The position numbers were made by a program, and so were the translations under genes. From contig JBHGNT010000016.1 of the NCBI GenBank assembly GCA_043228905.1, positions 2,480,001-2,544,000 on the forward strand: 64,000 bases of DNA, given 5' to 3'. Below the pieces are notes generated by a model. That model ran no database searches and was not told where the DNA came from. It saw only the letters and a list, made by a program, of their open reading frames with translations. Positions 1-64,000 of this stretch are shown piece by piece; within the stretch, counting starts at the first letter, position 1; each line of letters opens with the position of its first letter. This stretch comes from Azolla caroliniana. Its lineage: Eukaryota; Plantae; Polypodiophyta.

Positions 1-361
1 AGGGCAAGCAATGGAGGCAAGAGAGGCCGCCATGGATGATGAGACCCTCGCATCCATCGCAGACACGTGCTTTGTTGAACAGGAAGAAGAGCGCCTTGCA
101 CTCATCGAAGTTAAGGAAGCCATTGCCGTCGCCGTCCACTAACTCGAAAAACCTGCAAACCCTAGCAGCCACGGATGAATCCATAATTCCACAGTTGTCT
201 CGAAGCTCCCGGTGTGACACTTTTTGGTCCCCATTTCCATCCAGAGCCTTGAATTTAGACAAGCATGCATCTTGCTCGTCTTTGTTCAATTCGTACTGGA
301 AGAATCTCTGGCCAGCCCTGTAGATTTCGCGACGTAAGATCGGCAAGCTGTCAAATGCCAT
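1..361 (-). CDS. EF-hand calcium-binding protein with C-terminal ZZ-type zinc finger (5' part; continues beyond left edge)
   Basis: Manual translation from ATG at 361: MAFDSLPILRREIYRAGQRFFQYELNKDEQDACLSKFKALDGNGDQKVSHRELRDNCGIMDSSVAARVCRFFELVDGDGNGFLNFDECKALFFLFNKARVCDGCEGLIIHGGLSCLHCLP. Two EF loops (DGNGDQKVSHRE, DGDGNGFLNFDE) then CDGC...CLHC; no stop before the edge. Confidence 0.8.
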   Translation of the reverse strand, partial: MAFDSLPILRREIYRAGQRFFQYELNKDEQDACLSKFKALDGNGDQKVSHRELRDNCGIMDSSVAARVCRFFELVDGDGNGFLNFDECKALFFLFNKARVCDGCEGLIIHGGLSCLHCLP

Positions 362-732
362 GAAATCTACTTGATGGTGGTGGTGATGGTGAAATGAAGG
401 AATTAGGGTTTTGCAGGGAATTTTGAATGTAGGGTTGAAACTGGAAGTCAAGAAGAAAATTGATTAGGAGCTTTGGAAATTTCTTTTTTGTGAGTTAAGA
501 CTTCAATTTTGTTTCAGTTTATTATGGACTGAATGTTTTCTTTTTATAAGGTTGCAAGACCTTTGACCCAGTCTTGGGTTTTTGGTTTTCTGGTGGGTCA
601 AGTCAATATGCCAGCAGCTTTAGTACTTGTAAAAGGTAAGGTTGGCAGTAATAGTCAAAGGAAAATCAAAGCAATAAAATGCCCCCCCACCCCATTTAAA
701 TTTCTTTGATAAAAAAGCTTTCTACTCTTGGA

Positions 733-927
733 CATTCTAGGTGGTTGTCCATCTTTAACCACATACTCAGTGTATCAGAAAAGCTTTCGTACACTTTCAC
801 TATTCAATCCCTTTCTTGCAAGCAAGTGGCCATTCTAGGTGGCCGTCCATCTTTAGCTAGTCAGTGTATCAAAAAAGCTTTCGTACACTTTCACAATTCA
901 ATCCCTTCCTTGCAAGCAAGTGGCCAT
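733..927. repeat. Tandem duplication of a ~97-bp unit upstream of the EF-hand gene
   Basis: CATTCTAGGTGG...AAAGCTTTCGTACACTTTCAC...TTGCAAGCAAGTGGCCAT occurs twice in direct orientation. Confidence 0.85.
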
Positions 928-1031
928 CATTGGAGTTTGTCTGGTGAAAATTTATGACCTCCGATATTCTCACATCTATGACTTTCACTGTCCTTCTCTC
1001 TTTTTCTTTCTTCTTCTTTTGTAATCGTAAT

Positions 1032-1191
1032 TAGACTACCGTAGTAGGAAGTTGGTACACTATTAGCACTAAGTCTTGGGTTCGAAGCCTAATTGTCTTA
1101 CCTCTCTATTACTCTATACATATCTCTTAATATATCTTAATTTACTAGATGCCACTCTGGAATGTAGGGTGGTTTGAACCCATGACCACCT

Positions 1192-1192
<1 letters not shown>
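1032..1192 (-). mobile_element. Inverted, truncated copy of the bipartite tRNA-derived (SINE-like) repeat at 44102/44687
   Basis: Diverged reverse complement of ~44720-44875 (ACTAGATGCCACTCTGGAATGTAGGG..GAACCCATGACCACCTG; GTCTTGGGTTCGAAGCC B-box); cut by a (CT)n tract. Confidence 0.75.

Positions 1193-1244
<52 letters not shown>
1193..1244. repeat. (CT)n microsatellite
   Basis: Direct reading. Confidence 0.95.
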
Positions 1245-1246
<2 letters not shown>

Positions 1247-2239
1247 CCATGGCCCCACCAAATGTAGTGTCCACTTTCTTACCTTGATATTCATTCTAAA
1301 GCTCAAACCTTATCCCCACCACTGTGTGTGTGTATATATATAGAGAGAGAGAGTGCATGTGGAAAATCATTAGTACGTTGGTTAATCTTCACTCCAATCT
1401 TATTCCCAATTGTTATATGTATGTATAGTGCATGATGAAGATAAATAGGATGGTTAATCTGAGCTCAAATCTTATCCCCAAATTGTTATTTGTACATATG
1501 TATACTAGAGATGGGGATCAATAAATTGTCAAACGTAAAGTAGAAAACAAAGCCTTTCTATTGTTGAACTAGACTAATGAAGCACAATAAATAAATAATA
1601 AAAAGAAAATCGTTAAAGTGATTAGAGAAAGTGCACCCTCCAACATTTAATGCTACTCCACGTGATTAAAATCTCATCTCATCTCTCTCTCTCTCTCTTT
1701 CTCATTCCATGTTCAAATGTCATAGTTTCATGTCCATGCATTGGGAAAATAGGTGGAATGTATTTTATGAGCGTTGACCATAAGCCCATAAAAATAGTTT
1801 ATTATATGTTTGAATATCACGTCAATGTTGATGGGAGGTGAGGTTGTCACTATTCAATGTTATGGTGGTCCAATTTTGGTCTTACCCGAATGGAACAAGT
1901 TTGGGGTGGCACTATCTCAATGCATGGAATGAAATAGATGAATGTTATCATGTAGACAATGAGGGATAAAATCGTCAACATCCTTATATCTTGTCATGCA
2001 CCTCCCTTGCATATCGGTAGTCGCATGGAAACAAAAGTATTCAAGTATATTACAAAAGTCAAGAATATGTATGATCACAAATTGTTGAAAGGGGCTTGGA
2101 ACATAGGGTGCAAAATCCTTTCATTTGGTTATGAAATGGTTTAAAGTTTAAACTATGAGGACTAAAAGATGTATTGGAGTCCTAGGTAATGTTATGCAAA
2201 AATAATGTGATCGTCAATGATAGATTCTATAGATACCAA

Positions 2240-2414
2240 GGATGAAATGTACATATAGAAAACAGAAGGAGACATTTCATCTCACCTCTATTGTAATACA
2301 AAGGCTAACATCAACATATGATCAAACTGATGATATCATATAAGAAACAAGTGGAGCACAAACTACAAGTTATGCAATAAAAAAGAAGGTATGGCATAAT
2401 TCCACCTCATACCA
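2240..2414. repeat. Dispersed repeat; inverted copy at ~56393-56563
   Basis: GAAGGAGACATTTCATCTCACCTCTATTGTAATACAAAGGCTAA...CATAATTCCACCTCATACCA is the reverse complement of the 56.4-kb segment. Confidence 0.8.
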
Positions 2415-3419
2415 TTGGCATTGAATATTATGTTATGTTATCCTTGTAGGTTGGATAATGAATTAAAATAAGATAGGTAGCTAGTCTCAAGTGCCATAAT
2501 GACGGAGGTAGTTAGTCCCCTTTATATATCAAAACATCTAATGCTCGTAAACCGCCACATGTCCCCAAGTGTCATAGTTCCCTATGGTTTTGTCATAATT
2601 CTAGTGAGGATAATCAGTTTCTTGACTATCCTACCCTTAACCCATTAAATTTAGCTTATACCATTAAATTGGTTTGTAAGGTTATGCCTACAACATACTA
2701 AGTCTCATTTCCAAAACATCTCACTGATCTTGTAATGGCAAATCAAAATTAAGGAGACTCTTAGATTTAAGGATGGTATCATGTTCTTAGTGGCATCATG
2801 TTCAATTGGATCCAACCATTCAAATTTGGATTTCTCGCACCTCAACATATAATGAAATATAGTTGTATAGAATGAAGTTAGTGCTAAACAACCTACACAC
2901 CTCACCATAGTATAAACTTTGTCATAAAGCACCAAATATGATGGTATGCAATGATATAAGCACTAAACCATCTATACACCAATGTGTGGAATGAGCTCAA
3001 TACTAAAGCACTAATTATATGGTTATTGTATGGAGTGACGTTAGTTATACTAAACCAAATATGACTATATCGCAATATAACGACCCAATTGAATATGTTA
3101 TTCTAAAGGAGAAGGAAAAGAAAAACATATCCCATCTTAAATGTGTCGATGCTAATACCAATGGCAAACAACCAAGTGAGGATGCCAAGAATAGCAAATG
3201 GAAAGACCACAAATCCAACATATTGGGACACCTACAAGGAAATGACAAGATGAACCCAACCGCATCATCTCACCCCCTTGCAATTTCAGATGTGTTCATG
3301 ATATTGAATGCCACCTCCACACGCTCTTGTCGAATCACAAGATCAAGGATGATATCCATTCTAGTGTAACACTTTGATGTGAAGAATTCAAGGCCACGTA
3401 GAAACTCTTTCCACAATCA

Positions 3420-3749
3420 AGTGTCACATGCAAAAACCTCACACAACATTTCCAAGTTGGATATATAGAATTGCGTGATATTTGCTCTGCATAAGGAGGA
3501 ACCTTTAGAAAAATACATGTGGCAGTTGTTGACAAGAACACACGCTCCCGATGAACAACGATCGGCCACAACCAAGCTTAGAATGCACGACACAATGGAG
3601 AGAAGAGAACACAGGATGTTAACGTGGAAAACCCAAACTAGGGAAAAAAAACCATGGCAACCCACAAACTGCAAACTATCACTATGTCAAAATGTACAAA
3701 TGGTAAAGCACCGAAGCAACAACCTCGAGCTTTCTATCTTCGCCACAAG
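3420..3749 (-). mobile_element. Possible copia-type LTR remnant
   Basis: Minus strand has TGGTTTTTTTTCCCTAGTTTGGGTTTTCCACGTTAACATCCTGTGTTCTC, resembling a motif common in plant copia LTRs; ends not definable. Confidence 0.35.
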
Positions 3750-4233
3750 TGTTACCGGTCGGCAAAAGGAGTCTAGAGTGTGAAACGAAGGAGTTATTTA
3801 ATTATTAGGAATGGTTGTATGTAAGCTATTAGTAGTGTGGACGGACGGACCGGAATCGGTATGCCGTTCTGGATCCGGACCAATCCCGAACAGGTGCGGA
3901 TGGCACCATTTTGTACTACAGACCAGAAACCTATTTAAAGGCCCGGATACAATGTAATGAGCAGCGGTTAATTAATAAAGCTTAGTGTTGTTATCTCTCT
4001 GTGTTAATTGCCGTTCTGCATTCATTGTTATATCTTACGTGTGTGATTATTAAGGACGATCTTGTTAAGTAGCCTAATTAAGTCGGATTAATCGTTGAGT
4101 CTAATCCTATTGCCGTAACACCCCTTTGGTGAAGTGTCTTCCGTAGACACCCCTTTGGTGAAGTGTCTTCCGTAGACACCCTGTCTTAGGCCATTGTCCG
4201 GTCCTAAGAGTTAACACAGTTTTTGGCGACCAC
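3750..4233 (+). mobile_element. 5' LTR (3750-4216) and tRNA-Arg-type PBS (4224-4233) of a truncated Ty3/gypsy element
   Basis: TGTTA...TAACA termini, TATA-like TATTTAAAG, internal 29-bp tandem repeat (~4118-4181); PBS TGGCGACCAC matches the ..GTGGTCGCCA end I recall for plant tRNA-Arg; gag follows at once. Confidence 0.75.
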
Positions 4234-4269
4234 GATTCCTGTTTTTGCAGCGAACGACGACACGGATGG

Positions 4270-5437
4270 ATGACTAGATCAACCCACGACCTGGTTATAG
4301 ATCGAACTCGACGCCTTGCCGAAAGACAAAGGAGACGTGAGGCTTTCCAGCAAGCGGCACAGGAAATTAGAGCGGATCGCTCGTTTTCCAACGTAATCCG
4401 GAGAGTAGCGGAGGACTCCCTCTGGTTACAGCAAACATCGTACCCGGACGACGACAACAGCCTAAACAGCCTCTGGGAAACCGAATCCCTTCTCCAGGCG
4501 TTGGCAAATGGAGAAGGCGAAGCAGAAGCCTTTTCAGCGTATGAATCGGATTTCGAAGGGGAATACAGCGTGCACACGAACTACCGTAGCAGCAACGAAA
4601 CCCCGGGTGGACCGGAGGACGAAGGATCGGACACCTTACCGACACCGGAACCGGAATTACTAAGGCTGGAACCTCCAGAACCAGCAGAGGAAGAGCGACC
4701 TCCGACACCGGAAGTCGAGGAGGAGAGGCCTCCGTCCTCAAAAGAAGAGGAAAGACCACCGACGCCGGAAACAAATCAGGAAAGACCACCGACGCCGGAG
4801 AAAAACCAGGAACGACCACCAACACCGCCAGCCCGCGCACTGATACCGGACGACGACATGTCGTTCCAGTACTCCAAGTATAGACATGATCCGGATGCGG
4901 AAGCTCATGTTCATGCCTTTGAACAGACATGGGAAGCAAACCATGTGTCCCAGCGATTGACCCCGGAAGAAGAGGAACGCTCTAAGATAGCAGAATTTGG
5001 CGTCACATTGGAGGGACCGGCAGCGAGATGGCGCCGGACGCAGGACTCGTCTACCATCACCACCTTCGCAGATTTAAAAGCTAAATTCTTGCATTTTTTC
5101 CAAAAGGAGGTGGACCAAACAGTAATGGTGGGCTTATTTTATACCATCCGACAGGAGGCAGGGGAGAGCATTCCCTAGTTTGTCATCCGGTTTCAACGGA
5201 TGCATAGTCAGCTTGCCCACGCACCCCCAGAGGAGGAATTACGGACTATATTCCTAAATGCGCTCCGGGAACCCCTACGCACGGTTTGCACAGTAATGGA
5301 CTTCCGCACAAGTACCATCAACCAGGTCATTGACCGGGTCAGAGAGATGGAAAGGACAAGCTCCTGGCTCACACTGGGAGCACTCCAACGGGCGTTACCG
5401 TCCGATGAAGACCTCCGGTTTTGGCAAGCAATACAGT
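4270..5437 (+). pseudogene. Retrotransposon gag, interrupted and 3'-truncated
   Basis: ORF 4270-5178 with repeated ERPPTPE units and a Retrotrans_gag-like core (TLEGPAARW..TFADLKAKFL..IRQEAGESI); TAG at 5176-5178 then the same frame resumes (FVIRFQRMHSQL..IFLNALREPLR). No pol or 3' LTR follows. Confidence 0.8.
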
Positions 5438-6628
5438 GGTTTAAAGGGAAGCTCACAATCATGTTTATAAATGAGACTCCTAGATAGCCTAGTTTGTAAT
5501 ATTCACATACGTCCAATTTAGTAGACATATGTGAACCTATGACGAGCGATATTCGTTTCCCTTTATTTTCCTTTTGGGTTTTTTTGGGGGGGTATTTTTT
5601 CCGATATACACCGCGTCGTGAACTGAAGTTTGAGAAGGAGTGAGAAACTAATGTTTGAGAAGGATGAAATGAACTAGACGCGCGACCTCCACTTGCGGCC
5701 CTCTTATCTCTGCAACTGGACCTCCAACCAACCATGTCTCCTTCATCATGTTCATTTTCTTCTCCATCTCCCTTTCTGATTCAATCATCATCCCATGATG
5801 GTGGAGCAACAACCATGGCTTCTTCTTACTACCCCCAAACTGAACCCCCCATGTTCCTCTACCCAATCATCATCCCATCTGTCTGCCTGAGAAGCTTTGT
5901 GACAGCTCCACTTATACCCCAAAATCTAGAGTTCCCTTCTGATTCTAGTAGTGGTACGATGAGTGATGGTGATGATGATAGTCCTTGTCATGTTGATGGC
6001 CATGGTGATGGTACCCTCATGGTAGACCCTTTTCTTTTGTTGGGGTTTGTACCTATTGGGCTTGCATAAACAACGCAAGCATTGATCACGATTCTACATA
6101 AAAAAATTCAAAAGGTTTAGCAACACAATGGGATTGAAAAACTATAGGGTTTCGAGCTTGGGAGTGTTTGTGCACAATGCCAGAGAGATGTGCTTCAAAA
6201 TTCTTTCATCTCAAACCTTAGAGTTTATGTATTGGGAGGATTTGTTGTCATAGTTCGTTATTGAATTAGTTGTTAACTCATGTCATATATGTTGTTAAGT
6301 CATTGACTAAACCTTTTGGGGCTAGGCAAGCATTAGCCCCCCATGTAGTACAAAATTGAACCTTGAGCAACAAAAATGGTTTGATTGATCTATGGCAATG
6401 TAGTAGCACTTGAACACCCTACGCCTTATTCCCTTTGATTAATCCATAGTGACATAAATAGTGATTGAAGCCTCTATAATAGAAGCCTCTGTTGTAGAGA
6501 AGTACTTGAAAGCTCTACTTTTAAAACATTTGGTCTTGGGAGTAAACTAATCAGATGATATTCTCAAGAAGTAGTCCTATTGGTTATCTATGTAAATATA
6601 GATGAATGGATTTCAATCATACTTGGAG

Positions 6629-6954
6629 CCATAGTACGTCAATTTCGCGTTTGTTAACCCAAACGTTCATTTCCATACGTTTTTTCAAACGAATGCGTAT
6701 GTTATTAAAACATTCTTGTGCTTTTTTTTTACACTTTTTACCTTAACTTTGTTACCCTTAAAAACAATTACCTTATAATAAATCGTGAGTGCAAAAAAGT
6801 ACGGTATTTACCATACTTCGAGGGTGTTTTTCATACTCGGATGATAAGAATGTCGTGAATGTGAATGGTACATTTGCTTCATACTTTGCTTGGAGCCATT
6901 TCACATATGAGTATGATACAAATATTCACATATATAGTATGGCTCGAACTATGC
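6629..6954. mobile_element. Non-autonomous DNA transposon/MITE-like repeat; second copy at 36217-36667
   Basis: Begins CCATAGTACG and ends CGAACTATGC (imperfect inverted termini); shares AAACGAATGCGTATGTT..ACACTTTTTACCTTAACTTT..GGTATTTACCATA with the 36.2-kb copy. Confidence 0.7.
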
Positions 6955-7180
6955 TAGATAGATATAGAAAAGTTACAAAAGTGGCTTTTACAGTTTTCTC
7001 ACAATGCCCTCAAAACATTTTGTATTAATGGATCTCATTTTCTTGCAAGATATTTTATATTAAATCAACTTTGAACGTTCAAAGGCGTGGGCAAGGGTTC
7101 AAAACTCTCACGATTCACTACACGTTTTTGCATTAGCTTGACTTGCTACATACCAACTTTTCATTTTTCTCGTTTTTGAG

Positions 7181-7221
<41 letters not shown>

Positions 7222-7303
7222 CATATAGCCCATCCACACCCATTACACTACATTCACTACTACACTTTTTGGCACTATCTTAACTTGCTACATACATACA
7301 TAC

Positions 7304-9013
7304 ATGGCTTCAAGCTCCACCAATTTTAGCTATGGTTTCCCTACACCCGGCCCCCAAAATCCTACCGGCACACGTGTCATGGATCAGACCTTCTTCCTCT
7401 CCGAAGACCAGTGGAGAAAAGCTCGGGAGCAGGAGCAATTCGATTACATCGTAGTCGGCAGCGGCTTCTGTGCTCTCGCGTTCGCATCTCGGATCTTGGA
7501 GAAGGACCCGAGAGCTCGGCTACTACTGCTAGAGAGGGGCCCATTCTTCTTGCCGGAGCATTGTCAGGCTCTCCCACTCCCATTCGAACACGCGATCGGT
7601 GGCTTCTCGGAGACCTTCCCGTGGACGCTATCCGCCACAACTGCCGAGAGCAAGCCGCCTCACTATGTGACATGGCAGCACGGAATGGTCCCGTTCTTCG
7701 GTGGCCGATCCACTACATGGAGCGGTTGGTGTCCGGAGCCAACCGATGAGGAGTTTGAGGATTGGCCACGAGAAGTCGTGGCCGCAGCTCGGGAATACAT
7801 GCCCCTGGCAAGGGACCTCCTCAATGTGGTCTCATCCGACAAGATCGGGAACTTCCGGAATGATGCCGTGTTCGGGAACCTACAGCGCGAGCTCTTCGAT
7901 TTCCTAGCTGGACGCATCCCCGCGTTCAAGGCGGTCACGAGGGCGATCTATGCGCCCCTTGCTGTCCGGGACCCGCACGAGCAAGGCCTCGACTTCATCA
8001 AATTCTCCACTGTCGGCCCTCTGCTCACGCTGGTCGGGAAGTACCCGGGACAGCTCAAGATCGCCACTAACTGCACCGTGTACCGCATCCTCCACCAGGA
8101 CTCCACGGCCACCGCGCTCGAGACCAGCCGTGGCCATGTCCGCATCCACAGCTCCTCTAAGCTCATCCTCGCAATGGGCAGCATTCCGCCCGCGACCCTC
8201 GTCTTGAACTCATTCCCGTCCCTACCCAATGTCGGCAATCGCTTCACCGCGCATTTCATCACTGCGATCGTGGCCAGGATCCCCCGCGCCTCTTGCACCT
8301 TCGCCGACTCCCTAGATAAGGAGAAGCTTGAATTAGGGGCGATCTACATTGCCGGGGTGGATCCTAAGAACAAATCCGCACAGTTCCATATCCAGCTAAC
8401 CGCGATTCATGACCCCGATCCCGACCGCAATGCTGAGGTGGCATTCCGCTATATGCCGGATGTGGTGGCTACGGCAAGTACCCAGCAACTAAAGACGTCC
8501 CGGGAAAAGTATGTGGTGCTTGTATGCGCCGTGTTGGGCGAGCTTGAGCATAAGAACGCTGATTCGTGGCTCAAACGGGGCGGCAATAATAACGGGGTGG
8601 TCGTAGAAGACCCGACGACAAACGTCGTCTTGCAAGTGAGAGAGACGGAGAATGATTTGCAACTCTGGGATGCTATGGATGAGACCACATTCCAAGTGTT
8701 GGAGCAGGGGCTAGCATCAGCTTTGAATGCAGAAGGTGGGTTGGAGTATTGGCACGGAGAGACGAACGACTGGAGAGCAACAAGACCAAGTAGAGATAGT
8801 ATCCGCGTGCCGGGATTGGTGCACGAGGGGTCCACCATGCACATTGGAGGGGACATTGACCCAGAGGCTGTAGTTGACCTTGACTATCGCCTAAAAGGTG
8901 TCTCCAATGTGTGGGTGACAGGTGGTGCTTTGTGGCCGAAGAGTGGGTCATGGAACCCTACCCTAACGATGGTTGCCTTGACCCAACATCTAGCGGATAA
9001 CTTCCTTGCTTGA
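7304..9013 (+). CDS. Intronless GMC-family FAD oxidoreductase, pyranose-oxidase-like type (569 aa)
   Basis: Rossmann motif FDYIVVGSGFCA..LLLLERG, GGRSTTWSG, ILAMGSI, catalytic His in GLVHEGSTMHIG, VVDLDYRLKGVSNVWVTGG, and Asn motif SWNPTLTMVAL; intact ORF preceded by a TATATATA and (CA)n leader. Confidence 0.9.
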   Translation: MASSSTNFSYGFPTPGPQNPTGTRVMDQTFFLSEDQWRKAREQEQFDYIVVGSGFCALAFASRILEKDPRARLLLLERGPFFLPEHCQALPLPFEHAIGGFSETFPWTLSATTAESKPPHYVTWQHGMVPFFGGRSTTWSGWCPEPTDEEFEDWPREVVAAAREYMPLARDLLNVVSSDKIGNFRNDAVFGNLQRELFDFLAGRIPAFKAVTRAIYAPLAVRDPHEQGLDFIKFSTVGPLLTLVGKYPGQLKIATNCTVYRILHQDSTATALETSRGHVRIHSSSKLILAMGSIPPATLVLNSFPSLPNVGNRFTAHFITAIVARIPRASCTFADSLDKEKLELGAIYIAGVDPKNKSAQFHIQLTAIHDPDPDRNAEVAFRYMPDVVATASTQQLKTSREKYVVLVCAVLGELEHKNADSWLKRGGNNNGVVVEDPTTNVVLQVRETENDLQLWDAMDETTFQVLEQGLASALNAEGGLEYWHGETNDWRATRPSRDSIRVPGLVHEGSTMHIGGDIDPEAVVDLDYRLKGVSNVWVTGGALWPKSGSWNPTLTMVALTQHLADNFLA

Positions 9014-9072
9014 CCATTTCCTCTAGCAACTCGTGGACATGGAACCCATTACCTTCTTGTCTCCATTGGACA

Positions 9073-9076
<4 letters not shown>

Positions 9077-9133
<57 letters not shown>
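9077..9133. repeat. (CT)n microsatellite adjacent to a fragment of the tRNA-derived repeat
   Basis: GTCTCCATTGGACAACCTT just upstream is the reverse complement of AAGGTTG(C/T)CCAATGGAGAC in the 44.1/44.7-kb elements. Confidence 0.85.
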
Positions 9134-9136
<3 letters not shown>

Positions 9137-9344
9137 TGATTGATAAGCTTTCTTATTGTCACATTAGGCCATGTGCATTGTAGTCCATTTGACCATCTCT
9201 TTCTTTCGTAAAATGTCAACATATTCACACTCAAACATAAGATGCCACTATGAAAAATGTGAGAACCAATTATAAATCATCAATACTTAAAAGTTTTAAA
9301 TTAATCGTAAATCATCAACGCTTTTTACTAGTTGTAGTTGAATA

Positions 9345-9760
9345 CTAGGTTGTTTGGTGGAGTCAATATGTGTTCCGACCCTACATTCCATAATGGCATC
9401 CAGTAAATTAAGAATTAAATATGTATGTCATAATCGAGAGAGATTCAGCAAGTATAACCTGTTGTTGTTTGAGGCATACAGAAGGGGTCTTTACTCAAAA
9501 TGTTTAAAATGGTACAAATGATGGGATGGAGATCACCTTACAATTTTTAAGTTATTGGGTGTTACAACATGAGTTGAATATACATAATGTTTTCATGTTT
9601 GAGACATAGAGTTAAAACATATATTAGGAAGTTGAAAGGTATTCTAATGCGGCGCGTTTGGGTATTTATATTTTTTTATGGTTTTAGAGAATGTCCCTCC
9701 TTAAGAGAGAGGTTTAAATCATGTTTTTTACATGCAATTAATACAATTAATTGTATGCTT
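9345..9760 (+). repeat. Diverged copy of the ~590-bp composite repeat at 44095-44680, interrupted by a LINE
   Basis: CCCTACATTCCATAATGGCATC and CAATTTTTAAGTTATTGGG..TTTCATGTTTGA..GAAGTTGAAAGGTATTCT match 44159-44180 and 44342-44455. Confidence 0.7.
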
Positions 9761-11127
9761 GGATTGGATAAGTTGACTACGGAAGAGATAGTTTGGTCAG
9801 GTTGGTTTGTAGGTGAGGGTGATGCACAACTTATCCGTGGTAGGTGCTCAACTAGCAGGGATCGTTTCTGGGGTAACCTAAGTTCTTTAACAGATGATGG
9901 TAGGTGGATGGTAGTGTTGACGGGTAAGTGGTGGCAATTGAACCCATACCCTAAGACACTGGATCATGATTGTAAAATATGGTTTTACGATAACACGCCC
10001 TTATATGATTTGGAGTGGGATCCATTGGAGGTTTGGCGGCTGACTCCAGGAACAAAAATCTTGAAAAAGTTTTTTGAATACAATACCAAGCTAGGAAGAT
10101 AAATCATTGGTTCCAAAACCGTGGGTGTTGGAATGATTCGCAACAACTTGAAGGATAAAGGCATTTCAGACGACGATTTGAAGTCGTTTTGGAGGAGAGT
10201 AAGGGCATTGGATATGCCAGAAAATTTTAAGGCTTGGTTGTGGCTTCTTAGCCATAAGGCAGTACATGTAGGCGAGTGGTTGAGCTCTCGTGGTGGTGAG
10301 GCTAGCTGTAGGTTATGTGGACAAGCTTTGGAATCAATCTCTCACTGTTTTTGGAATTGTACAGAGGCAATTAGCATTTGGAGTAGACGCCTTCGAATCG
10401 TGGCAGCCTGTGGTGTGAAAGGGAACGTTGTGTGGGGCTCAATACAAGAATTGTCCCTAAAAGGGGAAAGCTGGGGTGAACAGTTAAACCCTCAAGGACA
10501 TGGATTTATAACGCACAAATTCAGAATTTTTTGAGGAGATTTGGCTTTATGGTGGCGTGTTTGACAGCATGGCACATCTGGATCAGGCGTTGCAAGTTTG
10601 TTTTTCAGCAGCAAAAGCTCTCGTGTAGGGAGATGATGTTAAATATATGGTTTGATCTTTGTGGCTCGGTTGCACGATCGGTATGATTCAATTCAAGGGG
10701 ATTCAAAAGAAGCAGAAAGGGCAAGGTCCAAGTTCTTGCTAAAATGGAGTAGCTCTCCCATGCTAGTTAAATCTTCATCGAGGCCTAAGTGGAATTACCA
10801 GGCACCTAGGTGGTTGTTTCCACCGATGGCTCCCAATATTGTACATGGGTTGTAATTATGTATGTATAGCTGACACAAACGTGCGTTAGTATAGTCATGT
10901 TACCCGAATAATGTTGTTAGAAAAGAGTTAGTTGGGTAGAGTCGGGGTAAAATAGGGTTTATTTCAATTTTGCTTAAGGATCGGTTGAGTTTTTTTGTTG
11001 TTTTTGTTTGATTTTGGATTTGTTTCTCCAAGTTGTATATGTTGATCCCATTGTGGATTTGGACAAACTTTGTTGTATTCTATTTGCTAACTAATGCGAA
11101 GCAGTGGTTTTTGGAAAGAAGAAGAAG
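9761..11127 (+). mobile_element. 5'-truncated L1-type LINE (3' end of ORF2, zf-RVT region) with 13-bp TSD
   Basis: ORF pieces FKAWLWLLSHKAV..SCRLCGQALESISHCFWNC; (GAA)n tail; TAATTGTATGCTT at 9748-9760 and 11128-11140. Confidence 0.85.
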
Positions 11128-11510
11128 TAATTGTATGCTTTACGAAGAGAGAGAGACACTATGTGTTATAAACCAAATGACGTAAAGTATATTAAGTAAT
11201 ATGAGAGACGATTACAAGGATGGTAACACTACGTATGAAAAGTAAATAAACTCTTATTAATATTTCATATAGCTCTTTTGGCAACCAAAACAATAGTTGC
11301 TGGGAGTGGTTGGATATGATAAATCTGTTACATTGAACACAAAAAATATTCGGGTGGTTGTATTATTGTGATGAATGTATGACAAAAGATATGGTCTTTA
11401 ATGTTGTTGACAATCAAACTCAACAATGTCCAACATGTGAACACATTGTGATGGGTGGGGCCAATTGCATTTAAAGTCCAACTTTCTCATAAGGAATTAA
11501 GTACTATCAT

Positions 11511-11784
11511 TAGGAGTTTGCAATGGCTCGGCCCAAGCTTGAACTAATCCATTGAAAAGTTTTTAAATGGTTTGGTGGTTCGGCTCAAATCATGCTTGAA
11601 CCTCCTTATCGGTTTTAAACTCAGTTTGGCAACGCTCATGCCAAACCAAACTGGGTGAGCCTTAATTGGTTTGGGGATTAGTTTGGTTCAAGTTTGAAAA
11701 CTCTTAAAACGGTAAAGGCTTAACCGGTTTGGTTTGGATGAGGCCTAATTGATTAAGCTGAAATTGAACCATTGTCGATTCCTA
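11511..11784. mobile_element. hAT-like MITE
   Basis: Imperfect TIRs TAGGAGTTTGCAATGGCTC / GAACCATTGTCGATTCCTA, internal AAACC/GGTTT motifs; degenerate 8-bp TSD ACTATCAT / ATTATTAT. Confidence 0.65.
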
Positions 11785-11969
11785 ATTATTATTATATAAC
11801 AATAAGTTAATTAATGAGAAAAAGGATATTGTATAACGCGCTCCCTTGTAACATGATGCATAATAAGAATTTCACTCTTTATAAAGCACCCCTGTCACCT
11901 TCTATAATGTTGTTCATGGTGTAATCTCCTATGTTGCTAATATACATATTTCGTCTTTAATACACGACC

Positions 11970-12533
11970 CTATCTCTCTCTCTCTTTAAATTGGTCATAT
12001 ATGACCTCCGAAGACGATAATATAATCTATCTATCTCTTTAAATTGGCCTCATCATGAACAATAAAATATTGATTATATTGTTTCTCTCTCTCTCCTTAA
12101 ATTGACCATATTTGACCTCCGAATACGATAATATAATCTATCTATCTCTTTAAATTGGCCTCATCATAGACAATAAAATATTGATTATATTCTCTCTCTC
12201 TCTCTCTCTCTCTCTCCTTAAATTGACCATATTTGACCTCCGAATACGCTAATATAATCTATTGTGAAATGCACATAAAAGGAAACCAAACCAGCCCAGC
12301 TAGCTTCATACTTATCATTCAATATATAGAAGATACAAAGAACCCATTTTGGGACAGCCTAGCTACACGTGTCCCAAAATGGTGTGCTAAAAGGGTGGGC
12401 TAAAATGGGTGATGTGCTAAACGAGAGTGGCTAAAAGAGTGGTGTGTTCAAATGCATGCTCTTGCATGAAAGGGACACCACACTATCTATCTCTTTAAAT
12501 TGGCCTCATCATGGACAATAAAATATCAATGAT

Positions 12534-12564
<31 letters not shown>

Positions 12565-12601
12565 TTAAATTGGCCTCATCATGGACAATAAAATATCAAT
12601 G

Positions 12602-12636
<35 letters not shown>

Positions 12637-12977
12637 AAATTGGCCATATTTGACATCTGAAGACCCTAATATAATCTATCTAATCTATCTATCTCTTTTT
12701 AAATTGGCCTCATCATGGACAATAAAATATCGATTATATTCTCTCTCTCTCTCTCTCTCTTTAAATTGGCCATATTTGACATTTGAAGACCCTAATATAA
12801 TCTATCTAATCTATCTATCTCTTTTTAAATTGGCCTCATCATGGACAATAAAATATCGATTATATTGTTTCTCTCTCTTTCTCAATGTTGGCCTCGTCAT
12901 GGAAGATAAAATATCTATTATATTGACTCTCTCTCTCTCACACATAAAAGTGGCCTCATCATTGTCGATAAAATATT
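11970..12977. repeat. Microsatellite-containing tandem array of two alternating related monomers
   Basis: Alternating TTTAAATTGGCCTCATCATGGACAATAAAATAT and TAAATTGG/ACCATATTTGACCTCCGAAGAC..TAATATAATCTATC units separated by (CT)n; an isolated monomer also lies at ~15050-15130. Confidence 0.9.
12263..12482. mobile_element. Solo LTR (220 bp) inserted in the tandem array
   Basis: TGTG...CACA termini; flanked by CTAT at 12259-12262 and 12483-12486, one CTAT more than in uninterrupted monomers. Confidence 0.75.
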
Positions 12978-13837
12978 GGGAAAAGTACCAGGATACCCTT
13001 GGAAGTTTATCTATTTACTAGAATGCCCTTGGAAGTTCCAAACTACCCCTATGTCCAAAAGAATACATTTTATAAAGTAATTATACATAAAATCTACAAG
13101 CCCTATTTACCAAAATACCCTTCAGACACAAATTTCTTTACTTAAGTGATTCATAAGGTGTCATGGGAAAGGAGGCAATGTTCGCAGTTGTAGGACCCCA
13201 AATTAGTGACGATTGTGCATTATTAGATATTTTGTTGAGTCGATAGATATATTTGATTTTGTGGATATTTTTGGAATTATACGTTTTGTAGATGGATCAA
13301 AATTAACATGCGAGCTAATTGCATCATCTCTCACAGCTTGTCAAAGCTCCTTCAATGAGTCAAACTACCTTCTCTCCACCAAAGCCATTCTATGAGAGAC
13401 ATCAACCATTGAAATGAGACAGAGAGAAGAAGAAAAGAAAAGAAAAATCTTTGAAGGATATAGGAAAATGAGAATTTAGAAGGGAAAGGGGATTGCATAA
13501 TAAAAGAAGAAAGAGCAAACCTAAACATAGAGAAATGACCACATATAAAGAGAGAGAGAGAGAGTGTGTGTGTGTTATGGATCCTGATGTTGAAGACGAG
13601 ATTGATCAGCCCAATGAACAAGGAAGAAAAGAAAGACTACATTGTTAGGTACAAAGGAAATAAGTAAAGAAATTTGTGTTTAAATGGTATTATGGTAAAT
13701 AAGGCTTGTAGATTTGAGTGTATAATTACTTTATAAAGTTTGTTTTTTTGGACATAGGGGTACTTTTGTAAATTTAGAACTTCCAGGGGCATTTTGGTAA
13801 ATAGACAAACTTTTAGGGGTATCCTGGTACTTTTCCC
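12978..13837. mobile_element. Non-autonomous Mutator-like element with ~170-bp TIRs
   Basis: GGGAAAAGTACCAGGATACCC...CACAAATTTCTTTACTTA mirrored by TAAGTAAAGAAATTTGTG...GGGTATCCTGGTACTTTTCCC; 9-bp TSD TAAAATATT / TAAAATATA. Confidence 0.9.
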
Positions 13838-15087
13838 TAAAATATATATTACACACACTCACACACACAACACACGCATGTAATCTATTATGTTGTGCAA
13901 GCACTCTATTTCTTCAATCTCTTCAGAATGCACGCATGTGTCCCACCATTGATGTATTTACAAATAATGTGGACAATTGCCTTGTCATCTCAACACACTC
14001 CTTTAAGCTCGTTTTTCTTGCATCATGATGTTGATCAACAAGTTTGAATTACATTTTATTGTTTTGACAACCCCCATCAAGCTATGTCGATAAAGTAGAC
14101 CAAGTTAGGTTTTGTGCCACCGAAAATTGTCCCAGTTTGTCTACTACAATACAAGCACTTTGGCTAATATATCTATTGTGCACCGGTCAATTAAAATATA
14201 TTAAAAATCAATGTATTGTGTTGCAATTCTCTCTTGGATTTAGGGTTATTTCACATCATCGTGCTTTGTACGTGACAGTTGGATGTTGCCAAGGTTATCA
14301 CAATAGAGTCATATCGAGTCTTCTATCAAGATGTTGGCATCTCTAAGGATTTTCATGAGCCACATGACCTCAATATGACATTGCTTTCCACGGAGAATGT
14401 GAAGCCTCATCTTGATCATTGATTGACTAGGCTACTAGGTCAATAAACATTCATAGCCTTCTAGTCACATCATAACTCCCTCTTTATAATTCAAGATGTT
14501 GCATCCTCAATACCGCACACGTTACTCACTTAGAGTAATCCAAGTGCAGATTACACATTGCTATCATAATTTAGTTATATTTAATGAGAATTTGTTGATT
14601 CCATGTTGGATCGCCAATAATGGAGTTGGAGTCCGCGTTCATCTTCAAATCGTGCGAAGAGGGGTCCACACCATAGTCAAATCTCAATGGATATGTTGGG
14701 CATAATCAATGGTCATCGATGTATGTGAGGTTATGCAAGTTGATATCTAGGAAACGAGCTGCTCATGGTCATGGTTTGGTTACAAGAGATTAATTATGCT
14801 CATGCTCTGTTGAGGGGAGATCAAGCTTGTGAATGAGTTAGAGGTGCTAGATCCGCAAGCAAGCTAGCAAGGCTCTTATTATTTTTTCACCAGGAGGTGC
14901 GGGCACATACTATTGGTACAACGAGAGCAAAGCTGTCTGGCCGGCCGGGCCATCCATCATTGGACACTCACTAGAATTGAGCACATATGTTAAGGACCCG
15001 AAGGCCGCCCGCACGCCCGCCACTCGACATGTTTCTCTCTTCATAGGTCATACATATTTGACCTCCGAAGACGAAGATGATAATATA

Positions 15088-15137
<50 letters not shown>

Positions 15138-15433
15138 GTTCAGTTACTTGACTTGACTTTGAAATTTGAAGAGAAACCCTAATCCTCGGTCCCTTGTGTT
15201 TTTTTCCCTCCCAATTTCCCTACTGTTTAATTTTTCTTATTCTCGTTTCTCTGCGTTGGTTTGCTCAGGTTTTAGGCTTTAGGGTTCGTTCGGGCTCCAA
15301 AGGAACAGTAGTATCTCAGACCTCAGGCTTCTCCTCATTCATCTTCGTCTCGTCCTTCTGCTACAGAATTATCCTCCTTCCATTGCTCCTTTCTTGGCGA
15401 AGCTAAGAATAAGCATAAGCATAAGCATAAGCT

Positions 15434-18400
15434 ATGATGCTGGAGAAGCTTCGAGCGACTGTTCGTGATTGCTTGAGCAAGCACATGTACTCATCTGCAA
15501 TTTTCTTCGCTGATAAGCTCGTCACCATGGCTGTAAATTCCACTCAGGATCTGTACATGCACGCTCAGGCGCTTTTCCTCGACAAACAATGTCGAAGAGC
15601 TCTGCATCTGCTCAAAAGTCATAATCTTGTTTCCGCTGATCTCAGATTCAGATATCTAGCGGCCAAATGTCTGGTATGCAAGTAAGGTTCAACAAGACTG
15701 AAGTATTGCAAAAAATGCTTTTGTTCAAGTAATGTTTTGTTTCTAATTTGTTTGCAAGAAAAACAAGCACAGAGACTAAAATAATGACAATGTTGTATGC
15801 TGATCAATGAAATGTTACACTGACGTAATCTTCAAAACTGACATAATGAGACGATAAACTGACAGCCCGAAATTATGTACAAGTAGGGTTCAAGATTGAC
15901 ATCAAGAAATTGTAAACCGTAGTAAGGAATTGCCTGCATGTAAGGCTCAAGTCTGCAGTAATATAAATGTTGTATGCAATTAAGTAAGCTTCAACAAGCC
16001 CACTGAACTTGTGAAATGTTATATGCAGGCAATGTTTTATGGATGTATTGTAAAATATTCAAATTTAAGCGGTTAAACATTAAACTAAAAGTATAATTCA
16101 ACAAGACTGAAGTTGTGATAATGTTCAACTGAAATAATCAAATGTTAAACTGAAGATGTAAGGAATATATGCAAGTAAACAAAGTAAAGAAAAATAAGGA
16201 ATTGTATGCAAATAAACATGACTGGTATTAAGTAGGGTTGGTTTGCATCAGGAAGAGCTCAAAGAGTGGAATGAATGCTTGCTTATGCTCGGGGAGAGTG
16301 ACGTTGATGAACATGGAAATGTACACATGGAAGACCAAGACAGCGAGTTCTCTGGAAAAGATGGAGAGGATCGAGAGATAAATGTAAATCTACATTGATT
16401 TCTTATTGCTTGCTTGTTAGAGTCACGTGGGAAAATCCAGATTCTCTTTACATCATCACATGTTTGATGTATGGTTTTTATTAACCAATATTTTTCATTG
16501 TTAAAGTGGATGATAGTCCTTCATTCGTTAGCTATTTGCTGTACTAATGAATTGCTTGAAATAATTTGAGCAAACATTATAATTATGTGCCTGTACAGTA
16601 CGATCGGTTGGCAAAATTGGAAGATATTCATCCGGTAGTAAACATGATTCATGGCACTAGGAAGCTTGTATCATGAAACTTCATTTGTCTTTTGTCAGAT
16701 TGGTCATAGATCATTCGGGTCGTTTGTGGTGAGGGCCCCATAGTGAGACCTGGATTCCTTTTTATCAATTTCTGCTAGGTATATCTGTAAGGCAAGTTCC
16801 CACCCTGCAGACACATTCTAGTTAAAATTTGACCATAATTCTTAGATGAGTAAATCTAGATTAGCTTAGACGCTTGTTCAGGCTTTCCCCAATAACTAAG
16901 TGCTTGCGTTCTGTTAGGGTGTACTGGTTCCTAAATTATCAATTAAAGTGAGAGGAAGAGGGAGAGAGGTAGGTAGGGAGGGAGAGAGAGATTAAACCCT
17001 GGATCAGATAACTGCAGCAATCTGTCTGCTTCGAGGTCGCGCATTTGAAGCTTTGGAGAACCGTGTGCAAGCAGTACGATGGTGAGTTTGTACTTCAGCC
17101 CTAATATTCTTCTAAGAAGATGCACTAAAACAGACTTTTTCCCACACACCCATCGTTTATTCAAATCAAGAGTTTCATTCAAATTGAATATGCGGATCTT
17201 GACGGCCTTGTGCCGGCCATGGTCATTATTGCAGCTCTGCATGCCATTTCTATATTTTCGTTCTTTCTCATGTGAACTTTGGCCCTATCTTTGCTCTTAA
17301 AGTTTAATTACTGTCTATATCTTTATTTTACGATACAAAAACTGCTGTAGCATAACTGAAAAAGTGGTTTTTTTTAATGATCTCTTATTCAAATCAAGAG
17401 TTTCGTTCAAATTGAATATGTGGATCTTGATGGCCTTGTCATCGTCATTATTGCACGTTCTGCATGCCATTTATTGAATTCCACAATCAAATTCTATATT
17501 TTTGTTCTTTCTCATGTGAGCTTTGCTATAGGTCTATCTTTGCTCTTCAAGTTTAAGTACGTTCTATATCTTTATTTTACGAAAGTTTTACAATACAAAA
17601 ACTGCTGTAGCATAACTGAAAAATTGGGGTTTTTTAATGATCTCAATGTACATGCTGATTTTAGTATGGTCTCACTTGTGTTTTACAAATTAATTCCTTT
17701 CTCTATTGAATGTATCCATATAATCAATTTCGATATCATTTATAGCTGATTTCTGGAATTCCTGGTATTGCATCAATATAGATGTATAAATTCTCCATGC
17801 GATCCATAATTATGTGATGTTTTGGGAGAGTATTTATATATCCACTGTTAATTGCTTCTATGGTTTGTAAAAATAATCTTACTGCAGTTTGACCTGTTCG
17901 TAACATGTTATATCCTGCATTTCTAAGCATATTTCATTATTTTTTTCCCCACTCTCATCTGTGCATTGAATTCATGATAACTTGACTCACACAATTACAG
18001 GTTACCTGCGGTGGTAAGTATTGCTGCATGTTGCATTATGGACTAGTAAGGATTGGACACTGACTTTTTCTAAATTAGATTGAAACAGTTGGTTTCAAAA
18101 GTTGGAGGAGTTCCTAGTATGAACAAACAAATCACGTGGTTATGTTCTCTTCATTGGTGATGACTATGCTTGTACCAGGCTTTCCTGGAGTATATAGATG
18201 TATAAGCTTTATAAAATTATGTCTGAAATTTCTAAAGTGCTGTATTGAAATGTGGTGCTGCATAAGCAAAAGTTGGGCATTTATATAAAAAGTAAAATGG
18301 GACGCACTTCGTTTGTAATCTGTATTCCTGGTTAGTTTGCTCTAACATCACATGTGCACATGCACATGCATAAATGAGCTCGCGTTTCATGTACAGAAAG

Positions 18401-21400
18401 TATGAAGTTAGGGTTTGCAAGGCAGGAGGATATGCCATGAGTCACAGTGATGGAACCCAAATATGTGTAGTTTTGGTAGTAAAGTTGTCTGGGTCATCAT
18501 CTAGTAAAGTTTGATGTGATTTGAAAGGTTTCTAGTTTTAACAATTATTCTCTGTACATTTCTCTGGGCCTGTTTATTGTTCTCTGGTTCACCACAATCA
18601 ATACATCAATCTACCAGTGACAATTGAAACCTTGTACAAGGTCTTATATATTGTCAGTGATCCTTTGATTCTGTATATTAGTGCTGTTTAATAGTGGAAC
18701 ATGTTTACGAGAAATGATAGACAGAGTTTTGGTCACATGTCTTGAATTTCTTTTGACTTTGTAGGTATCAAGCTGCGTTAAAGACGGATCCGTATTGCTA
18801 TGAGGTATGAGATTTTTCAAATAATTCCAGAGTGTAATTGTTAATAGTTTAACAATTTATCTGTAGAACTATCTAGGATCCTTATTCAGAAACACGTATG
18901 AAGGCATTATCTTCTATGATCATATATAAACAAACAATCATGGAGGGGTTGTATTCTCCATATATGAGCTGGATTCTGTATTATTGTCTTAAATGGATGT
19001 AGACATTCCTTTTAAAATGAATGTGGATAATATAATTTATTGAGTTCAATGCATCATCTTGAAAACACTTAATTACATTCTTTACAAAATGTATGCTCTG
19101 TATTCTCTGATACTCAATGAGATGGATGGAGTCAAGCAATGTAAAGTAGGTTAGGGGATGGGGTTAGGCAACAAAAGTTGTATAAAACAAGAATGTACGT
19201 GATCCTTCTAAAAGAAAAATGAATAGTATGGTTTGACTGTAGCAGGCTTTAGGTAGAGAGTTGGGTGTTGGTTCCTTATAGAGAGTTCTCAGCTGGATTT
19301 TTTGTTTGCTTCTATGCTCAGATTATTAAAAAAATTAATCCAGCTCAAGGAAACAAAAATGTTTCCTTACCTGTGTAAAAAGTATCAAATATTGGATCTA
19401 AAATTTAATTTGCCTCTCATTTGTTGACACTCTTTCTCAGTTTCTATATAATGCTTTAAGATCATTTCATTTACTGGCATTCTTTGATAATTTTCATTGC
19501 TTAAAGCAGGCATTTGAACGTCTTATTGAAAATCACATGTTGACTAGTGATGAAGGTACTTTCTTGACATCTGCTGGAATTTTCGAATGTATATTGGAGT
19601 GAAACATGTAATGTTTATTATTCTGATTCTGGCTGCTAGAAACAAATCTACTGTCATCTCTCAAGTTTGAAGAAGAGGATCACTGGTTGTATCTATTATA
19701 TTCTTGCAATTTGAAGAAGGTTAGATATCTTGAACTGGAATGAGAATTACTTTTTAAATGATACAATAGAATTTGATTTTGTATTCTTATCACTGTCAAG
19801 GATAGTATGATCAATCTGGTGCAATGGAGTCCAAGTTTTCTGAGTTAGAAAAGGAGCCATTTGACTCAGGTTTAGATGGGGATGTAGTCGTGTGCTCATT
19901 GAAGGATAATTCGGATTTGGTGGCCTGCAAATCAGACTATTATTACCATCTTGGAGAGTACCAAAAGTGTTATGAAACAACAAAAATGTAAGTTCATGTA
20001 CATTATTGCATATCAGTGTATTTAAAGATATACTGTGCTATTCATAAGCAAGCATATAACTTGCAGACTAACATTTCTGTTTTCCTTCATTTGAATCAGG
20101 CTATTAGAAACCGACCCTTATCATTTAAAGTGTATGCCAATGCATTTAGCTTCAGCTGTTGAGCTCGGGCGGAAAAATGAGCTATTTTTGAAGGCGCACG
20201 ATCTGGTTCAGGAATATCCATTAAAGTAAGCTTCAGAGATGTAAATTTAAAATTTGTACAGGAAGCATAATAATTACTGCCATCCTCTACTCCCAGAATA
20301 GTGACAGAGACATTAGTATTGTTGGTGTACATATTTATACTTGCAATTTTTTGCGATCGATGTATATTCACTTGAATGATGGGCATAGATTTTTACTGAG
20401 GTTTTCCAGGTTTATGCCTTGTCTCTATGATTTTCAACACTTGGATTGTAGGTAGCTGAAATATTAAAGCCATGTTTTAGGACAAAAGTGTTTGCAACTA
20501 TTAATTTTCTGATGTAAAACTCTGATTGCTATCTACAGTTAATGTATGATAGTCTGATTTCTTTAGAATTTTAAACCCTGGCTCAAAGTTTATAAAGCTT
20601 ATGATCTACAAATACACTATCATGAATGTGACACAGACAAAGTTTAACCAACGACCTAAAGGCTGTAAATCTTAAAGCCTTATAATTTCACCATCATATT
20701 GAGATTGCAAGGCCTTTACTAGCCCATTTCCTACCAAGTTTTACTGTAATGAGATTGAAGGGCAGATGAAAGTGTTGTCATTTCTCCTAGTCCCTTTAAG
20801 AGTAGATCCTCTGGCCTCAATTATACAAAGATTTCCAACATATAGATATAGTCTCTTCATTCGACAGACACATACACAGAAAAATGATTATCAAGTCAAT
20901 GAAGATGTTTCTGAAATTATTTGAGTTCATTATTCATTCAGGTGTATAACATGAGGCATAACCATCTTATCTGGATATACAGGGCTTTATCATGGTTTGC
21001 AGTCGGGTGCTATTATCTTTGCATTCGTCAATTTGATCACGCACGGCGCTATTTTTGGTATTAATCTGTTATAAAACGTTTTGTCAATGTTAATTCAACT
21101 GTGAGTTCTCATTGATCTGTGTTGGTATCTATGGAACAACTTCTTTGCAGTAAGGCCACCACCTTAGATGGTGCTTTTGCTTCTGCATGGATTGGTTTTG
21201 GACATGCATATGCTGCTCAAGATGAGAGTGATCAAGCAATGGCTGCATACCGAACTGCTGCACGTCTCTTTGCAGGGTCAGTTACTATGCTGAAAGGCTT
21301 TTAGTACCATGATAAACTATTATATATTCAATCTAATTTTCTTAAGCTGTACAGATGCCATCTCCCTGTCCTCTGCATTGGAATGGAGTACCTAAGAACA

Positions 21401-22335
21401 AATAATCTTAATCTTGCACACCAGGTGCGTTCTCAATGAAACTGATCTTATGTTGCTATGTATGAATGTACTTGTATATTCAGGCATGTTTTGCCTCTGA
21501 ATTCCCAATTTAACTAGATAAAACTGGAAATCTGCAGTTCTTTAGCAATGCAAGGCGAATATGTCCCACGGATCCACTAATATTCAATGAAATGGGTGTA
21601 ATGGCTTATAGGAACAAAGAGTAGGGAACAAGTGATGTTATGCAATTTATTACATAGTTCTTAGTGTACATTCTTATAATAATGATTCCAACACAGTTAT
21701 GAAACAGCTGTTCGCAATTTTCGAAAAACTTTACGATTGGTTCCTCTTCCCCTCACTGATGCTTGGGAACCTACTGTTGTCAACTTGGCGCATTCATTGC
21801 GTAAGCTAATGTATGGAAACCTTTGCCTTTGTTTGAGTCAAGATTAAAAGTTTTTTTTAGCTCTGTTTGGTGTGTACTAATTCATTGTTCTGTAAACAAA
21901 ACAGGTTCTATGCAGAGGCAATAAATTTCTATGAAAAAGCCTTGGCCCTGTGCTCAAGAGGAGCCGGAACCTATGCCGCCCTTGGGTTTACTCACCATTT
22001 GCAAGTAAATTGTTATTGAGTTTTTTTGTGTATTTTTACTTGGAAATTGATAGCTTTCATTGATGATTAACACATTTGTTTGTTCAAATATATTGTAGGG
22101 AAACACTGCTGTAGCAATAGAATATTACCACAAGGTGAAAAACTGGTTACTATGCTTTATACATAAAGATACTCTCTCGGTAAAAATTAAGAAATCTTAA
22201 AATGATATTTAACAGGCACTTGGGTTCAAGCCTGATGATACATTTACGGCGGAAATGCTTACAAGTGCCGTCATTGAAGAGTGTTCTCACATGTCTAGTG
22301 TTCGGGAGCCACACACTGTAAAGGCTGTGTCCTGA
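15434..22335 (+). CDS. APC6: Anaphase-promoting complex subunit 6 (CDC16 homolog, TPR protein), about 16 exons
   Basis: Exons with GT-AG introns: 15434-15673 (MMLEKLRATVRDCLSKHMYSSAIFFADK..RYLAAKCL), 16252-16383 (EELKEW..DREIN), ~17008-17081 (ITAAICLLRGRAFEALENR), ~18765-18804, ~19510-19555, ~19640-19719, ~19806-19987, ~20100-20225, ~20983-21057 (ALSWFAVGCYY), ~21151-21276 (AWIGFGHAYAAQDESDQAMAAYRTAARLF), ~21355-21424, ~21538-21620, ~21698-21810 (WEPTVVNLAHSLRKL), ~21905-22005, ~22099-22134, 22216-22335 (ALGFKPDDTFTAEML..TGA). Confidence 0.95.
17157..17644. repeat. Tandem duplication (~230-260 bp) in an APC6 intron
   Basis: TTATTCAAATCAAGAGTTTC..ATACAAAAACTGCTGTAGCATAACTGAAAA..TTTAATGATCTC twice. 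Confidence 0.85.
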
Positions 22336-23001
22336 AATATTTAAATGCAGCAATTATCTTAATGCCATTGTGAAAAGATCTAATGAGCACAAGAATTTAG
22401 TCTGGTTTGTTGTTAGGCCACTAACTTGCACCCTGTACCATGCACAGCTGCATGATAGAGATATCCTTCGGTAGAAAGCTCTGGGTTCATATCTTTTAGG
22501 CCAATGCTAGTTTGAATAGTCATTGTGTGAACCTTATAGCTGAATTTAATGAAGGGGAATGTAAACTCGTGTAATTCTTGCTCATAATAAAAAGTATTCA
22601 GCTCCTGGAAGCTTGTATTATTATGTCGATCGAGCAGGTCTGAATTCATGTAGCAATGTCATGAGACTTCGAAGTGTTCGAAAATGAAGACAAGGTTGAT
22701 CTGCTTTTTAATATGATATTGTGAAATACTTGACTTGTGTAATGGATGGATCTTTGTTTTGATAATCTCAATGTCCTTTGTAGATGATCCTGCAGGATAT
22801 AGCAAAGGTACTTTTCCAAATGATCACATTGAAAAATGGGAAGTCAGGTTTAGTTCATTGTATTAGTGTCTTCCATACACATGCTTAACCTTCTTGGCTG
22901 GAATTCGCATGACATTTATACTTCATACTTGTCAAATTATTCAGTGTCAATCAGCATGTGAAGCTGTGATATTTATCTCTTGCATGTCTTTATACTACGT
23001 T

Positions 23002-23444
23002 CATGGTGGTTGATGAACATGATGCTTCATCCTGATCGATGAGATGAAGTTTAATACCTTGATGGCAAAATTTTACTGAATGTCCCACAAAGTGTACATG
23101 GTTGATGAACATAATGTTTCATCCTGATCGGTGAGGTGAAGATTAATACCTTGATGTCAAAATTTTACTGAATGTCCCACTAAGTGTACATCGTGGTTGA
23201 TGAACATGATGCTTCATCCTGATCGATGAGATGAAGATGGCAAAATTTTACTGAATGTCCCACAAAGTGTACATGGTGGTTGATGAGCATGATGCTTCAT
23301 CCTGATCAATGAGATGATGGCAAGATTTTACTGAATGTCCCACGAAGTGTACATGGTGGTTGATGAACATGATGCTTCATTCTGATTGATGAGATGAAGA
23401 TTAATACCCTGATGGCAAAATTTTACTGAATGTCCCACAAAGTG
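23002..23444. repeat. Minisatellite, five 80-95-bp units, between the convergent APC6 and TBCD 3' ends
   Basis: Unit CATGGTGGTTGATGAACATGATGCTTCATCCTGATCGATGAGATGAAG[ATTAATACCTT]GATGGCAAAATTTTACTGAATGTCCCACAAAGTGTA; the bracketed part is deleted in units 3 and 4. Confidence 0.9.
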
Positions 23445-24242
23445 CGTTGAATACAATCTCCAATCACTAAGAGAAGCATAGTTCACTTGGTGGTTTGAAT
23501 CGACTCCTAAAAAGAAAATTCCTCAGTTCAAAACAAAATTATGCAATTACAACCAAAAATCTGCCCATCAACATTGAGCAAATGGTGTAGTATCCACTCC
23601 AGATTAGTGGTTTCATAATGCAAATCAAAGAGTGGCTCTCTCTGGATAGTGTTTTGGTTATATTTATTACTTGACTTGCACATATGTGGGATCGTAGTTG
23701 GAGACCTGAACAATTTCAATGCTTACACCTAGTATTCCTTGTTATTTCTTCCCAAGGCTTCTGTGAGCTTCTTTTAGGTATTGGTTTTGATTCCATTATA
23801 CACTTATTCCTACTACAAGAATATGAAAATTTGCCTTTTTCTGTTTGTAAAGGAATTGGTTGGAGGGAAGGGAGGAACCTCACTACTTAGTGTCTTCATG
23901 GAGGGAGGTCTGAAAAGTGAGCTATGGTCATTGTCATAATTTGAGCAAATATTGTATTTGAGAGGTGAGTACCAAGACATGTATTGAGATATTTTGGCTA
24001 AACCAAACTCACAAAAATTGATTGAAGATCATTAATCTTGAGTTGGGGACGCACAAAAAGATCAATTGGATTAAACACTTTCATTGACAAGCTTCATATG
24101 AAATTTAAAACAATGTTGCAAAATTTCTTGATGAATATTTCTGGCTGTGAATTTGAGAATTTTTTATCTTGATGAATATTTTGTGTTTATATGCCAGCAG
24201 ACTTGTGAGGGCAAGAGACGTAATTTCTCAAGATTGAAAATG

Positions 24243-35913
<11,671 letters not shown>

Positions 35914-36119
35914 GGCACTCTTTCAATCTTCCGCTGCCTCTGCCTGAGATCGATCTCTCGATCGTCGCCTGCGTCGGAGAAGGCAGGTTCTTCTTCTTCG
36001 TTTCTTGCAGAGAGATCGATCCTGCGCAAGTAGTAGTAGCAGGGGCGCCACTAGGCCTGCAAATAATTTTTTGTTATTTTTTTTGAATTATAAATAATAT
36101 CGTATTATTTTCAAATCTC

Positions 36120-36211
36120 CCGAAATACCCCCCTCTACTTTCTCTTTATTCCCGAAATACCCACCCTCCACTTCCTCGTTATTCCCGAGAATACCCCCCT
36201 CCACTTCCTCT
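36120..36211. repeat. Three ~30-bp direct repeats upstream of TBCD
   Basis: CCGAAATACCC(C)CCTCC/TACTT..TTATTC x3. Confidence 0.7.
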
Positions 36212-36216
36212 TAAAT

Positions 36217-36667
36217 CCATAGTACGTAATATTCTTGTTCGGTTTTCATACGTATGAAAACGAATGCGTATGTTGTAAAAACATTCTTGTGTTTGTCTTT
36301 TACACTTTTTACCTTAACTTTCTTGCCCTAAAAAAATTACCTTATACTAAGTAATGAGTGCAAAAGTATGGTATTTACCATAGTACGAGGGTGTTTTTCT
36401 TACACGAATGTTCACGAATGAGAATATAACATTCGTTTCATACGTTGAAAACGAATGCGAATGTTATCCCAACATTCTTGGTTTTTTTTTTTTGTTTCCC
36501 CCCATTTTTTTCATGTTTTTTTCCATTTTTTAGCCTTATTTACCTCATAATAAATAGTTAATCCAAATGTATGGTATTTATCATTCTTTGAGGGTGTTTT
36601 TCTTACACAAATGATTGAAACATTCGCGAATGCGATGCACGTATGGTACATATGGTTCATACTATGC
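36217..36667. mobile_element. MITE-like repeat, homolog of 6629-6954
   Basis: Starts CCATAGTACG, ends CATACTATGC; shared internal blocks, partly duplicated in this copy. Confidence 0.7.
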
Positions 36668-36839
36668 TTAAATATATGCTCGTGTTCAAACAACATGATA
36701 ATATATAAACCTTGTCGTATTATCTATCTCGATTGCTAGGATTCACAGTAACAATTTAGAACTTATTAAGGGAACGAATGAAGATTGTCGTGTGCAAGCT
36801 ATTTGAGAGAAAATATACCACACTCCCTAATACCCACAT

Positions 36840-38950
36840 CACATCCAAGTGGTAAGTGACGCCTACTTCAAAATGTTGGAAAGGCCATCAATTGCTTACG
36901 TGACTCTGAGATTGCATCTTCCGCAATTACTAAGTCATGCCTTATCATTCAATTAAACGTTGACTTGAGACTTTCTTTTCCATCCTAGATGTAATGTCCT
37001 TGAGGTTGCGAACACCACTGTTGTTAACGAATTACTATCTCTTGCTGCACTCATGGGGTCTCTCCATTGAACAATTTCAAACATTGTTGCCAAGAGACCA
37101 CTAATTGTTGAACCACAATAGATTCTGAACATTTAAATGCCCAAGTATTATTAACAACATGCCACTATAGAGATGTAATTCTTGTTTATCCAAGGTATAT
37201 ACCCCACCTCCACAAAATAACAATTTATTTATACCCAATGTTGAATGCCTATGCACATACATCTTAAAAGGTTAAATCTTCAAGGCACCATATGATCTTC
37301 TAAATGTTTTGGGGTACATATATTGCTTCATGAAACCCAATTCATACCAATTGTTTACTCTTTCTTCCACAATGTATACTTCATTGAACAAGCCAAATAT
37401 CAAGTGATTTCTTTGTTCGTGGCTACGACGGGCAAAAAAAAGAAATTATTGGTAACATTATTGCTCATACCACTTTGAGACAAGCACAAAACGACCAAGC
37501 TTGAGACTTCCAATACAAAAACTTATCTAAAATTGTACTCAATATCCAATTCAAAATTTGAGAATGTGGCATATCAACACAAACAAGGTAACCTAAGTTT
37601 TTATATATATTCCCTTGATCTAATATTTGGCCACATCATATTCCATGATCAACCAAATCACTCTCTATGCATCTAATAAACACTAACTTCCACATATTAA
37701 TATGTAATCATGATGCCAAGGCAAACACATTCCACACCTCTGTGGCTTTAGTTACATTGTCAAGTAAAGCTTTGAGAAACAAGAATGAATCGTCTACCAA
37801 TGCTTGAGTTATCAATATTTTCATAGATGGTAGAGTTATACCAACTACTTCCATATATGTTGCTAACTAATGTATCTTAACCACAAATCGGGTATTACAG
37901 TAATGGAAATTAATAATGGACTCGGTGTGCATCCTTCTCTTATTGACCTTGCCACTGGTATCACCGTAGTAACTCCACCATTTAACATAACACATGACAC
38001 TACACCTAGCCCCAACTTTCTCTATATATAGTTGTATCATGAAAACTTGTTGTCTTGAGTTCTTTGCATAATCCAGGACCAATGACACATTCAAAATATT
38101 ATGAAGGATGACCCTCTTGCAAAAAAACCCATATTTCATACCATGGACAATAGAAGGTAAAATCTTTTGAAGTTGATTTGCTTCTACTTTGACAAACATC
38201 TTATACAATCCACCCATTAATGACTTCAATCTCCATTGACCAAAAGACAAGGGAGATGTGACTTTTGGTATGAGTTTAACATGACCAAATTTCTATGTAT
38301 CATGCATATTACAATAACTCTTCCCTTCTTGTAATAACATTGTACGAGGACCTTTGAGTTGTTACTCAAAAGCTTTTAAAAACTCATTCCTAGTTCCATC
38401 CCCATGTGGACTTTTATCATTTGAAAGATGTAGCAATACACACTCCACCACTTATTTGTTTACTTTATATCCTCTTCCAAAGCGATCCTAACATGTTGCC
38501 CAACATTGCCCTTCATTTATTCAAATAGCATTCATCATGCTTGCCTCATGTCATCATTGAAGGAACATTCTTGGCTTAAAAGAGTTGTGAAATTTAATAG
38601 TAACTCGGGGTTTTGTGCGATTAATGAAATCTTTAGGTTTATTATCAATAATAAAATTGGGGTTTGTATTCAAATTTCCATCAACCTCTAGGCATACCAT
38701 ATTCATTTGGCATGGGATGCATGCAACCCATAAAAAAATTTATGTGATTGCCAATTGTGATATTGTAATTCATGTTTCATGCCCATCACATGCAATCCTT
38801 GATAACTACGAACTGGAAGATCTTGTAAATCTTGAGACAATGTCACTTGAATATTCAACAATACATCATCAAATGAGATTGAGACCAATAATGCATTACA
38901 CCTATATAGAAATTGTTGGATTAATCTCATATTCTAATTGGAAATGGATG
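36840..38950 (-). mobile_element. Heavily decayed LINE ORF2 (reverse transcriptase)
   Basis: ORF 37867-38250 GQWRLKSLMGGLYKMFVKVEANQLQKILPSIVH..GFFCKRVILHNIL..MIQLYIEK matches the LINE RT pattern WRPITLL..YK..AK..RL..L..Q.GF..R.I..N; many stops. Confidence 0.65.
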
Positions 38951-38959
38951 CTTGAGGAA

Positions 38960-41922
38960 TCCCATGAATATAAGGGGTAAAGTGTTGAATATTAGAAAGA
39001 TAAATATCCCCTATAACCCCATGGACATTGACTTGCTTCACAAACTCCCCCCACCAATTGTCCCATTTTGGCCTTTCCTTTGTCCTGTTTTGGACTCGGT
39101 TGCGACATGCTTTGGTCGCTTGGAGATTCTTGTGGTCCACTCAACCTGGTTGAGATTAGACTTTCCTCTTATGTGAACCTTAGTCGATCATCCTCATCCG
39201 CATCTGTGTCGAACTTGGCTTCGATTGTGTCGGATGAGGCTGATTCGTCTGTATATCAGGATGCTAACTCGTCGAATACTACATCCCTACTCACTCGTAC
39301 CTTCTTGGGTGGAAGGGTAAAAGCACTTATACCCTTTTTGTTCGAGTGAGTACCCTACGAGTATCCATTTCTCCGACTTGAGATCGAGCTTTTGCCACAG
39401 GTCATCGGGAATATGTACATATGTAATTGAACCGAATATCCTGACATGAGATAGATATGGTTTTTTCCCATAGAACTTTTTGCAGGGGGTAACTTCGTGC
39501 AACGATTCATCAGATAAATGGCCGTATTCGCCGCTTCAGACCAATATGACTCTGTCAGATGTTTCTCATTCATCATTGCCCTTGCCACCTCGAGTATGTG
39601 CTGATTCTTGCGATCGGCTACTCCGTTCAGCTGAGGTGTAGAAAGCCATCAGACATGCCAAACGGTTGCCTTTTCGACTTCATTTTTGAACCTTTGGAAG
39701 TGTCTGAACACTTTGCTCTTCTACCGCATGGGGTAGATCCAGGTATGTCTGGAGAAATCGTCGATGAACATTACGTAGTACCGGCAACCACTGAATGTTG
39801 TCGTCTGGGTTGGTCCTCATACATCTGAATGTATTACATCCATGATCCCTTTGCTTGTGTTCCTCTCCTTTGGGAACGGTTGTCAGTGTTGTTTGCCGAA
39901 ATGACAAGCTCCGCACACGCCTGCAATTTCCTTTTCGGCGAAGGTCGGGATTCCAATGACCACTCCTTTCGACTGCATTCCCTTGAGCTTTTGGAGATTA
40001 ATGTGGCTTATCCTCTTGTGCCACAACTCTATGTCGACGTCAACCCTTTAGCCCTTAGCATACATTGCCGAGTTCATATTGTGAGAGTCGAGGATGAACA
40101 TCCGACCTTCTCTCTGACCGTGAGCCATAAGTCGACCTTCTTTTTCAATGAAGCATCCTTCATCGTTGAAGCGGACTTACATGCCTTGTTCGACTATCTA
40201 GCCAACTGAGACCGGGTTCTTTATTATTGTAGGAACATGCAAAATGTTCTTGACGTATGTTTGGTTGCCTTCTTCCCCAAATGGGACATTGCCGATATGT
40301 TGAATGGGGTGAATTGTGTCATCCCTAGTTTCCACATAGCCGAGTCATTCGGACTTTCATAGGTCCTTGAACCAATCCTCGTGGGATGTCATGTGGTTCG
40401 ATGTGCCCGAGTCGACAAACCATACATCTTCTGGTTTGGAGGTGTTGGTCGGGTTTGAGGCTGTCATCGATGGCGCTCTGTGCCTCATCACAAACATTCT
40501 GCCATGATTGTCGTAGTCGGAGTTGGAGGCGTAGCTTGTTAGTTGTCGGCTTATGGAGGCCGACTCACTCTTCTTTTTCCGACACTCTACCTCACAGTGG
40601 TCAAATTTACCATAGTATCCGCACTGAGCGAGAATGTTTTGTCGGCTGGGTCTGGCCTGATTGCTCCCCCTTCTTCCAGACGCTCCGCCTTGCGCGTTCG
40701 AGACGTGACACGTCTTGTCAGCAATAGAAGTTGTGTCTTGGGGTTGCTCTTGGTTGTGTCGGCCTTGGTCAAATCAACCTCCTCTTCCCCGACCTTGTCC
40801 TCTTCCTCCATCGAAGTTCGAATTGAGCATCTGTCCTTCTTGCGCATTGCTTCTTGTTCGAACGTGATTCTCCTCGACCAACAACATCGACTAGAGATCG
40901 AAGGAGGGAGGATTCTCCCTCATGAGGACAGCCGACCGAATGGCCCCTAACCGAGGTGTTAAGCCTCCAAGGCAAATCTGCACCATTTCATCGTCGTTAA
41001 TGTTAACATTGATCAACCTAAGGGCGTCACACAACTCCTTGATCTTCAAGATGTAGTTGCCGATTGACATGTCCCTCTATTGTATGCCATTCAACTGTTG
41101 ACGGAGTTGAAGATTTATTGCGGTCGTGTTGGCCGTGAAAATCTTCTTGAGGTTCCCCCACGCCTCCTTTGACGTTTTGGCCTCTCGGATGTAATCGAGC
41201 TTGTGATCAATGGACACATGATGCAAGGCAGTACAACACACAACTCGCCGCATACTCCCAAGTTGGGTTGTCGACATGTGTTGGGTTGGGTTGGTTCTCG
41301 TTTGCCCCTTCGACATAACTCCAATAGCCTTGGCCGACAAGGTATTGGTGCATCTTGTACTCCCAAGATGCAAAGTTGTTTCCATCGAGCTTTTCGGTTG
41401 GAAGAGCGCTTCCCATCTGTGTGTTCATGTTGAGCTTCTTCTTGATGCGAACTATGGAGATGGCTGCTACAACAATCAGTCGGTTCTTGTTGAACTCAGA
41501 ATTGGGTACAACACACACAGAGGTGATGGGCTTCGATCAAGCAACCACGCACTCTGATACCATGTAAAGAACCGGATGGATTCTGTGCAACGGAATAGTT
41601 GTGTGTGTGTGTGGAGAGAAAGAGAGGGAGAGAGCTCACGATTATAGAAAATCAGAAAAGTGTATTACAAAGAAAGCAAGAACAACCAACACAGTTACAA
41701 AAAGAGGGGAGAAGGTGCTTATGTAGTCACCTTCTCTCTAAGTTCTCTTACTAGTACCGCCTCTTGGGAAAGAGGTCGTGTCTTAACTACTTAAAGAATA
41801 TGTGTCATAGGACATTAACTTTTATGACACTCTAGTTACTATACAAGGAGGTGGGGTGTTCACACACTTAAGTATCCTAGAGTGTGTTCCCACTCACGGG
41901 AAGTTGAGTTTGTTTCTCAACA
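38960..41922 (-). mobile_element. Truncated, frameshifted Ty1/copia: 5' LTR, PBS, gag, protease, integrase; no RT/RNase H or 3' LTR
   Basis: gag EKLDGNNFASWEYKMHQYLVGQGYW; protease WFVDSGTSNHMT (~40390-40425); pre-integrase LWHKRISHIN; integrase ARAMMNEKHL..YWSEAANTAIYLMNR, KKPYLSHVRIFGS..LVGYSLEQKGYKC; order PR-IN is copia-diagnostic. Confidence 0.9.
41552..41922 (-). repeat. Copia 5' LTR (41563-41922) and Met-i PBS (41552-41562)
   Basis: Minus strand TGTTGAGAAAC...TTTACA immediately followed by TGGTATCAGAG. Confidence 0.85.
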
Positions 41923-42167
41923 TATAGTAAATCTCACTAAAAAGCTTATAGTCAAATGCCAACCTAATGTGAAAGAAGCCCAACCTCATTGCTAAAAGCT
42001 ATGAAAATCACATTTTGGTGGTTTAGGTAGTTCTTCTTCCTTTTTGGGTTTTGTCCTTTCACGTAGTTTGTGCTAGAGCTAAATGGTGACTAAGGTTTAA
42101 AGCTATTTAGCTAAAACCCGACCACTCTATGTTTTGCATGTGTGTCATATACTCCCTCATAATAGAA

Positions 42168-42468
42168 GTGGTGGTTATATTATATCGTGATCTTATTATG
42201 TGCATGTGTGTCTAAGTCCTAATCTTCTATTAAGAGAGAGTGACTCAGTGCAAGTGTTAGTTAGACTAAGGTTGCAAAGCTAGAGGCATGAAGGGTGATT
42301 GACAACTATTCTCCCTTGGTGGTTATATTATATCTTGATATTATTATGTGCATGTGTGTCTAAGCCCTAATCTTCTATTAAGAGAGAGTGACTAAGTGCA
42401 AGTGTTAGTTAGACTAAGGTTGCAAAGCTAGAGGCATGAAGGGTGATTGACAACTACTCTCCCTTGGT
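42168..42468. repeat. Near-perfect ~149-bp tandem duplication
   Basis: GTGGTTATATTATATC..GAGGCATGAAGGGTGATTGACAACTA..CTCCCTTGG twice. Confidence 0.9.
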
Positions 42469-42469
42469 T

Positions 42470-43400
42470 TACTACTAATAGGGTGTATGTCGGTCCCCAT
42501 CTTTCGGTTCAACGATATCAACATGGAGGTTACAAAACTTAATTAATTCATTAACATGTTCCAATATCGCACACACATAAACCACACATCTATTTGGCAT
42601 TGTTGTTGGTGATAAGAATGATGCTTGAAACCATATCTTAGATGGAGAACATTTATGTGACTATCTTTATCACTCATTAATGGGTCATTAATAAGCCTCT
42701 TCTTGGTTTGCACAACGAGAACGTTGTGCAAATATCTTTGGTATTTCTCCAAAATAACCTCTTATGACTGCAAACATATTTTGCACAAATGCTCGTTGGC
42801 TATCCATGGATGTCTTTGTAAATTGTGAATTATTTCTTTATGAAGGTTGTTTCTCTAATGGTGAATTGATTTTACCATTTTTATCAAGCCTTAGACTAGT
42901 GAAATGTTTTGTCCCTTGCGATAATTTGACCCTTGCCACAGTTTTAACTTCCCTTCAAATGATCATAATTAGATATATTTAATAACCCCATAGGATTTCT
43001 AGAGGAACTTTCCCACACTTGCCCTTGTTGTTCTTGGAATTTCTCCTTTTGGTACCTTGATTGATTGGCATTAGAACCCACTTTGATCCAATGTCCATCC
43101 TCGTTCATTAAATATTGTCTCCTTTCTTCAACTTTTTCTTTTACCACATCCACATCCTTACTCTTTACCACATTCCTTATCAGATTTCACTACGTGCCTT
43201 GGTGCTAACACATTGCTAGGGGGAATATTAGACACCTCCATTACCAATATTTCTAGCATTCAACCATGAAATGGCCCAAGCCATTACATGAAAGGTGATA
43301 ACCAACAAATGATCCCTAATGCAATTGACAATGAAATGACCTCATCCCATCTGTTTTCTTGTTTAGCCACATAGGTCTCTTTTTACTTGTATTAACCTAT
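42470..43400 (-). mobile_element. Probable decayed LINE ORF1/endonuclease remnant
   Basis: Lys/Glu-rich fragment EDGHWIKVGSN (ORF 42944-43171) of the kind found at LINE ORF1 ends; same strand as the RT remnant on the far side of the copia. Confidence 0.35.
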
Positions 43401-44008
43401 ATATATTATACGCTTTTGCATTTGGGGCATCTCTTGCCAATTGTTGCATAACATTAAATTATCTGCAAGTTTGGGTCATTTGAAACGGGTAATATGTCAC
43501 ATTTTAAGAACTCTCCGACAAAAAAAGACACGAAATAGGTTGTTTGACGAAAAGGAGTGCCGCATGCGTAAAGGTTTTTAAAAAATGACCCCAAAATATA
43601 TTGATTTTTAGCATGTCCAAAAGTTAAGGGCTTTCCAAAAATGCCTAAATAATAAACACTCCAAAGTTACAAAAGGACTACCACCTATATTTATACATAT
43701 TCATGAATTGACATTTTGATGTAAAATACAATATTTACAATTCAAGTATCAGAACTATTACTTCTCCAAGCTATGCAATCATCTTCAGATCCATCCGATG
43801 AACTAAAAGTGGTTTGTGAGGTCTCACCCTCACATCACTAGCATAGGATGAACCATACGTATCATATGTGCATTCACATTCGAGAATGATTCAATCAAAC
43901 GTGTATGGTAAATCATCTCAACATTGGATTGAATTTATAAGTTGGAAAAAAGGTAAAGAATGGTATTTTGATTGAATCACATGTCATCAAGTTTCAATAC
44001 TTAGGGAT

Positions 44009-44011
<3 letters not shown>

Positions 44012-44094
<83 letters not shown>
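44012..44094. repeat. Compound (TA)n(GA)n microsatellite
   Basis: Direct reading. Confidence 0.95.
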
Positions 44095-44097
<3 letters not shown>

Positions 44098-44101
44098 AGA
44101 T

Positions 44102-44290
44102 GGATGTAGCTCAATTGGTAAGGTTGCCCAATGGAGACTAGGTGGTCATGGGTTCAACCCCTACATTCCACAGGGTCATCTAGTGAAATAGAGATATATA
44201 TGAAGTATATAATAGAGAGGTGAGGAAATTGGGTTTTGAACCCAAGACATAGTGCTTGTAGTGTTATCGACTTACCACTAGGGTAAGCTA
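44102..44290 (+). mobile_element. Bipartite tRNA-derived SINE-like element, copy A
   Basis: Plus-strand A-box TAGCTCAATTGG and B-box GGTTCAACCC; minus-strand A-like TACCCTAGTGG and B-like GGTTCAAAACC. Confidence 0.7.
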
Positions 44291-44633
44291 ATTATGACAA
44301 TAATTAAGAGAGAGAAGGAAAAAAAGTCATGACGTTTGTTCCAATTTTTACGTTATTGGGGTCTACAACACAATTGGAATATGCGTAATGATTTCATGTT
44401 TGATAATAAACATGGGGTGAAAGCCTATATAAAGAAGCTTAAAGGTATTCTCATGTGGAATTTTTTGGATGTTAGAGCATGTGGGGATCATTTCCTCAAA
44501 TGCATATTCAAGTTTTTTAATAGCATTATAGAACGTCCCTCTCCCTACATAGGCATATGATAGGTAGAGGAGACTAAGAAGTGTTGTAACTAAGTGGATT
44601 TTACATACAATTAATATAATTGTGTGCTTTTAC

Positions 44634-44675
<42 letters not shown>

Positions 44676-44686
44676 GTTGCCCAAAT

Positions 44687-44875
44687 GGATGTAGCTCAGT
44701 TGGTAAGGTTGCCCAATGGAGACCAGGTGGTCATGGGTTCAACCCCTACATTCCATAGTGGCATCTAGTGAAATAGAGATATATATGAAGTATATAATAG
44801 AGAGGTGAGGAAATTGGGTTTCGAACCCAAGACACAGTGCTTGTAGTGTTATCAACTTACCACTAGGGTAAGCTA
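44687..44875 (+). mobile_element. Bipartite tRNA-derived SINE-like element, copy B
   Basis: GGATGTAGCTCAGTTGGTAAGG..GGTTCAACCCCTACATTCCA on +; TAGCTTACCCTAGTGGTAAG..GGGTTCGAAACCC on -; preceded by (GA)n at ~44638-44672. Confidence 0.75.
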
Positions 44876-45799
44876 ATTACGATAAAAAGAAGAAGAGAGA
44901 GACGTCATCATTGTGATGACTCATATTCATATTCTGATTATGAGGATCACCATGGTCCATGACTATGATCCATCTGATTCTCAGGACCACCATGATTATG
45001 ATTCATCTAATTCTCGTTGACATGACAGATCAAGCTTATGCTCTTCTTGCTCATTATCATGGTGTTCTTGAGATTAATGTGAGCTTTGTGCACATCCCTA
45101 GCTCTAAGGATCTCCTCCATCATCCTCTCCACGATCATGAGTCACACCTACTACCCAAAACTCCCCATCGCTCCTATGTTACCTCTCTTTTGATTCATCC
45201 ACGCTTGCTTCTTCTTCGTCTTCTCCTTCTGTGCCACCTACTTCTTGGTGGCGTTATTATACTGAGGAGGCTAAGATGTAGCAGATGCCATGGAGCACTG
45301 CATCCATGGCATGGCGATAGAATCGTGGTCAATAAGATCGCCATAGACGTAGTTGTAAACGAGGTGGGAAGGAGGATCAAGAAGCACAACAGAATGGTTG
45401 GAGAAATCATGGCCGCCAAGATATGGCAGATGAATAACATTATTGATCATGTTTTGATAGGAAGAAGTAGCAAAAGAAGAAGATTCATGAGGAGGAGGAG
45501 GCACTGTTATCTATAAATTCATCACACCCCCATCATTCCTTCTATTCACATGTCATCACAATTGATTGTGGGGGGGGGGGGGAGGAGGAGAGAGAGAGAG
45601 AGAGTAGAAATTAAAGTACAAAAAAGGGACACACATTTTCCCCTTTTCAAACGTGTTCGTTTCCAAATGTTTGAATGCTTCTACGAACACTTTTATTACG
45701 TTCTGTGATCACTAACAACCAATGTATTGTCTTCATCCAATGTATGGACAACCATACTTCTATTTCTTGATTGTATGTGCCAAGGTTTATTGTTGATGA

Positions 45800-48608
45800 T
45801 ATGAATTTGCAGAATACAAGTTTGTCACTTTGGATAATGGTTGTAGGAGATTCTAACTGTCAGAAACTACAAAATGCTCTTCTCTCAGTTTCCAACTTCT
45901 TTATACAATAAGCTACGATAAAACAAAGTAATTACACTAGAAATTTGTTAAATGCTAAGAGAGGTTTGGCTTCTCTTCAAAATTTTCAAGAAAAACAACC
46001 TCCTTCTCAATATATTCATTGTGAATTACAAAATGCTATGATGCTTATTTCTTCTTTGTCGCAAAAATGTGTTCAATTCTTTTTTCAAGCATCTGCAACA
46101 AGATGGTGTGCAAAAGGTGACACCATGTCAAAAAAAAATCCAAAATGTTATGCCTAAAAGAAATAAAATTCAGATTGTACAGTTGAAAAGATCCGATGGC
46201 ACTGTCACAATGGATAGAGATGAAATGAGGCATATTGTAGCCACTTATTATGAATGTTGAAACTCTACAGATACACCAAAAAGTATAGATTGTTATTGTG
46301 GTTAAGGTAACATCTCGGATATCGCTTCAGCTTCTTCGTCCATTTTCCTCCTTTGAAACATTTCAGGCTATCAAAGGTGTTGGGCCATATGTGTGCTCGG
46401 GAGTAGATGGAATGGGAAGAGATTTTTTCATTACATATTGGGATTTGATTGTTGATGATCTACTTGCAGCATTTCAAGAAATGTTCAATATAGGTAGTAT
46501 GCCACAAAAGTGGAAAGAGGGATTGATATGCCTCATTCAGAAAGGTGATGTTGTTACGAATGAGGTAAAGGGTTCGCGGCCCATTACTTTATTGAATACA
46601 ATTTACAAAATTTATGCTAAGTTATTGGCTTTGAGATTACAACCCTTTCTTCTAGAGATTGTGCATGATTCACAGACGAGCTTTATGCAAGAATGTAGTA
46701 TTTTTTATAATGTTTTACAATTTTGGGAATTAACAGGGATGACAATGAAGAATAAAGAAGATCTTGCAATACTTTTATTAGATTTTGAAAAGGCATACGA
46801 CAAAGTTGATTAGGACTTCATGGAAGGTTCGTTTTTGAGATTAGGTTTTCCTGTTCAATGGATTAGGGTTGTTGCTTCGTTATATCGTGAGGCCTTTAGT
46901 TTAGTCTTGGTAGCCGGTGGGCAAACTAGAAAATTCTCTATTTCACATTCTGTACATCAAGGTTGTCCATTGGCCCCTTCCTGTTTTTGCTAGTAATGGA
47001 AACATTCTCAATGCACTTAAATTCTTCTCAAGTTTCTCTGAAGGGTTTGCCTTTGTCCCCTATGCAACAACAATTGTTGGATGCAGAATTTGCAGATGAT
47101 ATTGCAATTTATGTTCAAGGTAATGATGAAAATCTAAGTAATTTGCAAGAAGTAGTGGAGGAATTCTATTTGGAATCTGGAGCAAAGATAAATTGGCATC
47201 TCTTGGTTTTTGGGTATCACAAAATTCTTTGCCTACTTGGATGCCTTCGAAGGAATTCAAGTAGGTTCCTGATGGAACCACTATTGGTTACTTAGGTTGC
47301 CAAGTGGGGGACTTCATGTTACTGCATATATGTTAGTTGCTCCTCTACTTGTAAAGTTAAGGAGAAAATTGTTGCTTTGGGATTCGGTTAACCTGTCATT
47401 TGTAGGTTGTGTACTTGTAGCTAACCAAGTTCTTTTGGCTACTATTTGGTATATTACTTCTACTACGTTGTTTGCTAGATCATGTATTTTGTAGGCGCAA
47501 CGCCTCATTCGCAATTACATTTTGGGAGCTAAAACATGTCAAGATAAAAGGCCTAAAGTAGCTTGGTCAGTATCGGTTGCCCCACCACAAAATGGTGGGT
47601 TGGGGCTAGTGGATCCAGAAGCACAATGTAAGGCTTTGCTTTCTAAATTTGTGTGTACATCTATGTTGCCAATGCAAGGTGTTTGGAGTTGGTTGATGAT
47701 GCATAGGTTGTCTACGTGAATGTCCTCCAATGTTTTAGTTATTCGAGTAGTTGCAAGATCTGGAAAAAAATGGTTCTTGGATCCACCATTTCAAGAATGT
47801 TTACAGTGTTATTCATTGTGGGTTTTTCAAAAAAAGCTGCGTTACAATTTGGATTGGGATCTTGCTGATTATCAATGAAAAAAACTGAGTGTTGGTGGAA
47901 ATGGTAAATATTTGGAGTTTTTCCAATATTCGGTTAAGATAGGTAGAAATTTAATATTTCAATCAAAGTATAAATGCCTTGCTGCCATGAACCATTGGAC
48001 TGCAAATTATGTGAATGCATTGCAACTCACAAAATTTTGGAAATGGTTGTGGAGTATGCAGTTGCTGAAAAAGTGATTTGTTTTCGTTGGTTGTTGATGC
48101 ACTGTGCTCTTCCAATTGGTGATTGTTGAGGCAAAATCAGCAATATGCTTGTGGAATGCATTGTGGTGCATCTATGGAATCTATTTTGCATTTGTTTTGG
48201 TTATGTCCCAGGATCAAGCAATGTTGAAGTAAGTTGTTTTTATTAATGAGACACCATTATTCTCGTTCTATTTTCTCATGGGGTGCAGTATTATGGGGTC
48301 TCTTTCATGGAGATGTTATGATGTATGAAAGTAGGCATGCTTCTCATGTCTTACACTTTTCCCATGGGTACCTCTATCTCACTTCATTTCCATCTTTTAT
48401 TCCACGGTTTAGAATTGAAATTTTGGTTATTTGGCGTACTATTACGTCCTTAGCTCTTTGGACGATATGGAAAGTGAGATGTGATGTTTTTAATAATGCT
48501 CACATACATCTCCGCACCATTCTTATTGAATTTTGGTTGTTATTTGTCCATACCCTATGTGGGCAATATGATGATCTACAGGGTTCAGTTGATGCTCTAA
48601 GGCAATGT
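45800..48608 (+). mobile_element. Decayed L1-type LINE ORF2 (RT to zf-RVT), split by the gypsy insertion; resumes at 55110
   Basis: SRPITLLNTIYKIYAKLLALRLQ..LLLDFEKAYDKVD, SVHQGCPLAP, AEFADDI, GGLGLVDP, ALWTIWKVRC; many stops and frameshifts. Confidence 0.9.
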
Positions 48609-49239
48609 TGTCGAGGTTTTCCTCGCGGATGCGTGGAATGAGGCGGGACCTCAGGGGTCCTGTACCGAAGAGCAAGAGAGAAGGGACAAGAGACCCACTA
48701 CATGCGAGCGTAGATTCACAGGGACACGGCCCTTCGACACAAAGACGCGAGTGGGACAGCGACACAGAGAGACACGAATGTATGTATGTATTAACAAAGA
48801 CAACAACAAGAACACAGAAGCAACAAAAACACGAAGTCGATTACAACAGAACAGGCCGGCGAACAGATGCCGATGCCTGTTCGTAAACGCACAGAAAGAC
48901 AGGAGCAGGTTGGAGGTGCTGCCGAAAGCACTCGGGCATTCCTTAGAGCAGCGCGAGCCTCCCGAAACCTGCACAGAAGGAAGCTATGGAGTTTGTGAAC
49001 CAGAGAGAGAGAGAGAAGCCTTTGCACACAAACCGACAGCACTTCGTCCTCGACTCTCCGCAATCCCCCCCCCCCTTCTCGTCTCCCTCCTTTTTATAGG
49101 CAAGGAAGGAGCCGTTTCCCCTTTACTTCCTACCCACTAAATCTACCTGCCTAGGATCTTCTATGGACAACATTCGAGAAGAGCCGGTTCCTACGCTCCT
49201 GTGCACCGATTCCGCTTGTGGACGGTTTTCTTCACGACA
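48609..49239 (-). repeat. Gypsy 3' LTR (631 bp)
   Basis: TGTCG...CGACA termini; 48919-49239 is near-identical to 54776-55109. Confidence 0.9.
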
Positions 49240-49312
49240 TCCGCCCCCACCTAACCGCGCATCCACCGGCATGCGCCAAATTGAGTCGGGACGGAGAAAA
49301 CCGGTCCAGCCT

Positions 49313-52300
49313 TCATTCCCCGCCCGTCGGTTCTTCCTCAGTTTCGGATCGTTCGTCGTCGCGGTCCAGGCCAACCGGATCCGGCTCGTCGTCGTGACGC
49401 TTCTTGAACGCTTTGATCCGCTTCCCTGCTACTAGTATCGCCATTCTCATACCGTCGAGTTCCGCCAGATGGTACGTCCCATTGTCGTTGGCGCTTTGTA
49501 CCACGTAAGGCCCGAACCACCTTCTTGCGAACTTCCGTGTCGCTCGGTGCTGGTTGTCAAGGCTGCTGTCGTAGACTAGCACCCAGTCGCCTTCCTCGAT
49601 CTTCTTCGGTCGGAGCCGGTGCGTTCGGTCGAACCGGGCTTTGTTCCTCATCCTTGCTTCCCGAAGCTTTTCCGCAGCCTGCTCCACGTCCTCCGGTCTT
49701 CGCTCGAGTTGTCGTATACGCGCCGCCAACAGTTCCTCCTGGCTCATCTCGTCTCTCCAGTCCACGGTTGCCCACGAGGAGATCGTACGTTCCATCGGCA
49801 TGACCGGCTTCTGCCCAAACATGAGTTCTGTCGGCATGAATCCGGTTACCGAACTGTGCGTAGTTCGGTCCGCCCACAACGCGTAAGGCAGCAGTCGCGG
49901 CCAGTTCCCGACTTGACCTCCGCATGCCCGAACTAACGCCTTGACGATCGGTCCGTGTCCGCACTCCACCTTCCCATTCACCTCCGGATTATACACAGTG
50001 GTAAGCGAGAGCTTGACTCCTAGCCGGTCGAACAGCTCCTCGGCCTCTTCGGCGTCCAACTCCCCGCGATCAGCCACGATCTTCCCGACGCACCCGTACC
50101 GGCATATCACGTCCTCAATCAGGAATCGACATACGGCTGAGGTCGTTTTGTTCTGAAGGGCCCGGCCTTCTACCTGGTTCGTCAGATCTTCCCGAGCCAG
50201 GACCAGATACCGCATCTGTCCTACTCCCATCGGCATCGTCACCAGGTCTACCATCCATTTGAAGTGGATGGTCGGAGGGTACGTAGGGTACGTAGGGTGA
50301 AGCTCGTCCTGATGTCGGACTACGGAGTGCATCTAACAGCTCTCGCAAGTCATCACGAACCGATGCACATCCCGGTACAGTCCCAGCCACCAGTACTTCC
50401 CCTTTATCTTCTCGAACGTGGCTCACGTTCCACGGTGTCCAGCCCAAGGGCTGTCGTGGTAGGCCGTCAGCAGCTCCTCATGTTCTTCCTTCATCGCCAC
50501 CACCCGGAGCGGGACACCGTTCCTCTTCTTCGGGTGCTTCCATAAGTATCCGTCCCGGAGAAAGAATCGGTAAGCTTTCTTCCGGATCCGGTTGGCCTCG
50601 TCCTTCGTCCATGACGCATCCGGCGTCATTGTCCTCAAAAATCCCCCGATCTGGAGCCACTCGCCATCGTACCTGTTCTCGTCGAAGTCGTTAAGTGCCG
50701 GAGTGCTCGTCCCATCGGTTGTTACGTACGCCGCCTCGAAGAAGTCCACGCCGACTTCTTCGTCCTCTGAAACCATGCCGCCCTCGTCATCAAACCTTGC
50801 CCTCGAAAGCATGTCGGCCATGGCGTTGTCCTTTCCGGAAATGTGTCGTATTTCCGGGTCCAGGGACTTGATGTACGCTATCCACCGGAGCATCGCCAGG
50901 TCCGGTGTCGCGCATCCGGAAACCATGCCGAGAATCGGCAGGCAATCCGTCTCGCTAACCACTTCTGTCCCGATCAAGTAGTCTTTGTCGGCTTTTACTG
51001 CCAAAACGATACCCCAGAGTTTGCGTTTAACCTGGGCGTACCCTCGCTGTCGTTCACTGAGAACCTTCGCGCCGAATCGGATCGGGAACCGAATGTCGTT
51101 CTTGTCCTCTTGGTTGACGACCCATCCGATCCCGGTCGGACTCGTATCCACTGTTATGTATACCGGGGTACCCTTCCCGTAGACAGCCTTCCGGAGCGCC
51201 GGTGCTGCCGCAAGAGCTTCTTTCAGCTTCCGGACCGACTCCGTGTGCTCGTCTCGCCGCTCGAATTTTCGCCCTTTCTTCAGCAACCCGTATAGCGGCT
51301 CCGCAACGTGGGCGTAATGCGGGATCCATATGTGGTAGAACGCGCATGCCCCCAGGAACCTCCGAACTTCCGTAACCGAGCTACAATCGGTCTTCATCGC
51401 GGAGATGGCTTCTACCTTTGCCGGAGACGGCTTCCGGCCATAAGGTCCACATAGGTGTCCGACCACCAGGATTTCCGATTGCCCGAAGGCCGATTTCTCC
51501 CTGGAGAAGGTGAGCCTCGCATCCTCTAGCCTTTGTAGCACCTTCTCGCAGTCGTCGATGTGTGTCGCCATGAATCGCCGGCATCCGTCCAGCCCGACTG
51601 TCTCGTCCTTCTCCTCCACCGGGCACCCCTTGATCGGGATGTCGTCTAGAAACGGCATGGTGATGTCCGGGATGCAATCCCTCAGTACCTTGTTCATTGC
51701 ATTCACCATGTGGGCTACCGAGTTGGTCCCTCCTTGTGGCAGGGTACACATTCGCACTAGGCCGAGGGGGGTTCGCATCGTCGTAATGTCTCTGCTCTCC
51801 ACGGCTAGCTGGAACTGGTCGTACCCCGAGTACAGATCACCGACCGAGTAAATCGACCTTCCGGCGAAGGCCTCTGCGAACTCGTCTATGGTCGGTCTGA
51901 TTCCTGCGTTCCGAATGGTCACTCTGTTGACCGGTTGCAGGTCCTGAATGAAGCGCAATGTTCCGTTTTTCTTTGGTACGATAAACCATCGGTTCGAGTA
52001 TGGGGCACTCGACGGTTCGAGAATGCCCATATCGACTTTTTGCCTCAATAGCTCCATCAACTTTGGGATGTGGGCTCTCGGTACTGGAATCGGCTTGAGA
52101 TTCCACGGCACATGTGGTACCGTGAATATCACCATCGTCTCCACAATCGTCGGGTCTACGCACCCGATCTCTTCCGGCGAAAACGCGAAGGCTTTCCCGT
52201 GCCTTCCGAGCATTCTCCGAAACCGGTCTTCCTCCGCCGGCAGTAGGAACCCGCCCCCACCGATCTTGAGCTCTCGGAGCGTCCCGTCGGTGAAGGTGTG

Positions 52301-52819
52301 TCCTATGCAGGCCGGATCTCGTAAACTGGGGTCCCACGCAACCCCTCTGATTCGGGACTCACTGCCCTCCGGTAAGGGTGCCGCGACGGGCCTTACCTTC
52401 CGGTCCATAGTCTTGTACTTCGTGCTAACTCGGCCCGCCCGATCCGACCCGAGCCCCCGACTGAAGTTCGCGATGACTTTGTACATCTCTTCGGAACATA
52501 CTGGTATCGTCCGGTCTTCATTAAGGTCTTCTCCGGCTACCTCCCCCAGCATTCCCAAGGTGTCGTCGAAGGAGACCGCCTCCACGGCTCCGCTGATTTC
52601 CTCGTCCGGGCCGAGAACTCCGCACGCTCGAAGTCGCACTTCCGCCCTTGTCTTTTCTCGGTCGACGATGCCGACTATCATACACCCTCTATTGTTGGAG
52701 AAGCAGAATTTCCTACTTATCGTACAGGGTTCCTTTGGTTTCGGTTCTATCGTACAGTCATGGGGTCTTTCCCGAGTGTCCGGGCTGTCTCGGCCCCACG
52801 CCTTGGCAGCCCTCTCTAA
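49313..52819 (-). pseudogene. Gypsy pol (RT, RNase H, integrase) with two nonsense mutations
   Basis: RT: LRFIQDLQPVN, GDLYSGYDQ, LPQG, PFLDDIPIKG; RNase H: VDTSPTGIG, ETDC, NAMADMLSR; integrase: YHDSPWAGHRG..TCESC, VDLVTMP, VADRGE, WFGPYVV. Stops at ~50423 and ~50333 are in one frame. Confidence 0.9.
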
Positions 52820-52825
52820 AAATCC
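52772..52825 (-). promoter_or_regulatory. Putative -1 programmed ribosomal frameshift signal (slippery heptamer plus pseudoknot)
   Basis: G GAT TTT (52825-52819) then TAG; the -1 frame is open into pol; stem GGGCTG/CAGCCC starts 6 nt downstream, with second stem CCGAG/CTCGG. Confidence 0.7.
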
Positions 52826-54775
52826 TCCCGGTTCTCGCCACCGAGGGATTCGCGGTTTCTCTCGTGGTTCGGCCGCACCGTCAGAAATTGAACCGAATGG
52901 CGCCCGTCCTGGCTTTTGACCCTCGCGTAGGCCGAACCGTTGTCCAGCACCTTGGTCTCCATTCGCTCCGCCGTGATGTATGGTTCCCCTAATATGACCG
53001 GGTGCGAGGACGTCTCCTGTACGAAGAAGTGCCGGTCAATCTCGACGTCGCCGATCTTGACTCGCACGTTCGGGCAGGCCCCGTGCAGTTCCTCGGTGGC
53101 GCGCGTCGCCGCCCGTATCTTCCACCTGTGCTTGGTGTTGATCGGCCACTTTCCCTTCTTATAGAAGTCCATGGACATCAAGTTTATTTCCGAACCGTGG
53201 TCCACCAATGCCACCACCGGTTCCGGAACATCTCCGATCTTTACCAGGGTCTCTGTGGTCGCTCGGCCCAGTGCGGCCTTGAATAGTGGCTCTCCGCCCA
53301 CTCATCTTTCAGCGCCATGTCGTCGATGTGCGTCGTCCGCACCTCCACCGGTCTTTCCGGTTCCGTCTCCGTCGACAGCCTCTTTCGTTTCACCAGGTCC
53401 ACAATGGAGTCGTGGAACTCCTTCTTTGCGATCCCTAGCACCTCTCGCAATGACAGCTCCACTTTGCTGTCGAGGATCCGTTCTTCTAGGACCTTTCGTA
53501 GGTCCGTAGTCCTTTCTATTTCTGTCCCCAGTTGGTATCCGCCCTTCCTGGGGTTATCTTGCGTGCCGGACCCACCGGCATCGTTCCGTCGTTGCCCGAA
53601 TCGGGTCTCGTACCGTTGTGAGGGCCCGGCTGCTCCGGCTTTCCCCACTCGTTTGTCTTCTACCAGAGCCTCGTAGTTCCGGCAGGCGGCTTCTATGAAG
53701 CCCGTCTTCTCCTCGACCGAATCGCTCCACCCGGTTATTTCTCGAACCCGTCTCTCAGCGCGGTCCGTTTCATCTTTCCTTAGCCGTGCGCCGGCAAGAC
53801 CTTCCAGCATTGCCGACCAGAATCCGTCTTTGCCCTCTGTTCCGGCCTCGCTGCCCCCGACCCGAATTCCGGCCGACGCCGAGTAGTGGATGGCCTCTAC
53901 GTGTCGGGCCGCTGCCTCTTCCATCAGTCTCTTCATACCTCCTCGCCCGTCGTTTCGGTTCAGGGCCCTCCTGGTGTCTCCGGCGTGCACCCGGCCTTCC
54001 CACAGGTACACCACCCGGTTCCTCAACGCCTCTGCGAAATCGCCGCAGTCCTTCCGAATGTGGCCGACCTCGTCGCACCACATGCACCTGTTCCCCGCTG
54101 CCGGTCGTCGGTCACGAGCCGGTTCGCCGCCTTCCCTTCGAGTCTGGGCGATCTGGAGATCCTTTATCGCCCGCGTCAACTCCTCCAGCGCTGCTCCTCC
54201 GGACGAGCCATTGACCATGCCGGTCGAAGCCGGACCGGTTTCGAGCCATTCCCGGGTTTCTTCCCTTCGCACTTGCGGTGCCGGTTCAAGCCTCCTTGCT
54301 GTGACAGAGCCCGCACCGGCTGCCCCGTTGTCAGCCCATTCTCGCCGTTTGTCGAAACAGCCACAAACTCTCTTAACCGCAGCCCAGTCGGTTGTCAGCC
54401 CGTCTTCGGTTTCCAGCAAGGAGCCAACTTGATCCCGGTCCCGCTCGTCCACCGACTTGACGAACAGTAGGACCCGACTCGTATCCAGAACGGTTCGGTC
54501 AAGCGCCGAAAGGCGCGCAAAGTGTTCTTCGAACTCCCGGAGGAGTGCCGACGCGTTTCTTCCCTTGCCGGGGGACTCCACCTATTCCATGAAGTCTCGT
54601 TTCGAAAGCTGGAGCGCGTCGTCTAGCCCGTATTTTTCTAGGAGTCGGCCTTCGAACTCCTCCTAGGTACGGCTCTCCGCCCGCACCTCGAGCGCCTCCG
54701 CATGGATGCTCGGCATCGCTACTCGAGGAAACCCGGCGAGACGCCTCTCTTTCGGAATGTCCCGCATCAGCATTT
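52816..54775 (-). pseudogene. Gypsy gag-protease, 5'-deleted, with one stop and one frameshift
   Basis: Zinc knuckle CMWCDEVGHIRKDC; aspartic protease VALVDHGSEINLMS..VILGEPY; TAG at ~54663; frame change near 53265 (HW/RATTET). Confidence 0.85.
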
Positions 54776-55109
54776 CTGCCGGAAGCACTCGGGCATTCCT
54801 CAGAGCAGCGCGAGCCTCCCGAAACCTGCACAGAAGGAAGCTATGGAGTTTGCGAACCAGAGAGAGAGAGAGAAGCCTTCGCACGCAAACCGATAGCACT
54901 TCGTCCTCGACTCTCCGCGATCCCCCCCCCCCCCCGCCCCCCCCCTTCTCGTCTCCCTCCTTTTTATAGGCAAGGAAGGAGTCGTTTCCCCTTTACTTCC
55001 TACCCACTAAATCTACCTGCCTAGGATCTTCTATGGACAACATTCGAGAAGAGCCGGTTCCTACGCTCCTGTGCACCGATTCTGCTTGTGGACGGTTTTC
55101 TTCTTGACA
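54776..55109 (-). repeat. Gypsy 5' LTR, inner part deleted
   Basis: Matches 48919-49239 only and is joined directly to gag codons AEMLMRD. Confidence 0.85.
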
Positions 55110-55200
55110 ACGTCAAGTGGGCTTTAAGAAACGGTGGCAAGGGCTTCACTTTTTTGTTTTTATTTTTCAGAAAAAAACTCCTTCCATTAGTTATAAAATT
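55110..55200 (+). mobile_element. 3' continuation of the LINE interrupted at 48608
   Basis: Removing the gypsy and one TSD restores DDLQGSVDALRQRQVGFKKRWQG, similar to the C-termini of the other two LINEs (DSIQGDSKEAERARSKFLLKW; DGLKGNSDGVERQRLAFIQQW). Confidence 0.75.
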
Positions 55201-56392
55201 TTACATATGAGATTAATATATACAAATCCCTGTAGGGACACGATAGGTCCATCTTATGTGGATGCCCACCGACTCAATAAAGGGGTAGGTCGACCATTGT
55301 TGGATGAAGGCTAGTCGTTGTCTTTCAACTCCATCGGAGTTGCCCTTGAGGCCATCATATTGGCTTTTTAGAGTGGCTACAACTTCACTCCATATCTCTT
55401 GCATTAACACTGTTGGCTACGTGGTTTTGTTCAAGAAGACCCGTCTACACCGTTGTTTCCATAGAGTCCAAAGAGTTATTGGGCTGACCAATTCCAACAC
55501 ACCTTGAGATTTGGCATTGATAGGAGTTGAGTGGATATTGTCAATGGTGGAGAAAAAAACCTCTTGTGCTTTTATCACCAAAGCCATCCCCTCCTGATGC
55601 TTGTATTTATCAATTGGGGCCTGCCATGATAGCCAACATATATTTCCCCACATGATTAAGCCTTGCACCTGAGATAATTGCAATAAGCGGCCAACCCCTT
55701 GCCATATTCGATGGGCCTCTGGGCAGTCCCACAAAGCGTGTCAAATTGATTCTATTGCATTTGGGCACACTAAACAATTAGGAGAGCTAAGGTTCCCACG
55801 CTGCCATGCACCAACCGGTAGTGACCTATGTATTAATAACCATTGGAAAGTGGTGATTCGTCGTGTGTGTTGTTGTTTCCAGATTTTTTTCCAAAACTTG
55901 GTGATAATTGTGTGAGGAACATGATATGTGTGCCAGACCTTTGCAGCAGCCGACTCTCGGGTGGTTTGAGTAGCTAGAATATGGTGACCCAATCTAGTTG
56001 TGAATTGAAATAAAGGGATGTGTTTGCTTCCTTGCCCTACGTAAGGATCATGCCATGTCCATTGCAAAGGGTCCCAACTAATCTTACGTAACCATGTGTT
56101 TTCGTGAGTACATATGTGCCAATTTCGTTGTACTTTGATAGGATCAGGATCTACAATCCATTTATGCCCAGCATACGCTAGTACTCGAATTGCCTTATTC
56201 TGTGTTGGTGTCTCATTGTCTTGCAATTCAAATCTTGTGATCCTGTCTGGTGTTTCCCTACCTCTTGGGATCAAAGAACCCTCCTCCTCATAGCGTATCC
56301 ATTTCTCTATTGTCATCCTTTGATTAGCAGCTTCCCTAATAAGTAAAGCATTGATGATTTTAGAGGCTTCACTTATTTTCAGATACAACTTG
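55200..56392 (-). mobile_element. 5'-truncated L1-type LINE 3' fragment (zf-RVT region)
   Basis: FWKKIWKQQ..FQWLLIHRSLPVG..CLVCPNAIESI*HALWDC, TLWTLWKQRCRRVF. Confidence 0.85.
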
Positions 56393-56563
56393 TGGTATGA
56401 GGTGGAATTATGTCGTACCTTCTTTTTTATTGCATAGCTTGTAGTTTGTGGCCCACTTGTTTATTATATGATATCATATGTTTGATCAGATGTTGGTATT
56501 AGCCTTTGTATTACAATAGAGGTGAGATGAAATGTCTCCTTCTATTTTCTATACGTACATTTC
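56393..56563. repeat. Dispersed repeat, inverted copy of 2240-2414
   Basis: TGGTATGAGGTGGAATTATG...GAGGTGAGATGAAATGTCTCCTTC. Confidence 0.8.
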
Positions 56564-59118
56564 TCAAGTAATATTTAAGGTGTATCTTTCTTCTTCTTTT
56601 TAAAACAATTTGTACAAATCATCAATAAATCAAACAATTAACTTGTTTATCGCCTTCAATGCACTCCTTTTTGTTTTTTTCACAATGCTAGAGGTTGATT
56701 GTACATGTTTGATCACATTTAACAATAAATAAAACCTTGTTTGGATCGTTCAAAGAAATAAAGCAATAGGATCCACAATAACAAATCAAACCTCCAATGG
56801 GTGACCAGGTTCTAGTGGAAGGAAGGTTGGTGAAGATTCATATATATAGGATGACAAACCCTAAATTTTATCTTTTGAAGAACTAAGGAGAATTAATTCT
56901 ATGTTCCTGCCCACAAGACACTCGTCTAGATTATGTTATCTTACACAAAATCCCATTATAAGAAACTAAACATCCAATTTGTGGCCACACTTTTGTTGGA
57001 GAGATATTAATTGGGACTCTTTGTAATAAGGTAAAAAATCCCTTCCTTACACCAATTGAATGACCATGGCACAATGATATCACACGAGTCATGTAAATCT
57101 TCTTGAAAACAATGTTATGATATAAGGTAACCTCTAGGGAAATTAACTTGTTGTTTATTTACATAATGTACAAATAGAAAAAGCTGGTAATTAATAGGTT
57201 TTGGGCTTTCTTGATTTTTTAAGAGGTTGATTAGTTTTTGCTTTAAGCAAACAGTGCACCGCATTAAAGAGGAAGTTGTTATTTTGGAGCTTGAATCTCA
57301 TTGGAAAAAAGAGAATGGGAGGTTAGAACTAGAAGAAAGAATTGATCAACTAGCATTTAATTTTGGGGACACAATCTTCCCACAAGGTCATTCATCCTAG
57401 TAGTACAAGTGCCCCTATTCTTGCAACAGTGACAACTCCCAAATCCGTCTAGCAATCAATCCCTTGAACCCTTGAGGTCTTAGGGGGCTCGTAGCTTACC
57501 AACTTGGCAAAGCCCAACCCATACTTCCCATGGTACCAATTCCATCCTACAAGGATTGTGATTGTGAGCAAGTTTCGCATTGAGAGACAAATTGAGATAA
57601 GCTTGAGGTGGTCCAACGTGTGAGTATATATATTTTCAAGGTAATTCTCTATTAATTTCTTTCAATATCGAGTTCCTCGACCTTGTTATTTTCTACCATT
57701 TTTTTATGTTTTTAGTAACTCTCTCTCGCTGAATCTATGAGACAATGATATCACTATGCTAATGATTATTTTAGTTAAAATTTAGATGCAGTAATGATGT
57801 TGGTGGTGACCATGAGGTAAAGTTTGAAATTTCATTAATGATGTCAAAGATGTTGACAACTTCAATAGTCACCATGTCCAATATGTAGGTAATGTTCATG
57901 TTATAGTGAACAAGACAAGGATTTCAAGAGAATGTGCGGTTCTAATAGATCATGATGCTATAGAATGATGCCATTGAGTCCTGCTTAGTAGTGCATGCAA
58001 TTAAGTACATGTCCAATATTGGGCTCAAAGACCATTATACAATAATGATAACCACGCCTCCTTTCTTGGAGGCATGGTTGATGGGATTTAGTAGTTGTGA
58101 AATCAAACATCTCATATTCAAAAACCTTAAATTTTCACATTAAGGATATAGCCTATGAGGGACAATATAACCCCAACCATTTTTGTGCAAATAGGATTCG
58201 CTTATAATAGTATGACTACAAATTTCTACAATAATGTTCTTCTTACTCTGTTCTTGTGGGTTACCCCGATTAAGAAACTCATAGGAAGTTGTTTGTACTT
58301 ATTGTGCATAATGTTAATATGTGTGTCTAATTTATAGAACAATGTGATGTACATTTAAGATCACATTTAGCATCAACTTGATTGGAAGACATTATCTTAT
58401 ATTAGGGTGAAGGGAGAGAATTGGAATGCTAATTGTTATCAGTAAAGGTATGTTAAGTCTTCGCAAAAGAAGACTTACACAAGATGGGTTCAATCAACTA
58501 TTGAGGAAGTGTTCAATCAATTCTATCAAAAGAAGGATTCATGGCTAGCAATTGTCTTACATGAGATGGGTTGGGAAGGATAATCATTGCCTTTCCATAA
58601 TTTTGTATTTTGTAGTTGATATGGGCTTTTAAACTAATGGAAGGATATGTTTTCTAAATAAATAAAAAAGACTACAAGTGTTAATTTGTCGTTTCTTCAA
58701 TTGCAATAAGTTACCATTTTTATTTTAGACAACACAATTCTTGAAAAGAGTATATAAATAATACAACTAGTCATACATACTGTTTTGATCATTTCTATAA
58801 CACATCAAGATTCAAGGGTGCCATTATTTTGATAAATTCTACAACACATCACGATATGGATTCTGGAACACTCATTTTGTTCTCATAAAGTGGAAGGACA
58901 TAGAACATTACAATAAAGGTTTTCAAGAGCTCATTACTATTTATAACTGACAAATGTGTAGTTTGAAAAGGTGGTAAAGAGGAACAATCTTACATCATTT
59001 GGCATAGTGAGCACATGATCAATGATGACAGGTTACATGATGTCATCCAATCCATACATTGTGTTATCTATGCTTGGTTGTTAAATACATGTTCCTTTTG
59101 TGATTATTGCACCAACAA

Positions 59119-59119
59119 T

Positions 59120-59153
<34 letters not shown>

Positions 59154-59167
59154 AAGAGAGAGAGAGA
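59119..59167. repeat. Compound (TG)n(GA)n microsatellite
   Basis: Direct reading. Confidence 0.9.
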
Positions 59168-62100
59168 TTCATATGTATATACTATAGGCTTTACATATGT
59201 GCATCCTTCCAAACTAGCATTAATGATGCATGAAAGCTAAAAGCATATATCCAAAACCAAATTTTATTTTAAGGGGGAAAATAATTGTAGATTAGTGTTT
59301 CAATTCATAGATTATGGAGAAAGAGCCATTTGGGCAAACCCATGCATTGTTTTGTTATTTATGGGTGTTGATACAATCCATTGGGAGGACTACATTATCA
59401 TATTCCATTCAGTCAATATATATTTTATGTTAACATTAGGAGCATGTTGCCAATATGAAAGACGTATAATAGTCATGCACAAAAGATCATACAACCCATC
59501 AAACATGTTAATATATTGGCACACGATAGCTAAAGTATGTTTACTGTTAATGTCATATCTTGGAAATTGGAAACATGCTCCCTCCCCCAACTTCATGTGT
59601 TGTTTTCATATGTAAACGTAATGCCTATTCTTTCTCTCCATTCAAGGACATACATGCAAGCCCATAGTCTACATGGTTTAAATGCAATTTGTGTTGAGCA
59701 CTTGTTAGATGAATTGGTGTGAATAGTGAAGTAACATAAAGCATGTGAAGGCAAAATGAGGTAAATGTTGACAAACTCACACATGCGTACACTTTTTAAT
59801 AATGCACATGTCTTCGTATTACATGTGGGAAACCTCAAAGTGGGATAGAAACCCATCATCTAATGTGAGATACAAAGTGGATTTTTCATTGTAATGAAAG
59901 TTTGTCTTCGACACTAATTGTTTGAAGCCTCAATACTTGCAAGTGTGATCCTTTGAGGTGTTCCTTGCCTTTATTCTTCTCGGGAAGAGCGTCTTGATTT
60001 GCATAATTCTATCTAATTTCAAGTTTACGCAAGGTACAATACACTTGGTTACAACAAGTTTTCAAATGTTCTCATCCTATATTTCCAGAAAACAATAATG
60101 GTATTGAATACATTAAAAAACGTAGTTATATTATATAGGCATGATATGATGTTAGTATATCTACATGGGTACTCGAGACTTTAAAAAACACCATGAGTGT
60201 AACGTCCACACATTTTAGCAATGCATATGTACTTCATATTACATCTGATGAAAAAAAATCTCTGATATAATATGTATCGTTTGACGAGATTAAAAGCGAT
60301 GTAAAAGAGGGCATATCTTTGCTCTTTAGCGGAAGGGGAAATATTGTGAGAAATATAATGACTATAATCTCAATAGGCACGCGCACATTAAGAAAATTTA
60401 TTGGTCGATTACCTTTTTTGCATTCAAGTTACATGTCACATGTTATATTTATGTATCATAAAAAGAGGGAGAAAATTGAACGAAGTTCAAAATGTTCTTC
60501 CAAAGCTAGTCCATGGACCATCACTTTCTGTTCATAAGCGGAATATGCTAACATAAGGTCACCACTACATCCAATGAGTAACCTTAATTGGCAAGTTCAT
60601 CATATATGTACAATATCTTAGTATTTATGAGAACATTGGAACGCACCATGTATGCATACTATGAGAAGTTATTTATTGCCTCTTGTTTGCTATGTACACT
60701 AACTAGAAACTCTGTTGAACAAGATTACTTGTTCTCGAATATTTGTTTCTCTAAACAAACACCAGATGGCAAAATGTGACTTTTTATTGTCATAAATTGC
60801 AATACTTATTGTTGGGATAAATTTACTCGAACATTGTATTGATGTTATTTTATGCATAAGTGTTGTGCAAATTCAAGCAAGCACTCACTCAAATACACAT
60901 GCATTTTCTTTTCAAAAACACCTTCTTGGCACTTGCACTGTCTCAAAGTTTGTTAAATCTAGAAAAACTTGTACATCAATCCTTAATTAAATATTATTGT
61001 GAAGGAAGTACTGAATATAAACATTGACATCAATGTGGCTAATTTAGTTTGGATTGATAGCATAATTAATTTTCTTATGAGTTTTTCAAAATAGCAATGT
61101 AGAGGGGTAAAAAAGGCACAACAATGATTTGATAGGGTTCAACTACTTTAATGGTGTTTCATTCTTGTAGAATTGAAGTTTATTCAACATGTACATCCAA
61201 CACAACTATAACTCGTTTAGCTTTCGCCCAACTTTTGCAAACTCAATTTGATCAAAGCCAGTTTAATACATCATTTACGCCGCACTCAATTTTTGTAGCC
61301 TTATTTCGGGCGTATTCTTCAATGATTTGAAACAATTAGTTTCGTAACAAGTTACTAACACTCATTTGTCCTTGGTAAGGTGTCACCGAATGTATCGAAA
61401 AGTGTGTGTTGTTGCCTTCACTTCGTGTTTTGCATCTAATACTATGTTATTCGTAATTTATTGATTTGTTAACATCTCCTCGTAAGGCTATAGTATTGTT
61501 TTAAATCCTTGGGTCATGGTAACGATTTGTAAATCTATGCTTGTAAAAGAAAATCATTTGTGTGCATTGTCTGAAACAAAACTTCCAATAATAAAAGTAG
61601 AATCAAACTTATTCTTCGAGGCCTGAATATTTGACTATAAGATCACAAAAGACAAGAATTATCACTACAACTTTGTGTTTTAGAAACGAAAACACATGAA
61701 CTTGTAGGCAATAGTTTGTTGGATGTGTTACCTTATTATGAGAAATTTTTAAGTCTCCATTGACAAACATAGACATGCTTTAATTTATTGTAACTTAAAG
61801 TACGTCAACTGGTCTTAAAGTAAAGATGTTTTGTTATAGCATTATCCTACCATGCATTGATCAGTTCTCTCTCTCTCTCTAAATTAGTGTACGTATTAAA
61901 ACAACACCACAATATGAAAAAACTTGTTATCTCTATAGCAAGAGTGAGTATCTTGTAGTAAAGTAGACCCTCTAATGTGTTATAAGACTACTTGACGTAA
62001 AGGCCACTCCTTCGAGGACAAGGTGGTTAGAGAGCTTGGTTTCCAATATTGCCTAATCAAATTTCCTTTTAATCTATGTACCTAATGGCACACTCTAAAG

Positions 62101-64000
62101 AGACAATCAAACAATCACATGGATCTCATACTCCAATTATATCATTAAACCCAATAACTTATACAATGGGGATGGTAAAACTTTAGCTCATTAGAGCACA
62201 AATTTGAGTAGAGTTTTGACATAATAATCCGATGGCTCAAACAATTGAGCATATGGTAGACACATCATGTGTCCCTTATGAAATTGCAAGGTGTTTTCAA
62301 GTCCTTGTCCTTACTTTCAATAGATAATCGTAAGCTCTTTGAAGGGCTCAACACTTGATTGGCCTTCCTTGAGGTTTTAGAATAATTATATGGTATAGGT
62401 TGCATTTTTTGACTCAGTATAAGAGTTTGTTATTTCCTCCATTTTATTCAAGAGGTTGTTCAAATACTACCTCCTTAGGCCTCACTCGAATATATTACAA
62501 TTTGCATTGCACATGCATCAAATTCTAGTTGATTTCATATTCTCGGGTCATGCCAACTCCCAATCTCCTACTTAGAAGCCCATTTCAATTGTGTTGATTA
62601 GGTATTACCAATTTCAAGGGGTTTGAAAAAGCGAGCCACTTGAATTAAGTCCACCGACTATTGTGGACTTTCATTTCTTCGAGTCTTCTTTGAGACAATC
62701 TCTTTATGATGGTTTCCAAGTTGCAAAAATCCCCTTGCATATGCTCCTTTACTTTGAGTGCTTTTGAGCATTGAGTTCTGTATATTGTTTCATGGGGTTT
62801 TACCTCACATTGGGATTCCCCACTGGTAATATGCATTGCTAAAAAAGGAGCCACTTCAATTGCCTCGTCATGGTACACTTATTGTTGCTGACTTTCAAAG
62901 TTGATAGCAATTAGCACCTGACTCTGGTCTTTAGAGAGGGACCAAGAACATATCTAGATTTTAATACATTATCATTGCCTTCAAAGAATGCAATGACCTT
63001 TAACATTCAACTTTATGTGTGTTTGGATCAATTTTCTTGCAATAATACAAATCCCGGTTTTCATTTACTAAATGCAAGATATGACAACTTTTTGACCTTC
63101 ATGAGTAGGTCCTTCGCTTTTTTCAGTCACTTGTTACATAGAGAAACATATAAGCTTTTACAGCTTTAGATAAGGATAAAGCTTTTTTGCTTTTCTCAAG
63201 TAGATTTTATCCCTCTCTCGTGAGAAGCACCCCTTGGAGATTCTCACTTTGCTGTCCTAGATGTTCTCTAACTATCTTGATATGTAGAGAATGTGCAAGT
63301 TTTTCTTGACTTCAAATTAAGGTGAGGATATTTGCTTTTTCCATAGATTTACCCGTAACTTCATTTCCATTGCATAATCGCGAAGCTTCCCCACTTTTGT
63401 GAGCAAGGACTAGGTCCTCTCTTCTCCTATAGAGTCTCTTGTTATATCGTGAAAACATCTACGATCCCACTCCGTTAGGGTGAAGTGCAAAGCATGGTTT
63501 TGCTTTTCTCACCCCCGTCCATCTTATGGATACACACTCTTTCTTTTCTGGAAAAAGGAACACGAGAAACATTGGTGAGGAGGGATGTGTGAGGTCCATG
63601 AGAAGTGTTGCATGTGTGAGCCCGAAGCTCCGACGGGAAGAACACAAGAAGGATCTAGGACAAAATAAGGACGGGTACATATGTATCGCAAAGAGCTGTA
63701 AAAGAAGAAACAAACCAACCCTAGGGAGAGCGAAGGCAAGACAGTTGTTTCAGAAAGTGCAAGGATTGGGCTCCGGGAAGAAGTCACAACTGAGAAACAG
63801 ATAACTTCGGGCTGGCGACCAATTCACGAGGGGCCGATAATTTAGAACAAAAACCATCGTCCTTCTGGGTCTCTCTCTTTATCCCCATTATTTGCAACCA
63901 ATTGTTTCATGGGCCAGATTTGGTCTTAGAAGAGACTGAATATATATCTTTCTTTCTTTCTTTTAGGGCACACAAGAGACTCTTTTTACACATTAAAATC

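What the first reader, a model, noticed from the sequence alone, without database searches (positions are those of the whole stretch)
7304..9013. Intronless pyranose-oxidase-like GMC flavoenzyme in a plant genome: candidate horizontal transfer
Seen: a single 1.7-kb exon, visibly GC-richer than its flanks and than the 16-17-exon neighbours, with no hydrophobic signal peptide, embedded among plant repeats. Knowledge: the His (VHEGST) / Asn (NPTLT) catalytic pair and the GGxSxxW segment are typical of the pyranose 2-oxidase / C-glycoside oxidase branch known from bacteria and fungi; it does not resemble the plant HOTHEAD or mandelonitrile lyase proteins as I recall them. The flavinylated His of fungal P2O (STHW) is Thr here (STTW), implying non-covalent FAD. 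Inference: a microbe-derived cytosolic oxidase that may act on sugars or glycosides or make H2O2 for defence.
Basis: partly seen in the sequence, partly recalled or inferred. Interest (0 to 1): 0.8.

Follow-up and report, generated by a model that had tools for sequence, protein, structure and literature searches.

The report
Bacteria-derived flavin oxidase gene in fern
This is an intact, intronless fern gene for a flavin enzyme of an unstudied, mostly bacterial family that early vascular plants likely took from bacteria, and it is predicted to oxidise sugars or glycosides, but it is not a true pyranose oxidase.

Summary
The ORF is real (569 aa). The host is a leptosporangiate fern. A 99% copy sits on another chromosome-sized contig, DNA depth resembles the neighbouring gene's, spliced-RNA runs cover it, and dN/dS is about 0.3. 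It belongs to an uncharacterised GMC subfamily: 51-57% identical to proteins of many bacterial phyla, and also present in Diphasiastrum, Ceratopteris, Adiantum, Selaginella, some fungi and protists. Pyranose/C-glycoside oxidases are the nearest solved folds but only 14-18% identical, and three of their substrate-contact or flavin-loop residues differ, so it is not a member. A single eukaryotic clade is rejected (AU p=0.0014), supporting transfer from bacteria. A transfer specific to this fern is not shown: plant monophyly is not rejected (p=0.12-0.18) and an indel links it to the other plant copies. High GC is not evidence of foreign origin here. Bacterial copies sit beside a Cff1-like cupin (14 of 42 loci), and distant relatives are fused to 3-ketoglycoside hydrolase domains, which points to keto-sugar chemistry. 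All six sequences of the other plant clade carry a nuclear-localisation-like tail; this copy lacks it and has diverged fast. Substrate untested.

The parts
7304..9013 (+). Intronless ORF, 569 aa GMC flavoprotein (P0001) of an uncharacterised bacterial-type subfamily
   Evidence: model pLDDT 90.6
7331..7432 (+). N-terminal extension (about residues 10-43, GFPTPGPQ...), strongly conserved across the subfamily; role unknown
   Evidence: alignment A1; outside the range aligned to most solved GMCs, which starts near residue 37-45
7439..7537 (+). FAD-binding Rossmann start (FDYIVVGSGFCA...LLERG); third glycine of GxGxxG replaced by Ala
7559..7576 (+). HCQALP loop, aligned to HVKNI of PsG3Ox (Lys55 = Gln88). 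Family has HFQNLP: Cys87 (Phe in 152 of 152) and Ala89 (Asn in 144 of 152) are lineage-specific changes
7700..7735 (+). Flavin-loop GGRSTTWSGWCP; Thr138 = His127 and Ser140 = Thr129 of PsG3Ox
8822..8824 (+). Predicted catalytic His507 (His in 152 of 152 relatives; = His440 of PsG3Ox)
8954..8956 (+). Predicted catalytic Asn551 (Asn in 152 of 152 relatives)
9011..9013 (+). Stop right after the last helix: no basic NLS-like tail, unlike the six sequences of the other plant clade; no SKL-type end
6631..13690 (.). About 7-kb segment duplicated on contig C17 (97-98% identical in the long blocks) holding the second, intact gene copy (12 nt and 4 aa differences); APC6 and TBCD are not found within the 60 kb fetched around that copy

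Best explanation
This is an intact, transcribed fern gene for a GMC-fold flavoprotein of an uncharacterised, mostly bacterial subfamily, likely acquired from bacteria once near the base of vascular plants, and predicted to oxidise a hydroxyl of a sugar or glycoside to a keto group in the cytosol. Shown: the gene, its fold, the conserved His507/Asn551 pair, purifying selection, and the scattered distribution. Inferred mechanism: non-covalent FAD takes a hydride from C2 or C3 of the sugar, His507 helped by Asn551 removes the hydroxyl proton (as established for PsG3Ox/P2O), and reduced FAD is likely re-oxidised by O2 to give H2O2, since no Fe-S cysteine cluster or Tat signal was found. In bacteria the keto-sugar would then pass to the adjacent DUF985 (Cff1-like) cupin, or in distant relatives to a fused DUF1080 domain, for rearrangement or cleavage. 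In this fern lineage the gene likely lost a nuclear-localisation tail kept by other ferns and a clubmoss, changed active-site loop residues and duplicated, which would fit a shift of substrate and a role in specialised or defence metabolism.
For: Family: 462 hits; the 120 listed are 51-57% identical over 96-100% of the query and include bacteria of at least six phyla plus Diphasiastrum, Ceratopteris and Adiantum. Selaginella, a foraminiferan, a euglenid and four fungi are in the wider family. Ten named eukaryotic sequences as one clade: rejected, AU p=0.0014. Rare in bacteria: 1 of 401 genomes of one phylum, that one being the seed genome; on 2 rhizobial plasmids at 54%. Plant monophyly including this gene not rejected: p=0.179, 0.12, 0.118. 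The YW..VHE spacing of 22 is shared by this protein and all six plant-clade sequences (18 of 171 overall; 25 in the Bacillota pair), and a 2-residue insertion is shared with Diphasiastrum and P0027 (9 of the 137 sequences the pattern could read). Searching with the Diphasiastrum protein finds no other family member in this genome. Fold: top VIA hits are C-glucosyl oxidoreductase Z 33.1 (rmsd 2.7, 438 aligned) and pyranose oxidases Z 32.4 and 32.1; the profile search ranks the same enzymes first. Partners: DUF985 cupin adjacent in 14 of 42 non-redundant loci with at least 900 nt downstream, on several separate branches; 6 of 8 long distant relatives scanned are fused to PF06439 (30% identity over 533 columns). 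Real gene: DNA contig depth 72 against 50-60 on the non-repetitive bins of the APC6 region in run X1; contigs of three runs that cover APC6 only at exons also cover this gene; dN/dS 0.32 against a 93-94% identical form (Fisher p=0.001). NLS-like K-K/R-x-K/R tail in 6 of 6 plant-clade sequences and 1 of 156 others.
Against: No activity data for any family member was found. The fold ranking is nearly tied: fatty-acid photodecarboxylase Z 31.7 and alcohol oxidases Z 30.6-30.8 follow closely. PsG3Ox substrate residues Lys55 and Gln297 align to Gln88 and Ile319. The free trees place this protein outside the starred plant clade (99/94; 99/95), on a long branch, and it shares only 9 of 66 fern-signature columns against 18 for Diphasiastrum. 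The cupin and DUF1080 links come from bacteria, mostly from subclades other than the plants' neighbours, and no background rate was computed. The donor is unstable: Priestia/Paenibacillus are sister but not. No tree was rooted with an outgroup. O2 as acceptor is inferred only from absences.
Confidence: 0.5

Rival explanations
1. Same enzyme type, but a second, independent bacteria-to-fern transfer that replaced or stood in for the NLS-bearing copy of other ferns (possibly shared with, or parallel to, the tail-less Selaginella copies).
For: Outside the starred plant clade in all trees. Only 54% identical to Ceratopteris while a TBCD exon is 75% identical, and Ceratopteris is 65% identical to the more distant Diphasiastrum. 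No NLS tail. Joins Selaginella at 87/84.
Against: AU tests do not reject plant monophyly. Shared indels with the plant clade. No close bacterial relative on its branch. Both it and Selaginella are long branches. It would need loss of the inherited copy.
Confidence: 0.25
2. The family oxidises the sugar of nucleosides or nucleotides (salvage or detoxification) rather than free sugars or plant glycosides; the nuclear-targeted plant copies would keep this role.
For: Nuclease or phosphatase genes (S1/P1, PLD-like, PAP2, XendoU, 5'-nucleotidase, HAD/NIF, phosphoesterase) lie near the gene in 11 loci. purH, purC, a Nudix enzyme and a beta-RFAP synthase surround it on a Mesorhizobium plasmid. A 28% relative overlaps a MiaA/isopentenyltransferase gene on Clavibacter plasmids. 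NLS-like tails in the plant clade. A GMC-type pseudouridine oxidase exists (PMC10127198, search listing only; its chemistry is recalled).
Against: 6 of those 11 loci belong to one clade. No background control. This copy lacks the NLS-like tail. Only 122 neighbour ORFs were scanned (110, mostly from a list of 217; 12).
Confidence: 0.15
3. A GMC oxidase of a non-sugar alcohol (aliphatic, aromatic or amino alcohol), with the pyranose-oxidase likeness reflecting ancestry only.
For: Z-scores to alcohol oxidases and HMFO are within 2-4 of the top hit. G3Ox substrate residues are not kept.
Against: Sequence profile, Atlas features and both fold searches rank sugar oxidases first. Cupin and DUF1080 partners act on sugars (PMC8092285, PMC9007349, passages).
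Confidence: 0.08
4. Contamination or chimeric assembly of bacterial DNA.
For: No contig bridges the gene to APC6: the longest X1 piece spans 6899-9068. No long reads were available.
Against: Two copies on two 19-Mb contigs with shared repeat-rich flanks. Depth like the nuclear neighbour. Related forms in runs of several organism labels. Present in spliced-RNA runs. No bacterial protein above 57%.
Confidence: 0.02

Closest known systems
Bacterial glycoside 3-oxidases / pyranose oxidases (PsG3Ox 7QF8/7QFD/7QVA, DaCGO1 8QVE, CarA 7DVE, Oscillatoria POx 9FL2) and fungal P2O (1TT0); PMC10646112 and PMC10807413, passages read
   Same: GMC fold (best Z 33.1, rmsd 2.7 over 438 residues), His/Asn catalytic pair, homologous H-x-x-N loop and GG-x-x-x-x-W-x-x-x-C-P flavin loop, soluble single-subunit design, patchy distribution attributed to transfer
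   Different: 14-18% identity; no His in the flavin loop; Thr129 is Ser; Lys55 and Gln297 not kept; family-specific N-terminal extension; GSGFCA instead of GxGxxG; partner is a DUF985 cupin
3-ketoglycoside pathway: LacABC-type dehydrogenase plus DUF1080 (PF06439); PMC9007349, passages read
   Same: Distant relatives of this family (30% identity) are fused to DUF1080, implying the same oxidise-then-cleave logic
   Different: This subfamily has no DUF1080, no Cys cluster and no RRxF signal; no cytochrome c gene was seen among the neighbours scanned
Bacteria-derived genes of ferns and lycophytes: Tma12, aerolysin-like, PAD (PMC9477723, PMC12448838, passages read)
   Same: Bacterial gene found in ferns and lycophytes, with an unclear number of transfers (as reported for aerolysin-like genes), local duplication
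   Different: A flavoenzyme, not a toxin or chitin-binding protein; low copy (2 here); one plant clade carries an NLS-like tail
Native plant GMCs (HOTHEAD/mandelonitrile-lyase-like, long-chain alcohol oxidases; names recalled from motifs)
   Same: Superfamily and PF05199 domain; five such loci occur in this genome
   Different: Not retrieved by this protein at E<=0.001 in the own genome; score much higher on PF05199 (74-86 against 51.5 bits); almond hydroxynitrile lyase only Z 26.8

Membership tests
GMC oxidoreductase superfamily | C-terminal GMC domain PF05199 above the curated cut-off | tested here: met
   49.3 bits against 24.6
GMC oxidoreductase superfamily | GMC fold (FAD Rossmann domain plus substrate domain) | tested here: met
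   Z 22.6-33.1 to 29 GMC representatives, next fold 17.9; model pLDDT 90.6
GMC oxidoreductase superfamily | Catalytic His/Asn or His/His pair | tested here: met
   His507 and Asn551, each in 152 of 152 relatives; His507 aligns to His440 of PsG3Ox
GMC oxidoreductase superfamily | N-terminal domain PF00732 / canonical GxGxxG | tested here: inconclusive
   PF00732 not matched at E<=0.01; motif is GSGFCA, as in most of the family; the fold is kept
GMC oxidoreductase superfamily | FAD binding and alcohol oxidation | not testable with these tools
   needs purified protein
Pyranose oxidase / C-glycoside 3-oxidase (AA3_4) | Family HMM TIGR02462 above cut-off | tested here: not met
   19.1 bits against 544.9
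Pyranose oxidase / C-glycoside 3-oxidase (AA3_4) | His in the flavinylation motif (AAHW in PsPOx; PMC10807413) | tested here: not met
   Thr138 here; Leu/Met in 151 of 152 relatives
Pyranose oxidase / C-glycoside 3-oxidase (AA3_4) | Thr after the motif that H-bonds FAD N5 (conserved in all POx per PMC10807413) | tested here: not met
   Ser140, in 152 of 152 relatives; a conservative change
Pyranose oxidase / C-glycoside 3-oxidase (AA3_4) | Substrate-contact residues Lys55, Gln297 (PsG3Ox; PMC10646112) | tested here: not met
   align to Gln88 and Ile319 in the profile alignment; Arg94 and Gln340 could not be mapped reliably
Pyranose oxidase / C-glycoside 3-oxidase (AA3_4) | C2/C3 oxidation of pyranoses or glycosides with O2 | not testable with these tools
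   assay needed
Membrane-linked FAD sugar dehydrogenases (FAD-GDH, FDH, LacA) | Cys-rich 3Fe-4S motif in the flavin subunit (feature recalled) | tested here: not met
   no C-x(2-6)-C-x(2-6)-C in the query or 3 relatives checked
Membrane-linked FAD sugar dehydrogenases (FAD-GDH, FDH, LacA) | Adjacent small-subunit and cytochrome c genes (feature recalled) | tested here: inconclusive
   none among 122 neighbour ORFs scanned, but not all neighbours were scanned
Bacteria-to-plant horizontal transfer | Eukaryotic homologues do not form one clade | tested here: met
   AU p=0.0014, 10 against 17 rows; many long branches in the set
Bacteria-to-plant horizontal transfer | Integrated in the host genome, not a contaminant | tested here: met
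   no long-read bridge available
Bacteria-to-plant horizontal transfer | Supported nesting inside one donor clade | tested here: inconclusive
   other plant copies sister to Bacillota at 99/98 and 96/88 but not; this copy unplaced; no outgroup root
Bacteria-to-plant horizontal transfer | Absence from algae, bryophytes and seed plants | tested here: inconclusive
   none named among the 120 listed of 462 and of 472 hits, or the 24 clusters looked up from the representative search; no Streptophyta-dominated cluster among the Atlas rows shown; the unlisted hits were not seen

The most novel reading that the evidence does not exclude
Early vascular plants captured a bacterial keto-sugar-forming oxidase and aimed it at the nucleus by adding an NLS, giving ferns and clubmosses a nuclear flavin oxidase that acts on nucleosides or nucleotide sugars; this fern lineage then stripped the tail, remodelled the active-site loop and duplicated the gene to make, with its own Cff1-like cupin, a furanone-type signal or antimicrobial that acts on associated bacteria.
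Probability: 0.1. Interest if true: 0.8.

Novelty: new variant of a known kind. Interest (0 to 1): 0.45.

Why it matters
It adds a flavoenzyme to the short list of bacteria-derived genes of ferns and lycophytes, and it flags a GMC subfamily of several hundred sequences for which no characterised member was found. The family has a testable partner (a Cff1-like cupin, whose substrate is itself unknown per PMC8092285). The NLS-like tail in six plant-clade sequences, absent from nearly all bacterial ones, is an unexpected sign of how a transferred enzyme was re-addressed in plant cells. As a transfer event alone it is an ordinary kind of finding.

Tried and rejected
High GC as a sign of foreign origin: rejected, native GMC ORFs reach GC3 0.62-0.70. 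Recent transfer specific to this genome: not supported. Formycin-cluster reading of the Mesorhizobium neighbourhood: passages of PMC8724604 gave no GMC or Rieske mention, left as a lead. Transposon capture of the 7-kb duplicated segment: no target-site duplication or terminal repeat seen by eye at its ends. Viral contigs: no relative. The look-up of sequencing runs listed no holder on record as RNA; RNA status was inferred afterwards from exon-only cover of APC6. Bacterial phylum scan: 1 of 401, gave no new neighbourhoods. The 84-row tree was a quick tree dominated by long branches and was not used to place the query. The first structure model (pLDDT 76.6) was superseded by the second. Whether the fern's own spliced DUF985 gene was co-transferred was not tested. 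No complex prediction was run, as no binding is claimed. Literature: nine searches found no paper on this subfamily or its plant members; the gene-id search hit only unrelated ids of other plants; PMC9477723 has 0 occurrences of 'oxidase' or 'oxidoreductase' and PMC12448838 0 of 'GMC' in the main text. Supplementary HGT tables of fern-genome and land-plant HGT papers were not opened and may list this family. PMC13267403 (passages) added nothing on the Cff1 substrate.

Full report
Observation. The window holds one uninterrupted ORF at 7304-9013 (+) encoding 569 aa. It is GC-rich (0.568; GC3 0.667) against its flanks and five neighbour exons (GC3 0.22-0.50). Pfam gives GMC_oxred_C above cut-off; no NCBIfam family comes near its cut-off, pyranose oxidase included (19 against 545 bits).

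Host and integration. A TBCD exon from the window is 75% identical to Ceratopteris and Adiantum and 57-65% to named bryophytes, a lycophyte and seed plants, so the host is a leptosporangiate fern; the genome is 523 Mb, small for a fern (recalled). A second intact copy lies on contig C17 (12 nt, 4 aa differences) inside a 7-kb duplicated segment (window 6631-13690); the 60 kb fetched around it gave no APC6 or TBCD match and its long ORFs look like retrotransposon parts. In DNA run X1 one contig spans 6899-9068 at depth 72, against 50-60 on the non-repetitive bins of the APC6 region. Runs X4, X8 and X13 cover APC6 essentially at exons only, one X13 record joining 21165-21275 to 21697-21810 across a gap that fits two exons, so they behave as RNA; all three hold contigs over this gene. 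Contig depth cannot rank expression. X4 carries the C17-type letters at the six listed sites in the 5' half, so transcription of the C16 copy itself is not separately shown; X8 has an exact match to the shared 3' end. A 93-94% identical form occurs in X8, X13, X17, X19 and, beside the near-identical form, in DNA run X3; it was not found in G000. Over codons 11-202, 39 listed differences of X8 give dS 0.151, dN 0.048, ratio 0.32 (Fisher p=0.001; the list was cut at 40 of 99 rows and is assumed complete for that range). Contamination is very unlikely, though no read bridges the gene to APC6.

GC control. Five other PF05199 loci exist in the genome. Their longest ORFs have GC3 0.48, 0.62, 0.46, 0.70 and 0.67. 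High GC in a long exon is therefore normal here and says nothing on origin.

Family. The homologue search gave 462 hits; the 120 listed are 51-57% identical nearly end to end and come from Bacillota, Gemmatimonadota, Myxococcota, Cyanobacteria, Bacteroidota, Pseudomonadota and others (phyla recalled from genus names), with three named plants: Diphasiastrum, Ceratopteris, Adiantum (same picture from the Ceratopteris query). A profile search and look-ups of 30 proteins added Selaginella, a foraminiferan, a euglenid and fungi. The gene is rare in bacteria (1 of 401 genomes in one phylum) and occurs on plasmids. The nearest solved folds are C-glycoside/pyranose oxidases (Z 33.1, rmsd 2.7, 438 aligned with the better model) at 14-18% identity, with photodecarboxylase and alcohol oxidases close behind (Z 31.7-30.6). 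Mapped on PsG3Ox (PMC10646112, passages): His440 = His507, His127 = Thr138, Thr129 = Ser140, Lys55 = Gln88, Gln297 = Ile319. His507, Asn551, Ser140 and Gln88 are invariant in 152 relatives, and position 138 is Leu/Met in 151. So it works like a pyranose-oxidase-type enzyme at the catalytic pair but is not a member. The query departs from 14 of 187 near-invariant columns, the most of any of 153 sequences (median 1), including Phe87Cys; Asn89Ala is a further change in the same loop.

Origin. Ten named eukaryotic sequences as one clade are rejected (AU p=0.0014), which supports several transfers from bacteria rather than an old eukaryotic gene. Diphasiastrum, Ceratopteris, Adiantum and three unnamed Logan proteins (P0008, P0027, P0053; assumed plant, not verified) form a starred clade (99/94; 99/95), sister to Priestia and Paenibacillus in those trees but not when fungi and Paucibacter are added. 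The query lies outside on a long branch in every tree, yet holding it with the ferns (p=0.179), the plant clade (p=0.12) or all plants with Selaginella (p=0.118, 2.9 log units) is not rejected; the unnamed members of these groups were chosen after seeing a first tree. The trees used 48, 37 and 27 rows chosen by me from 153 close and about 25 distant proteins. Indels, which the trees ignore, favour the plant clade: a spacing of 22 between YW and VHE in the query and all six plant-clade sequences (18 of 171 overall, the other 11 including a Flavobacterium group), and a 2-residue insertion shared with Diphasiastrum. Against this, it shares 9 of 66 fern-signature columns, against 18 for Diphasiastrum and up to 11 for a bacterial-type sequence. 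The genome has no second, conventional member. I favour one old acquisition with fast evolution in this lineage (about 0.65) over a separate transfer (about 0.25). Absence from bryophytes, algae and seed plants is suggested but not shown, as only the top 120 hits are listed.

Function. Of 78 bacterial and metagenome loci, 63 were non-redundant and 42 had at least 900 nt downstream; 14 of these 42 have an adjacent DUF985 cupin gene, usually with a PAS domain (13 downstream, 1 upstream; 12 by Pfam, 2 by BLAST), on several separate branches. I take DUF985 to be the family of yeast Cff1 (link recalled); Cff1 is a sugar-isomerase-like cupin needed for the furanone MHF (PMC8092285, passages). Six of 8 long distant relatives are fused to PF06439, the 3-ketoglycoside hydrolase family (PMC9007349, passages). 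Both point to oxidation of a sugar hydroxyl followed by rearrangement or cleavage. Eleven loci have nucleases or phosphatases nearby, six of them in one clade, and one plasmid locus lies among purine-type genes, which keeps nucleosides in play. No Fe-S cysteine motif or RRxF signal was found, so a soluble oxidase using O2 is inferred. The fern has its own spliced DUF985 gene on C1; a link to this gene is untested.

Localisation. All six plant-clade sequences end in a K-K/R-x-K/R motif resembling a monopartite NLS (consensus recalled); only 1 of the other 156 examined does. This protein and the Selaginella proteins end right after the last helix. A cytosolic location for this copy is predicted, not shown.

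Prior knowledge. Bacteria-to-fern transfers are well known (Tma12, aerolysin-like, PAD; PMC9477723 and PMC12448838, passages). Nine literature searches found nothing on this subfamily or its plant members; supplementary HGT tables were not seen. Earlier scan notes held no look-alike; others on this genome also call it a likely fern.

Verdict. A real, conserved, bacteria-derived GMC gene of an uncharacterised subfamily, likely an old vascular-plant acquisition, predicted to be a sugar or glycoside oxidase. New variant of a known kind; interest 0.45.

Noticed in passing
P0002, P0008, P0027, P0053, P0064, P0077 (C-termini): All six plant-clade homologues carry a basic K-K/R-x-K/R tail resembling an NLS, absent from their bacterial neighbours: a possibly nuclear GMC oxidase in ferns and clubmosses.
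   Followed up: partly
L007:4987-16730: Mesorhizobium plasmid cluster with BtpA/SgcQ, Rieske, amidohydrolase, PRAI, this GMC family, PurH, PurC, Nudix and beta-RFAP synthase: looks like a C-nucleoside biosynthetic cluster in a Lotus symbiont (resemblance to formycin clusters partly recalled).
   Followed up: partly
L008:5905-8540: On a Clavibacter plasmid a distant GMC relative (28%) overlaps a gene annotated MiaA (isopentenyltransferase-like), a possible cytokinin-related pair.
   Followed up: no
L003:3468-15870: A Hymenobacter locus clusters this GMC with a LodA-type lysine oxidase, its flavoprotein partner, an amine oxidase and a TPP enzyme: an island of likely H2O2-producing oxidases.
   Followed up: no
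P0393, P0398, P0402, P0417, P0418, P0421: A sister GMC family fused to DUF1080 (PF06439): a single-chain oxidise-and-cleave glycosidase candidate.
   Followed up: partly
window 15434-22336 (+) and about 24240-35922 (-): APC6/CDC16-like and TBCD genes, convergent, ordinary housekeeping neighbours used as controls.
   Followed up: partly
window about 49300-54600 (-): GC-rich Ty3-type LTR retrotransposon with gag-like, RT, RNase H and integrase ORFs in several frames; described only.
   Followed up: no
window 23000-23450: Imperfect tandem array of about 60-70 bp units between APC6 and TBCD, seen by eye.
   Followed up: no
L084:2905-3610: A 705-bp very AT-rich insertion 3' of the C17 copy, absent from the window copy; likely a MITE.
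   Followed up: no
runs X3, X8, X13, X17, X19: A 93-94% identical form with a different 3' UTR co-occurs with the near-identical form in some runs (equal depth in DNA run X3), suggesting a paralogue or a second subgenome not in G000.
   Followed up: partly

Follow-up and report, generated by a model that had tools for sequence, protein, structure and literature searches.

A conserved slippery site and a predicted pseudoknot point to programmed -1 frameshifting between protease and reverse transcriptase in a Phygy-like retrotransposon lineage

How does a retrotransposon express its reverse transcriptase (RT) when a stop codon and a change of frame separate it from the protease (PR)? The question is raised by the minus strand of the window (the whole stretch of 64,000 nucleotides analysed here), in which the junction between PR and pol reads directly as CGG GAG GAT TTT TAG. 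From this copy a virus-like -1 frameshift had been predicted, with G_GAU_UUU as the slippery site and an H-type pseudoknot behind it. On the basis of the comparison with related copies and families described below, we propose that a conserved slippery site and a predicted H-type pseudoknot very probably drive a programmed -1 frameshift between the PR and RT of a Phygy-like lineage of Ty3/gypsy elements.

The junction and its host element

The site is hosted by a GC-rich LTR retrotransposon (55109-48609, minus strand; Table 1) that shows several decay breaks and is flanked by ACGT and ACAT, a target duplication with one mismatch. The predicted junction was found as described, with the heptamer, the TAG, GGGCTG six nucleotides further on (52812-52807) and CAGCCC (52787-52782), and the CCGAG and CTCGG motifs proposed as a second stem are likewise present in the window copy. 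The -1 frame, said to run open into a pol ORF of 752 aa, is indeed stop-free between 53035 and 50423, where RT and RNase H (RH) are encoded; the 752 aa, counted from an ATG at 52681, are set by a decay stop, and the pol of intact siblings reaches ~1170 aa, through the integrase (IN). The window copy is itself decayed and merely preserves the signal. Decayed LINE-like RT and RNase-H-flank fragments border the element (46289-48641, plus strand; 55417-56460, minus strand), and elsewhere in the window a long imperfect inverted repeat with several arms and the look of a foldback or MITE-type element (12968-13847) adjoins tandem arrays (11972-12950).

Table 1. Features of the window copy and of its PR/pol junction
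Feature	Position	Strand	Comment
5' LTR	55109-54776	-	Truncated, 3' half and primer binding site deleted; ACGT flank at 55113-55110
gag remnant	54775-53241	-	Start deleted, one internal stop, frame broken before PR
Aspartic protease ORF	53301-52816	-	Retropepsin fold, D-H-G triplet; C-terminal part of Gag-PR in intact siblings
Putative slippery heptamer G_GAU_UUU	52825-52819	-	Read in the gag-PR frame; kept in 30/30 nearest copies
UAG stop of gag-PR	52818-52816	-	Abuts the heptamer; opens the 6-nt spacer (52818-52813)
Predicted stem 1, 5' arm	52812-52805	-	6 perfect pairs here; lineage register 8 bp, one mismatch in this copy
Predicted stem 1, 3' arm	52789-52782	-	
Predicted stem 2, 5' arm	52800-52794	-	CGUGGGG, within the stem 1 loop
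Predicted stem 2, 3' arm	52765-52759	-	CCCCAUG
Stem 2 of the original prediction	52793-52789 with 52776-52772	-	All 5 pairs in 1/35 sequences
Coding linker	52825-52432	-	~130 codons in the -1 frame from the shift site to RT; conserved at the protein level, no protease domain
pol	52825-50423	-	Linker, RT, RNase H and start of integrase; decay stop at its end
Remaining integrase	50422-49313	-	Cut by decay stops
Polypurine tract	49260-49240	-	
3' LTR	49239-48609	-	ACAT flank at 48608-48605

The family is abundant and recently active. Two first-look searches of the genome gave 2810 and 7372 candidates, and a 21-nt site pattern has 1160 exact matches in it versus 0 for the reversed control. Among 20 full-length copies picked for long PR-containing ORFs, 11 retain both ORFs intact, namely a Gag-PR of 708 aa, counted from the first suitable Met, and a -1-frame pol of ~1170 aa ending ~70 nt short of the 3' LTR; the LTR pairs of these 11 copies are 98-100% identical, and a single fused ORF was found in none of the 20. 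In three loci (L037, L038 and L045) copies are inserted within other copies of the same family, which would fit a preference of this GC-rich element for targets centred on CG.

The element was assigned as a Phygy-like Ty3/gypsy retrotransposon by its listed traits. The 5' LTR of the genome copies is followed by a conserved site starting with TGG, which may match tRNA-Trp, the primer type of Phygy. Phygy, a non-chromovirus lineage of Ty3/gypsy, generates a 4-bp NCGN target duplication (Neumann et al. 2019, PMC6317226), and here an NCGN 3' flank is present in 18 of the 19 copies with an LTR pair (of the 20). Phygy is further described as devoid of chromodomain and aRH, and none of the four window proteins gave a Pfam match to either. 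The length of ~7.1-7.3 kb from LTR to LTR falls just below the 7656-9968 bp that the same survey lists from one moss species; its ORF organisation is entered there as ND (PMC6317226). Among named proteins, liverwort gene models come closest, at 47-65% identity, and in the RT tree the element groups with liverwort proteins. The host is probably a seed-free plant. The PR-RT joins of these gene models (P0001-P0026) vary among close copies, and to the extent that gene models can tell, this suggests annotation artefacts, with predicted introns placed over the same frameshift.

Frame offset, slippery site and pseudoknot across the lineage

A rival reading takes the frame change for an indel that is private to this copy or goes back to a family founder, in a dead element whose downstream pairing is due to chance; the decay of the window copy at several other places speaks for it. 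In 50 genome loci the offset from PR to RT is -1 in 46 (including L050, scored on the second element in its locus), same-frame in 2, +1 in 1 and unscorable in 1, with 0-frame stops between PR and RT in all 49 scored loci. The other offsets of the three off-pattern copies (L006, L040 and L045) are read as later indels. A more divergent set consisted of the best 80 of 313 metagenome loci, with PR upstream of RT in 57 and not in 23. Among those 57 the offset is -1 in 55 and +1/-2 in 2, and never same-frame; L121, counted among the 55, no longer has the junction, and its site is absent. The other 56 loci collapse at 90% similarity to 34 families whose RTs are 55-95% identical; because a few related assemblies supplied many of the 80 loci, the families are distinct but do not stand for independent hosts. 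A stop-free frame joining PR to RT, as siblings of a privately mutated copy might be expected to have, was seen in 0/49 genome copies and 0/57 divergent loci. Since offset and signal are the same in copies that are young and intact and in families whose RT identity is as low as 55%, the private indel is already refuted and retains next to no probability. The features on which the original prediction turned, namely heptamer, stop, -1 offset and stem 1, are all conserved in the family alignment, stem 1 with covariation. As judged from these sequences, the predicted signal is lineage-wide.

The limits of its distribution were sought in proteins. No protease was found in 69 non-liverwort pol proteins of 1000-1280 aa, and a search among longer proteins returned fused PR-RT in two kinds of sequence only, liverwort gene models whose joins are inconsistent and the outgroups P0022, P0027 and P0028. 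With fused forms limited in this way, the signal characterises this clade. P0022 is the sister of the frameshifting clade; its PR and RT share an ORF in which D-F and G-F-F motifs remain at the junction, and it may record gain or loss of the shift. At the other extreme, a very divergent locus on a long branch (L128:3012-3088; RT 55%, linker of 60 codons) retains G_GAU_UUU together with a 6-nt spacer and a predicted pseudoknot of two stems.

In the 32 families with a -1 offset the heptamer is GGAUUUU in 26, GGAUUUC in 3 and GGGUUUU, GAAUUUU and AAAUUUU in 1 each. GGATTTY is thus present in 29/32, with the Asp codon GAU throughout these and variable flanks, the positions upstream of the heptamer varying freely. 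A stop follows the heptamer immediately in 26/32, and all three stop codons are used. In-frame GGATTTY lies at the end of ORF1 in 29 of these 32 divergent families versus 3 of 16,655 other ORF1 codon positions, the site having been defined as the last in-frame UUU before the stop by a rule set after the data had been viewed, with one family (L053) re-anchored by hand. This enrichment, together with the 1160 versus 0 matches of the site pattern, indicates more than chance. Although G_GA is an imperfect XXX of the X_XXY_YYZ heptamer, G_GAU_UUU belongs to the type as an accepted variant, and the known -1 sites of plant viruses include some that begin with a G_GA triplet and some in which a stop lies close to G_GAU_UUU (PMC5009743).

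The position of the shift relative to PR follows from both sides of the junction. Upstream, a profile of 20 homologues of the ORF1 domain has the Ty3 protease as its best match (E 0.004), and a predicted structure (pLDDT 79) resembles Ddi1 and retroviral proteases with E down to 3e-6; the domain is a retropepsin. Downstream, none of 19 linker sequences gave a protease match. As PR ends at the stop and the linker is without protease, the shift falls between PR and RT. The catalytic triplet (53202-53194, minus strand, in the window) was read over the 57 loci as D-H-G in 45, D-S-G in 6 and D-G-G in 1, and was unread in 5, the usual triplet of aspartic proteases being D-T/S-G.

The interval from heptamer to RT is open in the pol frame in 33/34 families and in the 0 frame in 0/34, and the linker is conserved at the protein level. 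These properties bear on two other routes to pol. Splicing of the Ogre type could excise the junction and join PR to RT in frame, as Ogre has an intron between GAG-PROT and RT (PMC6317226) and PR is joined to RT in Riccia gene models. However, an interval that is open throughout in the pol frame only and conserved as protein, between ORFs that overlap with no spacing, does not resemble an intron, and the Riccia joins vary from model to model among close copies, as we would infer for predicted introns drawn over a frame break. We consider splicing very improbable. Contigs of four sequencing runs aligned at 80% contained no GT-AG joint across the junction; with patchy cover and a presumed RNA status, they have no bearing on splicing or expression. 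Alternatively, pol might start at an AUG of its own by reinitiation or internal entry, with the RNA structure as entry element, and every linker does contain in-frame AUGs. The first of them, however, lies anywhere from codon 3 to codon 111 depending on the family, with no shared place or context. The pol frame, moreover, stays open as far back as the heptamer, and in 11/32 families it is shut by a -1-frame stop only 3-9 nt before that site, which pins entry into the pol frame to the heptamer in these families. A slippery heptamer would also be superfluous to such a start, which we regard as highly unlikely. The -1 frameshift is favoured instead, with overlapping ORFs in which Gag-PR is followed by linker-RT-RH-IN in a -1 frame open from the site.

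Across the 34 families stem 1 begins 5-6 nt past the heptamer, within the 5-9 nt of such signals. The structure was examined in a nearly gap-free alignment of 35 sequences, in which each of the eight pairs of the stem 1 core (columns 19-26 with 49-42) is formed in 31-34 sequences. Double-sided changes over ten pairs amount to 44 versus 17.6 +/- 4.1 in shuffled controls that ignore relatedness (0/500 reaching this value), and in slid registers pairing drops from 80% to 24-42%. A segment of the stem 1 loop (GUGGGG in the window) pairs with a partner 9-17 nt beyond stem 1, the conserved core being UGGGG/CCCCA (52798-52794 with 52765-52761 in the window copy). Own partners score 15.7 versus 13.0 +/- 0.4 for partners swapped among sequences (0/20,000), and 15.2 versus 11.8 +/- 0.7 in the 14 families lacking GGGG. 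Thus an H-type pseudoknot with two covarying stems is predicted to follow the heptamer. In the original prediction stem 1 and the pseudoknot as such were correct and are supported by this covariation; the particular stem 2 was not, and as a conserved stem it was rejected, being fully paired in 1/35 sequences. It could form only in the subfamily of the window copy, as an accessory pairing at most.

A simple H-type finder recovered a pseudoknot in 33/34 families, and in 30/34 it was equalled by no more than 2/60 controls of each kind; in L109 the finder detected no pseudoknot, those of L082 and L091 were weak, and L053 was anchored at the wrong place. When the window copy was folded by itself with nested pairs only, the MFE was not significant (z -1.38) and is uninformative for a pseudoknot, so that structural support comes from comparison. 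A search of Rfam gave no match, with three chance hits far under threshold. The structure also bears on slippage of RNA polymerase on the U-run, or RNA editing, which could restore the frame in some transcripts given the run of 4-5 T at the site. Yet this run is short, reduced to TTT in the GGATTTC families, and a covarying RNA pseudoknot at a fixed ribosomal spacing suits translation; correction at the transcript level is exceedingly unlikely.

In the programmed -1 frameshift that we propose, most ribosomes would halt at the UAG and yield Gag-PR. In a minority, which would pause at the pseudoknot while GAU occupies the P site and UUU the A site, the two tRNAs would re-pair on GGA and UUU, as in established -1 frameshifting, leading to Gag-PR-RT-RH-IN. 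With the shift confined to a minority of ribosomes, the protease would match Gag in abundance, and RT and integrase would be rationed. Both the ribosomal shifting and the ratio of Gag-PR to Gag-PR-Pol are inferred.

A nested branch in another frame

The two divergent loci with a +1/-2 offset, L098 and L103, belong to one clade (100/100) that lies within the -1 families. In this clade (L098:2831-2907 and L103:2493-2569; also L131-L150) the site is A_G_GUU_UUU, followed by a 5-nt spacer, one base shorter than in the sister families, and by a tighter predicted pseudoknot, which is kept and scores among the highest. The pol ORF lies in the +1/-2 frame (1181 aa in L098 and 1106 aa in L103) and the -1 frame is shut within a few codons. 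The site of this branch has 95 exact matches in the genome analysed here; the first 20 of these copies are +1/-2 in 17, same-frame in 2 and -1 in 1, and the -1 linker of each contains 6-21 stops.

With respect to the pseudoknot, the aligned pol frame of the nested branch stays in register and the PR frame has moved by one base, so that slipping by -2 here would lead to the same place as slipping by -1 in the sister families. Shorter spacers are reported to favour -2 shifting (PMC4937337, PMC3458567). A +1 reading was less favoured: the commoner variant of the site would need re-pairing from UUU to UUG, and -2 is preferred for this reason. We consider it probable that the branch uses -2 and not +1, and pol frame, site and shorter spacer together suggest -2 shifting driven by a pseudoknot.

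Beyond this, we incline moderately to a wider view, that an old Ty3/gypsy lineage of seed-free plants may have rationed RT and integrase throughout its history by a pseudoknot-driven -1 shift after PR, and that one branch may have converted the cassette to an RNA-structure-driven -2 shift on an arterivirus-like site. If true, this would provide a ready-made evolutionary series on the way in which the direction of the slip depends on the length of the spacer and the strength of the stem.

Comparison with known systems

The findings amount to a lineage-wide recoding signal whose kind is known and whose setting is new, with a probable switch from -1 to -2 in one branch. A 2016 review (PMC5009743), in the portion of its text that summarises a 2003 survey (Gao et al.), gives the cases in plant LTR retrotransposons as +1-frame only, and the 2019 plant survey (PMC6317226) lists no lineage with overlapping GAG-PROT and RT ORFs. 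A search of the openly accessible literature, which did not extend to subscription journals, Repbase entries, bioRxiv supplements or the 2003 survey, gave no description of a PR/RT frameshift in plant retrotransposons, and an earlier mention is possible. A lineage-wide -1 signal in an abundant family would fill this gap, and the layout that keeps protease with Gag would then have arisen outside retroviruses. Furthermore, with 34 natural pseudoknot variants and a sister branch whose pol lies in the -2 frame, natural sequences become available on which the mRNA-tension model of the choice between -1 and -2 can be tested.

Among plant elements, Ogre and Retand (Tat) also separate PROT from RT, by a spacer or intron or by a single stop codon (PMC6317226). 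They carry aRH, whereas no aRH match was obtained here and the ORFs overlap with a predicted -1 signal. The original claim that the arrangement is unusual for a plant element therefore does not hold for the PR/RT split itself, but it does for the overlapping frame with a -1 signal.

The site of the nested branch resembles GG_GUU_UUU, the -2 site of arterivirus nsp2TF, in that RG_GUU_UUU is combined with an ORF in the -2 frame (PMC4937337). The arterivirus shift is described as stimulated by proteins bound to a C-rich motif and not by RNA structure, whereas in the nested branch a predicted pseudoknot occupies that position.

Sites of the G_GA type occur in dianthoviruses, umbraviruses and insect-specific flaviviruses, and pea enation mosaic virus RNA2 has the same heptamer, G_GAU_UUU, with a stop close behind (PMC5009743). 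These are RNA viruses expressing a polymerase, whereas the structure predicted here is a compact local H-type pseudoknot, and in the material compared there is no sign of a common origin. A search of viral contigs gave 26 pattern matches and no relative.

The closest parallel in layout is with the alpharetroviruses, in which the protease sits in the gag ORF, upstream of the shift. In Rous sarcoma virus the -1 shift of gag-pol is stimulated by a pseudoknot (PMC5009743), as predicted here. The present element differs in being a plant Ty3/gypsy retrotransposon without env after pol, with another heptamer and with a linker of 130 codons before RT. The layout that it shares with alpharetroviruses is most simply explained by convergence.
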